The notes under the pieces: generated by a model
Database searches by the model: none
What the model was told of the DNA's origin: nothing
What the model saw: only the letters and a program-made list of their open reading frames with translations
Shown: positions 1 to 64,000 of the stretch, piece by piece
Position numbering within the stretch: the stretch's first letter is position 1
Layout of the letters: each line of letters opens with the position of its first letter
Made by a program: the position numbers and the translations under genes
Source: a virus
Strand: one strand, 5' to 3'
Length of the DNA stretch: 64,000 nt
IMG/VR virus record: IMGVR_UViG_3300045988_147517
Span: 55,186 to 119,185 of that record

Positions 1-507
1 TTTAGAAACATAAGCTTTTACTTTGAATAATTTTGATTCTCTTATGCTATATGCATCGACAGTTTCCATTGGCGAATTGGAAAAGTGAAACCCTTGCAGA
101 CATAAAATTGGAAAATCCACGCTGTATTCTTTTCCAATTTCATATTTTAATCCTTTTGAAACCATATTAAATGGAACGCGTTTATATCCTTCTACCCAAA
201 TTTTCTCCTCTTCGTCATAGAGTTCCTTCATTGTATTATAAGCAACCCCATCTTTGTTTTGAATATCAAATTCACCTACTTTCAAAAGCGAAAGTCCACC
301 ACGAATTTCATAATAAAACAACCCATCATTGAAATCATAAATACTATTACGCAGTGGGCTACTATCTAATTCCTTTTTCAAATTTTCAATTTTCCTTTCT
401 CTTTCTGACATCGGCTCTTCCTTATTCATTTCATCATTAATATCTTCAATTTCTTCATTTGATGATGCCACTTTACCATTCGTATTACCTTTATTAAACC
501 AAAACAT
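1..507 (-). CDS. hypothetical protein, N-terminal part only (gene runs off left edge)
   Basis: Hand translation from ATG at 507 is open to position 1 (MFWFNKGNTNGKV...GFHFSNSPMETVDAY...); AGGAGG RBS is rc of 515-520. Confidence 0.6.
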   Translation of the reverse strand, partial: MFWFNKGNTNGKVASSNEEIEDINDEMNKEEPMSERERKIENLKKELDSSPLRNSIYDFNDGLFYYEIRGGLSLLKVGEFDIQNKDGVAYNTMKELYDEEEKIWVEGYKRVPFNMVSKGLKYEIGKEYSVDFPILCLQGFHFSNSPMETVDAYSIRESKLFKVKAYVSK

Positions 508-519
508 TATATTTCCTCC

Positions 520-699
520 TTATACCCAAATGCAAACTACAACAGAAATAAAAAAACAAATCATACATACTATTAAAGCACCCATAAAAAGTCCGGCTAT
601 TTTTCTGCTATTCCTACTAGGAAAATCACTAAAAATACATACTAAAATTGCAAATAGTAGCCCCAATATTATAAATGTTACTACAAATTTTTGCGCCAT
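520..699 (-). CDS. small membrane protein (59 aa)
   Basis: ATG at 699 after AAAGAGG RBS; hydrophobic MAQKFVVTFIILGLLFAILVC...; below the ORF-track size cutoff. Confidence 0.5.
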   Translation of the reverse strand: MAQKFVVTFIILGLLFAILVCIFSDFPSRNSRKIAGLFMGALIVCMICFFISVVVCIWV

Positions 700-844
700 A
701 TTATACCTCTTTCTTTTTAAAACCCCTAGTAGTCAATCGGCCAAAATTAGTTTTATTATTATTTAAATTTAAACTGTAAAATAAACACCTACTAGGGGCA
801 TAGCGGCCTTCGAGAGATTGTAATCGCTCCCTCACCATATCTAT

Positions 845-873
845 ATTATACAACAAAAGCGCCAATATGTCAA
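845..873 (-). promoter_or_regulatory. sigma-A type promoter
   Basis: -35 TTGACA is rc of 868-873; 17-nt spacer; extended -10 TGTATAAT is rc of 845-852. Confidence 0.7.
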
Positions 874-898
874 TAGATTTCTGGCGCTTTTTAAAATT

Positions 899-1162
899 TT
901 ATTCGTGAAACAGAAAATAATAGGATTTTTCAATGGGGTATGCGTTAATAATTTTAATCTTTGGATTTGTCAATAATTCTAAATCTTCATTATAAGCATT
1001 TGCATAATATACAATTTTATAAGCTAAAGCCTTCTCTGTACTAATAATATACTCAGGTACCTCCATATCATCATTTTTAATTACCACACAAAACCCGCAA
1101 TATAATCCTTCCGTATCATCTTTTGTTTCAAACATCATTTTTAATAATTCAGTCTTTTTCAT
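899..1162 (-). CDS. hypothetical protein
   Basis: 87-aa ORF, start overlaps the stop of the upstream gene. Confidence 0.6.
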   Translation of the reverse strand: MKKTELLKMMFETKDDTEGLYCGFCVVIKNDDMEVPEYIISTEKALAYKIVYYANAYNEDLELLTNPKIKIINAYPIEKSYYFLFHE

Positions 1163-1743
1163 CGTTTTAAAATTTTTACTCCTACTAATTCTTCAATTAA
1201 ATCTCGATAGCGCGATTCGGCTTCGAGCAATCGTGCATCACCATAATTAATCACGTCTTGCAACCCTTCGTTTCTTTTTCGGAGCGCCACAATCAAATCC
1301 TCGTATTCGCGAATTTTTGATTTATTTTCATCCATTTCATCACGAAACTTCTTTACTTCACTTTCATTTTCGTTTTTTAATTCAGTGATTTCATTATCTA
1401 AAGCATTAAGCTTATCTATTCTAGTTCTAATAAACAAACTATTTAACTCTGCATCTTGCTCCGTTTCTTCTTTTACTGCTTCAATTTTATAAAGTGTAAT
1501 GGCAATTTCTTCTTTGCGGTCTGTTAATAGAACCCATGGATTTGAAAAGAAAATATGGACAAAATTTCCATCTTCTTTAGTTTTTCCCTCATAAATTTTA
1601 GTGCCATATTCATACATTTTGTTAACACGTTCACTAATTTTATCTTCATTTTGGGCAATGTAGGTATTAATAGATAGTTTCTCATCCCTTCCCATGATAC
1701 GTTCTGCGTATCTTTCTTGGCAATGTTTGCTAACTTTTAACAT
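1159..1743 (-). CDS. hypothetical protein with coiled-coil C-terminal half
   Basis: 194-aa ORF; E/K/L-rich heptad-like C-terminal half. Confidence 0.65.
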   Translation of the reverse strand: MLKVSKHCQERYAERIMGRDEKLSINTYIAQNEDKISERVNKMYEYGTKIYEGKTKEDGNFVHIFFSNPWVLLTDRKEEIAITLYKIEAVKEETEQDAELNSLFIRTRIDKLNALDNEITELKNENESEVKKFRDEMDENKSKIREYEDLIVALRKRNEGLQDVINYGDARLLEAESRYRDLIEELVGVKILKR

Positions 1744-2000
1744 GAACTACTCCTATCTTCGTCTTTATTCATAGCAGTGACTTTTGGCTGAGTGTTCGGG
1801 TCGATTCTAAAAGGATTCAGATGTCTAGGCGCTGTTACAAATGGATAGTTTTCTCTAAAATTTTTACAACTTATATTTATTTCAAATGAATCGCTATGTT
1901 GAATGCCGTCTACTTTATCTTGTAGCGCGTATGCTTCTTCAATATTCTTACATACGTCATGATGATTACATAAGTCGCATTTTTCTCTCATATTACTCAT
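1737..2000 (-). CDS. hypothetical Cys/His-rich protein
   Basis: 87-aa ORF; CDLCNHHDVC near the N-terminus; GGAGG-type RBS upstream. Confidence 0.6.
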   Translation of the reverse strand: MSNMREKCDLCNHHDVCKNIEEAYALQDKVDGIQHSDSFEINISCKNFRENYPFVTAPRHLNPFRIDPNTQPKVTAMNKDEDRSSSC

Positions 2001-2025
2001 TTAGTTTTCCTCCTTTTTTATTTTG

Positions 2026-2412
2026 TTAATTTTTTAATAATTGGTCAACAATTTTTCTACATTCATTTTGAACGTACTCAAGAGAGCATACTTGACCTTC
2101 ATATCCAATATCTAAAATAAGCCTTTTAGGATAATACATTTTTGCCAATTCAATATCATTCCCATCCTCAAAATGTACGCAATCAAACCCGAACCACCAT
2201 AAATCGGATTTGATAGGATGCGCACTATCTTTACCACCATCCGAATAGGTGAGTCCACCGTGACATTCTATCTTTAAATCATCATAGAACTTTCCATAAT
2301 ACTGACTTTCTGATGTTACCCCAACATAACCACACCGATATCCTCCCGGTGTAAAGGTAACAACACAGCGTAGACCTTTATAGATAAAATCACTTTCTAT
2401 CTTTAACTGCAT
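2026..2412 (-). CDS. conserved-looking hypothetical protein
   Basis: 128-aa ORF with RCGYVGV, HGGLTY and WWFGFDCVH motifs; family not identified. Confidence 0.65.
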   Translation of the reverse strand: MQLKIESDFIYKGLRCVVTFTPGGYRCGYVGVTSESQYYGKFYDDLKIECHGGLTYSDGGKDSAHPIKSDLWWFGFDCVHFEDGNDIELAKMYYPKRLILDIGYEGQVCSLEYVQNECRKIVDQLLKN

Positions 2413-2591
2413 TCTTCAACCTCCAACTCTTCTTCAAAAACGTCTTCTCTATATTCTATAATTTCCATCATTCGTTCTTCAAGCCACTCTAATTCTTCTA
2501 CGTTTTTACATTTATCAAATAAGTCATCAACAAATAATTCAAAACCAAAACTATCTAAACCTAATCTTCCACTCTCATCTCTTCCCAGCAT
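2403..2591 (-). CDS. small acidic hypothetical protein
   Basis: 62-aa ORF, AGGAGG RBS just upstream of ATG 2591. Confidence 0.55.
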   Translation of the reverse strand: MLGRDESGRLGLDSFGFELFVDDLFDKCKNVEELEWLEERMMEIIEYREDVFEEELEVEECS

Positions 2592-2767
2592 CTTTCAACC
2601 TCCTGATAAAGTTCTCCTAAATTTTCTGGTACCTCTTCTGCATTATTTAAAGACTCCTCATACCATTCCCAATTATCCACGCCGCCATATTTTAAAGATA
2701 ATAACTCAGCTTCTCTCTCAAGCAATAACCGCAATTCTTTTTCTACAATAATATATTCTTTACTCAT
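2561..2767 (-). CDS. small acidic hypothetical protein
   Basis: 68-aa ORF in an operon-like tight array. Confidence 0.5.
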   Translation of the reverse strand: MSKEYIIVEKELRLLLEREAELLSLKYGGVDNWEWYEESLNNAEEVPENLGELYQEVERCWEEMRVED

Positions 2768-3010
2768 TTAAACCTCCCTAAAATATTTTTGCATTGCTTC
2801 TTCTGGTATTTCTAACCAGTCCCCCGGGTCACCGTTTTGCTCAAGGTGTACGTAATTATCAGGTCGTTTCTCATGCGTTTCCACCCAGATTGTGCCCAAC
2901 TTGACGGGAGGAATTTCGCTATCACTAAACACAAGTCCTTTTATGCATTCATATTTTTCATTCTTCTTCATTTCACTACCGCACAAACCTATGTATGTAT
3001 AGCTCTTCAT
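2768..3010 (-). CDS. hypothetical protein
   Basis: 80-aa ORF, GGAG RBS. Confidence 0.55.
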   Translation of the reverse strand: MKSYTYIGLCGSEMKKNEKYECIKGLVFSDSEIPPVKLGTIWVETHEKRPDNYVHLEQNGDPGDWLEIPEEAMQKYFREV

Positions 3011-3203
3011 CTAATATCTCCTGTACTTCATCTTTCACCTGTTGAGCTTCAAGCGTTGAATTTCCATTAAACACTTCTTCAAACACCATTGAGAGTAGGC
3101 AATCTAGTTCGTTAAGCTCTTTGCAAGAATTAACCAAGTCAGACACCACAACTTTTAATTTTTTTCCATTATAAAACATCTCATCATTTACATACTTTAA
3201 CAT
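2976..3203 (-). CDS. hypothetical protein
   Basis: ORF-track ORF 2976..3227 trimmed to ATG 3203, which follows AGGAGG (rc of 3211-3216). Confidence 0.5.
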   Translation of the reverse strand: MLKYVNDEMFYNGKKLKVVVSDLVNSCKELNELDCLLSMVFEEVFNGNSTLEAQQVKDEVQEILDEELYIHRFVR

Positions 3204-3568
3204 TCTTTTACCTCCTGGTTCCAACAATCATAACAAGTATAGCCCAGTCTCATACATTCCACAGATTTATCATCTTCGCCATATACATCTACAATACATG
3301 CAGTAGGATAAAGCCCACTCCCATCATCTTCTAATCTAGCATTCGGGAACTTCTCTAAAAATACATTCATGTAGGTCTTTGGTGGATGTTCTCTGTCCCA
3401 CTTTTCAACAACAGAAACAGCCTCTCGAGGATAATCCTGTTCAAAACTTGCACAATAGATATGTCTTTTATTATTATGTGATTCAAACGGGCACTCAGAA
3501 CAAGATGACGCTTTGCAACATTGTGTCATTCTTCTCTTTATTTTTAAATATTCAACTGCGTTCATCAT
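3197..3568 (-). CDS. hypothetical Cys-rich protein
   Basis: 123-aa ORF with multiple Cys clusters (CCKASSCSECP, CYDC). Confidence 0.6.
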   Translation of the reverse strand: MMNAVEYLKIKRRMTQCCKASSCSECPFESHNNKRHIYCASFEQDYPREAVSVVEKWDREHPPKTYMNVFLEKFPNARLEDDGSGLYPTACIVDVYGEDDKSVECMRLGYTCYDCWNQEVKEC

Positions 3569-3963
3569 TCAGTTACCCCAATCAAATTAAGAAGGTCGTC
3601 AATGTCAATTTCGACGTTATTATAGTCAGTTGGATGACGATGTGATGATTTCATAGTAATATTTTCCGCGTCTAACGTTTCATCTAAAATATCAATCAAA
3701 GAATTTTCTTCATTCTCAAACAATTTATCCTTTAAAAGACCAAATAATTCTTGGTATGGCATTTCTTTTACATCATTTTCTGCTTCAATATATCCAGAGT
3801 AGCTTCCAATTTTCACCACTACCAATACAGCATCTGATAATGGGTGTAAATACCACTGCTCCCAGTAATAACCATCATCGTATCCAAAAAACAAGGCTTT
3901 TTTATTTTGTTTATGTACCTTTAAAAGCGCATCTCTTAATTCATCTGGTGTGTCAATGTTCAC
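3565..3963 (-). CDS. hypothetical protein
   Basis: 132-aa ORF, start/stop overlaps with neighbours. Confidence 0.6.
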   Translation of the reverse strand: MNIDTPDELRDALLKVHKQNKKALFFGYDDGYYWEQWYLHPLSDAVLVVVKIGSYSGYIEAENDVKEMPYQELFGLLKDKLFENEENSLIDILDETLDAENITMKSSHRHPTDYNNVEIDIDDLLNLIGVTE

Positions 3964-4370
3964 TCCCTTACCCCCTTCTTAATTTCCTCGAATTTCGCCA
4001 ACATTTCGGGCACTGCCGCCACCGCCTCCTCTTCGGTCGGGAAACAGTTACCCATGTTGAGCATGGCAAGAGAGGCTTCTTCGTCTTTATAGAAGTGGCA
4101 CCATGTCACGCGTCCATTAAGAGAGACGGTATAATATTTACCATCATCTTTCGGCTTCCAAGGGCGTTTCTGAATTGTGTATTCTCCGGTTAATAAATAC
4201 CATAGTTGACTATACGCCATGTCATCATCGTCATAATCAATAATTGAGTCATTCGTAAATCTATAAGGACTATAAGCGACAATACTTCCATTTTTATCCA
4301 TAACATCAAATTTCTCCCCAATCTCTACGCCTAACATTTTTGCCACTTCTTGCATGTAGTTTTTATTCAT
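3960..4370 (-). CDS. hypothetical protein
   Basis: 136-aa ORF. Confidence 0.6.
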   Translation of the reverse strand: MNKNYMQEVAKMLGVEIGEKFDVMDKNGSIVAYSPYRFTNDSIIDYDDDDMAYSQLWYLLTGEYTIQKRPWKPKDDGKYYTVSLNGRVTWCHFYKDEEASLAMLNMGNCFPTEEEAVAAVPEMLAKFEEIKKGVRE

Positions 4371-4686
4371 CTAATCTTTGGCAATGAAACTCCCTACTTC
4401 TATAAGTAGGAGAGGAATTGCCTTCTCCTTTCTTCCTGTAAATAACTCATTCTAGCTTTTAATAATTTTAATTTTTTACAACTTATACCCGTTAGTCTAG
4501 TCAACAAGGGCTTTTCAAGCCCCCACTTCAACAAGACCTATCTTGTAAGTAGTGGGTTATTGACTTTAAATCTCCTTTACCTTTCTTATTTTAACTGGTT
4601 TTCTTTTCTTGGGTCTACGCCTTTCTTTCAAATCTTTTTCAGCTAGGCGCTCTTCTTCTTGTTCCATAATATAATTAAAGTATTCT

Positions 4687-5220
4687 TCACTCGTTATCGG
4701 TAGATTCTTTTTCTTGTAACTCATCGTTCTTCCTAAAAATAATTAGCTTTACATGTTCGCTATCATCAAAAACTTCATGTAATATCTTACTTACAATTTT
4801 CCAATCTCCTCCACCACATCCGCAACCTAGCTTATATGGTACTCCAATTGTCCAAATATCATCTTTTTTTGAAAAAGTAAGGGCCTCACAATGTTCTCTT
4901 AACAATATTAGTGCCTCTTTAAGCGCCCTATAATCTGTCAACCTTTCACCATTTGGGGCATGATGAAACTGGGCGAATAAATTAGCAACCAAGTCTTTTC
5001 TGCCCCCATACCGTTCCACTTCGACTATCTGAACAACGCCCATCATTGATTCAGATAGACCATATTCTTTGCAGAATTTATTATATTGCTTCAATAAATC
5101 TTTGTAAATATACCTTAAATCTCTCGAAAGTCCGGCGTGCATTTTCCCTTGACAATTTACCTGATGGGCGATAATATCAACTTTAGATTTAATTAAATCT
5201 CCATCTTTCATTTCTACCAT
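4687..5220 (-). CDS. macrodomain protein (ADP-ribose binding or hydrolase)
   Basis: DIIAHQVNCQGKMHAGLS and GVPYKLGCGCGGGDW match the two signature loops of macrodomains, from memory. Confidence 0.7.
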   Translation of the reverse strand: MVEMKDGDLIKSKVDIIAHQVNCQGKMHAGLSRDLRYIYKDLLKQYNKFCKEYGLSESMMGVVQIVEVERYGGRKDLVANLFAQFHHAPNGERLTDYRALKEALILLREHCEALTFSKKDDIWTIGVPYKLGCGCGGGDWKIVSKILHEVFDDSEHVKLIIFRKNDELQEKESTDNE

Positions 5221-5221
5221 T

Positions 5222-5449
5222 TTAATCCCTCATAAGCCTTTTAATATCTCTTACATTCAAACTCAATACTATATTCACATTATCAGGCGGATTCATATTA
5301 TTTACAAACCGCTTCAAACACCCAGTCGAACAAAAATAATGGCCGTGCGACCGCACCCCGTTATTGGAGATTTCTTGAATCGTCAACTGAATCATATTAC
5401 AGGTACAACCCGCTTCTCCACTACAAAACTCACACTTCATAATATTCAC
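5222..5449 (-). CDS. small Cys-rich (zinc-ribbon-like) protein
   Basis: 75-aa ORF; CEFCSGEAGCTC ... CSTGC; TAAGGAG RBS. Confidence 0.55.
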   Translation of the reverse strand: MNIMKCEFCSGEAGCTCNMIQLTIQEISNNGVRSHGHYFCSTGCLKRFVNNMNPPDNVNIVLSLNVRDIKRLMRD

Positions 5450-5452
5450 TCC

Positions 5453-5548
5453 TTAGTTAATTAAAATACCGCCAACATATTCAATATATTCGTATGCCGC
5501 CTTTGGCGATTCCACAACATCATTTTTGCCAATCGTTTCCCAATTTAG
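5453..5548 (-). pseudogene. orphan duplicated 3' fragment of gene 5641..6063
   Basis: Minus-strand translation LNWETIGKNDVVESPKAAYEYIEYVGGILIN* parallels the C-terminus SWDAIAKDDVIESPEKAYEYIETVGGILIN* of the neighbouring gene; no start codon, upstream in-frame stop. Confidence 0.55.
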
Positions 5549-5640
5549 GTGTACTAATGTACTTCTCACTCGATAGCATAGCTAAGCATAAATGAGCTAA
5601 CCCCGTCCTAACAGCGGTTATTGTTGGTGCTATATAATTA

Positions 5641-6063
5641 TTAATTGATTAATATGCCGCCAACAGTTTCAATATACTCATAGGCTTTTTCAGGCGATTC
5701 TATAACATCATCTTTAGCAATCGCATCCCAAGAATATTTACCCGCATATCGGGTAAAAGCCTTTTGAAAATCAACACCTTTTTTATTTTTATACAATACA
5801 ATTTCATCCCACATTCTTTGACTACTCACCACAATATTATCATGCGCCATGTTTACTATTGTATTCGGCCCCATAACTCTATACCCTTTAACGTCATGCG
5901 GGATTGTCCCAATGCCATGGCAATAATGACAAACACTTTGTAAAAGGGGGTATCCCGCTTTTAAACCACGAGCATACCCCTTACCACCACATTTCGGGCA
6001 ACATACTTCATCTACGCGAAACGTTCCTTCTTTAATATAATATACTTCGTCTCCTAGTTCCAA
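5641..6063 (-). CDS. protein with DnaJ-type CxxCxGxG zinc-finger repeats
   Basis: CPKCGGKG and CHYCHGIG motifs in a 140-aa ORF. Confidence 0.6.
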   Translation of the reverse strand: MELGDEVYYIKEGTFRVDEVCCPKCGGKGYARGLKAGYPLLQSVCHYCHGIGTIPHDVKGYRVMGPNTIVNMAHDNIVVSSQRMWDEIVLYKNKKGVDFQKAFTRYAGKYSWDAIAKDDVIESPEKAYEYIETVGGILIN

Positions 6064-6090
6064 AACTACAAAACCCTCCTTTAAAATTTA

Positions 6091-6165
6091 TGGTGCGGGG
6101 ACTGGGAATCGAACCCAGTTTTCAGGCGTATAAGACCCGCGCACTAACCGATGTACTATCCCCGT
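6091..6165 (-). tRNA. tRNA-Ile (anticodon UAU), CCA encoded
   Basis: Hand-folded cloverleaf: U8, A14, GG in the D loop, anticodon loop CUUAUAC, T arm CTGGG-TTCGATT-CCCAG, 3' ACCA. Position 1:72 is an A-C mismatch. Confidence 0.75.
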
Positions 6166-6198
6166 ATAAAAGGGAAATACATCCCTTTTTATAAACAT

Positions 6199-6227
6199 AT
6201 TATAACATACTGTTGGCGCTTTGTCAA
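6199..6227 (-). promoter_or_regulatory. sigma-A type promoter upstream of the tRNA
   Basis: -35 TTGACA is rc of 6222-6227; 17-nt spacer; -10 TATAAT is rc of 6199-6204. Confidence 0.6.
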
Positions 6228-6862
6228 TCAGTTTCGCCCGGAATAATATACTCAAACAGTTCTTCACAGTCAGCGCACATAACAGAAATATTTGCTTTTC
6301 CTCTTACAACCGCGCCACATGTTGGACATTGGTAATATGGTCTAGGTTTTCTAGGTTTCTTTGGCTCTTCACCTTCACTTGCGGCTAAATCTGACAATTG
6401 CCTGTTAATATTAAAAACGTCGCTGATATTAAGCGTATCAATAAATTCTATAAATTCGTCTGATGGCGCTGTCTCTGAATAACCAATTCCATCAACCTTA
6501 TTAATAATCAAATCTCTCTTTTCAGCTTTTGCTTTAAACCGCTTATTATGATAGCGGTTACCTCGGGAAGTATCTTTAATATCATTCTCCCAGCAATAAA
6601 TATGCACCATCTCATGCGCCAGTGTAGAAATGATATCATATTTATCAAGGTTTAAATACTCGGCTGTAATGTTTAACTCATAGTATCTTTTCCCACTAAT
6701 ATCAATCCACCGATTTTTTGAAGCCCACCCATAAGCATCTCCACTTACTACTTTCTTACTTTGAATTGTAATAATTACTAGCGGCAATTCACCATCATAA
6801 TATTTTTCGTTTAGAGCGTTATATACTCTTTCTAACTCATTATAAATTTCTGCCAAATTCAT
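6224..6862 (-). CDS. SprT-like zinc metalloprotease with C-terminal zinc ribbon
   Basis: LAHEMVHIY (HExxH) and CPTCG...CADCE. Confidence 0.65.
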   Translation of the reverse strand: MNLAEIYNELERVYNALNEKYYDGELPLVIITIQSKKVVSGDAYGWASKNRWIDISGKRYYELNITAEYLNLDKYDIISTLAHEMVHIYCWENDIKDTSRGNRYHNKRFKAKAEKRDLIINKVDGIGYSETAPSDEFIEFIDTLNISDVFNINRQLSDLAASEGEEPKKPRKPRPYYQCPTCGAVVRGKANISVMCADCEELFEYIIPGETD

Positions 6863-6863
6863 T

Positions 6864-8129
6864 TCATTCGCCTTTCATATCATCAAAATTCCAAGCACCA
6901 TAGGCCGGAGTGGATTCAAAAATACCTTCTGGATACTTTTCACCATCTGCAAGTGGAACAATTTTATCAATATATATTTCATTAAATAAAATTCCTGTTT
7001 TATTTAACGCACTAAATGGAGATATATTCATATCGGCTCGTTTATTAACATGCATAAATACAAAAGCCCTGTCTTTGTTACAAGAATATGTTGAATGTGG
7101 CGCGCCAATGATAGAACTCCCATATATGTTATTATAATATTCTCCCTCTTTATATTCAAATGAATTATCATAAAATGATACGTATTTATCCCCATCAATC
7201 TTCACATATTTCACAAATCTTAATGGGAAATTACAAGGTACTTGTTTTTCAATAGCATTGAGTCTTTTTATCATTATATCCCTTTTCGCGCTATCATTAA
7301 AAAAATAAGAACTGTAAAAATTATCGTCGAATAGGACAAACCTTTCCATTATATTGTCATTTTCTACTGTCCAATATATCTGTTTTCCCAAACAATATGA
7401 GACCAATAAATTATAGTTAATACAATATTTTGTGAAAAAATTTATACAATTAGATTGTCCTTGTTTTTCTTCAAATAATTCCATTGCCCTATTAATATCG
7501 AATGGCTCATCCCGAATTTCTTCAAAAATATCTTCCGATTCTTCACCATACATTCCGCCTATTTGCTCAGATAAGGCATCATAACTTTCGATATTTACAT
7601 TTTTCATAGACAATCCTATTTTATATAACGTTGATGTGGGAATACTATATCCTCTCTGCCTGTATTTTTCCATACGTTTTAAAGATGTAAGCGGATAAGG
7701 TGTCTTTACATTATAATTTAGGCATCGTTTAAGATTATCTGCAATAAAATTATCATCTACGATAAATTTATCTTCATCAAAATCATATAGCCCCATATTA
7801 ATAGTAAAATCAAAACTTTCAAAAATACTTTGTGGAGTAGGATACGCCTTTAAAGTAACCACTTGCACCATCTTATTGCCTCCACAATAATCTTTAAAAC
7901 TGATAGCCCTTTTAGAACACACTCTAAAATTCCCACTAGCCCATGATGACCTTAAAAAAGACTCCATATCTTTTTCTGTTTTAAAATATACATCATAGTC
8001 ATTAATCTCGTTTCCAGTATAAACAGAAGTAATAGCGCCACCAGCAATCATTGCATGGTTCAGTTTTAATAAATCATATAAATCGTCACTCATTTCATCA
8101 AATAGAACTTCTTTTTTATCTTTACTCAT
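6864..8129 (-). CDS. hypothetical protein with a Pol-beta-like nucleotidyltransferase signature
   Basis: IAGGAITSVYTGNEINDYDVYF fits hG[GS]-x9-13-DhDh. Start moved to ATG 8129 (GGAGGAA RBS) from track start 8201. Confidence 0.45.
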   Translation of the reverse strand: MSKDKKEVLFDEMSDDLYDLLKLNHAMIAGGAITSVYTGNEINDYDVYFKTEKDMESFLRSSWASGNFRVCSKRAISFKDYCGGNKMVQVVTLKAYPTPQSIFESFDFTINMGLYDFDEDKFIVDDNFIADNLKRCLNYNVKTPYPLTSLKRMEKYRQRGYSIPTSTLYKIGLSMKNVNIESYDALSEQIGGMYGEESEDIFEEIRDEPFDINRAMELFEEKQGQSNCINFFTKYCINYNLLVSYCLGKQIYWTVENDNIMERFVLFDDNFYSSYFFNDSAKRDIMIKRLNAIEKQVPCNFPLRFVKYVKIDGDKYVSFYDNSFEYKEGEYYNNIYGSSIIGAPHSTYSCNKDRAFVFMHVNKRADMNISPFSALNKTGILFNEIYIDKIVPLADGEKYPEGIFESTPAYGAWNFDDMKGE

Positions 8130-9093
8130 CTGCGAGTTCCTCCTCGTCCCCTTCGCACCAAAGGATACTACTTGTAATTTCATCTTGGTAATTTTTATCA
8201 ACCATCTGTACGTAGCGCATCGTCATTTCAACGCTTTGATGCCCTAACATCGTTTGAATATTTTTCACATTCGTACCATGAACAGATTGTAAAGTGGCGG
8301 CAGTACTTCTTAATTTGTGGGGTGTGATATCTTTGGTGATTCCAGCGCGTTCACATACCCGCTTTAATTCTTTTGAAACATTTCTACCATCTACTTTGCC
8401 ACCAGATGTCGATGTAAAAAGATAATTATTATTCCCAGACATGCGTTCTGTTGGAACAATTCTTTCGCCATCTCGATATACGGGGTAACCAAACCTATCA
8501 AGCACTACTTCACCATTTTGTTTAACAATTTCTTTTCTACCGATATAATCATTAATATATCTCTTACATACCCAGTTAATTGGGATATAGCGAAGTTCAT
8601 TACGTTTTGCTTTGCGAATATTAATGCGGCTCTTTTCAAAGTCCACATCTTCTAATTTTAAATCAGTCACTTCGCTAATACGCATTCCTGTATTAATCAT
8701 CAGGTAAAATATTGCCTTTTGGCGCTTTGTTCTACAATTCTTAATAAGTAGTTTTGCTTCACTTTCAGTTAAATAAGTCATTGGTTTAGGTTGAGTTTTA
8801 CGAGAACTAACATGAATATCATGGTCAATATAACCCTCACCATATAAAAAATGAATAAATTTTAACACTGGCGCGGTGTAAGTATTAATTGTGCTATCCG
8901 TAAGTCCATCCTCATCAAGCATAATCCTATATTCTTGAATGTCCTTTTTCTTCAGTGTCTCAATCTGAGTAAAATTCTTAATCCCCATACGGTCGAAAAA
9001 TTTGTTTAAATTTTTTTCATATTCAAAAAGAGTCTTATCAGCGGCACCATCAGCTTTTAAATCCTGAAGAAACAACTTGACTTCTAACATCAT
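8122..9093 (-). CDS. tyrosine recombinase / integrase (XerC/D-like)
   Basis: GMRISEV (Arg), HKLRSTAAT (HxxR), LGHQSVEMTMRYV (His...Tyr). Confidence 0.85.
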   Translation of the reverse strand: MMLEVKLFLQDLKADGAADKTLFEYEKNLNKFFDRMGIKNFTQIETLKKKDIQEYRIMLDEDGLTDSTINTYTAPVLKFIHFLYGEGYIDHDIHVSSRKTQPKPMTYLTESEAKLLIKNCRTKRQKAIFYLMINTGMRISEVTDLKLEDVDFEKSRINIRKAKRNELRYIPINWVCKRYINDYIGRKEIVKQNGEVVLDRFGYPVYRDGERIVPTERMSGNNNYLFTSTSGGKVDGRNVSKELKRVCERAGITKDITPHKLRSTAATLQSVHGTNVKNIQTMLGHQSVEMTMRYVQMVDKNYQDEITSSILWCEGDEEELADE

Positions 9094-9126
9094 TTCTAAT
9101 TACCTCTTTCTTTGTTTTATAGCTAT

Positions 9127-9155
9127 ATTGTACCATCTAATTAGACTCTTGTCAA
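9127..9155 (-). promoter_or_regulatory. sigma-A type promoter for the recombinase operon
   Basis: -35 TTGACA is rc of 9150-9155; 17-nt spacer; -10 TACAAT is rc of 9127-9132. Confidence 0.55.
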
Positions 9156-9183
9156 TACATTTTTAATTTTTTGTGTAAAATTG

Positions 9184-9750
9184 TTAAAACTTTTTAATTT
9201 GCTGTAAGAGATTTTCGGCTTTTTTAGCCGCTTTTTCTTTTTGTTGCATAGAATGTCCTAATTCTCGTGTTAAAAACTTAATAAAACCATCCAGTTCGTT
9301 CTTTTCTTCTAATGCTTGAGTACGTTTTGCTTTTAAGAGCGCCACAGTCTTACCTTTTTCTTCGTCATACTTATCGTTTTTCTTTAATTTGGTAATACCC
9401 TTAGTGCCATCTTCTAGAATACAAACAGTAGTATTCCCTGAATAAATAAATTTTTCAATACCATCATCGTTAACATGCTCAACTTTATGATGGTTCCTAA
9501 AAAGCGAAAGCGCATCTTCTTTGTCAATGACTAAAGCGCCAAAACCTAACTCACATCTTGGAATCAACTTAACAGATTCGCTATCTACCGACTTAAGCTC
9601 AAACGTACACTTATCTAAAACAAATTCCATCTTCTGGCGCTCGTCTTCCGTGTAATCTAAATCACCCATATCTACAATATAATCTACAAGATGTTTAACA
9701 TCATTCGGCATATATACCGCGCCAATAACCAAATCTTTCTCTTTTAACAT
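9184..9750 (-). CDS. hypothetical protein
   Basis: 188-aa ORF; GGAGG RBS. Confidence 0.65.
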   Translation of the reverse strand: MLKEKDLVIGAVYMPNDVKHLVDYIVDMGDLDYTEDERQKMEFVLDKCTFELKSVDSESVKLIPRCELGFGALVIDKEDALSLFRNHHKVEHVNDDGIEKFIYSGNTTVCILEDGTKGITKLKKNDKYDEEKGKTVALLKAKRTQALEEKNELDGFIKFLTRELGHSMQQKEKAAKKAENLLQQIKKF

Positions 9751-9771
9751 AATATTCCTCCTCTTATGTTT

Positions 9772-10899
9772 TTAATTATAACGTTTGTAAATCAATTTTT
9801 TATTTTTTGCATACTTTTTCAAAAACTCTACTTCATTCTCATTTGGCTCTCTATTATAATATCCTCTCACTTGATTTAAAGTGCCATCACGAATCTCAAT
9901 AGTGACTAGCGGCTTTTCTGGGTTAGCTTTTTCTCTTAGGAAAACAATGCTCGTTTTACCGTCAATAACATCATCAATATAAGAAGATACACAGTGCACT
10001 AATTGAGAACCTTCTTCTTTAATTTCATCTGTACTTTCTGGATATTTTACCATATACGCGCCATAACTATACTCAAGATTTTTATCAATACGCTGTTCGA
10101 ATAATTCTTCTTTATACTTTTTCTTATAGTTATTATAGGAAATGGTAGTAATGTCATGAACTGATTTTAAAAATTTTGGGTATTTTTCAAATTTCTTTCC
10201 TTCTGGAAGAATTGTCGTTTTCATTTTTAAATAATCAGAAAGCATAACAACTGCATCCATAAACATAATGTTTTCATAGCGCGGTAGATACCAGAACAGA
10301 TAGTCAATTAGACTTTTGTATTCATAATTATATTTCCTTACCATATTTGAAAATGAACAGAAAATATTTTTTGTATACCCACCAAGTACAAATACACTTA
10401 CAAGGTGAAAATCATTTTCATCTTTCCCATATTTACTGTCTATGTAGCGCAATACATTGAAACATAACGATTCATCATACTCTACAATATCTTCAAATGG
10501 AGTAAGTAAATGTATATCATGTTTTGATAGTATTTTTAAAATATCTTTTGGGTAATAAGATGTTGGATTATGGATATGTATATCTACATCAATATTTAAT
10601 AGAAAATAATTTTCAAGATTAGAATGCCTACGCAGTCTTTCTAAAAATGTACCCATATTACTGCACTCATTATAATATGTGCTTATTTTATTTATGAGTT
10701 TTGCATAAGCTATATTGTCATCTTTTAGTTCTTCTAATACATTTTCAATGGGGATATTTGTAAAATATTTATTTAATGATTTTACAGGATTCCACTTTTT
10801 ATTATAGTAGCGCCAACATTCCCCCGTTGATAAATCAAACTGTGCTAACTTACCATCAATTTCAAACTTTAGAAATTTACCTTCCTTTTTACATTTCAA
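9772..10899 (-). CDS. PcfJ-like protein
   Basis: C-terminal EGSQLVHCVSSYIDDVIDGKTSIVFLR...TIEIRDGTLNQVRGYYN resembles the PcfJ domain; TTG start 9 nt after AGGAGA. Confidence 0.6.
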   Translation of the reverse strand: MKCKKEGKFLKFEIDGKLAQFDLSTGECWRYYNKKWNPVKSLNKYFTNIPIENVLEELKDDNIAYAKLINKISTYYNECSNMGTFLERLRRHSNLENYFLLNIDVDIHIHNPTSYYPKDILKILSKHDIHLLTPFEDIVEYDESLCFNVLRYIDSKYGKDENDFHLVSVFVLGGYTKNIFCSFSNMVRKYNYEYKSLIDYLFWYLPRYENIMFMDAVVMLSDYLKMKTTILPEGKKFEKYPKFLKSVHDITTISYNNYKKKYKEELFEQRIDKNLEYSYGAYMVKYPESTDEIKEEGSQLVHCVSSYIDDVIDGKTSIVFLREKANPEKPLVTIEIRDGTLNQVRGYYNREPNENEVEFLKKYAKNKKLIYKRYN

Positions 10900-10954
10900 T
10901 ACCTCATTTCTCCTTTCTATTCCCCACTTTCCAACTATATATTATAGATTGACG

Positions 10955-11029
10955 GGGACTTTCCAACTTTTTAAAAGCTACTTTGAAATTCATTTTTAAA
11001 TTTCTACGCTACGTTTAAATTCATTCAGG
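10955..11029. repeat. shared upstream element (ACTTTCCAAC ... AAAAGCTACTTTGAAATTCATT) with AAATTCATT boxes
   Basis: Near-duplicate of 19636-19780; both lie just upstream of minus-strand gene starts (10899 and 19603). Confidence 0.6.
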
Positions 11030-11202
11030 CCATCAATTCTTTTACTTGTTCTTTAGGAAACCAATTTTCTTTTTATTTTTCTACTTTTAAAATCATTTTT
11101 TTTATAACGTAATCATTTTTTACTTTATTACGTTATAAATTATCTACTGGCGCGTAGCGACAGGTAGATAAGAATTGATAGTGAAGAGAATAAACACAGC
11201 TT

Positions 11203-11231
11203 ATTATAATACAATTTCAGCAAGATGTCAA
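11203..11231 (-). promoter_or_regulatory. sigma-A type promoter
   Basis: -35 TTGACA is rc of 11226-11231; 17-nt spacer; -10 TATAAT is rc of 11203-11208. Confidence 0.5.
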
Positions 11232-11753
11232 TACCTTTTTAAAATATATTAAATTATCAAAGACCAATTAAGTTTTCATTAAGATAACAATTTTGTTTAT
11301 TAGCGCGGCATAGTAATATTAAATAAGAATTTCACCAGTTAAGCCTCCATTCACTATCTAAAATTTCTATTATTGGCGCTATATAAATTTACTAAAATTA
11401 TCTTACGCAGTTTTTATTATTTGTGTATTATAAATATGTCAAAATCCATAAGCTTTTTAATTTTATCATCTTTTATCTATATGTATATTGTTCCCAGTTT
11501 AAATGTATTTTTATCTTGTATTAATTTTTTATCATCGCTTACTTCATTTTGTTTCCATATAAATATTGCCAATTGTTACCTTGCCAATCAATCATATGGC
11601 GCTAGATTTTTCAATCTATCCTTTTCATATTTACAATATTATTATACTACAAAAAATAATATTTGTCAACAGAAAATTTAAAATATTTTATTTTTTTTAT
11701 TTTAATTAAATTGAATTATAAAATGTTTGTTTTTTTTAATTTAAATATTATAT

Positions 11754-11877
11754 CCCCCGGAAATTTTGATTCGCATTTTACCTTTTTGGATTTTTCTACA
11801 ATTATCCCGGGAATTTTTATTTCACATTTTACCCCATTTTGTATATTGCCCCGGGAAATTAGGTATATGTTTTACCC
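11754..11877. repeat. three direct copies of a ~30-nt CCCGGGAAA...CATTTTACCC repeat
   Basis: Copies at 11754-11782, 11806-11835 and 11849-11877; two more at 20494-20567. Confidence 0.8.
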
Positions 11878-11900
11878 TTTTTCCTTATTTATGCCTAAAT

Positions 11901-11930
11901 TTTAAAGTTTTTATTATAAACTTTGTTAAA
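11901..11930. repeat. inverted-repeat element TTTAAAGTTT-N-AAACTTTGTTA (copy 1 of 3)
   Basis: Same element at 20591-20620 and 25481-25510; the arms are reverse complements of each other. Confidence 0.7.
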
Positions 11931-12202
11931 CAATTCTAACATTTTATAGATTATAATTATATTCTATGGCAATATATTTTTTAAAATAAAATTTTATCTG
12001 ATATTTTTTCATTTATAATTATTCAGTTTTCAAAGACCGCTCTTATTTCTTTTGTATCTATATTATAGCATACTTAAAGGGGTAGCGATAGTCCCCATCG
12101 AAAATTTTTTGTCAAGCATTTTTTTTATAAAAATAGATTTATTAAGAATATATTAAGATTAATATGGCGATTTAAGGCGATTATTTTTTACGAGCCTATA
12201 GA

Positions 12203-12260
12203 TATATCCTATTATCAAACAAAGTCTCTATATGGTTAAAATTAAACGATTACATATATA
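12203..12260. repeat. conserved noncoding element X (TATATCC...TATGGTCAAA.T.AAACGATTACA), copy 1 of 3
   Basis: Aligns by eye over ~55 nt with 20924-20980 and 24355-24405. Confidence 0.75.
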
Positions 12261-12268
12261 AATACAGA

Positions 12269-12293
12269 TAAAAAAAAGAGCGGTAAACCGCTC
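12269..12293 (-). terminator. rho-independent terminator
   Basis: Stem GAGCGG/CCGCTC (12278-12283 / 12288-12293) followed by a T-run on the minus strand. Confidence 0.7.
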
Positions 12294-12513
12294 AATCATA
12301 TATTACTGGGTGACTATCTATAATTTCTTGTCGATATTTTACAGTGGGGCTGTTATCATACCCCCACACAAAAGCATAAAATACACCACAAAATAATATA
12401 ATTATTAGTAGTCCACAAAACAACTTTTTTAGAATTTCTTTCAGTGTATTTTCTGTAAAGAATTCATATACACTTAAAACAATTTTACCGATGGCTCTTT
12501 TTAATTTCTTCAT
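12292..12513 (-). CDS. small membrane protein
   Basis: 73-aa ORF with one hydrophobic helix; own promoter and terminator. Confidence 0.65.
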   Translation of the reverse strand: MKKLKRAIGKIVLSVYEFFTENTLKEILKKLFCGLLIIILFCGVFYAFVWGYDNSPTVKYRQEIIDSHPVIYD

Positions 12514-12542
12514 GTTTATACCTCATTTCTTATGATATATAT

Positions 12543-12571
12543 ATTATACATTATATACAATATCATGTCAA
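12543..12571 (-). promoter_or_regulatory. sigma-A type promoter (cassette)
   Basis: -35 TTGACA is rc of 12566-12571; 17-nt spacer; TGTATAAT is rc of 12543-12550. Confidence 0.75.
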
Positions 12572-12708
12572 GTGATTTTGTACAAAAATGAAAAATTATT
12601 TAAAGAAATCCAAAATAAAACCCTAGTTTTTATTACCCAAAACTGCATGGAAATTTTGTACAAAATAAAATCCTCATATTTCCTTTTATAGGCGTTTTAA
12701 AAAATTTT

Positions 12709-12756
12709 AGGTATAAATATACCTTTGAAATTTTAACCTGAAATCAATCGTTTACA
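12709..12756. repeat. conserved noncoding element Y (GGTATAAATATACCTTTGAAA...AATCGTTTACA), copy 1 of 3
   Basis: Related copies at 21119-21167 and 24146-24203; contains the palindrome GGTATAAATATACC. Confidence 0.7.
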
Positions 12757-12865
12757 TCGGTATATATATAAAAACGTTTACAATTCATTGCAGGAGTGGC
12801 GGCTAACAGGTATTAGCTGAAATTCTCTTGCCCACTTGACGCTTTCTTTATTTGATTATAGTTAA

Positions 12866-12894
12866 ATTATACACTATTTTATAAATCTTGTCAA
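12866..12894 (-). promoter_or_regulatory. sigma-A type promoter with no ORF downstream (orphan)
   Basis: -35 TTGACA is rc of 12889-12894; 17-nt spacer; TGTATAAT is rc of 12866-12873. The next ~290 nt (12572-12865) has no ORF. Confidence 0.7.
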
Positions 12895-12940
12895 GCATTT
12901 CTTAAATATTTTTTTTATTTTGTTAACGTTTACATTTTTC

Positions 12941-12969
12941 ATAAAATAAAAAGGCGGATAACCCGCCTT
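12941..12969 (-). terminator. rho-independent terminator
   Basis: Stem AAGGCGG/CCGCCTT (12951-12957 / 12963-12969) plus T-run on the minus strand. Confidence 0.7.
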
Positions 12970-13330
12970 AAAATGGTTTTAAATATTGATTGTAATTTTC
13001 CCTTATAAATAGACATGCTTTTTTAAGATAAAACTGAACAGCGCCATCTTCGATATCATGCTTGCTTAAGTATACATCATTATCTTCCGTTTTGTTTCCA
13101 GCAAATAAATATTCATTTTCAAAATAAATATATAATTTATAATTGATATACTCCCAGTCTTGTTCTATATTCATTAAATCTTCCTGAATATCATAGAAAC
13201 AACTTATTATATTATCAAGATTATAAAGTATAAGCTCTTCATCTTTTTTATGTTTTTCTTTTAATTTACTTGCTAAAAATTCAATTGTCTTGTTTACTAA
13301 ATTAATTAAAAATTCCTTTTCTGTTTTCAT
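12968..13330 (-). CDS. hypothetical protein
   Basis: 120-aa ORF; single-gene cassette. Confidence 0.65.
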   Translation of the reverse strand: MKTEKEFLINLVNKTIEFLASKLKEKHKKDEELILYNLDNIISCFYDIQEDLMNIEQDWEYINYKLYIYFENEYLFAGNKTEDNDVYLSKHDIEDGAVQFYLKKACLFIRENYNQYLKPF

Positions 13331-13365
13331 AATCTTACCTCTTTCTTATTTCTTATTGTAATTAT

Positions 13366-13394
13366 ATTATACACATTTTGAATACATTTGTCAA
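13366..13394 (-). promoter_or_regulatory. sigma-A type promoter (cassette)
   Basis: -35 TTGACA is rc of 13389-13394; 17-nt spacer; TGTATAAT is rc of 13366-13373. Confidence 0.75.
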
Positions 13395-13414
13395 GTATTA
13401 TTAAACGTTTTCAT

Positions 13415-13450
13415 AAAAAAAATAAAAAAAAGGATAATTCGTTTATCCTT
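13415..13450 (-). terminator. rho-independent terminator
   Basis: Stem AAGGATAA/TTATCCTT (13430-13437 / 13443-13450) plus a long T-run on the minus strand. Confidence 0.65.
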
Positions 13451-13709
13451 TTAAACAAATTACCCTATAAATTCTTTTTCCATGGGCATCATCTTTAATA
13501 ACAAATATGTTTAGTCCCCTCTTAACATTTTCAATTTGTTTCAAATTTTCTTTATCCTTTAAAAAATCAATAATATCGCTGTCTGTTAGGTCACAATAAT
13601 GCATTTTAATAAAGTTATAGTTTAAATTTTTATTATTAAATACACCTATGTATGCCACACACTTAAATATAATTAGTTTTATCAAATAATTATCATATTT
13701 AATATTCAT
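13443..13709 (-). CDS. hypothetical protein
   Basis: 88-aa ORF. Confidence 0.6.
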   Translation of the reverse strand: MNIKYDNYLIKLIIFKCVAYIGVFNNKNLNYNFIKMHYCDLTDSDIIDFLKDKENLKQIENVKRGLNIFVIKDDAHGKRIYRVICLKG

Positions 13710-13811
13710 TTTTTCTGTTTCTTATTTCCTCTTTAATCGATTTAATTAATAAATACCCTAAAGTTAAAAGAATTATATTAGCATTAAAAAATATTATAAA
13801 TATTTCTACCA

Positions 13812-14204
13812 TTAGTCAATATCTCCATCTTCCATGGAAGATGTTCTAGAAATATAATAAATCTTTTTATCTTCGTCATGGATTTCAACATTTACATTTT
13901 CTAAGGTTGCCGCGCCAATGATATGTTCAAAATAATCATCATAAAAATTTATGTATATTCCATCTTTATATAGCTGTCCAATTTTTTGCGCAATCATTTC
14001 TGCTCTTAATTTTGAATATGTTCTCATAAATTTGTTGTAATTATCTAACTCTGAGATAATCTCTCTTTCTCTTCCTGAATCTTCAACTACAATATACTTT
14101 AAATAATATTTCTTTTTATATTTAACCGCACCAATACAATAAACAAGAATGGTATTTTCACTTTTTCTAATTTTATTTAATTCTTTTCTACTATAAACTT
14201 TCAT
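13812..14204 (-). CDS. hypothetical protein, last large gene of the ARH operon
   Basis: ATG 14204 overlaps the ARH stop (TAATG); the track offers a GTG start at 14216. Confidence 0.6.
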   Translation of the reverse strand: MKVYSRKELNKIRKSENTILVYCIGAVKYKKKYYLKYIVVEDSGREREIISELDNYNKFMRTYSKLRAEMIAQKIGQLYKDGIYINFYDDYFEHIIGAATLENVNVEIHDEDKKIYYISRTSSMEDGDID

Positions 14205-15052
14205 TATCCTAAACACCTTTTAATAATATCCTTACCTCTCAATTTATTAATCCATTCGATGGGAATATTTTCATATCCATAAATTAACCCGGCCAAACCA
14301 CCAGCCAAAGCGGCAATAGTATCGGTATCGCCACCTAAATTAACAGCCGTTAGCACACAATCTTTATAATTGTTAGTGTTTACCACACACCAAAGCGCCG
14401 CTTCTAATGTATGAACTACAAATGGAGTTGATTTAATATCGTCTTTTGAAATTTCTTTTAATTTGTTTAATCTGTCATAAGGCTCATCAAAATTATCTCC
14501 ATCTAACGTGGCTATCTCTATACCATCATTTAACAAACTGACTACATAACTATATATTTGACACGCCTTAATTGAAAGATTATGAGCATGTGTCAGACTG
14601 GCCAGTGTTTCAATTTGTTTATAACTTTTATAATAAGGCGATAATGCTAGAGGTAAAATACGCATTAAAGCGCCATTACCATTAGCCGTAAATCTATTAT
14701 CCCCACAACTGCTATAGTGGGAACCATTTTTATATCGCTCAATGGCTCTAGAGGTTATCCCTCCTACATCAAATTTGTACCCATCTACTGTAAAAGCGCC
14801 ATCATCATACCATTTTACAAAATTATTCATAATATCATCATAATCGATTTTTCGCCGTCTTTTCATAGATTCACACGTCGCTAGAATCAAACTGGTATCA
14901 TCTGACCATGTTCCCGCTGGTTGATTGTGAGTGCCATATCCTATCATGTCGTTGCACTCTGGCGCTATCATAGATTCGTATGGGACACCCAAAGCGTCCC
15001 CTATTGCGAAACCATAAATCGCATTTTTTAAATTACTCATAACATTCCCCAT
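14204..15052 (-). CDS. ADP-ribosylglycohydrolase (ARH/DraG family)
   Basis: FAIGDALGVPYE, WSDDTSL and GGDTDTIAALAGGLAG motifs; alternative start at 15040. Confidence 0.85.
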   Translation of the reverse strand: MGNVMSNLKNAIYGFAIGDALGVPYESMIAPECNDMIGYGTHNQPAGTWSDDTSLILATCESMKRRRKIDYDDIMNNFVKWYDDGAFTVDGYKFDVGGITSRAIERYKNGSHYSSCGDNRFTANGNGALMRILPLALSPYYKSYKQIETLASLTHAHNLSIKACQIYSYVVSLLNDGIEIATLDGDNFDEPYDRLNKLKEISKDDIKSTPFVVHTLEAALWCVVNTNNYKDCVLTAVNLGGDTDTIAALAGGLAGLIYGYENIPIEWINKLRGKDIIKRCLG

Positions 15053-15212
15053 CTATATACATTAATTCTTCCATTAATTCATCACACATAATTGACCAAA
15101 GCAAAGCATTGTCTATATCTTCTCTTAGAATAGCCTCTCTTTCCGCTTCTCTTGCATAATCTAAATGATATAATATACTTTCATAATAACTAGAATTCAT
15201 AAAATCAAACAT
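15033..15212 (-). CDS. small hypothetical protein
   Basis: Start moved to ATG 15212 (AGAGGTG RBS; TAAAATG junction with the upstream stop). Confidence 0.5.
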   Translation of the reverse strand: MFDFMNSSYYESILYHLDYAREAEREAILREDIDNALLWSIMCDELMEELMYIDGECYE

Positions 15213-15213
15213 T

Positions 15214-15588
15214 TTACACCTCTTTAATATTTTCAACTTTATTTTCTTCTATTTTCTGCACAAACAACGAGCCGTCTTTTCTCATGATGATTTCTTCGTC
15301 CCAATTATCACTCATTTTATTCTGTTCGCTAAGATGTTCTTTAAAATATTCCACGCAAGCATCATAAGATTCAAGTAAAGCATATTCTGCTAAGTGGTTT
15401 CCGTTTAGTATTAAAAATTTAGTGGGCTCTACACCATTAATGCGAACAAGAGCAGTAGTGTCACTTCCATAATCTGAGATTGAACAATTGTTATAACTTA
15501 CATAACAACCCTTTTCAGTCAATGCGAAAGTATCATTCGGTGAAAAAATAGGCACTCCATTGTAAAATTCCATTTGTCCAGTTAACAT
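15214..15588 (-). CDS. hypothetical protein
   Basis: 124-aa ORF. Confidence 0.6.
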   Translation of the reverse strand: MLTGQMEFYNGVPIFSPNDTFALTEKGCYVSYNNCSISDYGSDTTALVRINGVEPTKFLILNGNHLAEYALLESYDACVEYFKEHLSEQNKMSDNWDEEIIMRKDGSLFVQKIEENKVENIKEV

Positions 15589-15609
15589 CTTCCTAACCTC
15601 ATTTCATTT

Positions 15610-15897
15610 TTAGACATTTTCGATACAATAATAGTAACGTTCAATTTCAATATAACCATATTCTTCAAGTGTTTCACAAAAATTTAAATACCGCCATCTT
15701 TTATAATCGTCATAATCATAAAAACCATTTGCGCCATATTCATCAATGTAATCGTGATATTCTTCTACTAAACAATAGCTCTCATTGCAATAGTCAAGAA
15801 TGTCTCCATAGAAGTTTTCTTTACTTAATTCAATTTTTTCTAACGTTTCTTTATCCTGCCGATAACACTTTAATTCTTGTGATTTTTTCATTTTCAT
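15610..15897 (-). CDS. hypothetical acidic Tyr-rich protein
   Basis: 95-aa ORF directly behind the conserved leader and GAGG RBS. Confidence 0.6.
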   Translation of the reverse strand: MKMKKSQELKCYRQDKETLEKIELSKENFYGDILDYCNESYCLVEEYHDYIDEYGANGFYDYDDYKRWRYLNFCETLEEYGYIEIERYYYCIENV

Positions 15898-15926
15898 AAC
15901 CTCATTTCATTTCTTATTATGGTTAT

Positions 15927-15955
15927 ATTATACACCATATATATTTACTTGTCAA
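15927..15955 (-). promoter_or_regulatory. sigma-A type promoter of the ARH operon
   Basis: -35 TTGACA is rc of 15950-15955; 17-nt spacer; TGTATAAT is rc of 15927-15934. Confidence 0.75.
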
Positions 15956-15965
15956 GCGTTTTTTT

Positions 15966-16244
15966 TTAATCTTTTAACAATTTTATATAATCTTTAATGG
16001 TTTTTAGCTGAATAAATAAGTAAAATGGTGTAGAGGAGGGCTTATTTCTTCTAATACTCTTTAAAAATTCATATCCTACACCTGTAATTTCAGATAATTC
16101 CATCAAAGTATAATATTCAAAAACAGCACTAAAATATTCTTTTGCATTTTTTTTATTTTCTTCCCATTCTTTCTTCAATGCAGATATCTTTTCAATATCC
16201 GCAATCATTTCACCCATAACAATTTCCTTGTCTAAATTATTCAT
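15966..16244 (-). CDS. hypothetical protein
   Basis: Start moved to ATG 16244, 8 nt after GGAGG (rc of 16253-16257). Confidence 0.55.
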   Translation of the reverse strand: MNNLDKEIVMGEMIADIEKISALKKEWEENKKNAKEYFSAVFEYYTLMELSEITGVGYEFLKSIRRNKPSSTPFYLFIQLKTIKDYIKLLKD

Positions 16245-16740
16245 TCCACGAACCTCCAATAAATTTATCAATCAATGTATATATTTCCATTCCAAAAACT
16301 TCTTTTATACTATCAGGAAGCTCCATTCCTGAGTTAATACAGTCTAAAAAATCGCTATTATCAGACAAATAGATTTCTAACAACTTTAGGTCTATGTTAT
16401 CTTCACGTACAGCGAATGAGATATCTATTCCAATTTCCTCCTCAATTTTTTCTGGAATTGAAACCCATTCATCATAAAATGGTTTGGTTTTGGCGCTTTC
16501 AAATTCCTTATTTAAATTTATGTCTGAGATATTTTTATCAAATTCTGATATGAATTTCTCGCATTCTTTAACAGTTTTTGCCTTACCAATGATAGCGCCA
16601 TTAGCACATAATATGATATTGTAATCTTTTTTATTTTTATAATATCCATATACCGTAGAATTATAAATGGTTTTCCAGCCATCAATTACCGCTAAATATA
16701 GAGGTTTTTGGATTACTAGTTTTTCTCTTGTTCTTCTCAT
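16237..16740 (-). CDS. hypothetical protein
   Basis: 167-aa ORF. Confidence 0.6.
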   Translation of the reverse strand: MRRTREKLVIQKPLYLAVIDGWKTIYNSTVYGYYKNKKDYNIILCANGAIIGKAKTVKECEKFISEFDKNISDINLNKEFESAKTKPFYDEWVSIPEKIEEEIGIDISFAVREDNIDLKLLEIYLSDNSDFLDCINSGMELPDSIKEVFGMEIYTLIDKFIGGSWNE

Positions 16741-16742
16741 AT

Positions 16743-17237
16743 CTAAACCTCTTTAATCATAATAGTTTCGGCAGTAGCATAGAATTCGTTGTTATTTGTT
16801 TTATCTTTGCACAGATATACAGTTTCTTTAATTACATCATTGATTAATCTGTCATATTCAATACCTAAAATAACAATTTCATTACCTGTATTACAATCAA
16901 ATAAAGTAGTTTTTAAATCCCTACCATCATAATAATGTCCACAATTTTCACAAAAATCTTCATCAACATCTACGCCAATCTCAGACAATTCTCCACAATA
17001 TTTACATTTTATGGGATAAAATTCAGGATTGCTTTCATACTCTTCAATTATAAAATTAGAATAGTATTCAAGCTGATTTTCTTTAAAATCTTTGATATGA
17101 TTCCATAATTCTAAATCATTATTAGTATCTTTAACGACATCTTCCTTTAAATCATTAATAATGTAATCAATAATATTAATTAATTCTTCGCTATCGGCAC
17201 ACATATCCCCTCTCATAATCATTCTAATACTTTCCAT
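16743..17237 (-). CDS. zinc-ribbon protein; probably the distal part of a frameshifted gene
   Basis: CKYCGE...CENCGH. The frame stays open 33 codons upstream of ATG 17237 (to 17336), with no start codon and no RBS in that stretch. Confidence 0.55.
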   Translation of the reverse strand: MESIRMIMRGDMCADSEELINIIDYIINDLKEDVVKDTNNDLELWNHIKDFKENQLEYYSNFIIEEYESNPEFYPIKCKYCGELSEIGVDVDEDFCENCGHYYDGRDLKTTLFDCNTGNEIVILGIEYDRLINDVIKETVYLCKDKTNNNEFYATAETIMIKEV

Positions 17238-17319
17238 ATCAAAGCGATTGACTTCATTGAGATAGCTAGAAGCATTTCCCCAGTTAGAACAAAAATAATC
17301 GTAAATATTATCTAATGTA

Positions 17320-17670
17320 TCACAAAAACTTTTTTTCTATATTAAAATTAGAATTATTCATACGGAATGAACTTGTTCTACCCATATATTTAACACATTC
17401 ATGAAATTCTTTGCCAAATTGTTCTTCACACCATTCGTTAAGGCAATAAAAGTTATCTTCACAAAATACATCGAAATTATCTTTTAGAATATCATCTGTT
17501 AATATTTCTTTAATATTTTCAGGTATGTTTAAATCACTTTTATTACAAAAGGCACAATCATATAATTTTAAATTTGTATATTTATGAAATGCTTCGTTGC
17601 TTAAATATTTTTCCAATGAATCTAATATTTCATTTGCTTTTTGAATTTTTTCACTAATTTTCATCTTCAT
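17320..17670 (-). CDS. hypothetical protein; probably the proximal part of a frameshifted gene
   Basis: 116-aa ORF ending 3 codons after an A7 tract (GAA AAA AAG TTT TTG TGA). Confidence 0.6.
   Translation of the reverse strand: MKMKISEKIQKANEILDSLEKYLSNEAFHKYTNLKLYDCAFCNKSDLNIPENIKEILTDDILKDNFDVFCEDNFYCLNEWCEEQFGKEFHECVKYMGRTSSFRMNNSNFNIEKKFL
17330..17336 (-). other. A7 homopolymer / A_AAA_AAG slippery heptamer at the junction of two ORFs
   Basis: T7 on the plus strand at 17330-17336. Loss of one A (or a +1/-2 shift) fuses 17320..17670 to 16743..17237. Confidence 0.6.
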
Positions 17671-17699
17671 AACCTCGTTTCATTTGTTATTATGTGTAT

Positions 17700-17728
17700 A
17701 TTATACACCATGTACTTTTGCTTGTCAA
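17700..17728 (-). promoter_or_regulatory. sigma-A type promoter (cassette)
   Basis: -35 TTGACA is rc of 17723-17728; 17-nt spacer; TGTATAAT is rc of 17700-17707. Confidence 0.75.
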
Positions 17729-17750
17729 GTATTTTTTTTTATTTTTTTTT

Positions 17751-17960
17751 TTAATCAATAATTGCGCCCCAGTTAATATGATGAGGGTTCACATAATATT
17801 CTTTATGATAAAATAATACATGGCTTTCTGCATGAGTTCCGCCATAAGTGATAATCTTTTGATTATTTAATGTGAATTTTGCCCCCAAACAAAAACTTAA
17901 GGTCAAACTCAATCCAAACAATAAACCGAACGCTACCTTTTTAATTTTCTTTGTTTTCAT
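17751..17960 (-). CDS. small secreted or membrane protein
   Basis: MKTKKIKKVAFGLLFGLSLTLSFCLG signal-like N-terminus. Start placed at ATG 17960; the track start 17978 lies in the conserved leader. Confidence 0.6.
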   Translation of the reverse strand: MKTKKIKKVAFGLLFGLSLTLSFCLGAKFTLNNQKIITYGGTHAESHVLFYHKEYYVNPHHINWGAIID

Positions 17961-17994
17961 TTTATTACCCCGTTTCATTTCTTACTATGGTTAT

Positions 17995-18023
17995 ATTATA
18001 CACGTTTTGAAATATTATGTCAA
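17995..18023 (-). promoter_or_regulatory. sigma-A type promoter (cassette)
   Basis: -35 TTGACA is rc of 18018-18023; 17-nt spacer; TGTATAAT is rc of 17995-18002. Confidence 0.75.
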
Positions 18024-18043
18024 GACTTTTTTTAAAAAAAATA

Positions 18044-18071
18044 AATAAAAAAAACAGGGGATAAACCCCTG
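18044..18071 (-). terminator. rho-independent terminator
   Basis: Stem CAGGGG/CCCCTG (18055-18060 / 18066-18071) plus T-run on the minus strand. Confidence 0.7.
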
Positions 18072-18079
18072 TTAAGTTT

Positions 18080-18862
18080 CTAAAAGAAATTTTCTTTGAA
18101 GTATTTAAAAGCATTAAATATTGCTTCACTGTCCGCCCCAACAAAATCGGGTGACATTTCAGCAGAATCTTCGTCGATATCAACGGCTTTATTAATATCA
18201 GTAGTATTACCATTAGTAGAATCTACTAATTTATTAATTTTAATCATATATGGCTCATCATTTTCTAAGTCTGAACATGAATTATATAGCTCATCTAAAG
18301 AATCAAAAGTTCCAATCTCTGTATCAAAAGACAAGTGACTTTCAAACCACTCATTATAGGAATTCCACAAGAAATCATTCACATATGTTTCTAATTCGTC
18401 AAACCTATTTATATTATTAGTGTAAATCCACAAACTATCAATTCTATCTTTGATAACATTAATATAATTAACTGGAATATATTCCTCTTCTCTATTAATC
18501 ATTTCCTCGATTGCATTTAATACGATATTTTTCAAAATAGTGTCAACATTACTATGTAACATTTCTAAATTATAAATGCACCATGCATGTTGTATCAATT
18601 TAGAAATACTACCGTCAGAACTATCGAAATTTTCTAAAGCTTCTTCCATATAATCTGTATTATCCAAACATTCAACATTTTTATATATGTCTGAATAATA
18701 AATGCCAACTTGACCGTCTGCCCATTCCATTATAGCGTCACCTACATAACTACTATCCCAAATGCTATAGTTGTTTGCAAAATCTTCACATAACTCTAAA
18801 TCGTCTTGTGTTTTTAATAAATTTTCTACTTTATACAATTCTCTTTCTAATTCTAATAACAT
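18080..18862 (-). CDS. highly acidic 260-aa protein (possible DNA mimic)
   Basis: Very D/E-rich throughout with few K/R; two tandem strong promoters upstream and its own terminator. Confidence 0.65.
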   Translation of the reverse strand: MLLELERELYKVENLLKTQDDLELCEDFANNYSIWDSSYVGDAIMEWADGQVGIYYSDIYKNVECLDNTDYMEEALENFDSSDGSISKLIQHAWCIYNLEMLHSNVDTILKNIVLNAIEEMINREEEYIPVNYINVIKDRIDSLWIYTNNINRFDELETYVNDFLWNSYNEWFESHLSFDTEIGTFDSLDELYNSCSDLENDEPYMIKINKLVDSTNGNTTDINKAVDIDEDSAEMSPDFVGADSEAIFNAFKYFKENFF

Positions 18863-18896
18863 TTTTTCTTACCTCGTTTCTTTATTTTATGTTTAC

Positions 18897-18925
18897 ATTA
18901 TACACTATATAATCTGTCTTGTCAA
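18897..18925 (-). promoter_or_regulatory. sigma-A type promoter (proximal of a tandem pair)
   Basis: -35 TTGACA is rc of 18920-18925; 17-nt spacer; TGTATAAT is rc of 18897-18904. Confidence 0.75.
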
Positions 18926-18985
18926 GTACTTTTTTATTTTTTTTCGTTTTTTTTATTTTGACCCCCGTTTCTTTAACTTGATTAC

Positions 18986-19014
18986 ATTATACACTAATAG
19001 CGCCAATATGTCAA
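18986..19014 (-). promoter_or_regulatory. sigma-A type promoter (distal of a tandem pair)
   Basis: -35 TTGACA is rc of 19009-19014; 17-nt spacer; TGTATAAT is rc of 18986-18993. Confidence 0.7.
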
Positions 19015-19033
19015 TGGTTTTTTAAAAATATAA

Positions 19034-19066
19034 ATAAAAAAAATAGAGTAGCGTAAACCACTCTAT
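19034..19066 (-). terminator. rho-independent terminator
   Basis: Stem ATAGAGT/ACTCTAT (19043-19049 / 19060-19066) plus T-run on the minus strand. Confidence 0.6.
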
Positions 19067-19269
19067 TCTTCGTTCATATCGTTGAAAAAATCTGCTATTA
19101 CTTTAGCCGCCCATCTAGGCCGCCGCCTCAATACCCTGAAACAAGATTTATAATCATCTTCCTTGACTAGGTCAATCATGCGGCAGGACGAGCAATCGTT
19201 CAGGCTACAAAATAACGAGAAGTCTTGTAACGTGATGTTACCTCGGCTGTACTTTTTCTTTAGTTTCAT
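19063..19269 (-). CDS. small Cys- and Arg-rich hypothetical protein
   Basis: 68-aa ORF. Confidence 0.5.
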   Translation of the reverse strand: MKLKKKYSRGNITLQDFSLFCSLNDCSSCRMIDLVKEDDYKSCFRVLRRRPRWAAKVIADFFNDMNEE

Positions 19270-19603
19270 TTTCGTTCAACTCCGGCTCAGTTTCATTTAA
19301 CTCCGCATCTTCCAAAGATTTAATCATACTTAAATCAAACTTTAATAAGTGCCAAAAATCATATAATTCCCCATTTAATTTAATAATCCCGGTAGGTCTT
19401 CCTTTAGAATTCTTTTTTATTTCTGTTACTTTTGCTTTCAATCCCCCAAAGTCAAACATCTGCCTTGTAAATACTTCTTTCTTACATGGAATCTCCCCAT
19501 ATTCGTCAAACCCGTACTTTTCGGCAAGTTCCTGAACTGTCCTCACCCGTACATCGTCATTCAATTCTACACTTAAAACATTACCCTCTTTATCAACTAC
19601 CAT
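19238..19603 (-). CDS. hypothetical protein
   Basis: 121-aa ORF, GGAGG RBS. Confidence 0.6.
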   Translation of the reverse strand: MVVDKEGNVLSVELNDDVRVRTVQELAEKYGFDEYGEIPCKKEVFTRQMFDFGGLKAKVTEIKKNSKGRPTGIIKLNGELYDFWHLLKFDLSMIKSLEDAELNETEPELNENETKEKVQPR

Positions 19604-19635
19604 TTAAATTTTCCTCCATTCATTTTTAATTTTGA

Positions 19636-19780
19636 GTGGGTACTTTCCAACTCATTCTTAAATAATAAGGTGGGGTTTCCACCTTTTAAAAGCTACTTTA
19701 AAATTCATTCTTAAAATTAAAAAATTATTTTCAAATTCATTTTACTTTTTATAAAACTATTTTTAAATTCATTCTTTTTA
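19636..19780. repeat. shared upstream element with three AAATTCATT boxes
   Basis: GGGTACTTTCCAAC, TTTTAAAAGCTACTTTAAAATTCATTC, CAAATTCATTT and TAAATTCATTC; paralogous to 10955-11029. Confidence 0.6.
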
Positions 19781-20062
19781 AAGTTTGAAAATTTTGATAC
19801 TTTTTAAATCAACATTTAAAAACAAACCAATAACTTTATATATTAACGAAAGCACAATTTTACCTAAACATACAATAATAAAATTCAATGTACAATTGCC
19901 TATAATATTTAAATAAATATTGAAATCTTGTTCTGGCGCAACTCCTAATAATATTATTATCAAAATCGTCACCATAGCATATAAAAATGCCGCAATCCAT
20001 AAAATTGATTGGCCAATATAAAATATTATATACAATTTGTCAATTAGTGACATATTTTTCAT
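19778..20062 (-). CDS. integral membrane protein (about 3 TM)
   Basis: 94-aa hydrophobic ORF. Confidence 0.6.
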   Translation of the reverse strand: MKNMSLIDKLYIIFYIGQSILWIAAFLYAMVTILIIILLGVAPEQDFNIYLNIIGNCTLNFIIVCLGKIVLSLIYKVIGLFLNVDLKSIKIFKL

Positions 20063-20088
20063 CTTTATTTCCCTTCCAAATTTCCTCC

Positions 20089-20394
20089 TTATTTTTTCTT
20101 CATTGATTTTAAAAATTTATTGAAACTCTCTTCGTTCCAACCTTGCGCTACATTAAATATTGCATTCTCTGGGGCGGCTTCTGCTTTTGTAAAGTATTCA
20201 TCGATTATCATATTTGTATCATCTTTGACAGTTTTAATACAGACATATCGATTTCCAAAATCGCCCTTGTTATTTCTCTTGTCCAGTAAAAAAGATGTTT
20301 CAACTACCATTTTTCTATTGGCGCTTATATATTCTTCCCGATATGGGAAAACCATATTTGTTCTTTTTGTTTTTGGTTTTATTTTTTCATTCAT
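20089..20394 (-). CDS. hypothetical protein
   Basis: 101-aa ORF, GGAGG RBS. Confidence 0.6.
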   Translation of the reverse strand: MNEKIKPKTKRTNMVFPYREEYISANRKMVVETSFLLDKRNNKGDFGNRYVCIKTVKDDTNMIIDEYFTKAEAAPENAIFNVAQGWNEESFNKFLKSMKKK

Positions 20395-20493
20395 TTAAAC
20401 CTCCTTTTAATTATTATAAAGTAAATTAAAAAATAAGTCAAGAAAAAATTTTATAAATTGAAAATCAAAAAAATTTTCCAAAAATTTCATATA

Positions 20494-20567
20494 CCCCCGG
20501 GAAATTTTGATTCGCATTTTACCCCCTGCGCCCATACCCCCGGGAAAATTGCATATGCATTTTACCC
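20494..20567. repeat. two further copies of the CCCGGGAAA...CATTTTACCC repeat
   Basis: Copies at 20494-20526 and 20537-20567; the first is almost identical to 11754-11782. Confidence 0.8.
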
Positions 20568-20590
20568 TTTTTGGATTTTTGCATTCAGAT

Positions 20591-20620
20591 TTCAAAGTTT
20601 TTTGTTTTAAACTTTGTTAA
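20591..20620. repeat. inverted-repeat element CAAAGTTT-N9-AAACTTTG (copy 2 of 3)
   Basis: Perfect 8-nt arms; same position relative to the CCCGGG repeats as copy 1. Confidence 0.7.
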
Positions 20621-20923
20621 CTTAATCTAACATTGTTCACCTTACTTTATCGCTTAAACTTATTATATGTTAGATTTGACTAACAATTGTAAGTTTTCAT
20701 GAAAAATTTACAATAACTCAGGCTTATTATTTAATTGCCAAAGACCAACTTTTAAAAGTTTAAGATATTTCAGGGTTGTTATGACCTATTATTATTTTAG
20801 CATGGATTTTTCGTGTTAGTCAAGTAAAACAAAGGGTAAAATTTTGTCATTAAGAATTATTTAAGTGTTAGCGTTTACATTGGAATGCCGATTTAAGTGG
20901 TTTTATTTTTATCGCCCATGGTA

Positions 20924-20980
20924 TATATCCTTTTACAAATAAATCCGCTCTATGGTCAAAATCAAACGATTACATATATA
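20924..20980. repeat. conserved noncoding element X, copy 2 of 3
   Basis: TATATCCTTTTACAAATAAATCCGCTCTATGGTCAAAATCAAACGATTACATATATA. Confidence 0.75.
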
Positions 20981-21118
20981 TTATTATACCTTATTCCCGT
21001 TGGTTTGTGGTTCCATGGAAACCTAAAATCGTTTATAATCTCCATGGAGATTCAGAAATTTTTATATCTTTGAGTTAGAACATACTTAATTGCGTTTTTA
21101 AGAGACTTTTTTAAAAAT

Positions 21119-21167
21119 AGGTATAAGTATAAGGGTAGAAAATAAAACGCCAATTCAATCGTTTACA
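21119..21167. repeat. conserved noncoding element Y, copy 2 of 3
   Basis: AGGTATAAGTATAAGG...CAATTCAATCGTTTACA. Confidence 0.6.
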
Positions 21168-21184
21168 ATGGATTTAAAAGACAA

Positions 21185-21206
21185 ATAAAAAAGGGCTTTC
21201 GCCCTT
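21185..21206 (-). terminator. rho-independent terminator
   Basis: Stem AAGGGC/GCCCTT (21191-21196 / 21201-21206) plus T-run on the minus strand. Confidence 0.65.
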
Positions 21207-21251
21207 AATATATAATCTTATCATATTTTGCAATCTTGTTCCCTGGGACGC

Positions 21252-21746
21252 TTAAGAAATTTTTTTAAGCTCTGTTTTTTCTTTTACCGTTTCAGCGCCA
21301 TAATAAGATTTTATTTCTTCGTATGATAAATATTTTCTTGTTTTCTTCGTGTAGCTGTTTCCATTGTAATACCATTTCTTTTTGCCTTTTGCCCAGTTAA
21401 AGCCCAGAGACTTTAAAATTTCTTTGATTGAATAAGTTTCACCTCCATAAACCCATATCCACGAGCCGACAATATCAATATTAACATTATATCTTATAAT
21501 ACTGTCAATAATATTTTTGAATTTGTTGGAACTTTCCCCCGTTTCTTTTGTATACGTTTCGCCGTTCTTTGTTTTAAATATAGCGCCAAAGACCTTAAAT
21601 AGTAATTCGTACTCGTTTCCCATGGCTTTAAACTGTTCAGGGTCTCCGCCCCTGTCTGGATGCAGTTCAAACGCCAATCGCCTGTACTGTTTCTTCAAAT
21701 CCTCGCCTGACTCAATTTTATCAATATTAAAAAATTTATATTGCAT
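21252..21746 (-). CDS. J-domain (DnaJ N-terminal domain) protein
   Basis: YRRLAFELHPDRGGDPEQF with the HPD tripeptide. Start moved to ATG 21746 behind AAGGAGG (rc of 21751-21757). Confidence 0.75.
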   Translation of the reverse strand: MQYKFFNIDKIESGEDLKKQYRRLAFELHPDRGGDPEQFKAMGNEYELLFKVFGAIFKTKNGETYTKETGESSNKFKNIIDSIIRYNVNIDIVGSWIWVYGGETYSIKEILKSLGFNWAKGKKKWYYNGNSYTKKTRKYLSYEEIKSYYGAETVKEKTELKKIS

Positions 21747-21816
21747 ATGTCCTCCTTTTTGATAAATATTATTCACGGTAGCGGCCTATTTAAAAGCCGC
21801 TACAATTAATAATATT

Positions 21817-22071
21817 TTACCATGTTACAACTACTAAATTATTGTTGTATTCGAAATAGTTATAATCTATCAATAATTCTTCTCCCAGGGATTCCCAGTC
21901 AACATAAGGCCTTACACATTCTGGAACATCTTTTTCAATTTTTTCCATGGCATAATCTTCAACACTGTCGTAAATTTCTACAGAATTGCAATTTATTAAT
22001 TCTACAGCTTCCTCTTCATCGATAACCAATTCTTCCATTAATTCCTTGATTAAGCTTTCATCGTATAACAT
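21817..22071 (-). CDS. small acidic protein, possibly ArdA-C-terminal-like
   Basis: 84 aa, very acidic. The VRPYVDWESLGEELLIDYNYFEY tail is reminiscent of ArdA-type antirestriction proteins; this is weak and from memory. Confidence 0.5.
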   Translation of the reverse strand: MLYDESLIKELMEELVIDEEEAVELINCNSVEIYDSVEDYAMEKIEKDVPECVRPYVDWESLGEELLIDYNYFEYNNNLVVVTW

Positions 22072-22200
22072 TTTTTTATTCTCCTTTATAATTTATTTAA
22101 TTTATTTGTAATAATAATTATTTTTTTTAATCTTAAAAAATTAACCAACTTAGCGCAATAAACGCGCCAACAACCAAACCACCTTTAATAATATCTATCA

Positions 22201-22467
22201 TCATCTTTCTACCCCATACCATTTTATGATTTCGTTTTTCGTCCCAGACTTGAAGCCGTTCTGTTGCAAAAACTCCTTAATATGCCTTAACGTTGTGGCG
22301 CTGTACGTTCCGTAAATAATCGGTTTCCCGTCTTTAATCTCCGCCACAATCGTATTATAAGACTGCAATCTTACATTTCCATGCCACTCTTGTACTTTTG
22401 CTTTCTGATAAAAGCTTTTCGCCCTATCGTAAATTGGTTCTAATTCATAACTTTTCAGTCCTAGCAT
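22201..22467 (-). CDS. hypothetical protein
   Basis: 88-aa ORF. Confidence 0.6.
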   Translation of the reverse strand: MLGLKSYELEPIYDRAKSFYQKAKVQEWHGNVRLQSYNTIVAEIKDGKPIIYGTYSATTLRHIKEFLQQNGFKSGTKNEIIKWYGVER

Positions 22468-22468
22468 T

Positions 22469-23014
22469 TTAGTATATATCCTCCATTTTTACATAAATAT
22501 CAATTTCGCCATACTCAAAACAAACAGAATACCAAATATAGTTAAAGTATTGTCCGGATAAACCGTTATTTTTACAATCCGGATAATCAAATTTTTCCAA
22601 AAATTCCTCAAACTCGTCAAGGCTCATTCTTGCGCCATTATATTCATCTAGAACCTCTTCTTCTGTTAATGTTTCAAAATTGTAAAAACCCTCGTCACAT
22701 TCCATACATTGCCAATTATAACCATCTATTTCACTTTTAACAAGTTCCTGCCCACAATTTTTACAAAATCTCTTTTCTTGTTCGCTCATTTTCAATTCAC
22801 CTCTTTTAATAAGTATTTCCTCTAAAGCTTTCTTGTAACCTTTGTAACTATCGGTTTCAGTTCCATTCGTTAGCTCGAGCATTCTTTTTAATTCTGCCTC
22901 ACAGAATCTAACGCCAAAGTTTTCACAATCACTGATACAATGGTCATGACCGTGTTTTTCCCAATATCTCTGTTTTTCCTCTTTACTCATTTTTGCTGAC
23001 CATCTTTTATTCAT
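22469..23014 (-). CDS. hypothetical zinc-ribbon protein
   Basis: 181-aa ORF; CKNCGQ...CMECD. Confidence 0.6.
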   Translation of the reverse strand: MNKRWSAKMSKEEKQRYWEKHGHDHCISDCENFGVRFCEAELKRMLELTNGTETDSYKGYKKALEEILIKRGELKMSEQEKRFCKNCGQELVKSEIDGYNWQCMECDEGFYNFETLTEEEVLDEYNGARMSLDEFEEFLEKFDYPDCKNNGLSGQYFNYIWYSVCFEYGEIDIYVKMEDIY

Positions 23015-23057
23015 TTTGTGTTCCTCACTTTCTTAACCATATTCAATTCATGCCTTA

Positions 23058-23086
23058 ATTATACACGCCTTTTTTATAGCTGTCAA
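23058..23086 (-). promoter_or_regulatory. sigma-A type promoter
   Basis: -35 TTGACA is rc of 23081-23086; 17-nt spacer; TGTATAAT is rc of 23058-23065. Confidence 0.75.
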
Positions 23087-23094
23087 CCTTTTTA

Positions 23095-23637
23095 TTAAAA
23101 ATTTAAGGATTCAAACAAGCCTAACTTTGTTTTCCGTGCAATTAATAATTTCCCTCTTCTTTCCACAAGCGGGAAAACCATTTTTAAAAATGCAATATAG
23201 TCTTGCGTTTTTGCGTTTCGCTGGTATCCCTTACAAGTTAACTTCCCTTTTCCGCTTCTGTCTCCCTCATAAACGTTCAGGAAGAGCGTCCCATGGACGT
23301 TCAAGTTGTTATATATATCCTCTAATATATCTATAATAACATCGTTTTCCGCTATTACATTTAGCACATTAGCGCACAAACAAACATTCACGCCGCCCAT
23401 TTGCTCAACATTCCTGAACGTTTTTAAATTACTTTCTCTGCTTCTGTTGTATTTATCATATGGCAGGACGGTAATATTTTTGCTTTTATAATATTCTATT
23501 CCAGTGTTATATTTTCCAGCGCCATAGTCTAGAATCGTGCTGTTTTCCGTTATGTATTTTTCCACTATCTTATAAAGTGCTGGAACCTTGTTTTTATTTA
23601 TAGACGTTTCCGCACTACTATATTTTTGCTTATCCAT
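23095..23637 (-). CDS. class I SAM-dependent methyltransferase
   Basis: Motif I ILDYGAGKYN; 180 aa; substrate unknown. Confidence 0.65.
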   Translation of the reverse strand: MDKQKYSSAETSINKNKVPALYKIVEKYITENSTILDYGAGKYNTGIEYYKSKNITVLPYDKYNRSRESNLKTFRNVEQMGGVNVCLCANVLNVIAENDVIIDILEDIYNNLNVHGTLFLNVYEGDRSGKGKLTCKGYQRNAKTQDYIAFLKMVFPLVERRGKLLIARKTKLGLFESLNF

Positions 23638-23647
23638 TTTCTACCTC

Positions 23648-23767
23648 CTATAATAAGTTAATTAATGCCGCTAACGGGCTTAACTCCGGCATTAAAACCG
23701 CCAAACCCAAAGACAGAACCAAAGTACCAATACTAAGATAAAATTCTTTAATTTTGTTATATTTCAT
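23648..23767 (-). CDS. possible 39-aa membrane peptide
   Basis: ATG 23767 after GGGAGGA; hydrophobic LSIGTLVLSLGLAVLM. Confidence 0.3.
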   Translation of the reverse strand: MKYNKIKEFYLSIGTLVLSLGLAVLMPELSPLAALINLL

Positions 23768-23771
23768 TTTT

Positions 23772-24008
23772 TTAATCCTCCCAGGGATGTTTTTGCCCAA
23801 TTTCGAAACGTGCGCCAAAGTTAAAATATGTTTTATTTTTACTACACTCATAATTGTAAAAAGCATTCTCAGGGGCTTTGCGCTCTATCAGCTTTCTACA
23901 TTCTCTTTCTGTATAAAGTTCACCGCCTACCAAAAACGTATAATATTTTCCCTTTTTGTTAAGAACCATTATACCGTCATATGCTTCTTTTACTTTTTTA
24001 TACTTCAC
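23772..24008 (-). CDS. hypothetical protein
   Basis: 78-aa ORF behind promoter 24047-24075. Confidence 0.6.
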   Translation of the reverse strand: MKYKKVKEAYDGIMVLNKKGKYYTFLVGGELYTERECRKLIERKAPENAFYNYECSKNKTYFNFGARFEIGQKHPWED

Positions 24009-24046
24009 TTTGTTACCTCGCTTTCAATATTTTCAATTGTGCTTAA

Positions 24047-24075
24047 ATTATGCACGTTTCTAATTGCGCTGTCAA
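24047..24075 (-). promoter_or_regulatory. sigma-A type promoter
   Basis: -35 TTGACA is rc of 24070-24075; 17-nt spacer; TGCATAAT is rc of 24047-24054. Confidence 0.65.
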
Positions 24076-24145
24076 GTAAAATTTTTGCTGTTTAAGAAAT
24101 GTTTTTTTTAGCTCCTTGTATACAAGCGATTATTTTTAAATTGCC

Positions 24146-24203
24146 CTTATATTTATACCTTTAGAAAAAAAGTCCGCTCTAAACGTCAATAAATCGTTTA
24201 CAT
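24146..24203. repeat. conserved noncoding element Y, copy 3 of 3
   Basis: CTTATATTTATACCTTTAGAAA...CAATAAATCGTTTACA. Confidence 0.6.
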
Positions 24204-24354
24204 GAGCCATATGAAAACGCAAATTTTGCGCCCTGACCACTAAAGTTTATTCAGGCTCTCATTATTTAATTTTATAATACGCCTACCGCTTTATGCGCTA
24301 CCACTCTAATTGTTTCGCCATATTCACTTTATTCATTCGTTTTAACAGGTATCC

Positions 24355-24405
24355 TATATCCTTTTCTAAATAAAGTCGCTATATGGTCAAATTTAAACGA
24401 TTACA
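24355..24405. repeat. conserved noncoding element X, copy 3 of 3
   Basis: TATATCCTTTTCTAAATAAAGTCGCTATATGGTCAAATTTAAACGATTACA. Confidence 0.75.
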
Positions 24406-24553
24406 CGCCTATTTATAAAGCGCCATGGCTACAATCTATTCTTATTGAGTTTACTTCAGCGCCATAACCATAATCAGTAAGTGTTCAATTATATTTACTT
24501 GATTCGTTTGCCCTGATTTATTGTACATCATCTAACATTGTTCATAATACCCG

Positions 24554-24751
24554 CCTTTGTTATATCGCTCTAACAATATTCAGTTTGCCTATCTTTGTAA
24601 GTTTGCGCTACCTCTGTTATAGTATCCTTACTTTGTTTATCCCCATGTTCTAAGTTAGTCCCATCTTAATAATTTAGCCCTATATAATTTTATTCAGCTA
24701 TTCTATTTTTGTTTGCGCTTCGCTTACTTTGTTCGTCTCGTCTAACTTTGT
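24554..24751. repeat. array of degenerate ~20-30-nt units each containing CTTTGTT or a close variant
   Basis: CTTTGTT at 24554, 24630, 24726 and 24745; variants CTTTGTA at 24592, CTCTGTT at 24611 and TTTTGTT near 24706; no ORF. Confidence 0.55.
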
Positions 24752-25128
24752 TTAAATCAATTTACAATTTGGTTTTGTTTTAAATTAAAATTAATTTTAT
24801 TTTAATTTTAATAAGGTTGCGCCAAAGACGAGCCTATTCTAGTTTTAAAATGCGCTTTCTATTTAACTTATTATTAGATTGCGCTTTAAATTGTAATCGT
24901 TTGATTTTCGCTTTATAGCTGTTTTATTTTTATTCAGGATATATTATACCTCTGTATTTATAAGCGCCATAACACCCATCTAAATAGTTTATAATAATAT
25001 TTCGCCTATCTAAATTATATTAAAATTATTAATTATATTGTTTTGCTCTATGTTTGTTCTTTGTTCATTGTATTATTGCAAACAAGTGTTCTTGCTCTGC
25101 TTTGTTTGTTTGCTTAATGTATGTTATG

Positions 25129-25220
25129 TATATATGTTTAATGTGTTTATCTATGTATAATGTACTAACATGTATGTATGTGTGTGCTACGTGTGTTATA
25201 TATATATGTTTAATGTGTTT
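25129..25220. repeat. 20-nt perfect direct repeat in a TG-rich low-complexity tract
   Basis: TATATATGTTTAATGTGTTT at 25129-25148 and 25201-25220. Confidence 0.7.
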
Positions 25221-25480
25221 GTTCTCTTGTTATGTATTGTTCTTGTGTGTGTTTAATGAACTGTCAATGTCCATGGACGTGTAAAGCATGTGCTTAAGAG
25301 GATAGATAACATGTTAATGGGTTGTTGTGGTGTGTGTAAAATATTTTTTTTTATTATGGAAAGTATTTTTTTATTTTTAGATTGGTTTAGGTTGATATGG
25401 AAATACTTAAAAAGTTGCTTTCTTTTTACCCTTAAGCAATTTTAACCGTGGTTAATATTAAATTTTTAATTTGTTCAAAT

Positions 25481-25510
25481 TTTAAAGTTTTAAAAAACTA
25501 ACTTTGTTAT
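25481..25510. repeat. inverted-repeat element (copy 3 of 3)
   Basis: TTTAAAGTTTTAAAAAACTAACTTTGTTAT. Confidence 0.6.
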
Positions 25511-25984
25511 CCTGAACTAACAAGTACCTACTAACTATATTTAGTGGGTATCTTTTCAAAACAATAGGTGATATTTTAAGTGTAAAGGATTACACTATCA
25601 CCCCTACTTCTCAACTTTGGTTTTGAAAATTTTCAGAAATCGTTACCATGCACTTTCATTCCAGACCCATATACAAATTTCTACAATTTTTTAACAACCT
25701 TCAACAAAAAAAATAAATTTTAAACACATTACATTAAATTTAAAAAATCTCCTCTAGCGCCATATCACTATATTTAGTTTTTGATAAAAGATGATTTTCT
25801 TAAATTTATCCTCTAATTGACAATTTTGATGAAGATTTGTACACAGACACTTAGCGCAAATTCATCTCCTAAAATTATTAGTAAATAGCCGCATTTTATA
25901 ATCTAAAAAAATATTATCATTTTCTTAAATTATTGTATAAGTTTTTATTATTATTGCATTAAAGTTTTAAATAATCTAGGATTA

Positions 25985-26430
25985 TCATCTTCTGTAGATA
26001 TTTGAAGGAATCTTAAAGACGGCTCTCAGTCTAGCCAGAAAAGCATAGGTGTAGTTACCAAGGACTTTATGATTATGGCGCGGTACGTATAGGGGCAATC
26101 AGGTTTCACTTACTGAGTTCTACCAAGGTCATGAGTGGTGCGTTGTTAAAGTTCGGTAAGTCAAAGAGATTAACTGCAAGGCGTTCATTTTAAGACAAAT
26201 TAAAGGGGCTTTTCACCAAAGTGGAAAGTACCTTTAATTTAATAGGCTTAAAATGATAAGCACCAAAGATAAAAAATTGTCCGTTTGGCTTAGCGGGCTT
26301 TGACCTTGTAGCACCATAGAGGAATGTATTTCCAAAGCCCCTATTTTTTACACACAGATGTGTGCTCCACCCCGCATATGTGCTAGCTTTTAAGGGGTGG
26401 CTCTATAATATATATATTATATAGAGAGAG
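25985..26430. ncRNA. candidate structured RNA or structured DNA region (unclassified)
   Basis: No ORF of 60 aa or more in any frame. Visibly higher GC than the flanks. Nested hairpin 26200-26237; 8-bp stem 26295-26302/26333-26340; hairpin 26351-26364; 7-bp stem 26367-26373/26394-26400; palindrome 26401-26426. Confidence 0.3.
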
Positions 26431-26546
26431 CATTAAAAAAGAGATGATTTAAGCGTTCTACGTAGAGATGTGAAAAAAAAAGATTCTAAAATACACTTTC
26501 TTCGAAACCGTATTTTCTCGTTTCATTTTTACACAAATTTGGCAAG

Positions 26547-26627
26547 TTATCCACAGGGATGTTGATAAGTCTAAAGTTATCCACAGAAGTTATCCACAGG
26601 CTGTTGATAACTAGGCACTTATCCACA
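26547..26627 (+). promoter_or_regulatory. DnaA-box cluster (candidate replication origin)
   Basis: Perfect TTATCCACA at 26547, 26577, 26590 and 26619, all in the same orientation. Inverted one-mismatch boxes TGTTGATAA at 26560 and 26602. Confidence 0.75.
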
Positions 26628-26637
26628 GGTAGCGCAA

Positions 26638-26661
26638 TAAAAAAAAAGGCGTTAAGCCTTT
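26638..26661 (-). terminator. rho-independent terminator of the helicase-like gene
   Basis: Stem AAAGGC/GCCTTT (26645-26650 / 26656-26661) plus a 9-nt T-run on the minus strand. Confidence 0.65.
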
Positions 26662-28001
26662 TTTCGAGATTTATTAAAGTAGCGGGATTTTTGGTAGGGC
26701 ACGTAGGCGATTTCTTCATCGTTGAGCCATTGAGTGAAAAGCGTTCGCATACGCAGGGATGGAATGTAGAGGTAAATTTCTTCATTATTTCTTATGGCGC
26801 TTCTCCATACCCATTGAACCATATCAGCCAGCGCGAATTTATCTTGGTCGACGGCAATATTTCTAATTGAAAAAAGTTGTTTAATAAAAGGGTTCATGTA
26901 GCGGTTTACCATGTAGGCGCAATGTGTGCGGTTTCCATATTCGTTTGTCGCTTTAGCATTGAGTGGAACAAAAGCCCTTCTACTAATGCGCGCTGGCTTC
27001 ACTTGCTTATTAAAAGATTTAAAGGTGGTATACATTCGTTGTTTTGGTGGCGCGCTTCTCAGAAAATTAAAGATACATCGGCTTACATCCTCAAGTTCCT
27101 CTGGATGTGAGGCATACCAATTATTACTAAGCGTACTGGAGAACTCCTGATTATTATTTGCTACATAAGGTCGACCAATTTCATTAAGGCTATCACTCTG
27201 GCAAATGTGGATAAGCGGTTTTACATTTTTCTTCCATTCTCTCTCATAGTCTTGGTTAATGGTTGGAACAAAACAATATTGTCCATTTTGGCGCTCTGTG
27301 TGATAATATTCATATGTTATATCATAGAAGCGATAATAGTATGCCTGCATTTGATGTTCAAACATGTAGGTAAGGATAAAAACGTCATTAAAAATATCCT
27401 CTTCGAAAACCTGTACGGGGAACGACCAAAATAAGGCACTATCATTAATATAGTAGAGCAGTCCATTATCGGCCAAATGTTTCATGTGTTGGTAGCGTGA
27501 TAAATCAGCCCATTCTTCTTTTGACCAATTCACTTGAAAATCTGGGTCGATAGATACATATCCTTTGCGAATAAAAGATGCCATATCCTTTATTGTATGA
27601 AGTTGCCTTTCTCTTTCGGTGAAGTTGGATTCGGAATACTTACATAAGTCATATTCATTAATAACGTTTATGACCTCGTCTAGAAATAAGATATAATTCC
27701 CACCTCTTAAGATATCGAGCAACTCTTTGTCTACATAAGAAAAGAGCGCATGTGTACAGACGATATTTTCTCCTTTTGCAAGTAGCGCTTTTAGGTGCCT
27801 TCCCTTGGTTCCAAATTCTTCCTCAGATGGTTGAACAAAATTCTTTGATTCACATTCTTTTATAACCCTATCACATTCGGTTAGGAATGGTGTTACAAAC
27901 ATAATATTGGTATCATTCCCTAACATATTAATATGATGAATGGCGGCACTTGTTTTGCCGCTACCCATCGGAGAGTCAACAACTTTAATTCTTCTTTTCA
28001 T
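26652..28001 (-). CDS. P-loop NTPase, SF2-helicase-like (candidate replication initiator or helicase)
   Basis: Walker A SPMGSGKTS, Walker B LFLDEV, motif-VI-like VWRSAIRN. Confidence 0.6.
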   Translation of the reverse strand: MKRRIKVVDSPMGSGKTSAAIHHINMLGNDTNIMFVTPFLTECDRVIKECESKNFVQPSEEEFGTKGRHLKALLAKGENIVCTHALFSYVDKELLDILRGGNYILFLDEVINVINEYDLCKYSESNFTERERQLHTIKDMASFIRKGYVSIDPDFQVNWSKEEWADLSRYQHMKHLADNGLLYYINDSALFWSFPVQVFEEDIFNDVFILTYMFEHQMQAYYYRFYDITYEYYHTERQNGQYCFVPTINQDYEREWKKNVKPLIHICQSDSLNEIGRPYVANNNQEFSSTLSNNWYASHPEELEDVSRCIFNFLRSAPPKQRMYTTFKSFNKQVKPARISRRAFVPLNAKATNEYGNRTHCAYMVNRYMNPFIKQLFSIRNIAVDQDKFALADMVQWVWRSAIRNNEEIYLYIPSLRMRTLFTQWLNDEEIAYVPYQKSRYFNKSRKKA

Positions 28002-28035
28002 ATAATTCTCCTTATCTTATATAAAGTCCAATTAC

Positions 28036-28064
28036 ATCTTATCATACCACTGACGCTTTGTCAA
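28036..28064 (-). promoter_or_regulatory. weaker sigma-A type promoter for the helicase-like gene
   Basis: -35 TTGACA is rc of 28059-28064; 17-nt spacer; -10 TAAGAT. Confidence 0.45.
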
Positions 28065-28086
28065 GTTTAATTTCTTGCAATGGGGC

Positions 28087-28115
28087 TTGACATTTAATTA
28101 AATCTGTGCTATAAT
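28087..28115 (+). promoter_or_regulatory. sigma-A type promoter opening the rightward arm (divergent from 28036-28064)
   Basis: TTGACA at 28087-28092; 17-nt spacer; TGcTATAAT ending at 28115. Confidence 0.75.
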
Positions 28116-28148
28116 AGAGCCAGAGCAAAATAATACAGGAGGATGTTA

Positions 28149-28322
28149 ATGAAATGTGATAATTGTTATTGGAATATATATTGCTCGCAGGCAGAAATGG
28201 ATTTAAATATTAATGGTAATTACTGTTATCATTTTGATGATATAGATAGCGGCGGTGAATATGTTCCGACTAGGGATGATTTTTATGACGAGTTTTACAA
28301 ATACGTAGAGGAATATAACTAA
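28149..28322 (+). CDS. small Cys-containing acidic protein (57 aa)
   Basis: AGGAGG at 28137-28142, ATG at 28149; hand-translated MKCDNCYWNIYCSQ...; below the track cutoff. Confidence 0.5.
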   Translation: MKCDNCYWNIYCSQAEMDLNINGNYCYHFDDIDSGGEYVPTRDDFYDEFYKYVEEYN

Positions 28323-28490
28323 ATGGATAATGAATCTTATAACTTAGACGAATTGTTAGAAGAAATTGCAGATGATGCAAACAAGCTATTTGATGAATGT
28401 TGTGATGAATGGGACAAGGCGTCAATGCGTAGAAAGATTATTGACATTATATGGAAAGTGTATGATGGCGAATTTAAGGAGCTAGACTAG
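28323..28490 (+). CDS. small acidic protein (55 aa)
   Basis: ATG abuts the previous stop (TAAATG); hand-translated MDNESYNLDELLEEIADD... Confidence 0.45.
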   Translation: MDNESYNLDELLEEIADDANKLFDECCDEWDKASMRRKIIDIIWKVYDGEFKELD

Positions 28491-28506
28491 AAATGAGAGG
28501 TTAAAA

Positions 28507-28743
28507 ATGTTTTTTGGTATTGGAAGTTTACCCTTTTGGCTATGCGGCCTACCTATTTTAGTTGGATTGTTTTTTATAGCATGTGCTAACCCAGAAAAAT
28601 ATATTTATCCACATGTTATAAAACACGAAGAGAGAAAGCGCAATTCATCGCCTTCACCTTATAATTCGGGAGAGGGAATTATGATTGTATGTGTTTTAGC
28701 TTGTGCTTTTATTTTAATCTATATATTGAAGTTATGGTGGTAG
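28507..28743 (+). CDS. small membrane protein
   Basis: 78-aa ORF with two hydrophobic segments; GAGAGG RBS. Confidence 0.55.
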   Translation: MFFGIGSLPFWLCGLPILVGLFFIACANPEKYIYPHVIKHEERKRNSSPSPYNSGEGIMIVCVLACAFILIYILKLWW

Positions 28744-28744
28744 A

Positions 28745-30691
28745 ATGAAGAATCGACAATTTTATATAGTAAAACTAAATAGTTCTGATTTAAAGTATTT
28801 CAAATATACTTTAGAGGGGGATTTTGATATTTTTAAAAAGCGCGACCAGATAGCCGCGGTGGCAGATAGTCAGACATTAAGGTTGATTAGAGAACTTACA
28901 AATAAAGATGTAGACTTGGAAGAGATTGAGAAGTTATACAAAAAAAGAGATTGGCTCAAAAAACAGGAGAGCACACAGGCCGCTTCAAATGAAATTGCTT
29001 TTTTGCAACGTAAGATTAATAACGCTATGTTTATTCCAGAATATGTCACAGTCACCATGAGTGGAAATAAACAATATGAGTATTTGTTCGAAAAAGGATT
29101 TGAGCTTATTATAGATGGTAGGCGCATTCATTATAAGCGATTGTCATGTTCGGCAGGGCAGGCTCGTGTTTCTACTGTTGTATTCTGTGATAGTAATATT
29201 ATTGATGAATTGGAGCGTCGATTAAACAACGGACGTGATATGAACTTTAAGATAGCGCCATCTAAATTCAATGCATACTTTGGATTATATACTTCCGCAA
29301 CTAAAGTAGTTAGCGAGCCTAACTTTTGTGTTGTGCCAGACTATGAAAATAATTTGGATGTAGAGGTAAATTATGTAACTGAAACGGATTATGATTCGGA
29401 CGATTTAATTGATACGCGAACCGTCAACTTAGGGTTTAACCGAACTGATGGGATGGGGCTAATAAATTATGAACGCGCCTCTAAATGGGCAGAAGAGTTA
29501 GGGCTAGATTATGTTCCGGCCCAATTTTGCATACGACAATCATTTATTAAGGGAATGTTGTGCACCTTTCCCATTCAAGAGTTTTGTGAGCTTGTTAATT
29601 ATGGTAATTATATCACAAAAGATATTTATGGCGCTGAAATAGATTTGAGGGACTATGATGTTATTTTAACGGAGAGCCAATTTAAATTGTGGGGTGCTTA
29701 TCCAAATCTTGATTATTACAAAGAATGTTGCCATAAAAATAATCTTAAATGGGGTGTAGCTATTTATACCCCTAAGCATGATAAAGATATTATCAAGATG
29801 AACTATCAATTTCTACAAACATTAGATTTATCAGACGAAGATATTGAAAATTTATGCTCAATGTTTGTTAATTGGATTCAGGGTGTAACTTGTGACAACT
29901 TAGGATACACGCTCCTCTATTTAATTGGAGAGGGTAAAACTGAAGAAGAAGTTCGGGCCTACATGCGTAGCCCGGATAACTATTGGATTAAATCTTTAAT
30001 TATGGAGCCGGAGTTAATTAAAGATAGGTATATCAAACAGAAGATATATCGCCTAATTAAAAAGCGCATTCAAGACGGTTGCCTAGGAGAGATTATTTTA
30101 AATGGCAACTTTCAGGTACTCGTAAGCGACCCATTTGGATTTATGCAACATGTATGCGGGTTAGAGCCAACTGGGTTACTTGGCGCTGATGAGTATTACT
30201 CTAACTATTGGAATGAGCGGGATGTAAAAGTGGTGGATGGTATGCGTTCCCCCTTGACATATCGCTCCGAACATGTTAAAATGAAGTTAGTGAGAAACAG
30301 CCGTATAGATTATTGGTATCGTTATATGTATACGGGCGTTGTTCTTAATTACCATGGACACGATGTAATGTGTTTTGGTGGCGCGGATTTTGATTATGAT
30401 ATTTTAGCCACTACTGATTGTCCAGAGGTGGTTAATGGTATATATCCAAATGAGTTACCTGTCTATTATGAGCCACCCAAACCAGCGAAGATAGTGCCTA
30501 CAAAAGAGGATTTGTTTAAATCAGACACATTCAGTTTTGGTTCTATCATTGGTAGCATTACAAATAAAGGTTCTAGCGGATATGCATTACTTTCCGACAT
30601 TGAATATATGTATGGGAAGAATAGTATAGAGTATGTTACTACGCTAAATAGATTAAAAATGTCTTGCAAGTTACAGAGCGCGCAAATTGAT
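28745..30691 (+). CDS. YonO/RdRP-like single-subunit RNA polymerase, exon 1
   Basis: VVDGMRSPLTYRSEH ... FGGADFDYDIL resembles the RnPxxHpgD ... GGDxDGD catalytic-barrel signature of QDE-1/RDR/YonO-type polymerases. The exon ends ...SAQID at a U, followed by an in-frame TAA at the start of the intron. Confidence 0.65.
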
Positions 30692-30965
30692 TAATGTTGG
30701 TCACTTCATAGGGAAACCTATGTCGAAACGTGGTGAACACTCAGAGAGTGGGTATACATATATTGTATGCTATCGGGGAAAGCTAAAGCCATAAGGTATG
30801 CCAATCCCGAGCCGAACACCTATTGGAGGTGGAGGTGTAACGACTATCCGCAAGGAGTAGCGCCATAGCGATATGGTGGCGAAGTGCCACGCCCCTAACG
30901 TAAAGCCGAGGGTGAAGATATAGTCTAGTCCCCTAACAAATATCGGGAAACCGAGGGTATGAACG
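30692..30965 (+). mobile_element. group I intron (274 nt, no ORF)
   Basis: Contains the canonical core GAAGATATAGTC and AACGACTATCCG; ends in G. Splicing joins ...SAQID to KAKIGREVKG... in frame. Confidence 0.75.
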
Positions 30966-31799
30966 AAAGCGAAAATAGGAAGAGAAGTAAAAGGAATTCC
31001 TAAAATATGGGTCAAACGCCAGAAAATAGAAGATGACGACGATGAACAAACGATTAAATATAAGGAGCGGATGAATTATTTATGTCTAGACAGGCATCCT
31101 TATTTTTTTATATATCGTTATGCTGATACCAGAAAGAAATATCGCAAGCACATTGACACTTATCAACATTGGTGCAAGACTTCATTTAGATTGTCTCTAG
31201 AGGAATTATTTAAGGTAGAAAATAAGACACAGCAACAAAAGGATTTTTTAGCTGGATATTTCCGTTATATGCCTGTTATTGATAGCAATAGTACGATGAA
31301 TCGTATTTGCCATTATATTGAAGGGTTGAATATGAATGTACGTAGCCACCTTAAAGTAAAAGAAGGGCACGACATGCATAAATTATTTATGCCTGATAAT
31401 ATTGAATGGAATGAAGAGCGCTACAATAATGTGGTAGAAGCCTATAAGCGTTATTGCAAGGAGTGCACAAAAATGAATTCTCTTGGCGCTTCTAATTTTG
31501 ATTTTGAGACAACGAAGGATTATGATTTTTACGCTTCTATGTTTATAGGAATGTTGTATTCCTATGTCAATGAGGTATGCAGTAATGTGTACGAAGCCAT
31601 TACATATTTGGCGCATTATATGTATGTGGAAAAAGATAGCGCCAATAAGGAAATGCTATGGCAAACATATGGGTATGAAATATATAGTATGATTAAGGAA
31701 AGAAATAGCGGTTACATTATGTTTCCACTAGAAGATGAAGATGGTGATATAGAGTATTTAAATAAAAGGTATTCTATGCAGGAGGTTTGTATTGATTGA
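30966..31799 (+). CDS. YonO/RdRP-like RNA polymerase, exon 2
   Basis: The frame is open from 30963. The junction restores QID-KAKIG, similar to the (A/S)xDxxKxG motif downstream of DxDGD in RdRP-type enzymes. Confidence 0.6.
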   Translation, partial: KAKIGREVKGIPKIWVKRQKIEDDDDEQTIKYKERMNYLCLDRHPYFFIYRYADTRKKYRKHIDTYQHWCKTSFRLSLEELFKVENKTQQQKDFLAGYFRYMPVIDSNSTMNRICHYIEGLNMNVRSHLKVKEGHDMHKLFMPDNIEWNEERYNNVVEAYKRYCKECTKMNSLGASNFDFETTKDYDFYASMFIGMLYSYVNEVCSNVYEAITYLAHYMYVEKDSANKEMLWQTYGYEIYSMIKERNSGYIMFPLEDEDGDIEYLNKRYSMQEVCID

Positions 31800-32610
31800 T
31801 AAATTTACATATAAAGAGACAGATTATGTGAACGCTTTATTACAAAATGGTTTTATGACACAATATGAGAACTATGAGATGTCTTTGTTGTGTAAATTTT
31901 GGAAAGAGACTGGCGTGACAAAAAAAGAGGCGCGCCAGAATCTTATTTATTTTTGTGAATTATATTCAGATAGTTATGATGAAATGCTATATCATGCACG
32001 CTTAGATAGAATTGTCAATGGAGTATATCGAAAAGAGAATAAGCTAATTCAAATAGATTATGTTCCTATATATAAACATGAATTTGAATACATTCAAAGT
32101 TGTGACCTTCCTCATCCTTATCAAAGATTGCTCTTTGCTTTCTTGGTATTAAAGAAAATCCATTCTGAAATATGGGTTATAAATGGCGGGGAGCGTAAGC
32201 TAAGTGGCCTGATTAATGGTGATAAAAAACAATTTAAAATAGTTAGCGAGATGGCGCATTTAAAAGGTGGAAAAAAGGAAGATATCTTTTATATGATATA
32301 CGATTTGGCTCAACAGGGAATGGTTACATCATTGGCGCTTGCTCAGGTTTATTTGAATTTTATAGACGAATTAAAAGAAAACGAATCAGAGGAGATTGTT
32401 CGCGTGTCAGATTTTGAGCATGTTTGGATGTATTATGATTATTTGAGTGGGTATAATCGGGCTGGAAGGGTCGTAATTTGTCAAGAATGTAATAGCCCCT
32501 ATCACGCAAAGAGTAACCGACAAAAGTATTGTAATGAATGTGCCGTTGAAAAACAGAGAGAAAGAGATTTGGAATACAGAAGAAGGGTTAGAAGTTCTAG
32601 TGAATACTAG
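31792..32610 (+). CDS. hypothetical protein with C-terminal zinc ribbon
   Basis: 272-aa ORF (TTG start after GGAGG); CQECNSPYHAKSNRQKYCNECA. Confidence 0.6.
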   Translation: MIDKFTYKETDYVNALLQNGFMTQYENYEMSLLCKFWKETGVTKKEARQNLIYFCELYSDSYDEMLYHARLDRIVNGVYRKENKLIQIDYVPIYKHEFEYIQSCDLPHPYQRLLFAFLVLKKIHSEIWVINGGERKLSGLINGDKKQFKIVSEMAHLKGGKKEDIFYMIYDLAQQGMVTSLALAQVYLNFIDELKENESEEIVRVSDFEHVWMYYDYLSGYNRAGRVVICQECNSPYHAKSNRQKYCNECAVEKQRERDLEYRRRVRSSSEY

Positions 32611-32749
32611 TGTTGTCGATGTTTAGAGATTTTCAAAAACCCTAGTAAAAACTAGCATTTTCTAATGGTAGTAAAAAAAAGGAGATAATAGTAGAGAATA
32701 CTAAAGTTTTTTCTTCTTAATATTTTTTCTTAAATATTTCTTAATACTG

Positions 32750-32778
32750 TTGACATCAGTGTTAAGACATGCTATAAT
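32750..32778 (+). promoter_or_regulatory. sigma-A type promoter upstream of the tRNA pair
   Basis: TTGACA at 32750-32755; 17-nt spacer; TGcTATAAT ending at 32778. Confidence 0.75.
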
Positions 32779-32946
32779 ATATGTATAGTGAATGAGAGAT
32801 AACGATACACCGCTACGGTGGTGATTGTATAGAGCTTGGTGTTAAGCTCATGACAGCAACTTAATTTTAAAACAGTCAAAACTTTGGTATGTGAGTTTAT
32901 TAAATAGAATGCCTGCATTTCGTTTAAATTTTAGAGCATACCATAT

Positions 32947-33022
32947 TGGGGTATAGCCAAGTCGGTAAGGCACCAGACTTTGACTCTGGGATGCGTAGGT
33001 TCGAGTCCTTCTGCCCCAGCCA
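32947..33022 (+). tRNA. tRNA-Gln (anticodon UUG), CCA encoded
   Basis: Acceptor TGGGGTA/TGCCCCA, anticodon arm CCAGA-CTTTGAC-TCTGG, T loop TTCGAGT, 3' GCCA. Confidence 0.8.
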
Positions 33023-33196
33023 ATAATTTGATAATATTTATATGCCCAGACAGCAAAATTAAAGTTTTTATTAAGCCAAAAAAAACATAAATTGGGCGTA
33101 GTTTTAATTTTTAACCTCATTTCTTTGTGCGCTTACAGCAAACATTTTTGGATATTACTTTTAATAATACACCCAAAAAGCGCCCAGTCTTATTTT

Positions 33197-33270
33197 GCCA
33201 CTATAGCATAACGGTAGTGCGAATGATTTGTAATCATTTTATCGGGGTTCGACTCCTCGTAGTGGCTCCA
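33197..33270 (+). tRNA. tRNA-Thr (anticodon UGU), CCA encoded
   Basis: Acceptor GCCACTA/TAGTGGC, anticodon arm AATGA-TTTGTAA-TCATT, T loop TTCGACT, 3' TCCA. Confidence 0.8.
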
Positions 33271-33470
33271 TTTTATAATCAAACCAACCGTTGTTAGGAC
33301 GGGGATAGCTCGTTGACACTTAACCATAAGGTTATTGAGCGAGAAGTACGTTAGTATGCCTAAATATAAAAAAGTTTTTGGCATGTCTCCGATTGGGCGC
33401 GAACAGCAAAGTATTGATTTTTTAGAGAAAAAATTAAAGCGCTCAGAGAATTATTGAAAGAGGTACACAC

Positions 33471-35006
33471 ATGTTTATTGAAAATTTACGAAATACTTTA
33501 AATGATGAAAAACAACTGACAGAGAATGGCGCTTTAGGGTATAAGACCAGCGGGCATAAGCTTGTTGATTTAAACTTTAGAGCTTCTACACTTCGGTATG
33601 AAGAAGATGAAAAAATCAAAAGTGCGTTTCTAGACGCTTTTGCACAAGAGCCAGAAATGGCAGTTAAGTGGTTATTCTTTGCGAGAGATATTCGTGAGGG
33701 TATGGGAGAACGTAGAGTGTTTAGAGTTATCATTCAACACCTGTGTAATTCTTATCCCGACCAAATGTGTGAAATTTTGGAATACATTCCAGAGTATGGG
33801 AGATGGGACGATTTAATTTATATCATTAAGAGAAGAGTTCCTGATAAAATTTTCAACAAGGTAGTTGGTATCATTGTAAATCAATTACGTGAAGATATGG
33901 AAAATGCATTAAATGGCAAAAACATTTCGCTTCTTGCTAAATGGATGCCAAGTGAAAAGTCCCATAATAAAGAAGCGCGCAATGTAGCCTACAAGGCTAT
34001 GAGTTTTCTTGGATTAACTCCTAGGAATTATCGTAAGATGATTTCTGGATTAAGGAAAACTCTTGATGTGGTAGAGCGTAAAATGAGTGCAAATGAATGG
34101 TCGTTTATTAATTATTCATCCGTTCCTTCAAATGCGAATTTGAAATACAGGAATGCATTCAATAGACATGACCATGAAAGATATAATGACTTCTTAACGA
34201 AAGTATTGACAAAAGAAGCTAAAATGAATTCTTCAACATTGTATCCTCATGAAATTGTTAAAAAATATAGAAGTGACGATATGTGGGAGGTTAGTTATTT
34301 CCCCGAATTTGAACCTGATTTAGAGGCATTGTGGAAATCCTTACCACGAGACAACTCTCTTAAGGATACAATTGTTGTTAGTGATGGCAGTGGCAGTATG
34401 TATACTACTGCGTATGGCGTTCAACCAATTGATGTTGCACAAGCACTTGCTATTTATTTTTCAGAAACCTGTCAGGGAGAATTTAAGGATAAATATATCA
34501 CGTTCAGCCAAACACCACAGTTAGTAGATTTTGGTAAGGCAGAGAATTTATTAGATAAGTTAAAAATTATTGATAAATATAACGAGGTTGCTAATACAGA
34601 TATCGAAGCTGTGTTTGACTTAATCCTAAAAGTCGCTACAGATGCTCATATGGCGCAGGAGGAAATTCCTAAGAATATCCTAATCATTAGCGATATGGAG
34701 TTTGATAGCGCTACATCTGCTCCGTTTTTTAGTGATGAACCATCAAGAGTGAATAAAACGTTATTTGATAGTATCTCTGAAAAATATCATAATGCTGGAT
34801 ATGAAATGCCAAAATTAATTTTCTGGAATGTGTTATCGAGAACCAATACCATTCCATTAAAGGAAAATGATTTGGGGGTGGCGCTATTAAGCGGATATTC
34901 TCCGGTTATTGCAGATATGATTATGTCGGGTAGGTTAGACCCATATAGCATTTTAATTGAAAAATTAAATAGCGAAAGATATAAAGATATTAAATTTAAA
35001 TTATAA
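33471..35006 (+). CDS. DUF2828-like / von Willebrand A (vWA) domain protein
   Basis: N-terminal TENGALGYKTSG...FFARDIREGMGERRVF; MIDAS-type VVSDGSGSM in the C-terminal half. Confidence 0.6.
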   Translation: MFIENLRNTLNDEKQLTENGALGYKTSGHKLVDLNFRASTLRYEEDEKIKSAFLDAFAQEPEMAVKWLFFARDIREGMGERRVFRVIIQHLCNSYPDQMCEILEYIPEYGRWDDLIYIIKRRVPDKIFNKVVGIIVNQLREDMENALNGKNISLLAKWMPSEKSHNKEARNVAYKAMSFLGLTPRNYRKMISGLRKTLDVVERKMSANEWSFINYSSVPSNANLKYRNAFNRHDHERYNDFLTKVLTKEAKMNSSTLYPHEIVKKYRSDDMWEVSYFPEFEPDLEALWKSLPRDNSLKDTIVVSDGSGSMYTTAYGVQPIDVAQALAIYFSETCQGEFKDKYITFSQTPQLVDFGKAENLLDKLKIIDKYNEVANTDIEAVFDLILKVATDAHMAQEEIPKNILIISDMEFDSATSAPFFSDEPSRVNKTLFDSISEKYHNAGYEMPKLIFWNVLSRTNTIPLKENDLGVALLSGYSPVIADMIMSGRLDPYSILIEKLNSERYKDIKFKL

Positions 35007-35027
35007 TAATTAAAACAAACTTACACT

Positions 35028-35050
35028 AGCCCGCTTGGCGGGCTTTTATT
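35028..35050 (+). terminator. rho-independent terminator
   Basis: Stem AGCCCGC/GCGGGCT (35028-35034 / 35038-35044) plus TTTT. Confidence 0.75.
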
Positions 35051-35090
35051 ATACGAAAAATTATAGGAATTATAGAAGGAGTGTAAAGTT

Positions 35091-35372
35091 ATGACAAGAA
35101 ATGAACTGTATAGGAAAGTTAGTAAGGCAACAGGAGTCAAGCAAGACGACGTAAAGGAAATAGGCAACGCTATTTTTGACTTGATTAAGACAACTGTTTG
35201 CACAGGTGAAAAAGTTTCAATTTCGAAATTTGGAACTTTTAATCCAAAGGTATATAAACCACATACATTTTTTAATCCTCTAACTCAGGAATATAGCAAT
35301 ATCTCGGCCCGCGCTGTTCCTAAGTTCTATCCATCACAAGACTTTAGAGAAGGTTGCAAGTCCGATGGCTAA
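35091..35372 (+). CDS. HU/IHF-family DNA-binding protein
   Basis: MTRNELYRKVSKATGV...KFGTFNPKVYKPHTFFNPLT...ARAVPKF is the typical HU fold pattern. Confidence 0.8.
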   Translation: MTRNELYRKVSKATGVKQDDVKEIGNAIFDLIKTTVCTGEKVSISKFGTFNPKVYKPHTFFNPLTQEYSNISARAVPKFYPSQDFREGCKSDG

Positions 35373-35577
35373 GTATGGAATCACAAAAAGTGTTGGCCTA
35401 AAGATTGTAGGTATGCTTGATATTCGAATGGAAGAAGAGCGAGTATATGTAGAAATTGAAGGGCAGACACATTCACTGGCGCTTTTATTAGAAGAATATG
35501 ACGGGCAGGACGTAACAATTACTACTGGTATGGATGTAATGCCAGAAGGATTGGTGCCAGAAGAGGATGAGGAATGA
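35365..35577 (+). CDS. small hypothetical protein
   Basis: 70-aa ORF overlapping both neighbours. Confidence 0.5.
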   Translation: MAKYGITKSVGLKIVGMLDIRMEEERVYVEIEGQTHSLALLLEEYDGQDVTITTGMDVMPEGLVPEEDEE

Positions 35578-36794
35578 ACTTAGAGAGATTGAAAGACGAG
35601 ACTAATTATGAATATCATAAGCGCTTAGTTTATGGAAAACTAGTCGACAAAACATTAGATGCGGACTATACAGAAATAGCGCCATATCTATATGGTAGGG
35701 AATATGCCCCTGATGTAGCAAGGCGTATGATGTATGGTAGCAGGGCAACTTTAGATATATTAGAATCTGAGGTTGAAAGTTTATTAGATACAGATGAAGA
35801 CGATTACATATCGTCTATCGAATATAAAAAAGTAGAATTACAAAAAGAGCGTATTAAGCTACAGACAGAAAAACAAGAATATAATAAGTGGGTACGCGAA
35901 GATGCCCGAGAAGAACAATTTTTAGAAAAAATTATAGAAGCAATGAAAGAATGTAGCCCCCCCCGCAAGGCTAATGTATTAGTTAGCGAGGGTAATTTAG
36001 CGCATCATAAAGAAGGTGTGCTATGTTTTGCTGATTGCCATTATGGAAAAGAGTTTGTTATTTATGGGCTTGAGGGCGAAATCCTCAATCAATATAGCCC
36101 AGAAACATTTTTCTTAAGAATGGATATGCTTTTGACAGAAACTATCAAAAGAGGACACGAAAATAATCTGAACAAAATCAAAGTATTATTTTTGGGTGAC
36201 GCTCTTGATGGTTTCCTTAGACACTCACAACTTAAAACGTTAAGGGAGGGTGTTGTTGATAGCGCAATTAGCTATGGTCGTTACATGTCAGATTGGTTAT
36301 ACAAACTATCACAAGAATTTTTTGTAGAATATTATCAAGTATGTGGTAATCATGGAGAATTACGTCTCTTAGATGGTCGTAAAGAAGAACATCTTGACGA
36401 TAATATAGAAAAGATTACTCTTGAAATTATACGTGCTTATAATATTAATAATCAAAATTTAAAGATAGTAGAGAACAAATCGGGTAATATATATACAAAC
36501 ATTTGCGGATATAATGTTTTAGGTATCCATGGAGAGTTCAAAGACTCTAAAAATGCTATGAGAGATTATATTGCCGCATATGATAAGGATATTGATTATT
36601 TGATTTGCGGTCATAAACATCATTCTTCTTTAGTAAATTGTGGATATCGAAAGTATGTTATCGGCATAGGAAGTATCGTTGGGATAGACGATTATAGTAT
36701 GAAGATACTAAAGACATCCGAAGCAAGTGCGAACTTTTTAATATTTGAAGAAGGAAAAGGAAAGACAATTGACTACTCTATTATCTTGAATTAA
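35574..36794 (+). CDS. calcineurin-like metallophosphoesterase
   Basis: FLGDALDG, GNHGE, GIHGE and GHKHH motifs. Confidence 0.7.
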   Translation: MNLERLKDETNYEYHKRLVYGKLVDKTLDADYTEIAPYLYGREYAPDVARRMMYGSRATLDILESEVESLLDTDEDDYISSIEYKKVELQKERIKLQTEKQEYNKWVREDAREEQFLEKIIEAMKECSPPRKANVLVSEGNLAHHKEGVLCFADCHYGKEFVIYGLEGEILNQYSPETFFLRMDMLLTETIKRGHENNLNKIKVLFLGDALDGFLRHSQLKTLREGVVDSAISYGRYMSDWLYKLSQEFFVEYYQVCGNHGELRLLDGRKEEHLDDNIEKITLEIIRAYNINNQNLKIVENKSGNIYTNICGYNVLGIHGEFKDSKNAMRDYIAAYDKDIDYLICGHKHHSSLVNCGYRKYVIGIGSIVGIDDYSMKILKTSEASANFLIFEEGKGKTIDYSIILN

Positions 36795-36815
36795 TATTTC
36801 AAAAAGGAGAAAATA

Positions 36816-37565
36816 ATGAGAGATGAAAAGGGTAGGGCTTTTAGCCTAAAAGAATCCGAAAAACAATACGCCACACAACGTCTTGGTGGTGGCATGATTA
36901 GTGACGAGCAAATTATAAGTGTTTCTGCAAGTAAAATTACAGGTGGAGATGTCCCCGGTGCGGGTACATTAGAAAATGCACTCACTATTAGAGAGAGTGG
37001 AAAAGATGATATTGTGTTTGATGGCGCTCAACCAGAAACAATTACAATACCCATTGTTGAACAGTCGTTAAGCAATTCATCTTTGAATGCCATTTCAAAT
37101 AAGGCAGTAACACTTGCATTGGCTGACAAAGCGCCAAATAGTGGTAGTGCACCTAATTTAACTGTAGGTGTTGCAAATAAAACAAAGTCACCGCTTACAT
37201 TTACTGGCGCGTCAACGGGCACATTTGATGGTTCGGCGGCACTTTCTATTAATATTCCAGAAGCGCCAACAGTTCCAACTAAAACAAGTGAGCTTACAAA
37301 TGACAGTGGATTTTTAACATCAGTTCCGGCTGAGTATGTTACGGACACTGAATTGACAGCAAAAGGCTACCAGACATCTTCTGATGTTTCTGGCGCTATT
37401 ACAACAGCATTAACCCCTTATTTAAAGAGTGCGGATGCTGATACTACTTACGTTAAAACAGCAGATTTAACAAACGCAATTAATACGGCTGTACAGGCGG
37501 CACTGGCTAATTATTACACAAAAGCAGAAGCAGATGACCGTTTTGCTCCGAAAGCAACTTCCTAA
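36816..37565 (+). CDS. fibre-like structural protein
   Basis: Ala/Thr/Ser-rich with the SELTNDSGFLT motif common in phage fibre proteins. Confidence 0.5.
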   Translation: MRDEKGRAFSLKESEKQYATQRLGGGMISDEQIISVSASKITGGDVPGAGTLENALTIRESGKDDIVFDGAQPETITIPIVEQSLSNSSLNAISNKAVTLALADKAPNSGSAPNLTVGVANKTKSPLTFTGASTGTFDGSAALSINIPEAPTVPTKTSELTNDSGFLTSVPAEYVTDTELTAKGYQTSSDVSGAITTALTPYLKSADADTTYVKTADLTNAINTAVQAALANYYTKAEADDRFAPKATS

Positions 37566-37578
37566 GGAGGAAATTTAG

Positions 37579-38088
37579 ATGGCTAAAAGAAATGTCTTTT
37601 TAAAACCAAACGATGTATTTTCATTGAGTAAAATGGAAACACTTAATGTTATTACTATTAAACCATTAGAGTTTATGTCTACTACTATTGGCACGTCGCT
37701 GGCTGGTATTCAAGTTCTGCTACAGGGCAAGCCATTTGAAATGGTACCGTTCGCGTCTATTGATAGCGCGGATAATATCGGTAAATTTACAGTCGACACA
37801 AATAATCAGCTTTTGCTGTTTGTTGATAATACACAGATTCAAACTGAACAGCAGGCAAGAGATTATGTGTGGGGCATTGTTGTCATTTACGAAATGAAAG
37901 AATTAAAAGTGGCAGATAATATCCCAACGTATGTTTGCGAGTCTTTTGATAGCAACGGCTATCAGGTGAGTGAAACACTTGCATCACCGTTGCCAGAGGT
38001 TATGAATAAGATTAAGTGCTTGGATAACATACTAGATATTAACGAAACTGGTTATTATTATCATATTTTAACACGAAATATGAATTAA
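37579..38088 (+). CDS. hypothetical protein
   Basis: 169-aa ORF, GGAGG RBS. Confidence 0.6.
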   Translation: MAKRNVFLKPNDVFSLSKMETLNVITIKPLEFMSTTIGTSLAGIQVLLQGKPFEMVPFASIDSADNIGKFTVDTNNQLLLFVDNTQIQTEQQARDYVWGIVVIYEMKELKVADNIPTYVCESFDSNGYQVSETLASPLPEVMNKIKCLDNILDINETGYYYHILTRNMN

Positions 38089-38099
38089 GTAAAGATGTT

Positions 38100-38122
38100 G
38101 CCCCAATTATATTGGGGCTTTT
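38100..38122 (+). terminator. rho-independent terminator
   Basis: Stem GCCCCA/TGGGGC (38100-38105 / 38113-38118) plus TTTT. Confidence 0.65.
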
Positions 38123-38137
38123 ACAATGAGGTGAATA

Positions 38138-39142
38138 ATGGGAAGAAGCGTAATAAAAGCGCCAGAAGAAATGTTCACCTGTATCGAATGTAATGAGAAA
38201 AAGCGAAAAGCTGATTTCTATAAATCATATCATCCAGATAGCAAGGACGGGATAATTCCTTATTGTAAAGAATGCTCTCGTAAAAAATGTTCGGATGAAA
38301 AAGGTAGAGTAGTTAAAGAGAAGTTAATGAACTTCCTTAAGGATGAAAATGTTAATAAGCCATTTATAGAAGAAGTGTGGAATATTAGTGTTTCTGATAA
38401 AAGAGAAACGCTTGGCATATATATGCGTAACCTAGCTTTAACAAAGTACAGAGATATGGGTTGGAGTGACGGAGAAACAAATGCGTACACTGGCGGTTTA
38501 ACAATAGATGATTTAGATGGAAGTTATCATAGTACGGATTTTGAAGTAACACCAGAAATTATGAAAATGTTTGGTGAAGGGTATTCAGAAATGGAATATA
38601 AAGTCATGTATGATAAATATGATAAACTAAGTCCGTTTTATGCAATGCCTACTCCATTCCATCGGGAAGCTTTAATGAATTACGTTAGGGCAAAAGCAAA
38701 AGAGGAAGTTGCTATTACCCAGAATAGAATGACTGATGCTAAGTTTTGGGGCGATATTGCTCGTCAAGCGGCAAAGGATGCTAACATAAATCCTAGCCAG
38801 CTAAGAGAGCAGGATACAAAAGATGGTTTAAATAGCTTTTCTAAGATATATGAAGAAGTGGAACGTGCTGTTGACATCGTTCCAATATTACCAAAATTCA
38901 AACACCGCCCAGCGGATTCAGCAGATTTTATTATTTATACCGAGGCTCTTTATGTAAGAGATTTATTAGGAATGCCGCCATGTTCTTATGAGGATGTTTA
39001 TTCGTTCTATGATAGAGCGGTAAATTCTTATCTGGAACGATATGGTGATAAATATGGTATTTTTACAGATGACCCAACTATGGAAAATAGGCCAAGAATA
39101 CGAGCATTTCTAGATGAATGTAAGGATATCGTAGATGGCTAG
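38138..39142 (+). CDS. zinc-finger protein, possible small terminase subunit (by position only)
   Basis: CIECNEKK...CKECSRKK; overlaps the start of the large terminase gene. Confidence 0.35.
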   Translation: MGRSVIKAPEEMFTCIECNEKKRKADFYKSYHPDSKDGIIPYCKECSRKKCSDEKGRVVKEKLMNFLKDENVNKPFIEEVWNISVSDKRETLGIYMRNLALTKYRDMGWSDGETNAYTGGLTIDDLDGSYHSTDFEVTPEIMKMFGEGYSEMEYKVMYDKYDKLSPFYAMPTPFHREALMNYVRAKAKEEVAITQNRMTDAKFWGDIARQAAKDANINPSQLREQDTKDGLNSFSKIYEEVERAVDIVPILPKFKHRPADSADFIIYTEALYVRDLLGMPPCSYEDVYSFYDRAVNSYLERYGDKYGIFTDDPTMENRPRIRAFLDECKDIVDG

Positions 39143-42100
39143 TTATAACAATTTTAGTCAAGCTGTTCAGCGGGAACACCAAAGGCGCGCTGGTCTGTTA
39201 GGTGAAGTTAACACAGTAAAATTTAAAAGTGATGGTATGCAGGATTCTTTTGATAGAAATTTAGATAAATGGATTTATTTTTCGTCATGGAGTCGCTGGT
39301 ACCCAGATTTGTTTTTAGATTTAATTCACCCTAGTGACGGTGGTATTGTATTAGATTTAGACCAAAGAGTATTCCTAAGAAGCATATTAAGATTTGTGAG
39401 TGTATACGGAGTGTACCCCCGTGCATATGGAAAATGCGAAAGCTTGAATAGTTATTTGTATACCGACAAAGGAATGTTACAGCTCTCAGATTTTATTGAT
39501 AGCAAATATGAATATCATGCATCTGATTTCGACACAGTCAATAAATATGGTGAAATGGAGCATACCTACTTGGCCACATATAATGGGTATAAACCAACAC
39601 TTAAGATTAAGACGAAGTATGGGTATGATAATGAATGCACAGATAATCACAGGCTTATGGTTATGGAAGAAGATGGGAATCTCGCTTGGAAATATGCTAG
39701 AGATATTAGAGTTGGAGATTATATATGTGTAAATCGTCATAATAATATATGGGGAAATTTAACAGATATATCTTATGCTACAAATAATCTTTGTGAAAAT
39801 ATTTCTAAGTTATGTAATAAATATAACTTTATCACTGAGAATACACCAGATTTTTCTTATTTAATAGGGTTATTAGTTGGGGATGGCAACACAACACTTA
39901 AATCACAAATTACCTTAACATCGGCTGATAGTGAAATTTCAGATTTCTTTATTAAGTATGTTAAAGATAATTTTTCTTATGATGTTCAAAAATATGGAAA
40001 GTATGAATATAAAATCTATTCGACTTATTTAAGAAAATGTCTATATAATTTGGGCATAAAATATGATACGTCTCATACAAAGGAGATTCCGAGATTTATC
40101 CGACAATCACCAAAAGAATGCTGTAGAGGTTTTTTACAGGGGTTATTTGACACTGATGGTGGTGTAGAGCAAAAAATTGTTTCATATGCTACTACTAGCG
40201 AAGAACTTAGTAGGCAAGTACAATTAATGTTATTGAATTTTGGAATTATTTCTAAAAGAGTATTTTGTGACAGAGGTGAGTTTAATCATTGGCGCATTTA
40301 TATAATGGGAGAGAATGTTAATATTTTCTATAGCAATATCGGATTTAGGTTAAGTAGGAAGCAGGAACAACTTAGGTCGATATTAAAACCTGTTAATGAA
40401 ATAAATACGAACACAAATTATATACCATACCAGAAAGACAATGTAAATGACTTCTTTGAATATATTAAGAAAAAAGGAGAGCATAATTCTCAAATATTTG
40501 ATAAATTTTATCATGTAAGAAAAGGAAATAATGAACTAACATATAACAAAGCTACCATTTTATTGGATGAATTCCACTCTTTTAAAGATTGCGGAGACGC
40601 TCCACAATTATTTGGTATAATAGAAAGAGATTATTTTTATACTCCTGTTGTTGGAATTGAAAATTCTGTTGCGGAAACAGGGGATATAAATATGCCGGAC
40701 ACTAATTCATGGATATGTAATGGAGTTGTATCTCATAATACCTTTATAGAAGTTTTATCCTTATTCTTAATATGTATGTTTTATCCGAATATCGAAGTAG
40801 CTATGACCGCACAAACTCAAGCGAATGCGGCTAAGATGCTAAAAGATAAGTATAATGAAATCATACGATATTGGCCTATATTAAAAGATGAAATAAGTGG
40901 ACGGCCAAGTTTCAACAAAGATACTGCCGAGATAAGGTTTGTCAATGGCTCTATTATGAATGTATTGGCGAATAACCAAAACAGTAAAGGGCAGAGACGT
41001 AAAAGAATTAATATTGAAGAGTCTGCGCTACTTGACAACGTAGTGTTCGACGATGCTTTAAAGCCAATTGTTGACTTCCCACGATATACTGTTGGTAAAT
41101 TGGCCATGGTTAATCCAGAAGAAATCAGCCAGAGAATTGATTTCTTCACGACAGCGGGTTTTCGTGGTTCAGATGAACACAACCGAAGCATTAATATGGT
41201 GGAAGGTATGGCAAATAATTCTGGCGAGTTTGTTACTGGCGCTGATTGGAAGTTGGCCGCATGGTATGGCCGTGGTACAACCGTTGAGCAAATGGCTCAG
41301 AGAAGAAAATCTAGCTCCTCCATATCTTTTGCTCAGAACTATGAAAGTAGATGGGTTGGTGCTTCTGAGAATCAGTTAGTTGACATCAACAGATTGTTAT
41401 CGTGTAGAAACTTATCATTACCAGAATTTGAACGGGAAGATGATAACGATGAGTATGTATTTGGCATTGACGTTGCTCGTTCTCAAAAAGATGACAATAA
41501 TAGAAGTTCAGTATCCATATTAAAGATTATTAGACATTCTAACAATTCGGTAAAAGAGATAAGACTGGTTAATCTTATTATTATTCCAAATGCTTACACA
41601 TTTACAGCACAAGCCATAGAGATAAAGAGGCTCTATAATGTCTTTAGGCCAAAAATGTGCGTTATAGATGTTAACGGTTTGGGCGTTGGGCTTAAAGATG
41701 AACTTCTAAAAACCCAGATAGACCCGGGCACAGGTGAGAGTTTGGTTGCATGGGATACAATCAATACTGGTGATGAATCTGAGGTTGTTGGCGCTGAGCA
41801 ATGTTTATATGGATTATATCCTCAGCAGGCTCAAAGCAAAATTACAGTTACATTTATGGATATTGTAAGTAGTGGCAAGTTACGTTTGTTAGAACTTAAA
41901 GATGATTCTTCTTTAGATTTATTCTCTAAGGATGATGTTTTGGCGTATGCGCCATTCAAACAAACTGATGAACTGGTTAATGAGATTATTAACCTTAAGG
42001 TAAAATATAATAATAACGGTTCTCTTGGGATTGAACGTGTTGTTAATAATATTGATAAGGATAGATATACATCCTTAGCATATGGTGTATGGTGGATTAT

Positions 42101-42221
42101 GGAATTTGATAATCAAGCTAATAGCGAAGATGGCACGATGTCACAATTCTTTAAGAAAGTTAATAGGAATGCTATAACTGGTGGTTCGCCTACACGTTTA
42201 ATAAAAAAAATATTTCGCTAA
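39135..42221 (+). CDS. terL: terminase large subunit precursor (contains an intein)
   Basis: Walker A YPRAYGK/T is split by the intein. Downstream ATPase region and RNaseH-like nuclease (VFGIDVARS). Confidence 0.8.
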   Translation: MASYNNFSQAVQREHQRRAGLLGEVNTVKFKSDGMQDSFDRNLDKWIYFSSWSRWYPDLFLDLIHPSDGGIVLDLDQRVFLRSILRFVSVYGVYPRAYGKCESLNSYLYTDKGMLQLSDFIDSKYEYHASDFDTVNKYGEMEHTYLATYNGYKPTLKIKTKYGYDNECTDNHRLMVMEEDGNLAWKYARDIRVGDYICVNRHNNIWGNLTDISYATNNLCENISKLCNKYNFITENTPDFSYLIGLLVGDGNTTLKSQITLTSADSEISDFFIKYVKDNFSYDVQKYGKYEYKIYSTYLRKCLYNLGIKYDTSHTKEIPRFIRQSPKECCRGFLQGLFDTDGGVEQKIVSYATTSEELSRQVQLMLLNFGIISKRVFCDRGEFNHWRIYIMGENVNIFYSNIGFRLSRKQEQLRSILKPVNEINTNTNYIPYQKDNVNDFFEYIKKKGEHNSQIFDKFYHVRKGNNELTYNKATILLDEFHSFKDCGDAPQLFGIIERDYFYTPVVGIENSVAETGDINMPDTNSWICNGVVSHNTFIEVLSLFLICMFYPNIEVAMTAQTQANAAKMLKDKYNEIIRYWPILKDEISGRPSFNKDTAEIRFVNGSIMNVLANNQNSKGQRRKRINIEESALLDNVVFDDALKPIVDFPRYTVGKLAMVNPEEISQRIDFFTTAGFRGSDEHNRSINMVEGMANNSGEFVTGADWKLAAWYGRGTTVEQMAQRRKSSSSISFAQNYESRWVGASENQLVDINRLLSCRNLSLPEFEREDDNDEYVFGIDVARSQKDDNNRSSVSILKIIRHSNNSVKEIRLVNLIIIPNAYTFTAQAIEIKRLYNVFRPKMCVIDVNGLGVGLKDELLKTQIDPGTGESLVAWDTINTGDESEVVGAEQCLYGLYPQQAQSKITVTFMDIVSSGKLRLLELKDDSSLDLFSKDDVLAYAPFKQTDELVNEIINLKVKYNNNGSLGIERVVNNIDKDRYTSLAYGVWWIMEFDNQANSEDGTMSQFFKKVNRNAITGGSPTRLIKKIFR
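39435..40739 (+). mobile_element. intein with LAGLIDADG homing-endonuclease domain (435 aa)
   Basis: Starts with Cys (CESLNSYLYTDKG); block B TDNHRLMV; LIGLLVGDGN and LQGLFDTDGG; ends VVSHN followed by Thr +1. Confidence 0.8.
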
Positions 42222-42245
42222 TTATAGAATTTGGGAGGTAGAAGA

Positions 42246-43919
42246 GTGGGAAACAAAGAAAAAAAGAAGAAGCTCATACAGGATAAGCCCGCTACTCCTG
42301 AACAGATGGAGTATATTAACAATACTCTTAAAGGTTTAGGAATGGGCGATTCCATAGAAGAGTTTGCTTCTAGGTTTGTTTCAGATAGTTATAGAGCAAA
42401 TTTTGCTACTACTCTATCAAAACAACTCCAAGCTACTCAGGCGATTGCCGATGGCTATGCCAAAGACGGGACTTTTCAACCTCAACTGTCAGAACAACTT
42501 TATCAACAATTAAATATTAATCCTCTTGTTGCAACATCAGAACAGATTGACAGATGGCTTCAAGAGCCACAGTATTTTGATAATGAACTAAGAGGGTTAT
42601 CACAATATTTAAACTATTCTGTTGGTCAATATCATCGGTCTTTATGGTACTTTAATACTATAAAGTCATTTAACTATGTGTTAAATCCAACAGACATTGA
42701 TAACGTGGATAATGTATCCAACCAAGACTATTTACATGCCTATGAAATTTGCTTAAAAACTCTTAGGAATATGAATATCAAATATCAATTCCCAAAGATT
42801 GATTTGCAAGTAATGGTAGATGGCGTTGGTTTCTATTGGATTGCAGAAACGGATGATACAATTTCATTTTTGCAACTGCCATCTGAGTGGTGTTATATTG
42901 TAGCGCCATGGACATATGGATTCCAGTTTGCATTTGACCTTACATATTTTGATAGATATGTAGGGTTGGAAATTGCCATTCCAGAACTTTATGAGGCATA
43001 TAATCATTTCGTTCGAATGCGAACAAGTACAAATCTTTCACCAGAAAAGATTCAGTATTTACAATATTATCCGGTTCCAGTTGAAAAGAGTTGGGTATTT
43101 ACTTTTGACCCGGTTCATCCAGATAAGGTTCCACCGCTTAGTTCTTCTATGGGTGCGGCCTTAGATGTTATTTCATACAAACAACTTTTGAAGGATATGT
43201 TGGCGCTTGATTTATTCAAGGTTATTGCGCTAAAGATTCCATTAAAAAAAGATGGAAACAACATGGTGCTATCTTATAATGAAGCAAGAGAAATAACTCA
43301 GGTTATTCAAGATTCATTACCTGAAAACATTATCGCATATTCTTCCCCATTTGATTCTGAAAGCATTTCAGTTAATCAGACGGATAGATTTTCAGATATT
43401 GTTGGCATTTCTAATAATACATTTTATAGTAATGTCGGTGTTTCTGATGGTAATTTTGGCTCTAATCAAATTAGACAGGGGACTGCGCTACAGTTTGCGT
43501 CCACAGTTGATTTTGCTTATGCTAGTACGCATATGTATTCTCAGTTTTCTAATTGTGTTAATTGGATTTTATCACAAAAGACGAGAAAATACAAGTTCAA
43601 TGTTTCCTTTTTTGGAAATAAATTGAACGACCAAGCGGAAACGAAGTCATATGCAGATTTGGTTAGAACTGCAAATATGCCTGTAATGAAGTTGTTTGCA
43701 TACGCTGGGTTTGAACCATTTGAGGTAATTTCCACATTGCGACTTGAATCTGAATTAGGAATCAAGGATTTGATGGAACCACTTACGAGTGCATTCCAGA
43801 AGTCAGCAAAGGATAGCGGAAAACCTAACGGAAGACCAAAACAAGATGTTGTCTCTGACGAAGGGCAGAAGAGCAGGGATTACGGACCGATTTCCCCGTA
43901 TGGTATAAGGGATGAGTAA
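42246..43919 (+). CDS. portal protein (by position and size)
   Basis: About 557 aa immediately after terL. GTG 42246 lies 7 nt after GGGAGGT; the track uses TTG 42231. Confidence 0.55.
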   Translation: MGNKEKKKKLIQDKPATPEQMEYINNTLKGLGMGDSIEEFASRFVSDSYRANFATTLSKQLQATQAIADGYAKDGTFQPQLSEQLYQQLNINPLVATSEQIDRWLQEPQYFDNELRGLSQYLNYSVGQYHRSLWYFNTIKSFNYVLNPTDIDNVDNVSNQDYLHAYEICLKTLRNMNIKYQFPKIDLQVMVDGVGFYWIAETDDTISFLQLPSEWCYIVAPWTYGFQFAFDLTYFDRYVGLEIAIPELYEAYNHFVRMRTSTNLSPEKIQYLQYYPVPVEKSWVFTFDPVHPDKVPPLSSSMGAALDVISYKQLLKDMLALDLFKVIALKIPLKKDGNNMVLSYNEAREITQVIQDSLPENIIAYSSPFDSESISVNQTDRFSDIVGISNNTFYSNVGVSDGNFGSNQIRQGTALQFASTVDFAYASTHMYSQFSNCVNWILSQKTRKYKFNVSFFGNKLNDQAETKSYADLVRTANMPVMKLFAYAGFEPFEVISTLRLESELGIKDLMEPLTSAFQKSAKDSGKPNGRPKQDVVSDEGQKSRDYGPISPYGIRDE

Positions 43920-44851
43920 TGGGTGTTTTAAAGGATTTAACCGGAAAACGGTTTGGAAGACTAGTTGTTATTGAGCGCGCTGAGACAAAAATTTCTCCGA
44001 GTGGAAACCACAGGACACAGTGGTTATGTCAATGTGATTGTGGAAATAAAAAGATAATTCCCGGGAGCACATTGGTTCATGGTGGTACGCAGTCGTGTGG
44101 GTGTTATCGTAAAGATGTAATTCGTAAGAAGCGTGGAAAAGGCCATAAAGGCTTTTGTGAGGAGCTTGAGAAAATATATCCCAACGAATTCAATGTATTA
44201 GAACAATATCAAAATGTTGATACCCCCATAATGGTAGAGCATAAAATATGTGGATATCGTCGCAAAGCAAGGCCTCAGGATTTGTTAGATGGCACTGGTT
44301 ATTGCCCGAAATGTTCTAAGAGAGTTCATAAGGATACAAAATATTTCAAACAAGAAGTGTATGATTTAGTTGAAGATGATTACACTGTGTTAGGTGAATA
44401 TACTGGTGCGAATGATAAAATATTAATGCGCCACAATAAATGTGGTAATGAATATGAAGTTACGCCAGATAAATTTTTACGAGGACGTAGGTGTCCTAAA
44501 TGTAAACATTCTATTGGTGAAGATAAAATCGAAAAGATATTGAAAGATAATAATATATCTTATATACCTCAACATAGATTTGCCGATTGTGTATACAAAC
44601 AACCTCTTATCTTTGACTTTTATCTTCCTGACTTAAATATATGTATTGAGTTTGATGGAGAACAGCATTATAGGGCTGTTGACCGTTTTGGAGGAGAAAA
44701 AGGTCTTAGGCGAACACAGCTAAGAGATTCTATAAAAGATAATTATTGTAGGGACAGCGGCATTAAAATGGTACGCATTCCATATAATTATATGAATATT
44801 ATAGAAGATGTTTTAGTTGAAGAGGACATTATTGAAAGGAAGTGTTTTTAA
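43919..44851 (+). CDS. free-standing endonuclease-like protein (zinc ribbons plus a Vsr/PD-(D/E)xK-like C-terminal domain)
   Basis: LTGKRFGRLVVIERAE N-terminus, several CxxC pairs, and C-terminal PLIFDFYLPDLNICIEFDGEQHY...RD..K. Confidence 0.5.
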   Translation: MGVLKDLTGKRFGRLVVIERAETKISPSGNHRTQWLCQCDCGNKKIIPGSTLVHGGTQSCGCYRKDVIRKKRGKGHKGFCEELEKIYPNEFNVLEQYQNVDTPIMVEHKICGYRRKARPQDLLDGTGYCPKCSKRVHKDTKYFKQEVYDLVEDDYTVLGEYTGANDKILMRHNKCGNEYEVTPDKFLRGRRCPKCKHSIGEDKIEKILKDNNISYIPQHRFADCVYKQPLIFDFYLPDLNICIEFDGEQHYRAVDRFGGEKGLRRTQLRDSIKDNYCRDSGIKMVRIPYNYMNIIEDVLVEEDIIERKCF

Positions 44852-44932
44852 ATGCAGTATTTTAATCCGATTAGAAAGATGTTGATGGAATTAAAAGAAA
44901 GTTTAGAAAAATAAATAAGGAGGTAGAATAAG

Positions 44933-45934
44933 ATGGCTAGTATGTTTTTAGCAATTGGACATGGGGTGTCGAGCGATGGCTCTTGGGATAGTGGAACCGC
45001 GTGGAATGGATACACTGAAGCTGAATTAATGAAGCCTATTGTTGGCGCGGCTATTCCAATATTAGAACAGTACGGTGTAGACGTTCATACGGATTACCCA
45101 GAAAATGACATGAATATCAATGCTTGTGTTGCTTATGCAAATAAAAATGGCCTTGATTTATATGTAAGTTGCCATTGTGATTATGACCAAGCACCAAGCG
45201 GTACATTGCCGATTGTTTATCCGGGCGCAAGTGCATCATACAACTTAGCAAATGCAATTAATGCATCTGTTATGCTTAGAATGGGCATTGGTACTCGTGG
45301 TATTTTACAGCGGGATGATTGGGAAGTAAGCGGTACCAATATGCCAGCTTGCATTTTTGAAACTGGTTGTATTAGCAAGGATATTGATATTCTTACAAAC
45401 TCTACTGCCTATGGTCAAGCAATTGCCTATGGTATTTTAGATTATTTAGGGATTTCTTATAGCGGCGGAGATGCTCCGGCTCCTACTCCTACGCCGACTC
45501 CAACACCTTCTCCAACTAATCCATACGGTTTCACTTCTATTTATAGTAGTGATTATTACTTGTCTTATGGTGACGGCCCTGATGAAAATATCAGTCAGTT
45601 CCAGCGCGATTGTAATATTTGTGGATATCAAGGAGAAAACGGCCCGCTTTCAGTGGATGGCTATTATGGCTCTGAATGTGAATATGCGTGTGAATGCATT
45701 CAAAGATTTCATAACCTAGATGTAGATGGTGATTTTGGAAAAAATTCAGACATTGCATTAATGAATGAAGTTGCACAGATTCAAGAAGCGCTACGCAATC
45801 ATGGCTATGACATTAGTGTTGATGGCGCGGCTGGTGATGCTACATTTAATGCTCTGCGTGATTTTCAGAGTAAAAATGAGTTAGAAGTTGATGGCATTTG
45901 TGGAGATAATACCAGAGCAAAACTAGGTATTTAA
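44933..45934 (+). CDS. endolysin: N-acetylmuramoyl-L-alanine amidase plus PG-binding repeats
   Basis: Amidase_3-like N-terminus (GHGVSSDG...SCHCDY), PT linker APAPTPTPTPTPSPT, two VDGxxG peptidoglycan-binding repeats. Confidence 0.75.
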   Translation: MASMFLAIGHGVSSDGSWDSGTAWNGYTEAELMKPIVGAAIPILEQYGVDVHTDYPENDMNINACVAYANKNGLDLYVSCHCDYDQAPSGTLPIVYPGASASYNLANAINASVMLRMGIGTRGILQRDDWEVSGTNMPACIFETGCISKDIDILTNSTAYGQAIAYGILDYLGISYSGGDAPAPTPTPTPTPSPTNPYGFTSIYSSDYYLSYGDGPDENISQFQRDCNICGYQGENGPLSVDGYYGSECEYACECIQRFHNLDVDGDFGKNSDIALMNEVAQIQEALRNHGYDISVDGAAGDATFNALRDFQSKNELEVDGICGDNTRAKLGI

Positions 45935-45944
45935 GGAGAAGCAA

Positions 45945-46490
45945 ATGGATTACAGGAAATTTTTGAATGAGCCTACTTATAAATATTTAGGGGAATTGTA
46001 TACACATGAAGTGAGAAATTCATATATGTATCAATATATTTCTTCTTATTTATCAAATATTGGGCTTGATAATCTTTCACTTTTCTTCAAATATCGTGCA
46101 AGAGAAGAAATGCACCATTCAGAAATGGTGAGAGATTTTTGCGATAATTTAAATATTATGCTACAAATGAATGGTGTAATTAAACCATTTGAACAAGAAT
46201 TGCATGGTGTTGCAGATTTTGCTAGAATGGCATATGAAGTAGAAATGGAAACAAACGAATTATGGGAACGTTTCTATGATATGTGTCATGCTGATGGAAA
46301 CAGCAGGATATTTATTGTCCTTGCTGATGAATTCCTAAGTGAACAAGTTGAAGAAAGCACTTGGGCAAATCAGTTAATGGACTATGCAGATAATCAAGGA
46401 GAGGACAAATCTGCTTGGCAACGTTTTGATAATGGATTTGACCCAGAATCATATGGCGTTGGTATTAGTGGAGATGACGATGATGATTAA
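45945..46490 (+). CDS. ferritin-like (di-iron four-helix bundle) protein
   Basis: E...Y, REEMHHSEMV (ExxH), AYEVEMETNE and SEQVEES spaced as in ferritin/Dps-like proteins. Confidence 0.55.
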   Translation: MDYRKFLNEPTYKYLGELYTHEVRNSYMYQYISSYLSNIGLDNLSLFFKYRAREEMHHSEMVRDFCDNLNIMLQMNGVIKPFEQELHGVADFARMAYEVEMETNELWERFYDMCHADGNSRIFIVLADEFLSEQVEESTWANQLMDYADNQGEDKSAWQRFDNGFDPESYGVGISGDDDDD

Positions 46491-46702
46491 TGAAAATCTA
46501 TGATGTAGAAAAAACCCCAGCTAAGTTATATTACTGCGGTTCCCCTCCACTCAAAGATTTCATTGAGAATAATGGTATTATCCATGTAAATAGTTATATC
46601 AACAAGAGAACAGAAAGAACAATTTGGATTTTTATAATGACAGACGAATTGTCTAACCTGTTGACTATTTGGAGTAATAATAGAGATAAGAAAGGGGTTT
46701 AG
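46490..46702 (+). CDS. small hypothetical protein
   Basis: 70-aa ORF, ATG overlaps the upstream stop. Confidence 0.5.
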   Translation: MKIYDVEKTPAKLYYCGSPPLKDFIENNGIIHVNSYINKRTERTIWIFIMTDELSNLLTIWSNNRDKKGV

Positions 46703-46705
46703 TAA

Positions 46706-48325
46706 ATGGAGAATGAAAAGATGAGGCTAGATTTTTCGCTAGATACTATTGAAATTCTCAAACAAGACCCCGATTGCATGATGGTGCGGTTAGCATTACT
46801 ACATGAGGGTGTCAATAGAAATAACTGTGATATTTCTCATGAAGCAGTATTGAAGTCAATTCCAACCATATTTAACAAACCAATTGTATACCGATTAAAT
46901 AATAAATATTTTCCATTGGATTCTACAGATGTATTGGAGCATTCGAGAGAAGAAGATACCACGATGATGCAAGCTGGTATCATTCCAGAATCGGCTCCAA
47001 TGGAATTTGTTGAAAGAAATGGTAAAGTATACCTTGAAACAGTGGGAGTAATTCATAAGATTTATAATCCTACTTTAACCGATATCTTGCATCGACGCAA
47101 TGGAAATATGAAAGTTTCTATAGAAATTAAAGTTCCTGCGGGTGAGAGAGATATTAATGGCATTTTAAAAGTTGACGAGTTCATATTCTTGTCAGTATGC
47201 TTACTTTCGGAAGAAACTATAGAAGGTATCGAGGGGAGTAATTTGATTGTTACTAAGTTCTCAAGTGAAGAATATAATAAAAAATATATGGAATTAATGC
47301 ATGGTGGGGAAAGTTCACTGCTCAATACAATTAAAGCGAATGCTAATAACGCCGCCAACTATATGATAGAAGGAAGTGAAAAAGCAATCGTGGAAAATTT
47401 TGCAAAAGATTATGGTACTGGCTCTGCTTTAAAGGTGGATAAATCTAAAGATGCTATGTCTGATAAGGCATGGGGGAGTGTGGATAAAACCACACTTCGA
47501 AATAGAATCTTAGAAGCTTCTAATTATAAGAGTTTAGTAAACGATGTGTACTTAGTGGTTGAAAGTGGATGGGAAGAAGCGCCATCTAGCAAACTTAAGT
47601 ACCCGGTAATGTGTATTGAGGGCGATAAGCTCGTGTACAATCGTGGAGGTTTAGCTAGTGCGTTAGGCTATGCAAAGGCCGAAAACAATAGTGAAGCTAC
47701 ACGAAAGGCCGAAAGCCTATATAGAAAATTAGACTTAGGGGAGGATACAAAAAAAATGGCAGAAGAATTAAAGAATAAGATTGATAAGGGCAATAGAAAC
47801 ATCGAAGATATCAGAGATGATGCAGATGCTCAAGAAGATGATGTAAAAGAAAAAATTAGAAAAAATCGTATTGAACCAGACGACAAAGGTCGTGAAGGGT
47901 TAGAAGACGATGTTGACGCTGATAAAGATTATTGGAAAAAGAAAGCCAATGCTTTAGAAGTTGAAAAATGCGCGCTGGAAGAAAAGGTTCGCAAGTATGA
48001 ACGCGAAAAAGAAGTTGATGAAATGAAACATGCTTTAGAAAAATGCGCTCATATTTTTACTGACGAAGAAAAGATGGCTCTAGAAAAAGAAATGGCAAAA
48101 TGCTCTAAGGAAGAATTTGAACTGAAATTAGGGAATGCCGCTATTGATTTTGCCGCTAAGATGGCTAAAGAAGATGAAGAAAAGAAAATGGCAGAAGACA
48201 AGAAAGAATTTACTCTTGGATTTAGCTATGGTCTTCCGTTAGAACCATTCTCAGCACCTAGACAGGCAGGTAGTTCACCTAAATCTTTAGATGAATTATT
48301 TAATAGCTATGAATTAAGAAAATAA
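46706..48325 (+). CDS. putative prohead protease / scaffolding fusion protein
   Basis: Position upstream of the capsid gene; long E/K-rich coiled-coil C-terminal half. The protease assignment is weak. Confidence 0.4.
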   Translation: MENEKMRLDFSLDTIEILKQDPDCMMVRLALLHEGVNRNNCDISHEAVLKSIPTIFNKPIVYRLNNKYFPLDSTDVLEHSREEDTTMMQAGIIPESAPMEFVERNGKVYLETVGVIHKIYNPTLTDILHRRNGNMKVSIEIKVPAGERDINGILKVDEFIFLSVCLLSEETIEGIEGSNLIVTKFSSEEYNKKYMELMHGGESSLLNTIKANANNAANYMIEGSEKAIVENFAKDYGTGSALKVDKSKDAMSDKAWGSVDKTTLRNRILEASNYKSLVNDVYLVVESGWEEAPSSKLKYPVMCIEGDKLVYNRGGLASALGYAKAENNSEATRKAESLYRKLDLGEDTKKMAEELKNKIDKGNRNIEDIRDDADAQEDDVKEKIRKNRIEPDDKGREGLEDDVDADKDYWKKKANALEVEKCALEEKVRKYEREKEVDEMKHALEKCAHIFTDEEKMALEKEMAKCSKEEFELKLGNAAIDFAAKMAKEDEEKKMAEDKKEFTLGFSYGLPLEPFSAPRQAGSSPKSLDELFNSYELRK

Positions 48326-48339
48326 TAAGGAGAGTTAAA

Positions 48340-48909
48340 ATGGCGAACGAACAAAGATTATGTTACACAATGACTAAAGTTCCTGACCACTATGTAAGCG
48401 TAGTACGCGTTCCAGAAGGAATGGTTATGTACCCGGGTCAGATGGTTTCAGCAGAAGTTATTGATACTGGAATTGATGGTAATTTTCAGGTAAGAGTTCC
48501 TTCTGCTCCAACAGCAGATAATATTAAGACCGATATTATGGGTATCGTAGTCAATGGTGGATTTGAAAACTTACCGGATGGTAGACGTCCAGATGGTCAA
48601 CCAGATTTCACTAAATATAACTTTATTGCTGGCGAAGTTGCCACAATTATTTGGTTACTTCCAAAGGTTATGGTATACATTTCTGACGATTGCGTTGTTT
48701 CTGGTGGTTTAACTGGTGATGATAGCGATGTTGGCAAATTTATTACACCTACTGCTACTAACATGACACCAACAGGTACCGAAACTAAACCAGCCGCTGG
48801 CGCTGTAAAATCTTATTGCAAGATTTTCCAGAAGAAAGCAACACGTTCTGGTGGAATGTTTGGCGCTGGTTTTATCAGTGGTAACGTCTGTGAAGTTGTA
48901 AACCAATAA
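48340..48909 (+). CDS. head-module protein (decoration or accessory)
   Basis: 189-aa ORF between the scaffold-like and capsid genes. Confidence 0.4.
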   Translation: MANEQRLCYTMTKVPDHYVSVVRVPEGMVMYPGQMVSAEVIDTGIDGNFQVRVPSAPTADNIKTDIMGIVVNGGFENLPDGRRPDGQPDFTKYNFIAGEVATIIWLLPKVMVYISDDCVVSGGLTGDDSDVGKFITPTATNMTPTGTETKPAAGAVKSYCKIFQKKATRSGGMFGAGFISGNVCEVVNQ

Positions 48910-48927
48910 TAGAAGGAGGATATATTA

Positions 48928-50067
48928 ATGGGAAAAGAATTACAAGTAATCCAGCGCTTCTCACAGGAAGACAATAGCGCTTCTATTATTGTGAGAGAGT
49001 TAGAAGCATTAACAATGGCCGCTATGTATCGGGACAATCCAAATAGTGGTTTAGTTTCTAAATTTTCTATGACTCCACAGGAGTATGGAGATAAGAACTA
49101 TAAAGTTATTAAATCTATTTTACATTTCTGTGCAGAAAAATCCGGTATGAGGATGCCGACCGATTCTACAGGAATGGCAATGTGTTTTGGCAATAAAATG
49201 TTTGAAACATTGTTCAACTCTATTATTGTAGAAACACTGAGTGGTATTATGGTAAAAACTCAGCCATCTCAGATTATGGCTATGGCAGACATTCATAATG
49301 TCGCTGTAGGTGATACCTATACCTATGATATTGAAACAAAAGCTCTTCCAGTAATGCAACGTACATCTTACAATACTAACGTTACTTTATTGGATACAAA
49401 TGTAAGACAAAGTGTAACCATCGTTCCTAAACCGTGGACTGCTGGTGTAACTATGGACTACATTCGTATTTTGGCTAATGACTATGACATGGGTAAGGAA
49501 ATTGCTAGAATTAACATGTCCATGTTAGTTGCTCAGTATAAGTTGATTGTAGGAATCATTTTTGACTCTACTCCAATCAACAACACTCCGTTCTACAATG
49601 CTACTTGGAGTCCTGAAAAGTATGTTAAATTAGCACAGTACTTACAGGTATTCAACGGCACTCCGGGTGTTAAGGCTTATGGTACTTTACCAGCATTTAA
49701 CGCTCTGTCTATGCTTGCAACTAAAGGTTATGGTTTCGTAAGCCAAGATACTATTATCAAAGATGGTTATGTTGGTAGAATTTATGGTGTTGACTCCATC
49801 ATGATTGAACAGGCAACTTCCTATAGTAAACCGCTAACCACTGCAAATGTTGACGACCAGTTAATTGTTCCTGACGATAGAATTGTTCTGTTAAGTGATG
49901 TTGGTGACAAACCTGTTAAACTTGTTCGTGAAAACTATGTACGAGTTATTCAGGACGACCAATTGTCTACATCTCAGACAAGATTACAATACTCTTTCTT
50001 CAATAGCTTTGATGCGGGTCTGGCTACTCAGGCTAACTATGCTATTCAGGGAGTTACTGGGGCCTAA
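48928..50067 (+). CDS. major capsid protein (by position and size)
   Basis: 379 aa, strong GGAGGA RBS, followed by hairpins. Confidence 0.55.
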   Translation: MGKELQVIQRFSQEDNSASIIVRELEALTMAAMYRDNPNSGLVSKFSMTPQEYGDKNYKVIKSILHFCAEKSGMRMPTDSTGMAMCFGNKMFETLFNSIIVETLSGIMVKTQPSQIMAMADIHNVAVGDTYTYDIETKALPVMQRTSYNTNVTLLDTNVRQSVTIVPKPWTAGVTMDYIRILANDYDMGKEIARINMSMLVAQYKLIVGIIFDSTPINNTPFYNATWSPEKYVKLAQYLQVFNGTPGVKAYGTLPAFNALSMLATKGYGFVSQDTIIKDGYVGRIYGVDSIMIEQATSYSKPLTTANVDDQLIVPDDRIVLLSDVGDKPVKLVRENYVRVIQDDQLSTSQTRLQYSFFNSFDAGLATQANYAIQGVTGA

Positions 50068-50099
50068 TCCCCTGTTTTATGGGAGGGTTTATCCCTCCC
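50059..50099 (+). terminator. tandem hairpins after the capsid gene (terminator or attenuator)
   Basis: GGGG/CCCC (50059-50072) plus TGTTTTA, then GGGAGGG/CCCTCCC (50081-50099). Confidence 0.4.
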
Positions 50100-50126
50100 A
50101 CATTACTTATAGAAAGGAATTCTAAG

Positions 50127-50840
50127 ATGGAAGAAAAAGAAGTAAAAACAACTAAAACCACTACACGTAAGAAAACGCCTGCTAAGGTTAGTCAACAGCC
50201 TGTTGAGGAGGTTGCATTACAAGAACAACTCCAAGCGGCTGAAAAGGAAAAATCAGAAACATTAAAATTAGTTGAACAGCTTAAGGCAGAGATTGATAAT
50301 ATGAAATCTCAACAGCCACAGTATATTATTCAGAGCCAAGGTATTAATGATACACAGATTGAAATAGGGTGTCGATTATTTTGTGGCGCTGTATTAATGT
50401 CTCCTAGTGGAGAAATTGAAATTTCTTTAAAATGCGGAGAAGAAGTTGAAGTAACTATTCGTGAAATGCAAGAAATTTTTAGAAGCACTTTTGGCTATAA
50501 AAAGCTGTTTGAGAAAGGGGTGCTATATTTTGTTGACCCCGAAATGTATGACCACTTTAAGGTTAGAAACCCAATTGATTTATCAGAGGATGCATTAGTA
50601 GAACATTTATTAAATGAAGATTATACTCAAATGATTAAGTTCTTAAAAGATATCACTAATGACCGTAGAGAAGATATGATTTGTCATACAATCTGTTATA
50701 ATACTGCGCTATTATATATGGCTGGTAAATTGGACGATTGGAGTTATGCTAACCGAAATAACTTCGAAAGTTATATGAAAGTAAAAGTGGATGATGTTGC
50801 AAAGAGTATTAAATCGACCAAAAAAGTAGGTTTAGTTTAA
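50127..50840 (+). CDS. hypothetical head-module protein
   Basis: Start placed at ATG 50127, downstream of the hairpins; the track start 50079 lies inside the hairpin. Confidence 0.55.
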   Translation: MEEKEVKTTKTTTRKKTPAKVSQQPVEEVALQEQLQAAEKEKSETLKLVEQLKAEIDNMKSQQPQYIIQSQGINDTQIEIGCRLFCGAVLMSPSGEIEISLKCGEEVEVTIREMQEIFRSTFGYKKLFEKGVLYFVDPEMYDHFKVRNPIDLSEDALVEHLLNEDYTQMIKFLKDITNDRREDMICHTICYNTALLYMAGKLDDWSYANRNNFESYMKVKVDDVAKSIKSTKKVGLV

Positions 50841-50862
50841 ACACTATAGTGGGGGTGAATCA

Positions 50863-51633
50863 ATGGAAAATAGATGTATTACCCCGTCATATGAAGGATT
50901 AGAGCCAACTACTTTTGATGATGTCTATTGTCAGGCATATGTTATTAAGCAAGACAAAAGATTACAAAAATTAACTCGGTACGAGTATTATTCGTTGTGT
51001 TGGCGCTATTTGAAATTTGCAATCAGTTTATTCCAATATGACTGTTTGCATGAGCCTGAGTGTAATCCTCTGTCTAAGGTTCAAGACTACGAACCATTCT
51101 ATGAAAAAGATTATGAGTACGTAGGAGATGGCCTAGAATCGGAGTTTTATCTTCCCACCCCGCCTAAAGAAGATTATCAAATATATGTTTCTATTAAAAA
51201 TATAGACGATAAAGAATACACTGAGATTCGTACGTATACATATAATCCTGAAACTGAAACAGTGAAGTTTGCTGAACCACCAGCCAGTGATTCAAGCATT
51301 AAAATTATTTGTTTTTCAGTTGGTTCTTTTAAGAGCCATTTGGACGATAGAGAGATTGCTATCCTAGCGGAGGGTATGACTGTTCCATTTTTGGAAGAAC
51401 AGCAAAACAATAGGCAGTTACTAAATCAGGTAGTTTATGGCGGGAGTGTGAAAATGCACTCACAGGCAGAACATTTAAAAATAGTTAGTCAAGTTGGGAT
51501 GAATCAATATAATATTGTTGATAATTTAATCAAGGAATATAGTTATAAAAGTAATCGAGAATGTTATTCTGGATTATCTGGTAGGTATACTGTTCCAAAT
51601 ATATATGGATGCTCAAGGAGAAGATATAGATGA
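50863..51633 (+). CDS. hypothetical structural-module protein
   Basis: 256-aa ORF. Confidence 0.6.
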   Translation: MENRCITPSYEGLEPTTFDDVYCQAYVIKQDKRLQKLTRYEYYSLCWRYLKFAISLFQYDCLHEPECNPLSKVQDYEPFYEKDYEYVGDGLESEFYLPTPPKEDYQIYVSIKNIDDKEYTEIRTYTYNPETETVKFAEPPASDSSIKIICFSVGSFKSHLDDREIAILAEGMTVPFLEEQQNNRQLLNQVVYGGSVKMHSQAEHLKIVSQVGMNQYNIVDNLIKEYSYKSNRECYSGLSGRYTVPNIYGCSRRRYR

Positions 51634-52628
51634 TTTTACCAGTAAAAGAGTCTGGTGTCAACTGCTTTGACCGATTGAGTTATATTCATAGTTTAGGAAC
51701 TGATAATATTTTATCAGATAAGATAGAAGAAACGTTTACTGAGAACCCCGACTATGTTCCCGTTTATCGTAATTTTGACTATACAAAAACTTTTGATGTT
51801 TGGTGTTATAATGGTACAGCACCAGATAAAATTGTTCCATATAAAAAATTCTTAAGTTATCCATATCCAGATGTTGAATTTAGAATAGGAGATTACATTT
51901 CTTTTGATTATAGGCATGATGGCACGTTAAGTCATTTTTTAATTGAAAGTTGTGATTATCAAAAAAAATATGATATCAATGGTAGAATGTGGTTAGTTAA
52001 TCAAGAATTGAAATGGGTAGACGATGACAAAAACCTTCATGTTTACCAAGCAGTATTTGAAGATGCACTTACGTATGTGAACTTTCGCTATGGTTCGCAA
52101 GGGCTTGTTGAACCAAATGGTTCTATTGTAATCTTGGTTACTCAAGACGAAAATACCAGAGAACTTTACATTAATCAGCGCTTTTTATTTTCAGGCATTC
52201 CATATATGATTAAGCAGATATTAAAATCTGTGGATAGCAGATTTATGGAAATTTATATGTTCCAAGTTCCACTTAATCAATATGATGATGTAGAAAATAA
52301 TATAGCTTATAATGGTGAACAATTGCGTCCAACAGAGGAGAGCGTAATCGTTGTTTCCCCTGATGATGCAGAAGTTACATTTGGTGAGGTTATGGAGTTT
52401 GAAGCTTATACTTATCTAGATGGAGTTAGGCAAGATAACCCTTTTACTTTTACTGCAAGTGGAGTGCCAGAAAAAAATTATGCATTTAAAGTTATTGGCT
52501 CTAATACTTTTAGTGTTGAGTGTTTAAAACCAACAAGACAAAATGCCCTAGTGGTTGTTTGTCAAGATAACGTTACTGGTGAACAAGTGACTAAAGGCTT
52601 ATGGTTGACAGAAGGTGGGTGGCTATAA
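51630..52628 (+). CDS. hypothetical structural-module protein
   Basis: 332-aa ORF, overlapping start. Confidence 0.6.
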   Translation: MILPVKESGVNCFDRLSYIHSLGTDNILSDKIEETFTENPDYVPVYRNFDYTKTFDVWCYNGTAPDKIVPYKKFLSYPYPDVEFRIGDYISFDYRHDGTLSHFLIESCDYQKKYDINGRMWLVNQELKWVDDDKNLHVYQAVFEDALTYVNFRYGSQGLVEPNGSIVILVTQDENTRELYINQRFLFSGIPYMIKQILKSVDSRFMEIYMFQVPLNQYDDVENNIAYNGEQLRPTEESVIVVSPDDAEVTFGEVMEFEAYTYLDGVRQDNPFTFTASGVPEKNYAFKVIGSNTFSVECLKPTRQNALVVVCQDNVTGEQVTKGLWLTEGGWL

Positions 52629-53203
52629 TGGAAGTTTTTAAAGAATATGACATTGGTGCCGCCGCATATAACGATTATATGGGTGTCAGGAAACTCCCAT
52701 CTGATATTATGGATTATTTATTCAATAATTGTGATGAACTATGGAAGTTATTATATTATGAAGGGAATACAGTAGGGGAGCCTCCTGTTCCTAATTCTGA
52801 AAAGAAGAAAATGATAGCGGCTGGTTCAGGTGATAATCTAGATAAATATCAAGTTTTATTTCAATTCTTTACAAGCGATTCAAGTTCTAAGGCAAATTCT
52901 CAATTGAGGTTACAGGTAATATCAGCCGAGAGTACAAATAGAACAGACGTGCTATGTCGTGTAGGCTTTCAATGTATTGTAAGCAATAAAAACATGATTG
53001 TTGGTACTGATGAATCCCCTAGAGATAATAGGGCTTTAGCTATGACACAAGCAATTATTCAATGTTTAAATGGGCAAAAATTAGAATCCACTAAAACCCC
53101 GTTAAATATTGATAAAAGTATAGATAGATATAGTGGGATTTCAAGATATGACTTCAATAATAATTTTAGTGGATATAATATTACAATGAGTTGTTATATT
53201 TAA
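52628..53203 (+). CDS. hypothetical structural-module protein
   Basis: ATG 52628 overlaps the upstream stop (TAATG) after GGTGGGTGG. Confidence 0.55.
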   Translation: MEVFKEYDIGAAAYNDYMGVRKLPSDIMDYLFNNCDELWKLLYYEGNTVGEPPVPNSEKKKMIAAGSGDNLDKYQVLFQFFTSDSSSKANSQLRLQVISAESTNRTDVLCRVGFQCIVSNKNMIVGTDESPRDNRALAMTQAIIQCLNGQKLESTKTPLNIDKSIDRYSGISRYDFNNNFSGYNITMSCYI

Positions 53204-53212
53204 GGAGAATTA

Positions 53213-54091
53213 ATGACCAATTTAGATATCTCATCATTGGCCTTCGATAAACCAATTCTCTATAAAGGTTTGAATGTTTATCCTGCTACACTTAAAGATT
53301 ATACAATGTTTAAACAATGTTCTGATATTTTAACATTAAATACTTTGGATGAAAAGGATGTTTATTTTCTAGGTTTACCATATTTGGAATACATTTATAG
53401 GAAGTCACAGAAGGATGGCGGTGGTTTAATGTCCACTATGCTTTTATGCGTAATGAGTATTGTATTTAAAATTGATACAATATCTTTTTTTGAGGATGAC
53501 ACCGAGAATGTTTTTCTCAATATTTTTAAGCAAAGTTCTTCTTATGATGAATATGTGGATGAATATAATGAGCTATATGGTAAATATATTGATTGTAAAG
53601 ACGCTGATGAAACAAGTGATGTTTCAAAAGTGTTAGAAATACGATTGATTGAACTTAGAACAAAAATGTTTGATTTGATTCAAATAAACTCAACAGAATT
53701 TGATGAATTAAGACATTTGATTTGTCAACAAAATGATATAGATGAAGAATTAATTGACCCAAGTTGGGAAAAAGAATTGCAAGAGGCGCGAATAAAAGCG
53801 GCTTCTATTAATAAAACAGGTGGTTTAGATTTTAGAGATTTATTGATAGCTGTAAGCTATGATTTAAAAAAAACACCTGATGAGTTAATGAATATGTCTA
53901 TTGCTACATTTGATAGATATGTTGAAATAATGTTAAAAAGAGAATCGTTCAACATCGGAAAGATGGCAGAAGCAAATGGTGCCAAGTTCAAAAATGGGAT
54001 AAAGCATTGGCTGTCTCATTATGAGCCAAAAGGCAAATATGATGATGTCATCACAGATAAGTCCGATAGTTTTATAGAAGAATTAGATTAA
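53213..54091 (+). CDS. hypothetical structural-module protein
   Basis: 292-aa ORF. Confidence 0.6.
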   Translation: MTNLDISSLAFDKPILYKGLNVYPATLKDYTMFKQCSDILTLNTLDEKDVYFLGLPYLEYIYRKSQKDGGGLMSTMLLCVMSIVFKIDTISFFEDDTENVFLNIFKQSSSYDEYVDEYNELYGKYIDCKDADETSDVSKVLEIRLIELRTKMFDLIQINSTEFDELRHLICQQNDIDEELIDPSWEKELQEARIKAASINKTGGLDFRDLLIAVSYDLKKTPDELMNMSIATFDRYVEIMLKRESFNIGKMAEANGAKFKNGIKHWLSHYEPKGKYDDVITDKSDSFIEELD

Positions 54092-54110
54092 TTTAAAGGA
54101 GGTCATTTAT

Positions 54111-55187
54111 ATGGCTGGAAGATATGTTGGAGAAGCGTTAGTATCTGTTGCTGATGTAAAAATGCTGGATACAAAAACCGGAGTTGAAATCGGTGAAGCT
54201 ATTGCTCTGACAAGTTCAGGTATTGAATCGACTACTCAAAATGTTGAAGTTAGTGGTGGTTTCTTAAACTCCCTGCTTTTCGATATTCGTTTTGGTAGAC
54301 GTGTAAACCTGACTCTTGAAAGTGCAACATTTAAAATGGAATACTTGGCGTTTCAAACAGGTACAGTTATCAGCAGAGCAGTACGTAATGTATATGAATT
54401 TAATGATTGTCAAACAGCGGCAACTGAAACACTTACATTAAAACATACTCCTACTGATAAAGTACACGTTGTTTATGATGATGGTAACGTAGAAGATTTA
54501 AGCGCCACTGCTAATACTATTACTATTCCTACAAAATATGTAGGAACTCAGGTAATGGCAAGTTACTACTATGGTGGTGAATTTGAAAACATCACCGTTG
54601 ATGCAACCACCGAACCTATGACTGTTACACTTTTAATGAATATTAGAAGTAGAAAACAAAATGGTACTACAGGGACTTATCAAGTTTCTATTCCATTATT
54701 TAAGTTTGATGGTAACTTTAACTTAACATTTACATCAGACGGTGTTTCTGCTATGTCTATTGCTGGTAGTTCTCTTGCTTATACTCAGGATTGTGGTAAG
54801 ATGAAATATTGCGACTGGACATATATTCCTGATGACCCAGATACTTATGTACCAGCAGAAATTATTGCTGTACCAAGCAAGTATTCACTCTCAGTTGGAC
54901 AGAAAGTTACCCCATACGTTGTTGGTGTACGTAATCCACCTTACGCAAATGTTACATTGACTGAAAATCTAACTTTTGCTACTGACCATAGTGAAATTGC
55001 AGATGTATCTACTCCGGGTGGTGTTATTACAGCGGTTGCTCCGGGCAACGCAGTTATCACTGTAACCTATACACCTCCTGTTGCAGGAGAAGACCCAAGA
55101 ATTACTACAATTGCAGTTACTGTTGCTGGCGCTTCAAGTGCTAGTGAAGTTGGCTTAGCAAAAGTAGGAGAAGCGAAAGTTAAATAA
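54111..55187 (+). CDS. major tail (tube) protein with C-terminal Ig-like (Big_2-type) domain
   Basis: Position; C-terminal ...LSVGQKVTPYVVG...ADVSTPGGVITAVAPGNAVITVTY is a typical Big_2 pattern. Confidence 0.55.
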   Translation: MAGRYVGEALVSVADVKMLDTKTGVEIGEAIALTSSGIESTTQNVEVSGGFLNSLLFDIRFGRRVNLTLESATFKMEYLAFQTGTVISRAVRNVYEFNDCQTAATETLTLKHTPTDKVHVVYDDGNVEDLSATANTITIPTKYVGTQVMASYYYGGEFENITVDATTEPMTVTLLMNIRSRKQNGTTGTYQVSIPLFKFDGNFNLTFTSDGVSAMSIAGSSLAYTQDCGKMKYCDWTYIPDDPDTYVPAEIIAVPSKYSLSVGQKVTPYVVGVRNPPYANVTLTENLTFATDHSEIADVSTPGGVITAVAPGNAVITVTYTPPVAGEDPRITTIAVTVAGASSASEVGLAKVGEAKVK

Positions 55188-55202
55188 TAAGGGGGAAGTA
55201 TT

Positions 55203-55670
55203 ATGGCTTATGTAAAAACTGATTGGCAAACAGGCGATACTATTACGGCAGATTTATTGAATCACATGGAACAGGGTATTGCTGACTATCAGGTAGGCCC
55301 TACTGGCGAACCCGGTAAAAACGGCACAGATGGTGCTCCGGGCGCTCCCGGTGAAGCCGCTACTGTTACAGTAGGAACGGTTGTCGCTGGTGAACCCGGT
55401 ACAAACCCAATTGTTACAAATAGTGGAACTACGAGCGCCGCCGTATTTAATTTTACAATTCCAAAGGGAGAACCCGGTGCCGCAGGAGCAAAAGGTGAGC
55501 AAGGCAATCCAGGTGCCAAAGGTGACCCAGGCGCGAAGGGTGAACAGGGTGTTGGTGTAAAATCTATTGCCCTAACTACTGACGAAAGTGGTAAAGTTAC
55601 CGGAGGTACTTTAACCTTAACCAATAATGACACCTCTGCCATTACGGTTTCGGTTTCACCAGCCGTTTAA
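55203..55670 (+). CDS. collagen-like repeat (fibre) protein
   Basis: Two G-X-Y runs (GPTGEPGKNGTDGAPGAPGEA; GEPGAAGAKGEQGNPGAKGDPGAKGEQG). Confidence 0.75.
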   Translation: MAYVKTDWQTGDTITADLLNHMEQGIADYQVGPTGEPGKNGTDGAPGAPGEAATVTVGTVVAGEPGTNPIVTNSGTTSAAVFNFTIPKGEPGAAGAKGEQGNPGAKGDPGAKGEQGVGVKSIALTTDESGKVTGGTLTLTNNDTSAITVSVSPAV

Positions 55671-55686
55671 TAGTAATAATTAGCTC

Positions 55687-55713
55687 AAAGGGGAGAAAAG
55701 CACACTCCCCTTT
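55687..55713 (+). terminator. hairpin terminator (weak T tract)
   Basis: AAAGGGGAG / CTCCCCTTT stem. Confidence 0.4.
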
Positions 55714-55775
55714 AAATAGTTAAAAGTTACCAATTATACGAAAACTAATTGAAGGGTATAATGTGGTGATTGAAT

Positions 55776-56078
55776 ATGTTTCAGATTGAAGGTACTATTC
55801 TCTTATCTCTATTAAGCGCCGCTATAGGTGCCGCAGGCTTCTGGTTCGCTCGTAAAAAAGACAGTGTAGAACAAGGACAGATGAGTGGGAGTTTAATGAC
55901 AGAACTCGGTTATCTTAAGTCAAGTATGGATGCGGCGAATAAAAAGTTAGACAAACAAGATGAACGGAATATTCGCATAGAAGAACGACTTAGTAGATAT
56001 GAAGAGAGCACTAAACAATCTCACAGACGTTTAGATGCGTTGGAACGTCGAGTGGAGTGCTTAGAAAAGGAGGAATAG
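55776..56078 (+). CDS. membrane protein with coiled-coil tail (holin-associated?)
   Basis: One N-terminal TM then a charged helix; ATG 55776. Confidence 0.45.
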   Translation: MFQIEGTILLSLLSAAIGAAGFWFARKKDSVEQGQMSGSLMTELGYLKSSMDAANKKLDKQDERNIRIEERLSRYEESTKQSHRRLDALERRVECLEKEE

Positions 56079-56081
56079 TTT

Positions 56082-56408
56082 ATGGACTTAAACCAATTTT
56101 TTACAATAGATATGATTGGTACAATGGCTGGAATGACCGCTTTTGTAATGTTGTTAACACAAATTACTAAATGGATTGTTTCAGGTACAGCCGTTGAAAA
56201 ATTAAACACTAAATGGTATGCATTATTTTGGTCGCTGATTGGTAATGGCGCGATACTTGTGTTCTCGCAAGATATGAATGCACAATCTATATTTAGTGCA
56301 ATAATTAATGTGTTGTTAGTGGCCGCAGCGGCTACAGGTGTATTTGATGGCGCTAGAACCATTCAAACCACAGCACAAAAGAAAACAGAAGGAGCAAGTG
56401 GGGAATAA
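56082..56408 (+). CDS. putative holin
   Basis: 108 aa, 2-3 TM segments, charged C-terminus. Confidence 0.5.
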   Translation: MDLNQFFTIDMIGTMAGMTAFVMLLTQITKWIVSGTAVEKLNTKWYALFWSLIGNGAILVFSQDMNAQSIFSAIINVLLVAAAATGVFDGARTIQTTAQKKTEGASGE

Positions 56409-56428
56409 AATTCCCCACCCTTTTATTT

Positions 56429-57055
56429 ATGAAAATTTTAGGATTAGATTTAAGTACGAAAAAGACTGGATGGGCTTTTTTTGACGGTAATAAATTAATA
56501 GATTATGGAATGATTTCATGTGACCATAAGGATGCGCGGGTAAGGACACTTTTTATTCGTGATGAGGTAAAAAAAATTATAGAAGAAAAAGCAATTGAGC
56601 GTGTTGTTTTGGAAGAATTAAAAGTTGGATTTGGACATGCAACCTCCAATTTTATTACAGTTATAAGATTGGCTGTATTACAAGGGTGTATATTGAGTGC
56701 TTGCAGTGACGAGGGGGCGGAATTCATCACATATGACCCAGCGGTATGGCGAAAATTAACACAAACAAGTTTGAAAAAAATAAAATGTAAGACATGTGGG
56801 TGGTCAGATGAATTCGTTGCAGGAGAAAGTGTGGATGTTTGTCCTCAATGTGGGGAAAAACGTAAAAGCTACATTGACTCTAAATATTGTAATACTCGAT
56901 TGGATTTAAAACAACTTGCTGTAAAAATCGTTAATGAAAGATATGGATTAAAATTAGAATTTTATCCACGAAATACGAAGAAAAATATAAGTCAAGACGA
57001 TATTGCAGAGGCTATTCTTGTTGCTCAAGCACATATAAATGAGTTAAACTTATAA
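56429..57055 (+). CDS. RuvC-like Holliday junction resolvase with an inserted zinc ribbon
   Basis: MKILGLDLSTKKTGWAFF (first catalytic Asp), LEEL, QDDIAEA; CKTCGW...CPQCG insertion. Confidence 0.6.
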   Translation: MKILGLDLSTKKTGWAFFDGNKLIDYGMISCDHKDARVRTLFIRDEVKKIIEEKAIERVVLEELKVGFGHATSNFITVIRLAVLQGCILSACSDEGAEFITYDPAVWRKLTQTSLKKIKCKTCGWSDEFVAGESVDVCPQCGEKRKSYIDSKYCNTRLDLKQLAVKIVNERYGLKLEFYPRNTKKNISQDDIAEAILVAQAHINELNL

Positions 57056-57072
57056 GAAGAGAGGTATTTATT

Positions 57073-57654
57073 ATGTTTGATAAAAAAGTTTTATTAGAAA
57101 TACCAGAGGAACGAAAAATTATTAAAAAGCGTATCGGTGGCAAAGAAATACAAATGTATGATGCTATAGAGGAAAATGAAATCATCTTAGCAGTAGGGCA
57201 AGCGCTATCTTCTTATAGCAAAGATACTTTTCAAAACGATAAAGATATGTATTTAACTCCTATTGAATTATATGCTAACTTAGATATTTTAATCACTCAG
57301 TTATGTACAAATATTGATGTTGAAGATTTTGATTTTAATTCTATGTGCAGTTTGGGTCTTCATGATTTTTTAAAAAAAAATCTAAAAGGTTATAGCATAG
57401 CAGAGAATGCGGTTAAGATTGGTGTGCAACATGTTCATACCTATAAAACATTAGAAGTGCTAGACCACGTTGCGAGTATTGATGAATTAGAAGAAAATGA
57501 AGAAAAATTAAAAATTTTACTTGAAGATGGCATACCAGAAAATGTAAGAGATTTGATTTTGGCTCAACTTGTGGATAGCCCGTCTGTTGGAAAATTTTAT
57601 GACGAATTTAATGCGGCAATGGTAGGAGAAGAAAAAGATGGACTTGACAAATGA
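57073..57654 (+). CDS. hypothetical protein (tail-chaperone position)
   Basis: 193-aa acidic ORF. Confidence 0.5.
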   Translation: MFDKKVLLEIPEERKIIKKRIGGKEIQMYDAIEENEIILAVGQALSSYSKDTFQNDKDMYLTPIELYANLDILITQLCTNIDVEDFDFNSMCSLGLHDFLKKNLKGYSIAENAVKIGVQHVHTYKTLEVLDHVASIDELEENEEKLKILLEDGIPENVRDLILAQLVDSPSVGKFYDEFNAAMVGEEKDGLDK

Positions 57655-58114
57655 CGCTCAAGTAATGGATGCTCTTTCTAGTGGGCCGTTAAAAGACGGA
57701 ATCCAAGAATTAATGGAAGAAATATCACTCGACTTATTTGATATTGTTTCTAGCCAAGCATACCATGGAAGTAGTTCATATGAAGAAACGGGTGACCTTA
57801 GAAATTCAGTAATGGTTGGAGAAGAAATTGTTACTGGTGGCGGTGGTGTCGCAGAAGGTGAAACTGGTATGAATCCTTCTAAAATTCATGCAAATTATGT
57901 TGGTGATGGCATGTTTAATCAACATATGAGTTTTAACGGAGATGGCGTTGCAGATATGATTATTCCTTGGTTTGAAGGGGATGTTGGCAACTCTAGCCCA
58001 TATTTTCATGGCGCTGTTCATATGTTAAAACAGGCATATATGAATGGCCAAAGTAAAATAAAGCCATGTCTTGCTCGTGCTTTTGCCGCCGCAGGAATGA
58101 AATTGACAGGGTGA
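57638..58114 (+). CDS. HK97 gp10-like morphogenesis protein (tentative)
   Basis: ETGDLRNSVMV resembles the TGxLRxS motif of that family; has its own AGGAG RBS. Confidence 0.4.
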   Translation: MDLTNDAQVMDALSSGPLKDGIQELMEEISLDLFDIVSSQAYHGSSSYEETGDLRNSVMVGEEIVTGGGGVAEGETGMNPSKIHANYVGDGMFNQHMSFNGDGVADMIIPWFEGDVGNSSPYFHGAVHMLKQAYMNGQSKIKPCLARAFAAAGMKLTG

Positions 58115-58118
58115 TAAT

Positions 58119-59156
58119 ATGTCAGGAAGAAAAACAGTTTATAATAATATTGTAACAAATGAAGATTGGGAAGAAGTTTGTGAACATAATAAAGATTTGG
58201 TAGAAGAATTTAACCAATATAATAAAAGTGTTGACCGTTCTCCACAAACTATCAAGCAATATAATTATCAGCTTAGGATATTTTTTATTTGGAACTTAAA
58301 GTATAACAAAAATAAACCTTTCTATAAAGTTAAAAAAAGAGATTTCATAAAATATTTTGGATGGGTAAGTGAAGAACTTGGCGCTAGTCCAAATAGGATT
58401 GCATCTTTAAGGGCAGTTTTAAGTAGCCTGTCCAATTATATTGAACGGTTTTTAGACGAAGAAGATGAATATGAAAGTTTTAGAAATGTTGTCAAAATTA
58501 TAGAAGCCCCAACAAAAATAGCGGTTAGAAAGAAAAGTGTTTTTTCTGAGGAAGAAATAAATGATTTATTGAACAATCTTGTCAAGAATGAAAAGTATCA
58601 AATTGCCTGTTGCCTTGCGTTGGCAGTTGCTAGTGGAAGTAGAAAAAGCGAACTCATTCAGTTTAAGTGTGATTGGTTTAATGAAGATAATATTGTATTA
58701 GGATGTATGTACAAAACACCTGAAACGATTAGGACAAAGGGCCGAGGAAAAATGGGGAAACCGTTAGAAAAGTACACTTTTGTTAAACAGTTTAAACCTT
58801 ATTATGATATGTGGATGATGGAGCGCCAAAAACTCGGTATAGAGAGTGAATGGCTTTTTGTACGGCTTGTAAATGGAGATTGGGTTCAGGCGATAGATGA
58901 TACGTTATCTTCATGGGCTGATACAATCAATCGTTATACAGAAAAAGATTTTTACTTTCATGCTAACCGTCATTTATGGACAACCAATCTTAAACGTGCT
59001 GGTATTCCATCAGATGTGATAAAAGAATTGCAAGGATGGGAGAGCGAAGAAATGGTCAGTGTTTATTCTGACCTAGACGTTTCTGAAACGTTAAAAAAAT
59101 ATTTTGATGAGAATGGGATAAAGAAAATAAATCAAACAAATCTGACCGACTTATAG
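58119..59156 (+). CDS. second tyrosine recombinase
   Basis: SGSRKSEL (Arg), HANRHLWTT (HxxR), LQGWESEEMVSVYSD (Trp...Tyr). Confidence 0.75.
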   Translation: MSGRKTVYNNIVTNEDWEEVCEHNKDLVEEFNQYNKSVDRSPQTIKQYNYQLRIFFIWNLKYNKNKPFYKVKKRDFIKYFGWVSEELGASPNRIASLRAVLSSLSNYIERFLDEEDEYESFRNVVKIIEAPTKIAVRKKSVFSEEEINDLLNNLVKNEKYQIACCLALAVASGSRKSELIQFKCDWFNEDNIVLGCMYKTPETIRTKGRGKMGKPLEKYTFVKQFKPYYDMWMMERQKLGIESEWLFVRLVNGDWVQAIDDTLSSWADTINRYTEKDFYFHANRHLWTTNLKRAGIPSDVIKELQGWESEEMVSVYSDLDVSETLKKYFDENGIKKINQTNLTDL

Positions 59157-59179
59157 ACCCCATTCGGAAGAGGATTTAA

Positions 59180-59938
59180 ATGGCTATAAGTAGAGAGTAT
59201 AAGGTTAAGATAAAGGCTACTGTTGACCCTAGTGAAATTTCTAAACAAATAGAGGCCTTAAGTAAAAATAGTAAAATAAAATTTGATACTGGCGGTATTG
59301 ATGCGGTTGGTAAAAGTGTTGGAAATACGAGCAAACAAGTTAAAGGATTAGGAACTCTAGTAGATGGAGTGTTTGGAAAATTTAACTTATGGTATGGAAT
59401 TGCTCAACTTTCTCACCAAATCTATAGTGCAATTGGAGACGTTGTAACCAATACGATAAAACTAGATACTGCAATGACAGGTTTAGCAAAAGTAAGCGAT
59501 ATGTCAAAACAGGATTTAACAGCGTTTGCTAAATCTGCTGGCGAAGCAGGGGTTGAAATAGGAAAAACAACAACTCAGATGATTGACGCGGCTACAGTGT
59601 TTGCACAGGCTGGATGGAGTGACCCGGGCGAATTGCAACAACTCGCCACTATGGCTGGTATGTTTACTAATATCGCAGACACTCAGACGAGTACGGCAGA
59701 ATCCGCAGAATTTTTAATTGCTACTATGAAGGCATTTAATTTGACAGCCGATGACACAGAGCATATTATTGATGCGGTTAATGAAGTATCAAATAAATAC
59801 GCAGTAAGTTCGGGTGACCTTGCATCATCTGTTGGTAGAGTTGCTTCTACACTTGCTATTTCTGGTACAACGCTAGAACAGACCTTAGGGTTAATGACCG
59901 GGGCGACAGAGATTGTCAGAAATCCGGGAAAAGTGGCT
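59180..59938 (+). CDS. tail tape measure protein, exon 1
   Basis: Typical TMP N-terminal region; ends ...RNPGKVA, followed by an in-frame TAA at the start of the intron. Confidence 0.7.
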
Positions 59939-60241
59939 TAATTTTAGGTCGGATATATGGTAACATATATTCAAAAACACTCTAATTGACGGGAAACCCC
60001 TTAGAGCTTTATCAACCAACCTATGATGGTGACATACATAGGGGCTTGACGTAATGGTTAAGGTATGGTAAAATAGATAAAGATTGGGCAATCCGCAACC
60101 AAGCATCTCAATGAGATGAAGGCTCAACGACTATCCGAGAGGAGTACATATCAAGTGATGTGGAAATGGGTGTCCCCTCACATGAGGGTGAAGATATAGT
60201 CTAGTCCCCTAACAAATATCGGGAAACCGAGGGTAGAAACG
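59939..60241 (+). mobile_element. group I intron (303 nt, no ORF), paralogue of 30692-30965
   Basis: A 52-nt block at 60184-60235 is identical to 30908-30959 (GAGGGTGAAGATATAGTCTAGTCCCCTAACAAATATCGGGAAACCGAGGGTA). It shares AACGACTATCCG, the 5' TAAT start and the 3' AACG end. Confidence 0.75.
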
Positions 60242-63200
60242 AATGGTTTAAAAACAATTTCATTGAGGTTACAAGGAATGACAGAGGCCGCTGATGGTTC
60301 GGTAGAATCAGTGGATGGCTTGTCATCAAAAATGCAAGAAGAATTTAGTCAAATTGGTGTAAGTATAACAGATGCTAACGGTCAAATTCGAAGCACTTAC
60401 GATATATTAACTGATATAGGTGCACAATGGCCAAACCTAACACAGAATCAGAAAGCATATTACGCAGAATTGGCCGCGGGCAAAAACCAAGCGAACATTT
60501 TTATTGCGTTAATGGATAATATCGGCACCGCTGTAGCCGCTACAGCAACAGCTTATGATAGCGCTGGTTCTGCCGCAGAAGAAAATGCTAAACGAATGGA
60601 CTCTATTCAAGGTCATATTGAAAAATTTCAAGCCGCATGGGAAAAGTTTACGACATCTTTTGCCGACAGTGATTTAATAAAGAATATTATTGATATGGGA
60701 ACTGCGCTAGTTGAATTTGGAACTACTGATACCGGGAAAGCCGTACTTGGCTTAACGGCTATCACTGGTGCTTTTATAAAACTTAAATCTGTGTTTTCTG
60801 GGATAAAAGCTTTGTCGTCCGGCACATCATTACTTGAATCTTTATTTGGCGCTGGTAGTGCCGTTTCAACTGCTAAGAATGCAGAAAAAGCTATTGAAGG
60901 TGTTGGCAAGACAGCAAAGAATACTATGAGAGATGCCGCTGATGCGGGAGATACACTTTTTGACGTATTTGCTAATATTAGAAGAGGTGCAGACAATTCA
61001 GGAAAAGCGGTAGAGAGTGTAGCGGGTAATACGAAGAACTTAGCAAAAGCCGCTGGTGAAACCGCAGAAGAAGTTGCTAAAGTAGGAGCAGAGTCTACAA
61101 AAGCGGCTACAAGTGGTGGAATGCTTTCGAAAGCATTAACTGCTATAGGCGGCCCTACAACTTTAGCTATTGGCGCGTCTGTTTTAGCTATTGGTGGCAT
61201 GGTTTATGCAATGGATAGGGCATCAAAGGCCGCTGGCGAACATCAAGATGCTTTGGTTGAAGATGCTCAAAATACAAAAAAAGCATACGATAATACAACA
61301 AAAGCAATTGAAACAAACGATAAAAGAATCGCTCAGTTAAAAGAAACTATTGCGGGGATTCAAGAAAAGGGAGAATTGACCCTTGTTGATGAACAAAATT
61401 TAAAAAATGCTCAACGTGAATTATCACAGTTAGAATTACAACAAGATGGTTTACGAAAAAAACAAAAGCGTCAGCAAGAAGAGAATCAAAGGGCAAATGA
61501 GAGGGCTTTAAAGGAAACTTCTAAGATTAGTGCTTTTAGTGGGCTTGGTTCTTTAACCGGAAAAGATGTGACTATTCCTCAAGAAGCTGATGAAATTATC
61601 AAAGCAATGAGTCAACTTCAAGCATCTTGGACTGAGACGGGAGAAATTGGGAAAAGAGTTAATGAGGGAACCTTTAAAAAACAACAGGAAGAACTTGAGA
61701 ATACTCGCCAACGTATGATTGAATTACGGGAAGGGTTTGAAGTTGGAAGTGAAGGATACGATTTGCTTACTTCTAAAATTTCTAACATAGATAATTATTT
61801 AGATAGAACCGCTCCTCTCATGGAAAGAAACGTAGAAGCCGCAAAGAAATATGGAAACGCTTTAGTCCAAATGGGAGATGAATCGAAATCCGTAAAAGAT
61901 ATTGCAACCAATTTAAACGACCTCACTTCTGCTCATGCGTCTGGCGTACTAAGCACTGAAAATTATATATCAGAACTTAGAAATGGAATAGACCTAATGG
62001 CTTCAACAACTGAAGTAGCGGGATACAAGATAAAAGATATCTTGAATATGTCTGACCGAGAATTTCAAAACTTATCTTCATCTGAACGTGAACAAGTTCT
62101 TGCGGCACAAACTGCGTGGACTATGTATTCAGACACCTTACAGACAACATTAGAAAATGCTCAGGTTGCATATGATTCGACTGGAGAAAGTGGCGTAGAA
62201 AGTTTCAACACTATAAATGATTCAGCTAGAGCGGCACTGGATGTTATTACTGAACAAGAGGGGTTAACAGGAAGTATCGAAGAAGGTTGGTCTGGTGGTA
62301 GCCAAGCCGCTAGAGATTACGCAAATAATTTAAGTAATGTTATTCGAGAAATGGATAGTCTTAGTGGCGCTCAAGATTTGGTGTCTGAAAGCTCAGACTT
62401 AATGCATCAAATCATGTCCGATAATATCAATGGAATGAGTACCGAAGTATGGGAAGGAACAGAAGCAGGAAAACAAGCTTTGGCGGATTTTAGTGCTGGC
62501 GCACAGACTAGTTTACAAGAATTACAAGATAGTAATGATACTGCTTGGCAAACATTTAAATCTACTATTGAAGAAAGCACAAGTGGTGCATACGATGCTC
62601 TTATTGACGAAAATGGAAGGCTACGTGATGACATTCAACTAACAGGCGACCAATCTGTAGATGTTTTTAGTGCTTTACAAAGTTTGCTAGAGAGCAATGT
62701 TCCCGGAGCCGCTGAGTTTGCGGCGGGTGCTTTGGCTACAATTGGTCAGACCGCTACAGATAATACTGCTCATCAAGATGCTTTGAATAATTCTATTCAG
62801 TCAACTGGTAGTATGTCAGAGTCTGCGGCAAGTGTCTCTACTGGTGCATGGGGTGGAACAGCCGCCGCTGTTGATAATACTAAAAACAAAACTGGATTAT
62901 TGGGCGGTGCATTTAGTACGGCTGGTTCACAAGGTAGTAGTGCTGGTACTAATATTGCTGGAAAATTTGGAGAAGCTTCTGGTCAAATTGATGGCGCAAA
63001 AGGTAGTACAGACCAACTATCTGGTTCTATGCAAGGTGTTGGTTCTAGTGCTGATGGCGCAAAAGGTAGCGTTGGTGGATTATCTGATGCTATTAATGCC
63101 GTTCCAAGATTTGTTGAAGTCGTCTTTAATGTTGTACAAAATGTAACAAAAAGTATAAAAGAAGTTTTCTCTGGTCAAAAAGCAACTGGCGATGACTATA

Positions 63201-64000
63201 TCGACGAAACAGGTGCTTACCTTGTCGGAGAAAACGGGCCAGAGTTAGTAACGCTACCTCGTGGAGCGGGCGTAGCAAATGCTAGAGAAACTCATAATTT
63301 TAGAAATATGTTACGAAATGGTCGTGGTGGTTCCGGTGGTATGGTTTCAATAGGCTCAGGAGCCTCGGATGAGTTGGAAAAAACTGCCAAGAATCTATTA
63401 AAAGCTACCAGAACTCTTAATGCTAATGTACTTTCCCTTGGGGTTAATAAGCAGGCCACACCATCTGTTGCAAGTTCTTCTACTGGAGGAGTACAAGCTC
63501 GTGCCGCTTCATACGATGACCCTCATAAGAAGAATTTCGATGCCGCTTATGATGAGCTTAAGTATCTTCAAGACATGGATAGAATCAGCGAAGCGGATTA
63601 CCTTAATCGTCTTGAAAATCTTAACAATTCCTACTTTGGCGGCAGGATGGAATACCTTGAAGAATATCGTAAGTATGAAGTTGAAGTATATAAAGGTCGT
63701 AAGAAACTTCAAGAGCAGGCAGAACGCGATAGGGAAAAGGCTGAAAAAGACCGGATACAATCCGTCAAAGACAACTTCAAGAAAGAAGAAGATGCTCTTG
63801 AATACATGAGGGATAAAGACCTTATCACAGAAGAAGAGTACTATCGTCAACTAGCCGCGCTAAACGATAAATATTACAAAGGTAAAACAGAGTTCTTAGA
63901 CGAATATCAAAAATATGAGATTAAGGTATATGAATATCTTAAGAAAAAAGAAGAAGAACGTCTAAAAGAACTTAAAGAGCAAACAGAAAAACAATATGAA
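60242..64000 (+). CDS. tail tape measure protein, exon 2 (runs off right edge)
   Basis: Frame spot-checked open at many points from 60242 to 64000. Begins NGLKTISLRLQGM, the typical TMP core motif. Confidence 0.7.

Follow-up and report, generated by a model that had tools for sequence, protein, structure and literature searches.

A predicted orphan ADP-ribosylhydrolase, optional in its SPbeta-like phage lineage, as a candidate counter-measure against foreign ADP-ribosyltransferases

Phages have been shown to erase ADP-ribosylation from DNA by means of enzymes, the NADAR and macrodomain proteins that act against DarT. Within the ARH/DraG family, DraG is the prototype for arginine de-ADP-ribosylation; it is a housekeeping regulator whose partner in nitrogen fixers is DraT, and it is unrelated to phage biology. 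Tri1 of Serratia proteamaculans, which confers immunity to Tre1, a T6SS transferase, enzymatically removes arginine-linked ADP-ribose, including that deposited by non-cognate transferases. On the phage side, the MuF polymorphic toxins are capsid-borne ADP-ribosyltransferase toxins of temperate siphophages (PMC5576092), and phage ARH domains were predicted to act on macromolecular conjugates (Iyer et al., PMC9503650). T4-like phages carry AdfN, an antitoxin-like NADAR enzyme that is an orphan and an experimentally demonstrated counter-defence (PMC11825919), and RyDEP is a phage glycosidase that converts cADPR signals into ADPR, which feeds NARP1 (bioRxiv 10.64898/2026.05.28.727677). No report of phage erasure of protein ADP-ribosylation, or of erasure by an ARH fold, was found in the literature searched.

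Here, a gene of the ARH/DraG family (ARH hereafter) was analysed in a 64,000-nucleotide stretch of viral DNA, called the window below. Its phage origin, taken for granted in the original prediction, was confirmed by a YonO-type RNA polymerase, a portal, a terminase and an MrpR-like repressor. With a genome of about 119 kb, and a tyrosine recombinase present in addition to the repressor, the source is, judged by these hallmarks, a temperate phage of large size and SPbeta-like type. The locus had no match among GenBank phages by megablast; the closest isolate by its YonO protein is Bacillus phage BUCT082, with 56% identity. From the ORF list and the gene junctions, ARH belongs to a transcription unit of seven closely packed, co-oriented genes, all on the minus strand, listed here in the order of transcription:

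15927..15955, minus strand: sigma-A type promoter, TTGACA-17 nt-TATAAT, a perfect 12/12 match
15610..15897, minus strand: gene 1, acidic 95 aa protein, pI 4.4 (ORF)
15214..15588, minus strand: gene 2, acidic 124 aa protein, a swappable cassette (homologue search)
15033..15212, minus strand: gene 3, very acidic 59 aa protein, pI 4.05, in a cassette with gene 2 (ORF)
14204..15040, minus strand: predicted ADP-ribosylhydrolase, ARH/DraG family, Lmo0067/Tri1-like, 278 aa (PF03747, PDB matches, invariant residues)
13812..14204, minus strand: gene 5, 130 aa protein, its start overlapping the ARH stop (ORF)
13699..13812, minus strand: gene 6, hydrophobic 37 aa, probable membrane peptide (ORF, 1 nt overlap with the stop of gene 5)
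13443..13709, minus strand: gene 7, basic 88 aa protein, pI 9.2 (ORF, 11 nt overlap with gene 6)
13431..13466, minus strand: terminator-like hairpin with a T-run behind it, the first downstream of the promoter

The consensus promoter announced in the original prediction was found intact at 15955..15927. Upstream of it lies an A-tract, and downstream a leader of about 30 nt with a GAGG Shine-Dalgarno sequence; both flanks and leader are common to its sister promoters. Perfect TTGACA-17 nt-TATAAT sites number 15 in the window, against 0.04 expected, and 13 of the 15 lie on the minus strand between 845 and 23086. At the other end of the unit, the hairpin overlaps the stop of gene 7, and the next promoter is at 13394..13366. 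The operon had been described as five translationally coupled genes. Tight junctions are indeed found: 21 nt lie between the 95 aa gene and the 124 aa gene, which has its own Shine-Dalgarno sequence, 1 nt separates the 124 aa from the 59 aa gene, the 59 aa gene overlaps ARH by 8 nt, and ARH overlaps the 130 aa gene by 1 nt (TAATG). The gene number had to be raised to seven, since the unit ends at the hairpin and not at 13812. With its consensus promoter, downstream terminator and packed co-oriented genes, the unit has the marks of transcription by the host (sigma-A) polymerase, and we infer that it is expressed early. Transcripts that start at the 17728 promoter could run on into it, because no terminator separates the upstream operon from the promoter at 15955..15927. 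Three putative anti-defence genes belong to the same arm as ARH:

6864..8201: Gad2 homologue
2561..2767: T7 gp5.9-like gene
21817..22071: ArdA-like gene

The ARH gene itself had been read as 14204..15052, with a full ARH/DraG signature. Public gene calls start it at the second ATG, 15040, which gives the 278 aa form, and a public protein (P0001) is 100% identical to it; if translation began instead at the ATG further upstream, 15052, the protein would have 282 aa, a form for which an exact look-up found no record. The signature was amply confirmed. The match to Pfam ADP_ribosyl_GH (PF03747) has an E value of 6.3e-63 and 213.6 bits, for a curated cut-off of 26.2 bits, and runs from position 2 to 285 of the 287 of the profile, so that ARH is well covered over the full profile length. 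It is the sole Pfam match of the protein, which has no NADAR or macrodomain fold, and PHROG 6572 is matched with E 6.5e-69. Among solved structures, the best matches were Lmo0067 (8ZA7, E 2.8e-57, residues 10-280) and Tri1 (6DRE, E 3.2e-44, residues 6-275), followed by DraG (2WOC, E 9e-25; 3G9D, E 2e-20). With the serine/PAR-type ARH3, only a 45-residue C-terminal motif was matched (E about 1e-11).

A catalytically dead site would have been fatal to the proposed function, and the alignment points the other way, with every invariant active-site residue intact. In an alignment of 29 sequences, ARH has all 59 invariant columns. The family motifs GDALG...E, SDD(T/S)S, FD(V/I)G, TH and GGDTDT are all present, with conservation of GDALG-D15, E22, S46-D47-D48, D91, N120-G123, T150-H151 and D238-T239-D240-T241, and the metal and catalytic motifs align with those of 8ZA7, 6DRE and 2CWC. 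One peculiarity was noted in the same alignment, a 2-residue deletion by which ARH lacks the near-invariant Phe and Arg immediately after the metal-binding Glu22. Compared to the sister phage, the gene shows a dN/dS of 0.16 over 837 nt, at a divergence of dS 0.45. ARH is, by this measure, under purifying selection, and we predict a catalytically competent, metal-dependent hydrolase.

The closest phage relatives of ARH nearly all come with a transferase. From 304 related IMG/VR contigs we took the 80 loci with the best matches, among which 56 had enough flanking sequence to be informative. An ExE-type (arginine-class) ADP-ribosyltransferase was found within 10 kb of the ARH gene in 50 of these 56 loci (about 89%), directly upstream of it in 28 and about 5 kb downstream in 22. 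The transferase domain, recognised by its R...S-x-S/T...ExE signature, forms the C-terminus of a head-module ORF of 720-880 aa. About 50 IMG/VR loci had been taken for orphans, a view abandoned when longer flanks revealed a transferase some 5 kb downstream. Pairing with Phage_min_cap2+ADPrib_exo_Tox proteins was also seen on metagenome contigs. Because an iterative search recovered a MuF N-terminal domain in one IMG/VR partner ORF only, we call the partners head-module ORFs with a C-terminal transferase domain, not proven MuF proteins. Two of these transferase-bearing ORFs had no match in a PDB sequence search.

No such partner was found for the ARH studied here. In the window, a Pfam scan of 83 ORFs detected no transferase, a custom HMM of the partner transferases run on six frames gave a best E of 1.4, and tblastn with MuF-transferase proteins gave no match. 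The remaining 56.7 kb of the genome was rebuilt from a sister genome by an IMG/VR contig walk; an exact look-up with a protein from the right end of the window had found no record. In it, the custom HMM gave a best E of 0.35, no transferase was among the Pfam matches listed (25 of 37 families), and a PDB search with 20 unassigned ORFs revealed none. The gene after the portal codes for 310 aa, with no toxin extension. Across the window and the sister remainder, ARH is, by these searches, an orphan, with no transferase partner found in its lineage.

The gene is also variable among relatives. Most of them carry a deletion that leaves an 82 aa stump of ARH, with the 130, 37 and 88 aa genes intact: this remnant was found in at least 114 contigs, and an intact ARH in about 16. 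In the sister phage L003, an unrelated 137 aa gene stands in place of the 124 and 59 aa pair, and some relatives have an RtcB gene inserted directly upstream. From this distribution, ARH is a dispensable, optional cargo gene in its phage lineage, and any benefit it brings would be conditional, because most members of the lineage do without it.

The same variation bears on the small genes. The original prediction had the operon built around ARH, with the small proteins as possible partners or specificity factors. Neither idea agrees with the swap of the 124 and 59 aa pair in L003, with homologues of the 124 aa protein encoded away from any ARH, or with the retention of the 130, 37 and 88 aa genes where ARH is deleted. 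It was right in seeing no ADP-ribosyltransferase motif in the small proteins, for Pfam, PHROG and the custom HMM agreed on this. The Pfam and PHROG matches of the 95, 124, 59 and 130 aa proteins were sub-threshold noise (for instance chorismate mutase, E 0.08). Gene 1, which public contigs start at the second ATG (15891, 93 aa), is 95% identical in the sister phage with a dN/dS of 0.07, and no Pfam or PHROG family was found for it in profile scans. Gene 2 belongs to a family of small proteins widespread on mobile elements (183 representatives at E<=0.001), and homologues with 50-70% identity occupy other elements without a nearby ARH. Structure prediction, which had been advised for the small proteins, helped little. 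A structure search with the AlphaFold model of gene 2 (pLDDT 78) gave nothing in the PDB below E 1, its sole viral match being an uncharacterised phiRSL1 protein (E 0.002), and the model of gene 5 (pLDDT 39) was unusable for a fold search. A weak similarity of gene 2 to repeats of giant FG-GAP/Kelch-type surface proteins was set aside, as it gave no functional lead. The exact gene 3 protein occurs in 4 contigs only, all of this phage type, and matches no Pfam or PHROG family. Gene 5 is lineage-restricted, with homologues only at 85% identity or more, and its dN/dS against the sister phage is 0.15. Gene 6 is called in public contigs L002, L003 and L012 and is 100% identical in the sister phage. 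Gene 7 is likewise called in public contigs, is 98% identical in the sister phage, and had no Pfam family at E<=0.01 among the 26 ORFs scanned. The six neighbouring small genes are best explained as independent cargo, and probably are neither subunits nor specificity factors.

As the searches of the window and of the sister remainder detected no cognate transferase, an orphan counter-measure is the reading that fits best. We hold it with somewhat less than even confidence: ARH would be an orphan, dispensable protein de-ADP-ribosylase of the DraG/Tri1 type, directed against foreign transferases, with ADP-ribosyl-arginine as the likeliest substrate. Arginine-linked ADP-ribose on proteins is favoured over DNA, RNA or cyclic ADPR because of the homology to DraG and Tri1 and the near-constant ExE-type pairing of the clade. 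The host RNA polymerase would transcribe the seven-gene unit from the consensus sigma-A promoter, and ARH would remove the ADP-ribose that a transferase not of the phage's own making had attached to proteins of the host or the phage, the modification being thereby neutralised. This transferase could be a host toxin or defence enzyme, or else a capsid-borne ExE-type transferase injected by competing temperate phages. Since free ADP-ribose is a substrate of NARP1 (Adps plus Namat), the product might be recycled into NAD+. The role in counter-defence suggested in the original prediction is therefore kept as plausible, and only as that, on the basis of the intact site, purifying selection, the anti-defence arm and the searches that found no partner transferase.

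A bolder form of this proposal, which we regard as unlikely, makes ARH a weapon of phage against phage, captured alone by this unrelated SPbeta-like phage and expressed from a strong host-type promoter, that would erase the marks of rivals or of host toxins while NARP1 regenerates NAD+. It supposes that many temperate siphophages of gut Firmicutes inject a capsid-fused, arginine-specific transferase and keep the matching ARH for themselves.

The lineage does appear to encode NARP1: Namat (PDB 9W5W, E 1.4e-108) lies beside a divergent Prs-like candidate Adps, and NadE and a nicotinamidase-like protein are encoded as well. These genes bring in a different role, in which ARH would hydrolyse ADP-ribose-derived metabolites or signals (2'cADPR/3'cADPR, His-ADPR or O-acetyl-ADPR), block Thoeris-type signalling and feed NARP1. 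RyDEP offers a precedent (bioRxiv 10.64898/2026.05.28.727677). Among bacterial relatives of ARH, 76 of 80 loci have no transferase nearby; their contexts vary, with no common theme between Streptococcus sanguinis, Collinsella, Peptoniphilus and Bacillus timonensis, and a Cytobacillus homologue (53% identity) sits inside an NrtR-PnuC-NadR-ARH-Prs operon for NAD salvage. We nevertheless consider this small-molecule role unlikely. ARH resembles the N-glycosidic, arginine-type enzymes and not ARH3, an enzyme that cuts O-glycosidic ribose-ribose bonds, and the phage members of its clade track protein transferases. The NARP1 genes are outside the window, at least 40 kb from ARH, when RyDEP lies inside its NARP1 locus, and relatives keep NARP1 with ARH deleted. 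Macromolecular substrates are, moreover, those preferred by phage ARH domains according to Iyer et al. (PMC9503650).

The benefit could also fall to the lysogen, with ARH expressed from the prophage and shielding the host as an orphan immunity protein from ADP-ribosylating toxins, sent by rival bacteria (e.g. T7SS/LXG, like the Lmo0066-Lmo0067 pair) or by superinfecting phages that carry transferases. The temperate-like character of the phage (MrpR-like repressor, tyrosine recombinase), a strong host-type promoter without recognisable operator, and the variable presence of ARH among otherwise near-identical phages are consistent with such a use, as is the fact that the closest solved relatives are Lmo0067 and Tri1, the latter an immunity protein. 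We judge it quite improbable, as ARH sits within a run of 13 promoters of identical type that drive an arm of anti-restriction, anti-RecBCD and anti-Gabija homologues, functions of infection time. Lytic-arm promoters of SPbeta are silenced by MrpR in the lysogen.

It is more doubtful still that ARH serves as antidote or regulator of a transferase of the same phage that escaped detection. The pairing in related phages, as well as the fact that a sister genome, not the window's own, supplied the remainder, 25 of whose 37 Pfam families were listed, leave some room for such a partner. The searches speak against it, with no match to the partner-transferase family at E<0.3 over 120 kb, no transferase among the Pfam families listed and no toxin extension on the 310 aa post-portal gene; so does the prevalence of the ARH deletion, the most frequent genotype, since the loss should harm a phage that still had a toxic partner. 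Least probable of all, a recently acquired neutral passenger on its way to being lost would suit the deletion in most of the lineage and the long branch of ARH in the distance tree, where it could be placed with neither the transferase-linked nor the bacterial group and its identity to every other relative is about 50%, but not its dN/dS at the divergence observed, the retention of all catalytic residues, or its translational coupling on both sides.

To return to the orphan counter-measure, the locus gives a candidate class of substrates, the proteins modified by ExE transferases that related phages package, and a possible metabolic link of ARH to NARP1. It is also a clean natural experiment, in which near-identical phages differ by the ARH deletion, the cassette swap and the RtcB insertion. 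If an orphan ARH protects infection, a new enzyme class would enter the anti-defence repertoire, and protein ADP-ribosylation would be in use against phages, by hosts or rivals, in gut Firmicutes. If, further, the contest is one of phage against phage, no phage would have been known before to use an ARH-fold anti-transferase counter-measure, and de-ADP-ribosylation would for the first time be linked to NAD+ reconstitution. An ARH without measurable effect would be one more variable cargo gene.

Set against the known systems, ARH is like Tri1 in its fold family and in all metal and catalytic motifs. The transferase gene adjoins Tri1 and no transferase neighbours the phage gene; Tri1 has an N-terminal extension of about 65 residues, the alignment beginning at its residue 70, whereas ARH starts directly at the catalytic domain (query residue 6) and lacks this transferase-plugging part. 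Lmo0067 of Listeria monocytogenes (8ZA7) is the closest solved sequence, but a chromosomal bacterial protein, and because the literature searched yielded no paper about it, no function can be transferred from it to ARH. DraG shares family and motifs with ARH. A cognate transferase in the same element, as in Tri1-Tre1, DraG-DraT and the MuF-associated ARHs, was not found here. The MuF-toxin-associated ARHs are the nearest phage relatives, 44-55% identical, similar in length and presumably of the same chemistry. In 50 of the 56 informative loci, the head module of their phages encodes the ExE transferase, while ours has an SPbeta-like architecture with none found, and has its ARH in an arm with the marks of host-polymerase transcription, unlike the MuF-type siphophages. 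RyDEP is, like ARH, a phage hydrolase that occurs together with Adps and Namat, and its product, linear ADP-ribose, is the one predicted for ARH; the fold of RyDEP is unrelated, and it cleaves O-glycosidic ribose-ribose bonds. AdfN, finally, has an NADAR fold unrelated to that of ARH and a demonstrated substrate, the ADP-ribosylated DNA made by DarT1, where the role of ARH is predicted; the logic of the two would be the same, a homologue of a cellular or mobile-element antidote carried without its toxin, by which ADP-ribosylation is erased during infection.

The ADP-ribosylglycohydrolase (ARH) gene lies in a transcription unit in which every gene is on the minus strand:

15955..15927, minus strand: promoter, perfect motif match to TTGACA-17 nt-TATAAT
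15897..15610, minus strand: gene 1, 95 aa ORF (93 aa from the second ATG)
15588..15214, minus strand: gene 2, 124 aa ORF
15212..15033, minus strand: gene 3, 59 aa ORF
15040..14204, minus strand: gene 4, ARH (alternative upstream ATG at 15052)
14204..13812, minus strand: gene 5, 130 aa ORF
13812..13699, minus strand: gene 6, hydrophobic 37 aa ORF
13709..13443, minus strand: gene 7, 88 aa ORF
13466..13431, minus strand: first terminator-like hairpin 3' of the promoter

Successive junctions are gaps of 21 and 1 nt, then overlaps of 8, 1, 1 and 11 nt, and the next promoter after the hairpin begins at 13394. The same seven genes are found in public gene calls on identical contigs, with the ARH start at 15040. 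The perfect sigma-A type site, the ORFs and the matching gene calls show that the predicted ARH cluster behind a consensus promoter is real. It had been described as a five-gene unit; the tight packing was borne out, but the unit extends further, since the 37 aa and 88 aa genes, also before the first hairpin, bring it to seven.

Perfect TTGACA-17 nt-TATAAT sites number 15 in the window, against 0.04 expected, and that of the ARH unit is not a chance match. Thirteen are on the minus strand (845-23086) and have in common A-tract upstream elements, near-identical leaders of about 30 nt and, mostly, a GTG before the -10 box; the other two are on the plus strand (28087-28115 and 32750-32778). As several promoters directly follow terminator hairpins, the minus-strand arm consists of short, strong units in series, each read by host polymerase.

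The ARH matches PF03747 over the entire profile (E 6.3e-63) and aligns end to end with Lmo0067 (2.8e-57), Tri1 (3.2e-44), a Thermus ARH (1.2e-34) and DraG (9e-25); likeness to ARH3 is restricted to the C-terminal GGDTDT region. All invariant residues, metal ligands and TH motif included, were present in an alignment with 28 relatives, so the dead active site named beforehand as a refutation is not seen there. The near-invariant Phe and Arg right behind the metal-binding Glu22 (residues 22-25) are missing, the consensus E-F-K-x-R-G reading E-S-M-I in this ARH and its sister, a loss of two residues; judging from the alignment, the change is lineage-specific and adjoins the active site. Between this ARH and that of the sister phage, dN/dS is 0.16 (dS 0.45). 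The gene thus encodes an intact ARH-family enzyme under selection, from the arginine-type branch.

Comparison of related contigs contradicts a role of the small proteins as ARH partners. In the sister phage L003, an unrelated 137 aa gene stands in place of the 124 and 59 aa genes, the 93 aa, ARH, 130, 37 and 88 aa genes being kept. The commonest relatives (L012-L014) bear a deletion across which five initial codons of the 137 aa gene run into the 77 final ARH codons; their 130, 37 and 88 aa genes are undamaged. The 124 aa family has 183 representatives, and its closer homologues are found in other mobile elements, beside RecD2-like helicases, DNA methyltransferases or reverse transcriptases; none had an ARH beside it in the places examined. 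The 130 aa protein is confined to this phage lineage, and predicted structures of it and of the 124 aa protein gave no functional lead. By exact sequence, the ARH remnant occurs in at least 114 contigs, intact ARH variants in about 16, and an RtcB gene in 76. ARH is therefore dispensable in this lineage, and the locus behaves not as a dedicated system built around ARH, as first proposed, but as a hotspot for the exchange of cargo genes. That ARH is a neutral passenger is a rival reading, to be set beside this dispensability and the dN/dS value.

Just 5' of the ARH-unit promoter, at the equivalent of window position ~15960, most relatives carry the inserted RtcB RNA ligase gene (L012:2194-3393, also in L013 and L014); the window lacks this insertion. 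An RtcB points to the repair of tRNAs cleaved by host anticodon nucleases, and hence to a hotspot for counter-defence cargo upstream of the ARH unit.

The following features bear on the nature of the element:

28745..30694, plus strand: YonO-type single-subunit RNA polymerase, 56% identical to Bacillus phage BUCT082
8122..9093, minus strand: tyrosine-recombinase-fold protein with MrpR catalytic-like domain
9772-10899, minus strand: PcfJ-like protein
6091-6165, minus strand: tRNA Ile-TAT
32947-33022, plus strand: tRNA Gln-TTG
33197-33270, plus strand: tRNA Thr-TGT
33471-35006, plus strand: 511 aa ORF, PHROG 850, annotated 'RNA-binding protein'
39135-42221, plus strand: 1028 aa ORF, terminase large subunit and endonuclease/helicase-like PHROGs
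59929-60224, plus strand: group I intron, Rfam RF00028, 65 bits

Portal, terminase and tail genes are encoded, and relatives of the RNA polymerase are found in SPbeta-like and Clostridium phages. The element is an SPbeta-like temperate phage of a low-GC host, and several metagenomes hold identical or near-identical contigs of ~119 kb. The polymerase gene lies at the switch between two divergent gene arms, with a perfect sigma-A promoter just upstream, at 28087. The 8122-9093 product is probably an SPbeta-type master repressor rather than an integrase; a 188 aa ORF separates its gene from the PcfJ-like gene, and a further Phage_integrase match falls within 38138-63809. The tRNA Ile and Gln genes are each directly 3' of a perfect promoter (6227 and 32750). 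The 511 aa ORF adjoins the tRNA genes; the ORF set containing it, scanned as one set, gave DUF2828, DUF7788 and VWA_2 matches, which would suggest a TROVE/Ro-like protein in that set. The intron begins at the end of ORF 59180-59941, an opposite-strand 190 aa ORF is nearby (60628-61200, minus strand), and this arrangement may reflect a late gene split by the intron, together with a homing endonuclease. An intein within the terminase is probable, as the ORF set that includes it gave Intein_splicing and LAGLIDADG_3 matches; in the sister genome, the ribonucleotide reductase and Namat are likewise split by inteins.

Three anti-defence homologues share the host-polymerase-transcribed arm with ARH:

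6864..8201, minus strand: homologue of the anti-Gabija protein Gad2; a sister protein with 86% identity bears the PF26128 annotation
2561..2767, minus strand: T7 gp5.9-like RecBCD inhibitor, PF25708
21817..22071, minus strand: ArdA-like fragment of 84 aa, matching the C-terminal portion of ArdA (27.5 bits; cut-off 27)

ARH thus belongs to a strong sigma-A unit with anti-defence homologues around it. The lineage also encodes a NARP1-type NAD+ reconstitution pair, the Adps member being a candidate; an SPbeta-like phage was the source of the NARP1 that has been characterised biochemically (bioRxiv 10.1101/2024.02.11.579819). Namat, encoded in the rebuilt part of the genome outside the window (L253:10923-13472 of the sister genome), resembles the phage Namat structures 9W5W/9W5X (E 1.4e-108) more closely than ordinary Nampt (1e-36); the protein is split by a LAGLIDADG-containing intein. 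It adjoins a divergent Prs-like protein, the candidate Adps (L252:19654-20505), and an NAD synthase and an isochorismatase-family protein are nearby.

No ADP-ribosyltransferase Pfam family was found in 83 ORFs of the window, and a custom profile, built from partner transferase domains of related phage loci, reached at best E 1.4 over all six frames. The other 56.7 kb of the genome, which link the window ends, were rebuilt by walking along an IMG/VR sister contig, meeting the ends at 91% and 98.6% identity. In this stretch the custom profile gave at best E 0.35, no transferase was among the 25 listed of 37 Pfam families, and a PDB search with 20 unassigned ORFs found none. As far as the window and the sister stretch were searched, ARH is an orphan.

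In other phages, relatives of this ARH are mostly accompanied by a transferase. The nearest non-self homologues (50-55% identity, metagenome contigs) are encoded in siphophage head modules, directly 3' of a Phage_min_cap2+ADPrib_exo_Tox protein. An IMG/VR scan gave 304 related contigs, and the best 80 were surveyed with the transferase-domain profile over 10 kb flanks. A transferase was directly upstream of ARH in 28 loci and ~5 kb downstream, past packaging genes, in 22; 24 were too short for a call, and in six it was absent despite sufficient sequence. These six (L096, L116, L126, L128, L152 and L154), with at least 8 kb downstream of ARH and enough upstream, may be further orphan ARH phages. 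The transferase domain is at the C-terminus of ORFs of 720-880 aa. Its R...S-x-S/T...ExE signature, the mark of arginine-specific R-S-E transferases, was found by pattern in 42 of 50; of the remaining eight, six show it on visual inspection and two are truncated at a locus end. The ORFs are the counterparts of MuF polymorphic toxins reported from temperate phages (PMC5576092); the MuF domain itself could not be confirmed in them. The ARH clade is also common in bacterial genomes (at least 599 loci), in diverse contexts, one being an NrtR-PnuC-NadR-ARH-Prs operon; a transferase of phage type was nearby in 4 of the best 80.

Counter-defence is, in our analysis, the best candidate reading. ARH would strip ADP-ribose off proteins modified by foreign transferases, which could be host toxins, defence enzymes or transferases injected by rival phages, and the ADP-ribose set free could feed NARP1. 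A transferase partner of the phage's own, undetected, is a rival in keeping with the paired relatives and at odds with the searches of window and sister stretch. Degradation of a small-molecule signal and, in this temperate phage, lysogen immunity are others. The main value of the locus is its natural deletion series together with a clear candidate substrate class. The literature searched yielded no experimental work on an anti-defence protein with the ARH fold, and phage ARH domains are treated as rare and uncharacterised (PMC9503650). Both the family and the genomic setting of this ARH are of a known kind, and AdfN, an orphan antitoxin-like enzyme (PMC11825919), is a logical precedent for an orphan ARH as a counter-measure.

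Follow-up and report, generated by a model that had tools for sequence, protein, structure and literature searches.

A lineage-specific non-coding island with constrained plus-strand pairing in an origin-like region of an SPbeta-like phage

The stretch of DNA analysed here, 64 kb long and called the window throughout, belongs to an SPbeta-like tailed phage with a genome of about 118 kb. Its genes point leftward left of about position 24000 and rightward from 28745. The 649-aa product of 28745–30694 matched single-chain RNA polymerases of the YonO type, namely that of Bacillus phage BUCT082, with 56% identity, and those of SPbeta and several Clostridia phages. Further left lies a yonV homologue (Table 1), whose product has PF27199 (YonV_C) among its precomputed hits and a weak Herpes_ori_bp match restricted to the Walker A region. 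Among public assemblies, 115 blocks contain the exact YonV protein, and the contigs concerned measure approximately 118–119 kb; the sample labels of these assemblies (GAIO21-1) presumably denote a pig-gut study. Literature searches for yonV or for the SPbeta origin gave nothing relevant.

After codon 649, a 274-nt insert (30692–30965) interrupts the YonO-like polymerase gene, whose second exon starts at 30966; the related phage L032 has an uninterrupted 926-aa YonO-like gene. The Rfam group I intron model gave the insert 43 bits (E 7e-10), short of the 50 required at gathering, and we conclude that the insert is an ORF-less group I intron that is missed by the default scan. A second group I intron lies at 59929–60224, and 39135–42221 encodes a 1028-aa protein with an intein and a LAGLIDADG domain; the phage carries several self-splicing elements. 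At 32947–35006, tRNA genes for Gln (TTG) and Thr (TGT) stand directly upstream of the gene for a 511-aa DUF2828/DUF7788/VWA protein. We take this domain pair to resemble Ro60/TROVE proteins, which bind small RNAs.

The stretch 3′ of yonV is free of genes. A sequence-only reading of the DNA had claimed that no ORF of at least 60 aa lies in any frame between 25284 and 26486, which holds (the longest are 51, 37, 33 and 31 aa), and the gene-free stretch proved larger than first noted, extending over about 2.6 kb (24009–26651). Gene callers left its equivalent empty in the window phage and in every relative that we fetched, and it is kept gene-free at 2.3–2.7 kb in L004, L032, L033, L036, L040 and L042. 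It has three conserved blocks (24023–24414, 24612–24953 and 25376–25663) and a hypervariable part that adjoins yonV. The third block gave no convincing overall RNA fold; it holds a hairpin or palindrome at 25525–25550, TACCTACTAA...TTAGTGGGTA, with compensatory changes among lineages, for example GATAA/TTATC in L033. A 51-nt element of the early region, at 24355–24405, recurs at approximately 20924–20974 and, inverted, at 24892–24929, and is 94% conserved in L004; several metagenome contigs (L010, L039) stop within it or close by, and a break in assembly at the repeat is the probable cause. The segment 25040–25340 is G+T-rich and of low complexity, with direct repeats of 28–46 nt and a GC skew of up to +0.6, and the 76-aa ORF with a TTG start that lies there (25054–25284) is probably spurious.

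The gene-free region has several features of an origin. The hexamer AGCGCA/TGCGCT, often as WAGCGCAAA, is present in 7–11 copies per gene-free region in all lineages; the window has seven copies in one orientation at 23879–24885 and further ones at 25853 and 26631, and in the window as a whole we counted 29 copies against 15 expected. These repeats resemble a set of iterons or operators that some protein would bind. A stretch of 22–25% GC follows at 25664–25984. The sign of the GC skew changes at about 25000–26000, a switch that coincides with the switch in gene orientation and is thus no proof of an origin. Closer to yonV, a (TA)n element of the TAATATATATA type lies 170–250 nt from the yonV stop in most lineages, including L004, L033, L036 and L042; in the window it forms the core of a 26-nt palindrome, which may be an unwinding element or a promoter. 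The neighbouring DnaA boxes that the sequence-only reading had mentioned are real, two of the six having one mismatch. They are present in the window lineage, where they lie 200–280 nt beyond a U tract described below, and in L032, and are absent from relatives with YonV about 60% identical. In those sister lineages, AAAAAGTGCG directly precedes the TAATATATATA-type element and more CGCACTT-type boxes lie nearer yonV; the DnaA boxes of the window lineage take the place of these boxes. In herpesviruses, UL9 box I (CGTTCGCACTT) adjoins an (AT)n centre, and the AAAAAGTGCG/(TA)n arrangement of the sister lineages may, together with YonV's weak Herpes_ori_bp match, offer a lead. A DnaA-dependent origin of the oriC or plasmid type may be considered for the window lineage, with AT-rich elements at 25664–25984 and 26401–26426 near the box cluster. 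Taken as a whole, the 2.6-kb region looks like a replication or regulatory module.

Table 1 Features in and around the island (positions in the window; strand given where assigned)
Feature	Position	Strand	Remarks
Sigma-A-like promoter candidate TTATCA-16-TATAAG	25914–25941	+	Weak; read from sequence; faces the island
Sigma-A-like promoter candidate TTGCAT-17-TAGGAT	25954–25982	+	Weak; read from sequence; faces the island
Near-palindrome ATAATC-TAG-GATTAT	25971–25985		Part of the aaataaTYTARGAWWAT motif
5′ part of candidate RNA	25985–26128	+	Most sequence-conserved part
Irregular long hairpin, 192 nt	26129–26320	+	Arm alignment, self-match, pairing probabilities
Small hairpin GGAAUGUAUUUCC	26321–26333	+	Predicted fold
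Likely 3′ end of candidate RNA	26321–26349	+	U tract at 26344–26349
Two GC hairpins, CACAC/GTGTG and CCACCCC/GGGGTGG	26351–26400		Diverged 31%; unfolded in L032
AT palindrome, 26 nt	26401–26426		Core TCTATAATATATATATTATA conserved
DnaA box cluster, six boxes	26547–26627		Four perfect TTATCCACA; two TTATCAACA in opposite orientation
Hairpin between an A run and a T run	26641–26668		Read from sequence; overlaps the yonV stop codon
yonV homologue, 449 aa	26652–28001	−	P-loop, helicase-like; convergent with candidate RNA

Next to these elements lies the island at 25985–26430, which had been singled out as an ORF-free, GC-enriched and hairpin-dense segment. Its enrichment is borne out: in 200-nt windows, GC content is 0.38–0.415 across 26000–26399 and lower on both sides (0.22–0.30 over 25300–26099 on the left, 0.305 at 26400–26599 on the right), so that an island of about 40% GC stands in flanks of 22–30%. 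Folding of 25985–26430 gave a z score of −4.6 against dinucleotide shuffles on both strands, with minimum free energies of −134 kcal/mol for the plus strand and −116 kcal/mol for the minus strand, which makes the plus strand 18 kcal/mol more stable. When 200-nt windows were scanned across 23000–29000, the plus-strand z score of −4.7 at 26100–26299 was equalled by one other window only, and the segment 26180–26262 alone reached −6.8.

All five helices that the sequence-only reading had listed exist, but three of them contribute little or nothing. The nested hairpin at 26200–26237 is present as the tip of a much larger structure, a 192-nt imperfect hairpin (26129–26320). The GGGCTTTG/CAAAGCCC helix can form as an alternative local pairing, but as a local hairpin it is not significant (z −0.7) and its stem competes with pairing inside the long hairpin. 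The CACAC/GTGTG and CCACCCC/GGGGTGG helices fold in the window but are lost in L032, where divergence over them is 31% and the z score falls from −3.2 to −0.55, and they probably lie outside the conserved element. The 26-nt palindrome is likewise present, with only its 20-nt core conserved.

We predicted the plus-strand fold by energy minimization. In the 5′ part, small hairpins at 25989–26007, 26017–26032 and 26034–26079 are accompanied by a hairpin at 26102–26124. The sequence AUAGGGGC (26089–26096) is predicted to pair with GCCCCUAU (26337–26344), closing a domain that holds the long hairpin and two small hairpins and is followed by the U tract. In the long hairpin, whose stems have pairing probabilities of at least 0.9, about 34 bp interrupted by small bulges form the lower stem; above it come an internal loop at the centre (approximately 26171–26184 opposite 26257–26279) and an upper stem of about 30 bp that ends in a CAAA loop (26217–26220). 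Aligned with each other, its arms give 63 Watson–Crick and 8 G·U positions, and nhmmer matched this region to its own reverse strand. At the 3′ end, CAAAGCCC (26333–26340) could alternatively pair with GGGCUUUG (26295–26302) in a terminator-like stem; this stem has a 30-nt loop and a z score of −0.7 and was not called by a terminator scan. The likely 3′ end does not look like a canonical intrinsic terminator, and the U tract, which lengthens to seven in L032, alternatively follows the helix 26089–26096/26337–26344.

No curated RNA family accounts for the island. The large-RNA families that had been put forward for comparison (ROOL, GOLLD, HEARO and OLE), as well as 6S, gave no match in it, and the Rfam 15 covariance models at gathering threshold, which include raiA, tmRNA, RNase P, group I and II introns, T-box and riboswitches, gave none anywhere in 24700–26700. 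With the threshold relaxed to E ≤ 10, for 2 kb and for 376 nt alone, we obtained only low-scoring noise, namely miRNA precursors, snoRNA, scaRNA, sRNAs and a plastid 3′UTR motif, on the long hairpin and elsewhere. ARAGORN found neither tRNA nor tmRNA in the island, in agreement with the sequence-only reading, which had itself named a decayed coding gene as one outcome that would overturn it. The island has no ORF and no protein-family signal, its six-frame translations having matched nothing in Pfam or PHROG. A pseudogene or recoded gene found no support, and reading through TGA or TAG opens no ORF; a type I toxin was rejected on the lack of a plausible small hydrophobic ORF in the six-frame translation. 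A MITE or other dispersed repeat was also rejected, there being no second copy in the window. Among 50,697 phage and 72,556 plasmid records, none matched the DNA of the island, which has no homology to SPbeta or BUCT082 DNA either, and an 18-mer scan of IMG/VR found it only on a contig already included in the comparison. We conclude that the island lies outside every curated RNA family and that it resembles origin-associated structured transcripts and long irregular hairpin RNAs.

We sought relatives by YonV in viral, metagenome and genome collections, which yielded either near-identical phages or phages at 62% identity or below, with none between 64% and 89% YonV identity in the collections searched. 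Five distinct variants of the island were available in all. Four are at least 96% alike (the window, the L005/L046 group, L003 and L044), and the fifth, from L032 (YonV 89% identical), is at 88%. Divergence between the window and L032 is uneven along the locus: 4.7% at 25985–26175, 27.6% in the hairpin tip (26176–26262), 8.0% at 26263–26349, 30.9% at 26350–26430, 17% at 26431–26540 and 3.6% in the DnaA-box segment. Four-fold degenerate sites of yonV differ at 27% overall and at 35% in the adjoining 150 nt, and 25985–26175 and 26263–26349 evolve 3–6 times more slowly than neighbouring neutral sites. The 28% diverged tip of L032 retains the same architecture (z −3.6) with a re-registered apex, and 8% of random mutants of the tip fold as well as the L032 version (p 0.08). 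Two adjacent pairs within it are compensatory (26186/26255 from CG to UA and 26187/26254 from AU to GC). We conclude from this pattern that the island is under selective constraint and probably functional.

The more distant phages L004, L033, L036, L040 and L042 (YonV 59–64% identical) share the three conserved blocks with the window, and blastn and nhmmer found no homology to 25663–26652 in any of them. They have their own GC-richer stretch of 0.4–0.5 kb at the slot, which is not unusually structured. The sister lineages thus carry unrelated, unstructured sequence there, from which it follows that the element and the DnaA boxes are specific to one lineage and that structure is not a general requirement at this position. 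Turnover at the slot is evident also between L036 and L040, whose last 330 nt differ entirely despite 92% identity over the rest. The element is thus a lineage-specific cassette in an often-replaced slot.

Such turnover raises the question of whether the island has any function of its own, rather than being what is left of an inserted palindrome, a mobile element or a vanished cargo gene at a hot spot of recombination downstream of yonV, its apparent conservation reflecting recent mosaic exchange. Lineages, L036 and L040 included, share no homology over the last 0.75–1 kb before the yonV stop; the window and L032 match in patches throughout the locus, some blocks being 100% identical; and an imperfect inverted repeat of 190 bp resembles a decaying palindromic element, all of which would fit. 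We nevertheless regard this reading as improbable. Recombination poorly explains divergence that alternates (5/28/8/31/17/4%) over stretches of 80–190 nt, and the strand-asymmetric substitutions described below are unexpected for neutral duplex DNA. Moreover, a remnant of this kind sits poorly with the single copy in the window, the lack of island copies outside the homologous position in 43 loci and the lack of a protein-family signal, and long neutral decay would hardly have left 40% GC in a non-coding background of 25–30% GC.

The left edge of the island carries promoter-like signals. Two weak sigma-A-like candidates face it, and neither passed a simple consensus promoter scan. For TTGCAT-17-TAGGAT the predicted start is near 25989, at the left edge of the GC-rich block, and in close variants the G of its −35 element is replaced by A. 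Where the other candidate lies, L004 and L033 have TGGTATAAT or TGGTATTAT on the same strand, promoter-like and stronger, about 40 nt upstream of the motif aaataaTYTARGAWWAT and facing the equivalent block. This motif immediately precedes the variable GC-richer block in the window, L032, L004, L033, L036 and L040, 440–677 nt from the yonV stop (L042 gave no match), and its near-palindrome may be an operator, or part of a promoter or leader. On the far side of the origin-like elements, the hairpin at 26641–26668, which the terminator scan did not call, could from its sequence act as a bidirectional terminator for yonV and for rightward read-through.

We asked on which strand pairing has been maintained. 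To avoid circularity, we used no sequence but that of the window for the structure prediction and only then classified every distinct substitution in the four variants. Among one-sided changes in pairs, the plus-strand fold had 10 that kept pairing and 3 that broke it, the latter contiguous at 26341–26343, and nine of the ten lie in 26129–26320 or in neighbouring helices of that domain. The minus-strand fold had 4 kept and 13 broken (Fisher p 0.009 for plus against minus). All eight transitions at plus-strand Watson–Crick pairs gave G·U and none gave A·C (binomial p 0.004); in the alignment of the hairpin arms alone, the excess of G·U over A·C was 8:3, which is not significant. Exchanges between A and G outnumbered those between C and T inside the island only (15:5 and 7:2), with a balance in flanking non-coding DNA and in yonV. 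In a curated alignment 98.6% of cells pair, a value reached by 10 of 500 shuffles. Two pairs are changed on both sides, which 24 of 500 shuffles match, and with five sequences, four of them at least 96% alike, the covariation is thin. These substitutions support, on thin evidence, a single-stranded plus-strand molecule under selection for folding.

Preserved plus-strand pairing is what a structured RNA predicts, and single-stranded DNA fits it equally, as G·T pairs would be tolerated there too. The island might then act as a plus-strand DNA origin element, a single-strand initiation or primosome-assembly site of the ssiA, pas or sso type, with a fork or D-loop opening rightward from 25664–25984 and the plus strand serving as lagging-strand template. 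ssiA belongs to pAMbeta1, pas sites are of the phiX174 type and sso sites are those of rolling-circle plasmids. Like these, the island is strand- and orientation-specific, hairpin-rich non-coding DNA beside an origin; the region is origin-like, the element sits directly beside the stretch of 22–25% GC and near the DnaA boxes, and the promoter and terminator signals are weak. However, G·T is weaker in DNA, yet eight such positions are kept, and the conserved 5′ 145 nt (25985–26128) have little strong local structure. Known ssi sites measure 55–200 nt, so that the candidate is longer than is typical, conserved sso motifs were not recognized in it, and the relatives have no comparable hairpin at this position. 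We consider a DNA element of this kind rather unlikely.

The explanation that we prefer, with a confidence just short of even, is that approximately 25950/25989–26349 encodes a plus-strand structured non-coding RNA that acts at the origin-like region. Given the origin-like surroundings and the promoter-like signals, we suppose that the island is transcribed rightward into an RNA of about 360–400 nt, and we infer that the folded molecule is RNA rather than single-stranded DNA. The candidate RNA would be read from left to right, convergent with yonV, beginning with the small 5′ hairpins, continuing into the domain closed by AUAGGGGC/GCCCCUAU and dominated by the 192-nt hairpin, and probably ending at the U tract. 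On its left lie the iteron-like array and the AT-rich stretch, and on its right the (TA)n element, the six DnaA boxes and the 3′ end of yonV. From a promoter some 0.4 kb upstream, transcription would approach the (TA)n element and then the DnaA boxes, and the most likely role would be control of replication in cis, in the manner of a plasmid pre-primer or an origin-activating transcript. The earlier suggestion of a structured RNA or origin element accordingly fares well in part: the island is non-coding and constrained, keeps pairing on the plus strand and is restricted to one lineage. Its designation as a large ncRNA is not supported, as a candidate of about 0.37 kb in one narrow lineage does not establish membership of that class.

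An RNA from the island might instead act in trans as a stand-alone, protein-binding molecule, serving as a decoy for the host sigma-A RNA polymerase or against host defence, an idea that we think improbable. Since the phage brings its own YonO-type polymerase, encoded 2 kb away, a decoy of the host enzyme would help it. The constraint on the plus strand is compatible with such an RNA, and lineage-specific, fast-replaced sequence is typical of conflict functions. The predicted architecture and size also fit the outline of 6S RNA (RF00013 and related families), with an irregular hairpin of about 190 nt in which a large central loop separates the lower from the upper stem, here in a phage with its own RNA polymerase. 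Unlike 6S RNA, the candidate has no covariance-model match (neither 6S nor a related family at E ≤ 10 on 376 nt), its upper stem exceeds those of known 6S RNAs in length and regularity, and it has a long conserved 5′ extension, whose 145 nt are the best-conserved part and are unexplained by a 6S-like model.

A broader and quite unlikely proposal is that the island represents, as its first known example, a new class of phage RNAs that control the polymerases acting on the phage genome, either as 6S-like decoys or as ColE1-like pre-primers; in both cases the sister lineages would have swapped in unrelated cassettes at this slot. If the decoy version were true, the host sigma-A RNA polymerase would be sequestered while the YonO-type enzyme takes over; if the pre-primer version were true, a 118-kb tailed phage would start replication from a transcript beside captured host DnaA boxes. 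A real RNA here would be a structured molecule with no known family in the replication or regulatory region of widespread SPbeta-like phages of the pig and human gut. The element is known from one narrow lineage, which limits its practical value for now; the region, itself unusual, could reveal how these large phages start replication and exchange origin modules.

Among known systems, ROOL and GOLLD resemble the candidate in being structured, GC-enriched blocks without ORFs in Firmicute phages, but the candidate is smaller and has no Rfam match. In SPbeta, an unannotated ncRNA lies near yonO and yonK, at the YonO-dependent late promoter where the late operon begins (PMC5467207). The candidate differs from it in position, being on the other side of yonV and not upstream of the late operon. 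For an RNA acting at the origin, as we prefer, the comparison is with ColE1 RNA II and other transcription-activated origins (ColE1/pBR322 and the pAMbeta1 family). The setting differs from theirs in being a large tailed phage rather than a small plasmid, the transcript would be convergent with the neighbouring gene, no RNase H/Pol I site or antisense regulator was identified here, and the equivalents of the island in relatives are not strongly structured. The likeness lies in the arrangement: a candidate promoter a few hundred nucleotides upstream that faces an AT-rich element, a putative structured transcript of several hundred nucleotides whose sequence differs widely among related replicons, DnaA boxes just past the presumed initiation zone and an adjoining gene of replication type.

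Follow-up and report, generated by a model that had tools for sequence, protein, structure and literature searches.

At the plasmid and plasmid-prophage origins P1 oriR, RK2 oriV and pBR322, DnaA boxes lie beside an AT-rich region and assist an initiation that is specific to the element. The need for these boxes varies with the host or the lineage. The primer RNA of pBR322, which is long and structured, is transcribed in the direction of the origin, and a DnaA box is located downstream. DnaA boxes also reactivate the initiator in DARS elements, an activity that to our knowledge is known only in E. coli and its close relatives. In B. subtilis, stable DnaA binding is observed at clusters with an A value above 0.3 (Ishikawa et al. 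2007, PMC2533591). This criterion requires at least four successive boxes with at most one mismatch to TTATNCACA, A being the sum of affinities divided by the mean gap. The highest chromosomal value is 1.64, and the two halves of oriC reach 0.94 and 0.68 (PMC2533591). With regard to phages, the only literature that we found on comparable arrays is one preprint, on the iss element of T5-like phages (Davison, bioRxiv 10.1101/866236). The origin of SPβ has never been mapped (PMC8270828), and our own literature search returned nothing relevant on it.

A dense DnaA-box array with high predicted affinity

The window, by which we mean the whole stretch of 64,000 nucleotides that was analysed, carries a dense DnaA-box array at 26544..26628 (+). 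It consists of two tandem copies of a 42-bp unit, as delimited by Tandem Repeats Finder, and each copy contains three boxes in the order forward, reverse, forward. The initial annotation had described a cluster of four perfect and two inverted boxes spanning 81 bp, and its coordinates and letters proved exact. The perfect box TTATCCACA occurs on the + strand at 26547-55, 26577-85, 26590-98 and 26619-27, followed each time by G, and TTATCAACA occurs on the - strand (reading TGTTGATAA on the + strand) at 26560-68 and 26602-10. The gaps between the six boxes are, from left to right, 4, 8, 4, 3 and 8 nt; the two orientations are mixed and opposed pairs are present. Four of the boxes are of the highest-affinity type, and three of the four perfect boxes have the extended form GTTATCCACAG, the same as the flanks of R1 and R4 in E. 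coli oriC. The window contains seven perfect boxes, whereas 100 dinucleotide-preserving shuffles averaged 0.67 and never exceeded 3; four of the seven fall inside the 81 bp. Together with the conservation described below, these shuffle statistics rule out a chance origin of the array.

When the B. subtilis criterion is applied, the definition of d in the A value having been checked against the published table of Ishikawa, the three overlapping four-box sets of the array give A = 2.17, 2.05 and 1.67. The value of 2.17 exceeds that of every chromosomal site in the B. subtilis study, on a scale calibrated on B. subtilis that may not suit the host of this phage. On that B. subtilis-calibrated criterion, the array is predicted from its sequence to hold DnaA more stably than B. 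subtilis oriC, and it would therefore be expected to bind DnaA. Like the B. subtilis clusters (PMC2533591), it combines at least four tightly packed boxes, including TTATCCACA, with A > 0.3. Unlike the eight B. subtilis sites, it is located on a phage, is denser, contains more perfect boxes and owes its binding to prediction.

Part of the array also resembles bacterial origins. The triad TTATCCACA-N3/4-TTATCCACA-N3/4-TGTTGATAA is found in the dnaA-dnaN spacer of a Clostridia genome (locus L140), where A is 2.17 as in the array, and directly upstream of dnaA in two Defluviitaleaceae genomes. The order and orientation of the boxes are the same, their spacing agrees within 1 nt, and a further box follows 8-9 nt beyond. 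Unlike these oriC modules, the array has no nearby dnaA or dnaN and no DnaA-trio, its AT core is 117 bp away, and no homology extends beyond the boxes.

The DARS1 core of E. coli, which reads TTATCCACT-N5-TGTGGATAA-N3-TGTGTATTA in the MG1655 genome, likewise comprises three boxes, two co-oriented and one opposed (I opposed to II; II and III co-oriented). The same arrangement is observed at 26577 (forward), 26590 (forward) and 26602 (reverse). The spacing differs, being 5 bp (I-II) and 3 bp (II-III) in DARS and 3 and 4 bp in the array, and the array has six boxes in two units, unlike the three-box DARS1. The T5-like iss shares with the array the opposed pairs, the use of both TTATCCACA and TTATCAACA, a long untranslated region and a phage of more than 100 kb; here, the pairs are 4 and 3 bp apart and the gene-free gap measures 2.6 kb. 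Whereas the T5 boxes lie in the terminal repeat, occur family-wide and are far from the origins, those of the array are restricted to two clades; in both cases the function is a proposal. With its mixed box orientation, the array resembles DARS or T5 iss more closely than a one-directional DnaA filament track.

The gene-free gap and its AT core

The window belongs to an SPβ-like phage, as it encodes a YonO-type single-subunit RNA polymerase, divergent from a yonV-like gene, and an MrpR/YopR-like repressor. The phage is abundant and common in the gut, its YonV sequence being present on 86 contigs; the label GAIO21 on the samples of some relatives possibly denotes pig gut. All named YonO relatives are from Bacillota, and no close DNA relative of the region was found among cultured phages. 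Of the plasmid-like or prophage lifestyle suggested earlier, the temperate part gains some weight from the MrpR/YopR-like master-repressor homologue; with regard to the plasmid-like part, a non-exhaustive search revealed no plasmid functions.

Two gene arms diverge from a central gap of about 2.6 kb (24009..26651), which extends from the first early gene to the yonV-like gene, and the array lies at its yonV-proximal edge. The yonV-like gene (26652..28001, -) encodes a protein of 449 aa with an N-terminal P-loop/SF2-like ATPase domain and a YonV_C domain (PF27199). This protein belongs to PHROG 2467 and shows 33-37% identity to YonV of the SPβ group. Its homologues have DEAD and ResIII (SF2 helicase) Pfam matches, in agreement with the earlier description of an SF2-helicase-like gene beside the cluster. 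A role as origin-binding protein was considered and not adopted, since the weak Herpes_ori_bp match covers the Walker A region alone. The protein has no match among PDB sequences, no relatives were found in species genomes or JGI metagenomes, and the literature search on yonV yielded nothing relevant. At the 3' end of the gene, a hairpin composed of an A-tract, a GGC stem and a T-tract (26642..26664; 9-10 bp, about -10 kcal/mol on either strand) resembles a bidirectional terminator. A terminator had been placed here by the initial annotation, and the hairpin supports it, though a simple terminator scan did not call it.

The gap after yonV measures 2.3-2.6 kb and is kept as a gap in every syntenic relative. 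It contains conserved blocks at 24023-24423, 24612-24955 and 25376-25663. The yonV-proximal 1 kb (25663-26650), which carries the array, is hypervariable and found in the window clade alone. No homologue of this segment was detected in phage or plasmid collections, so that its capture from a plasmid replicon could not be demonstrated.

A G+C-richer segment at 25985..26405 (+) may encode a structured RNA of about 420 nt that runs in the direction of the AT core and the array. The segment folds better than its shuffles, with z = -3.78 on the + strand and -2.93 on the - strand, and displays 127 consensus pairs, many G-U pairs on the + strand only and 2 compensatory pairs. No Rfam family matches it, and the stretch from 24.0 to 28.2 kb gave only a chance miRNA-level match. 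Next to it lies a (TA)n-rich palindromic AT core at 26404..26430, where the duplex is less stable than anywhere else in the region (83% A+T). The AT-rich DNA and the structured segment that had been noticed near the cluster are thus both present. The (TA)n core might serve for unwinding, or else be a promoter element. It is invariant in alignment A1, while its flanks diverge. A comparable core is located 166-236 bp past the yonV stop codon in the window clade and in L004, L161, L162 and L128, and 395 bp past it in L130. Past yonV, (TA)4+ runs are missing from the L125 and L126 clades, the latter having only an A/T-only run at +188.

The relaxed consensus TTWTNCACA (W = A or T) adds three boxes, which extends the region to 26346-26627 with nine boxes. 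One copy of TTTTACACA, a perfect match to this consensus, is found at 26527..26535 (+), 11 nt left of the array; TTTTTCACA lies at 26469..26477 (-), between the AT core and the array; and a second copy of TTTTACACA occupies 26346..26354 (+), on the far side of the core. These weaker boxes flank the (TA)n core from both sides, the nearest being 50 and 39 bp away. Two isolated perfect copies of TTATCCACA are located elsewhere: one at 28605..28613 (+), 140 bp upstream of the yonO-like start codon, is present clade-wide, including L124, and the other at 27206..27214 (-), within the yonV-like gene, is present in six genomes and not in L124.

No unwinding element appears to adjoin the boxes directly. 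The search for a DnaA-trio array, defined as more than three repeats of 3'-[G/A]A[T/A]-5' after a GC cluster and next to a box, revealed only 3-unit poly-A runs, one of which is the terminator A-tract that varies in length among genomes. With no DnaA-trio and 117 bp between the dense array and the (TA)n core, the origin geometry is poor. With regard to transcription, divergent sigma-A-type promoters are found at 28036..28115, one rightwards towards yonO (TTGACA-17-TATAAT with an upstream TG) and one leftwards into yonV (TTGACA-17-TAAGAT). Between 26300 and 26700, a single sigma-A match attains at least 9/12; it scores 9/12, occupies 26463-26492 (+) and lies some 55 bp to the left of the dense array. 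In the region as a whole, promoter-like matches are no more frequent than in its shuffles.

Conservation among SPβ-like relatives

The array is retained in all seven genomes of the window clade. L124 is the single diverged genome of this clade, with about 90% identity, and none of its 54 array-box positions is changed; its array differs by two spacer substitutions only. None of the 27 positions of the three weaker boxes is changed either, while about 21% of the columns are variable in the interval around the boxes (26350-26546). The boxes are under purifying selection. In the distant syntenic clade L130, whose YonV is 46% identical, five of six TTWTNCACA boxes lie within 500 bp after yonV, where 0.03 would be expected.

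Boxes conserved in the manner of an oriC were not found among the relatives, as they occur in the window clade and L130 only. L004, L161, L162/163, L125, L126/127, L128, SPβ and MMB025 have all kept yonV, with zero or one box after it; the gap besides yonV is kept in the six sister clades only, and not in SPβ or MMB025. A scan of SPβ (127/134 kb) revealed no perfect box and a maximum A of 0.05. The lack of boxes after yonV in these six clades, SPβ and MMB025 indicates that DnaA is dispensable for the family and is not its core initiator. At the equivalent position, the sister clades show no convincing iterons or other repeat arrays.

A physical genome end within the gap was considered and rejected. 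Three contigs end there and others elsewhere, one of them at an intron polymorphism near 60.6 kb. Given that the ends are inconsistent among relatives, we take them to be places where strain variation interrupted the assembly.

A proposed accessory origin module and its alternatives

Several features suggest that this phage family has its replication origin and control region in the central non-coding DNA, with the origin site lying in the gap. A check of GC skew had been proposed initially, and it places the cumulative minimum at about 25 kb in the window, within the gap and near the array. The switch in skew occurs between 23.6 and 26.65 kb. The coding-strand GC skew is positive in all co-oriented genes. 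In the counter-oriented genes, it is -0.008 for yonV and -0.205 for the gene at 60628-61200, which is probably an intron-borne endonuclease. As these counter-oriented genes lack positive skew, the asymmetry appears, from the two of them, to be partly independent of the direction of transcription.

Our main reading, to which we assign a probability of roughly 0.4, is that the array may be a functional high-affinity loading site for host DnaA and an accessory part of the phage origin. The host-DnaA-dependent origin proposed by the initial annotation stands in part: the phage context, the selected boxes and the position relative to gap and skew favour it, and the sister clades without boxes and the missing DnaA-trio count against it. 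The helicase and polymerase genes that SPβ itself possesses also count against DnaA dependence. Similar arrays are moreover located off origins, in the terminal repeats of T5-like and T7-like phages and at convergent genes in the 949 group, in Streptomyces phages and in L012-group contigs; the origins of T5 are reported to lie mid-genome.

If the array does assist initiation, DnaA would first bind the four consensus boxes and then spread cooperatively to the two TTATCAACA boxes and the three weaker TTWTNCACA boxes. The resulting complex would cover 26346-26627 and bracket the (TA)n core, and the bound DnaA could aid either the opening of this core or the loading of the helicase. The array would then be an accessory, host-adapted module on an origin that is fired without DnaA in other clades, and titration of DnaA would follow as a physical consequence once the phage is present in many copies. 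The order of RNA, AT core and boxes matches that of pBR322, the RNA being a candidate here. Unlike the plasmid origins, the array has no Rep gene or iterons adjoining it, and no partition genes were seen.

Alternatively, the array could play no part in phage initiation and act against the host, as a DnaA sink or modulator comparable to the B. subtilis clusters or to datA and DARS of E. coli. Hundreds of high-affinity boxes on multiplying phage DNA would sequester DnaA or change its nucleotide state, and the phage would benefit from a host initiation and a DnaA regulon that are shut down or deregulated. This would agree with an A value above those of all B. subtilis titration sites and with growth by 42-bp tandem duplication, which selection for capacity would give. 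A moron-like character would fit as well: the array is confined to a few lineages and, within a hypervariable 1-kb segment, immediately follows a terminator. The forward/forward/reverse triad shares the topology of DARS1 when read on the other strand, and in B. subtilis the gcp-ydiF cluster, a stable DnaA site, is also located between convergent 3' ends. Many viral contigs have dense arrays of 9-21 boxes, as do virulent phages for which DnaA is not required. Moriya and colleagues reportedly observed that multicopy DnaA-box regions of B. subtilis oriC (inc regions) inhibit chromosomal initiation. A sink could sit anywhere, yet the boxes recur at the same place in L130 and bracket the (TA)n core, and the three weak boxes are conserved though they add little capacity. 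The spacing is not that of DARS (5 and 3 nt versus 3 and 4 nt), and we know of no DARS-like function in Firmicutes. We regard a sink as less likely than the accessory role. A DnaA-dependent transcriptional element is less probable still. Bound DnaA might keep the yonV transcript and the convergent structured RNA of the + strand from reading through into each other, or might make expression of this RNA, or of the yonO operon by way of the 28605 box, depend on the replication status of the host. The array is located exactly between the converging candidate RNA (25985-26405, +) and yonV (-), beside a weak bidirectional hairpin, and the isolated perfect box 140 bp upstream of yonO is conserved. 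DnaA is a proven activator and repressor at B. subtilis box clusters (sda, ywlC, yydA), and arrays are found where genes converge in WRP3, Karimac and the L012 group. Nevertheless, no sigma-A promoter of at least 9/12 touches or overlaps the array in a place that would let DnaA control it, a roadblock needs fewer than six boxes, and the RNA at 25985-26405 is a candidate only.

An element similar to T5 iss, which would capture membrane-associated DnaA already present upon DNA entry and so pause or anchor the DNA or protect its end, seems improbable, despite several parallels. T5-like phages have eight boxes, with pairs 3 bp apart, the same TTATCCACA and TTATCAACA and a large untranslated region, and the T5-like phage PR1 has an identical 22-mer, TTATCCACAGAAGTTATCCACA, inside its terminal repeat. 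In the record of Berlinvirus A7, 10 boxes fall within the first 150 bp, and a second occurrence of the match hints at a terminal repeat. In Microbacterium phage Casend and Arthrobacter phage Liebe, the boxes and the left record end are 34-366 bp apart, and the pac site of SPβ near yonP-yonR (PMC8270828) would by synteny be 1.5-2 kb from the array. The T5 mechanism is itself only a proposal, however, and packaging in SPβ-like phages is presumably of the headful type. The contigs of relatives end at no consistent position, and the boxes are missing from most sister clades. The least credible explanation, which we consider very improbable, is a neutral passenger, namely a captured fragment of a bacterial oriC or DnaA-box cluster that has not yet decayed. 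The variable 1-kb segment is without detectable homologue in phage and plasmid collections, and near-identical triads exist in bacterial chromosomes. A decaying passenger is difficult to reconcile with 0 of 81 box positions substituted in a lineage diverged by about 10% overall and about 21% in adjacent non-coding DNA, with the abundance of the phage, or with an internal duplication held in register.

Under the preferred reading of an accessory DnaA loading site, an element with its own replisome would adapt to its host by gaining or losing initiator sites; a sink would amount to a protein-free takeover of the host cell cycle. In either case, the array marks a short region, at about 26.3-26.7 kb in an abundant SPβ-like gut phage, with predicted DnaA binding above that of a bacterial origin. 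A bolder, joint reading would make the region both the first definable origin of an SPβ-like phage, of the ColE1 type, and an instance of a widespread phage device that captures the host initiator; we hold this combination to be doubtful. In its ColE1-like half, the structured RNA of about 420 nt would be read into the (TA)n unwinding core, after which DnaA on the flanking boxes would load the helicase. In the other half, forward/forward/reverse triads or opposed pairs 3 bp apart would have arisen repeatedly in unrelated groups: T5-like, T7-like and lactococcal 949-group phages, actinophages and two lineages of YonO-encoding phages.

Similar arrays do recur in the non-coding DNA of T5-like, T7-like and lactococcal 949-group phages and of actinophages, and this recurrence across unrelated phages points to a general interplay of phages with DnaA that is as yet unexplored. 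Between the window phage and the 949-group phages there is no relationship, no shared genes having been detected, and the 949-group array is located between convergent gene blocks; the literature searched contains no description of it or of the non-coding regions of this group. In Lactococcus phage WRP3 (KM677185, at about 14.5 kb), also a large Firmicute phage, an almost identical core, TTATCCACA-gag-TTATCCACA-tgt-TGTTAATAA-g-TTATTCACA, is embedded in 1.5 kb of unannotated DNA that contains GT-rich and CA-rich tracts.

Boxes of the array and their predicted binding of DnaA

This analysis revealed that the dense DnaA-box array (26544-26628) located 3' of the yonV-like gene is real and under selection. 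The positions given in the initial annotation were exact, both for the four copies of TTATCCACA on the + strand (26547, 26577, 26590 and 26619), each followed by a G, and for the inverted boxes TGTTGATAA (TTATCAACA on the - strand) at 26560 and 26602. Seven perfect boxes occur in the 64-kb window, compared with a mean of 0.67 and a maximum of 3 in 100 dinucleotide-preserving shuffles of the window. Four of the seven fall within the 81 bp of the array, and perfect copies of TTATCCACA at 27206 and 28605 lie less than 2 kb from it. Tandem Repeats Finder resolved the array into two copies of a 42-bp unit, each with its boxes in the order forward, reverse, forward, and with gaps of 4, 8, 4, 3 and 8 nt between successive boxes. 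The extended form GTTATCCACAG, which was also confirmed at boxes R1 and R4 of E. coli oriC, is found in three of the four perfect array boxes. With the relaxed consensus TTWTNCACA, taken from the Clostridioides origin literature, weaker boxes were identified at 26346 (+), 26469 (-) and 26527 (+). The 500 bp 3' of the yonV-like gene hold seven perfect matches to this consensus, where the rest of the locus predicts 0.15. Elsewhere, a perfect TTATCCACA and TTATCCACC, 45 bp apart (47434-47487, - strand), lie inside the late gene 46706-48325 and are probably paired by chance.

In B. subtilis, a score A above 0.3 picks out exactly the eight sites to which DnaA binds stably; A is the sum of the affinities of four successive boxes over the mean gap between them (Ishikawa et al., PMC2533591). 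Using the gap definition reproduced from the published table of that study, we obtained 2.17, 2.05 and 1.67 for the three overlapping four-box sets of the array, as a prediction by a metric calibrated on B. subtilis. The highest chromosomal value in B. subtilis is 1.64, and the halves of oriC reach 0.94 and 0.68 (PMC2533591). Judged from its sequence, the array is almost certainly a site to which DnaA would bind. If DnaA binds and phage copy number is high, titration of DnaA would be a physical consequence, whatever the selected function.

In six other genomes of the clade (L003, L124 and L155-L158), the array is present with its boxes and spacing unaltered. The only usefully diverged member, L124, is 90.2% identical over 25900-26720 and differs in the 81-bp array by two spacer substitutions. 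The 54 array-box positions and the 27 positions of the three weaker boxes are all unchanged; in the adjoining 26350-26546, about 21% of columns vary. Were the regional rate of 9.8% to apply, all 81 positions would remain unchanged with a probability of about 2 in 10,000, an estimate based on one diverged lineage. The clade alignment also shows an invariant (TA)n core (26404-26430) between differing flanks.

Similar box clusters in bacteria and other phages

Clusters of DnaA boxes outside oriC are an established type of element, with examples on T5 and on P1-type replicons. The present array is a further, unusually strong case. Less expected was the frequency of near-identical arrays in the non-coding DNA of unrelated phages.

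A scan of one genome per bacterial species for the triad TTATCCACA-N3/4-TTATCCACA-N3/4-TGTTGATAA returned 12 loci, with a chance expectation of essentially none. One triad lies in the spacer between dnaA and dnaN in a Clostridia genome, where an extra box follows 9 nt on and A is also 2.17. Two are immediately upstream of dnaA in Defluviitaleaceae, one is upstream of dnaG, and three are near rpsF-ssb in Ligilactobacillus, beside a bidirectional terminator. These loci indicate that the triad serves real origins as well as other chromosomal DnaA sites. The core of E. coli DARS1 (MG1655), TTATCCACT-N5-TGTGGATAA-N3-TGTGTATTA, shares the topology of the array but not its spacing.

The oppositely oriented box pair was found in at least 119 viral contigs, some of which carry 9-21 boxes per few hundred base pairs. 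One viral contig of 129 kb packs 21 boxes, 14 of them perfect, into about 340 bp, and another has nine nearly back to back. Among cultured phages, 76 records matched the array by BLAST, mostly in unannotated DNA. In Lactococcus 949-group phages, a 1.5-kb gap contains TTATCCACA-gag-TTATCCACA-tgt-TGTTAATAA-g-TTATTCACA, and the T5-like phage PR1 has a 22-mer identical to that of the array inside its terminal repeat. The record of the T7-like Shigella phage A7 (Berlinvirus, MK685668) matches the array at two places and has 10 boxes in its first 150 bp (22-147). Further matches were obtained in Microbacterium, Streptomyces and Arthrobacter phages, and in a second low-GC lineage, which encodes a YonO-like polymerase, two box triads occupy a gap that separates convergent genes. 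About eight boxes, TTATCCACA and TTATCAACA, are present in every T5-like phage, arranged in pairs 3 bp apart, within the untranslated injection-stop region and far from the mapped origins; a hypothetical role in DNA entry has been proposed for them (bioRxiv 10.1101/866236). This preprint is the only discussion of such phage arrays that we found, and no description of the extreme ones (A7 22-147 and the loci L063:1814-2152, L076 and L022:7522-7608) was found in the literature.

The gene-free gap and its strand asymmetry

To the right of the array, the yonV homologue (26652-28001, - strand; PHROG 2467, Pfam YonV_C) encodes a product 33-37% identical to those of the SPβ group. Its earlier designation as SF2-helicase-like agrees with the DEAD and ResIII matches of YonV homologues; a Herpes_ori_bp match is weak and confined to the Walker A region. 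A divergent sigma-A-type promoter pair (28036-28115) is followed by a YonO-type single-subunit RNA polymerase gene and then by the late genes, the yonO/yonV order being that of SPβ. To the left of the 2.6-kb gap (24009-26651), every gene is leftward, with products including a DnaJ-domain protein, an MrpR/YopR-like repressor of tyrosine-recombinase fold and a Gad2-like protein.

Every syntenic relative has a gene-free gap of 2.3-2.6 kb 3' of yonV, and the blocks 24023-24423, 24612-24955 and 25376-25663 are kept between clades. The yonV-proximal 1 kb, array included, is confined to the window clade, and no homologue of it was detected in phage or plasmid collections. Only 0-1 boxes are found 3' of yonV in the clades L004, L161, L162/163, L125, L126/127 and L128 (YonV identity 59-64%), and MMB025 has no box cluster there. 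In SPβ (127 of 134 kb scanned), there is no perfect TTATCCACA and the maximum A is 0.05. The most distant syntenic clade, L130 (YonV identity 46%), has five perfect TTWTNCACA boxes (TTTTGCACA twice, TTATACACA once, TTTTACACA twice) in the 500 bp 3' of yonV, out of six in its 17-kb locus. According to these counts, DnaA-type boxes occur at one shared position in two separated clades and are absent from the rest. Five clades (the window clade, L004, L161, L162 and L128) have a (TA)n core 166-236 bp past the yonV stop, and L130 has one 395 bp past it; no (TA)4+ run was found 3' of yonV in the L125 and L126 clades. The core of the window has boxes on either side.

The motif TTTACACA occurs six times in L130:9300-9720, three times as TTTTACACA or TTATACACA and once immediately after the (TA)n core. 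This motif may act as a weak DnaA box or be recognised by a phage protein. TTTTACACA is present twice in the window, at 26346 and 26527. The best-conserved non-coding block of the gap, 25553-25662 (79-88% identity across all syntenic clades, L130 included), contains a long nested hairpin (25553-25629). GCGC is enriched at 24100-25000 (11 per kb versus about 3 elsewhere) in a recurring motif, AGCGCCAT(A/G)(A/G)C, at 24419, 24458, 24963 and 25756, and similar TAGCGC motifs are found in sister clades. By analogy with the repeated element of SPβ, these may be operators of the MrpR/YopR-like repressor. A GT-rich low-complexity tract with 72-bp repeats and then a CA-rich tract occupy 25040-25400 and 25590-25750; comparable tracts flank DnaA boxes in Lactococcus phage WRP3 (L132:3020-3900) and in L012-group contigs. 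Three long contigs (L155, L156 and L128, 69-116 kb) stop inside the gap, 1.3-2.6 kb past yonV. As the 1-kb segment is clade-specific, strain heterogeneity probably broke these assemblies, the alternative being a physical genome end.

The GC skew, which the initial annotation had proposed to check, is negative to about 25 kb and positive beyond. On its face this says little, because gene orientation switches at the same place. Coding-strand skew is positive in every co-oriented gene (0.04 to 0.44); it is -0.008 in the counter-oriented yonV (-0.17 at third codon positions) and -0.205 in the counter-oriented 60628-61200, probably an intron-borne endonuclease gene. The asymmetry thus appears partly independent of transcription direction, with two genes behind this conclusion. 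The orientation-independent switch falls between 23.6 and 26.65 kb, and its polarity is that of an origin.

No DnaA-trio array was found at the region: trio-motif runs are 3-unit poly-A tracts only, one being the terminator A-tract, whose length varies between genomes. A distance of 117 bp separates the dense array from the (TA)n core, and no iterons or initiator gene were found next to the array. The terminator reported beside it corresponds to a short hairpin of about -10 kcal/mol, which abuts the array and resembles a bidirectional terminator. The structured segment was borne out at 25985-26405 (+), which is G+C-richer and folds far better than shuffles (z = -3.78 for the + strand and -2.93 for the - strand). 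In a comparison of three genomes, it shows 127 consensus pairs, two compensatory changes and many G-U pairs, the latter on the + strand only. No Rfam family matched, and the segment is a candidate for a new structured RNA of about 420 nt that would run toward the DnaA boxes.

Candidate roles of the array and other features of the phage

Replication is unstudied in the SPβ-like phage group (PMC8270828), and the array, a solid finding whose function is inferred, provides a testable handle on it and on phage-DnaA interplay. The host-DnaA-dependent origin proposed initially was retained in part. The array is not the core origin determinant of the family: it is missing from most relatives, and SPβ-type phages have a helicase and a polymerase of their own. 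We tentatively favour, with a probability of about 0.4, an accessory, host-adapted module that would recruit DnaA to the phage origin.

Several observations point instead to a role unrelated to an origin: the moron-like placement of the array in a hypervariable segment, its growth by duplication, its mixed box orientations, and the analogues of T5-like and T7-like phages, which are in terminal repeats and not at the mapped T5 origins. A DnaA sink or modulator is a possible but less probable explanation, and a role in transcription, as a roadblock or regulator where the candidate RNA and yonV converge, is unlikely. An entry or anchoring element, as proposed for T5, is improbable, and a neutral passenger hardly credible. 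A position-dependent role of the array within the gap is supported by the boxes at the same spot in the distant clade L130, by the conserved weak boxes bracketing a (TA)n core present in most clades, by the strand-asymmetry switch within the gap and by an architecture like that of real oriC modules. It is on this recurring position, bracketing, skew switch and oriC-like architecture that the preference for an accessory origin module rests.

With regard to the phage itself, no close DNA-level relative was found among the cultured phages searched. Its exact YonV sequence is on 86 metagenome contigs of up to 119 kb, and the phage is abundant in metagenomes. All of the named YonO relatives belong to Bacillota. 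The yonO-like gene is split into ORFs of 649 aa (28745-30694) and 242 aa (31071-31799), about 376 bp apart, as in L130 and L155-L158; L124, L125, L126, L161 and L162 have a single ORF of 921-927 aa. The split may be an insertion or intron, and an Rfam search there gave no match. The product of 8122-9093 (-) is tyrosine-integrase-like; since identical relatives have an MrpR_C_cat domain, it is more likely an SPβ-type master repressor than an integrase. In relatives, the counterpart of the adjoining 445-aa ORF (6864-8201, -) is a Gad2 (anti-Gabija) family protein. A group I intron (59929-60224; Rfam, 65 bits) adjoins the counter-oriented 190-aa ORF 60628-61200. A 119-kb contig from this phage is interrupted at roughly the same place, which suggests that the element is present in some strains and absent from others.
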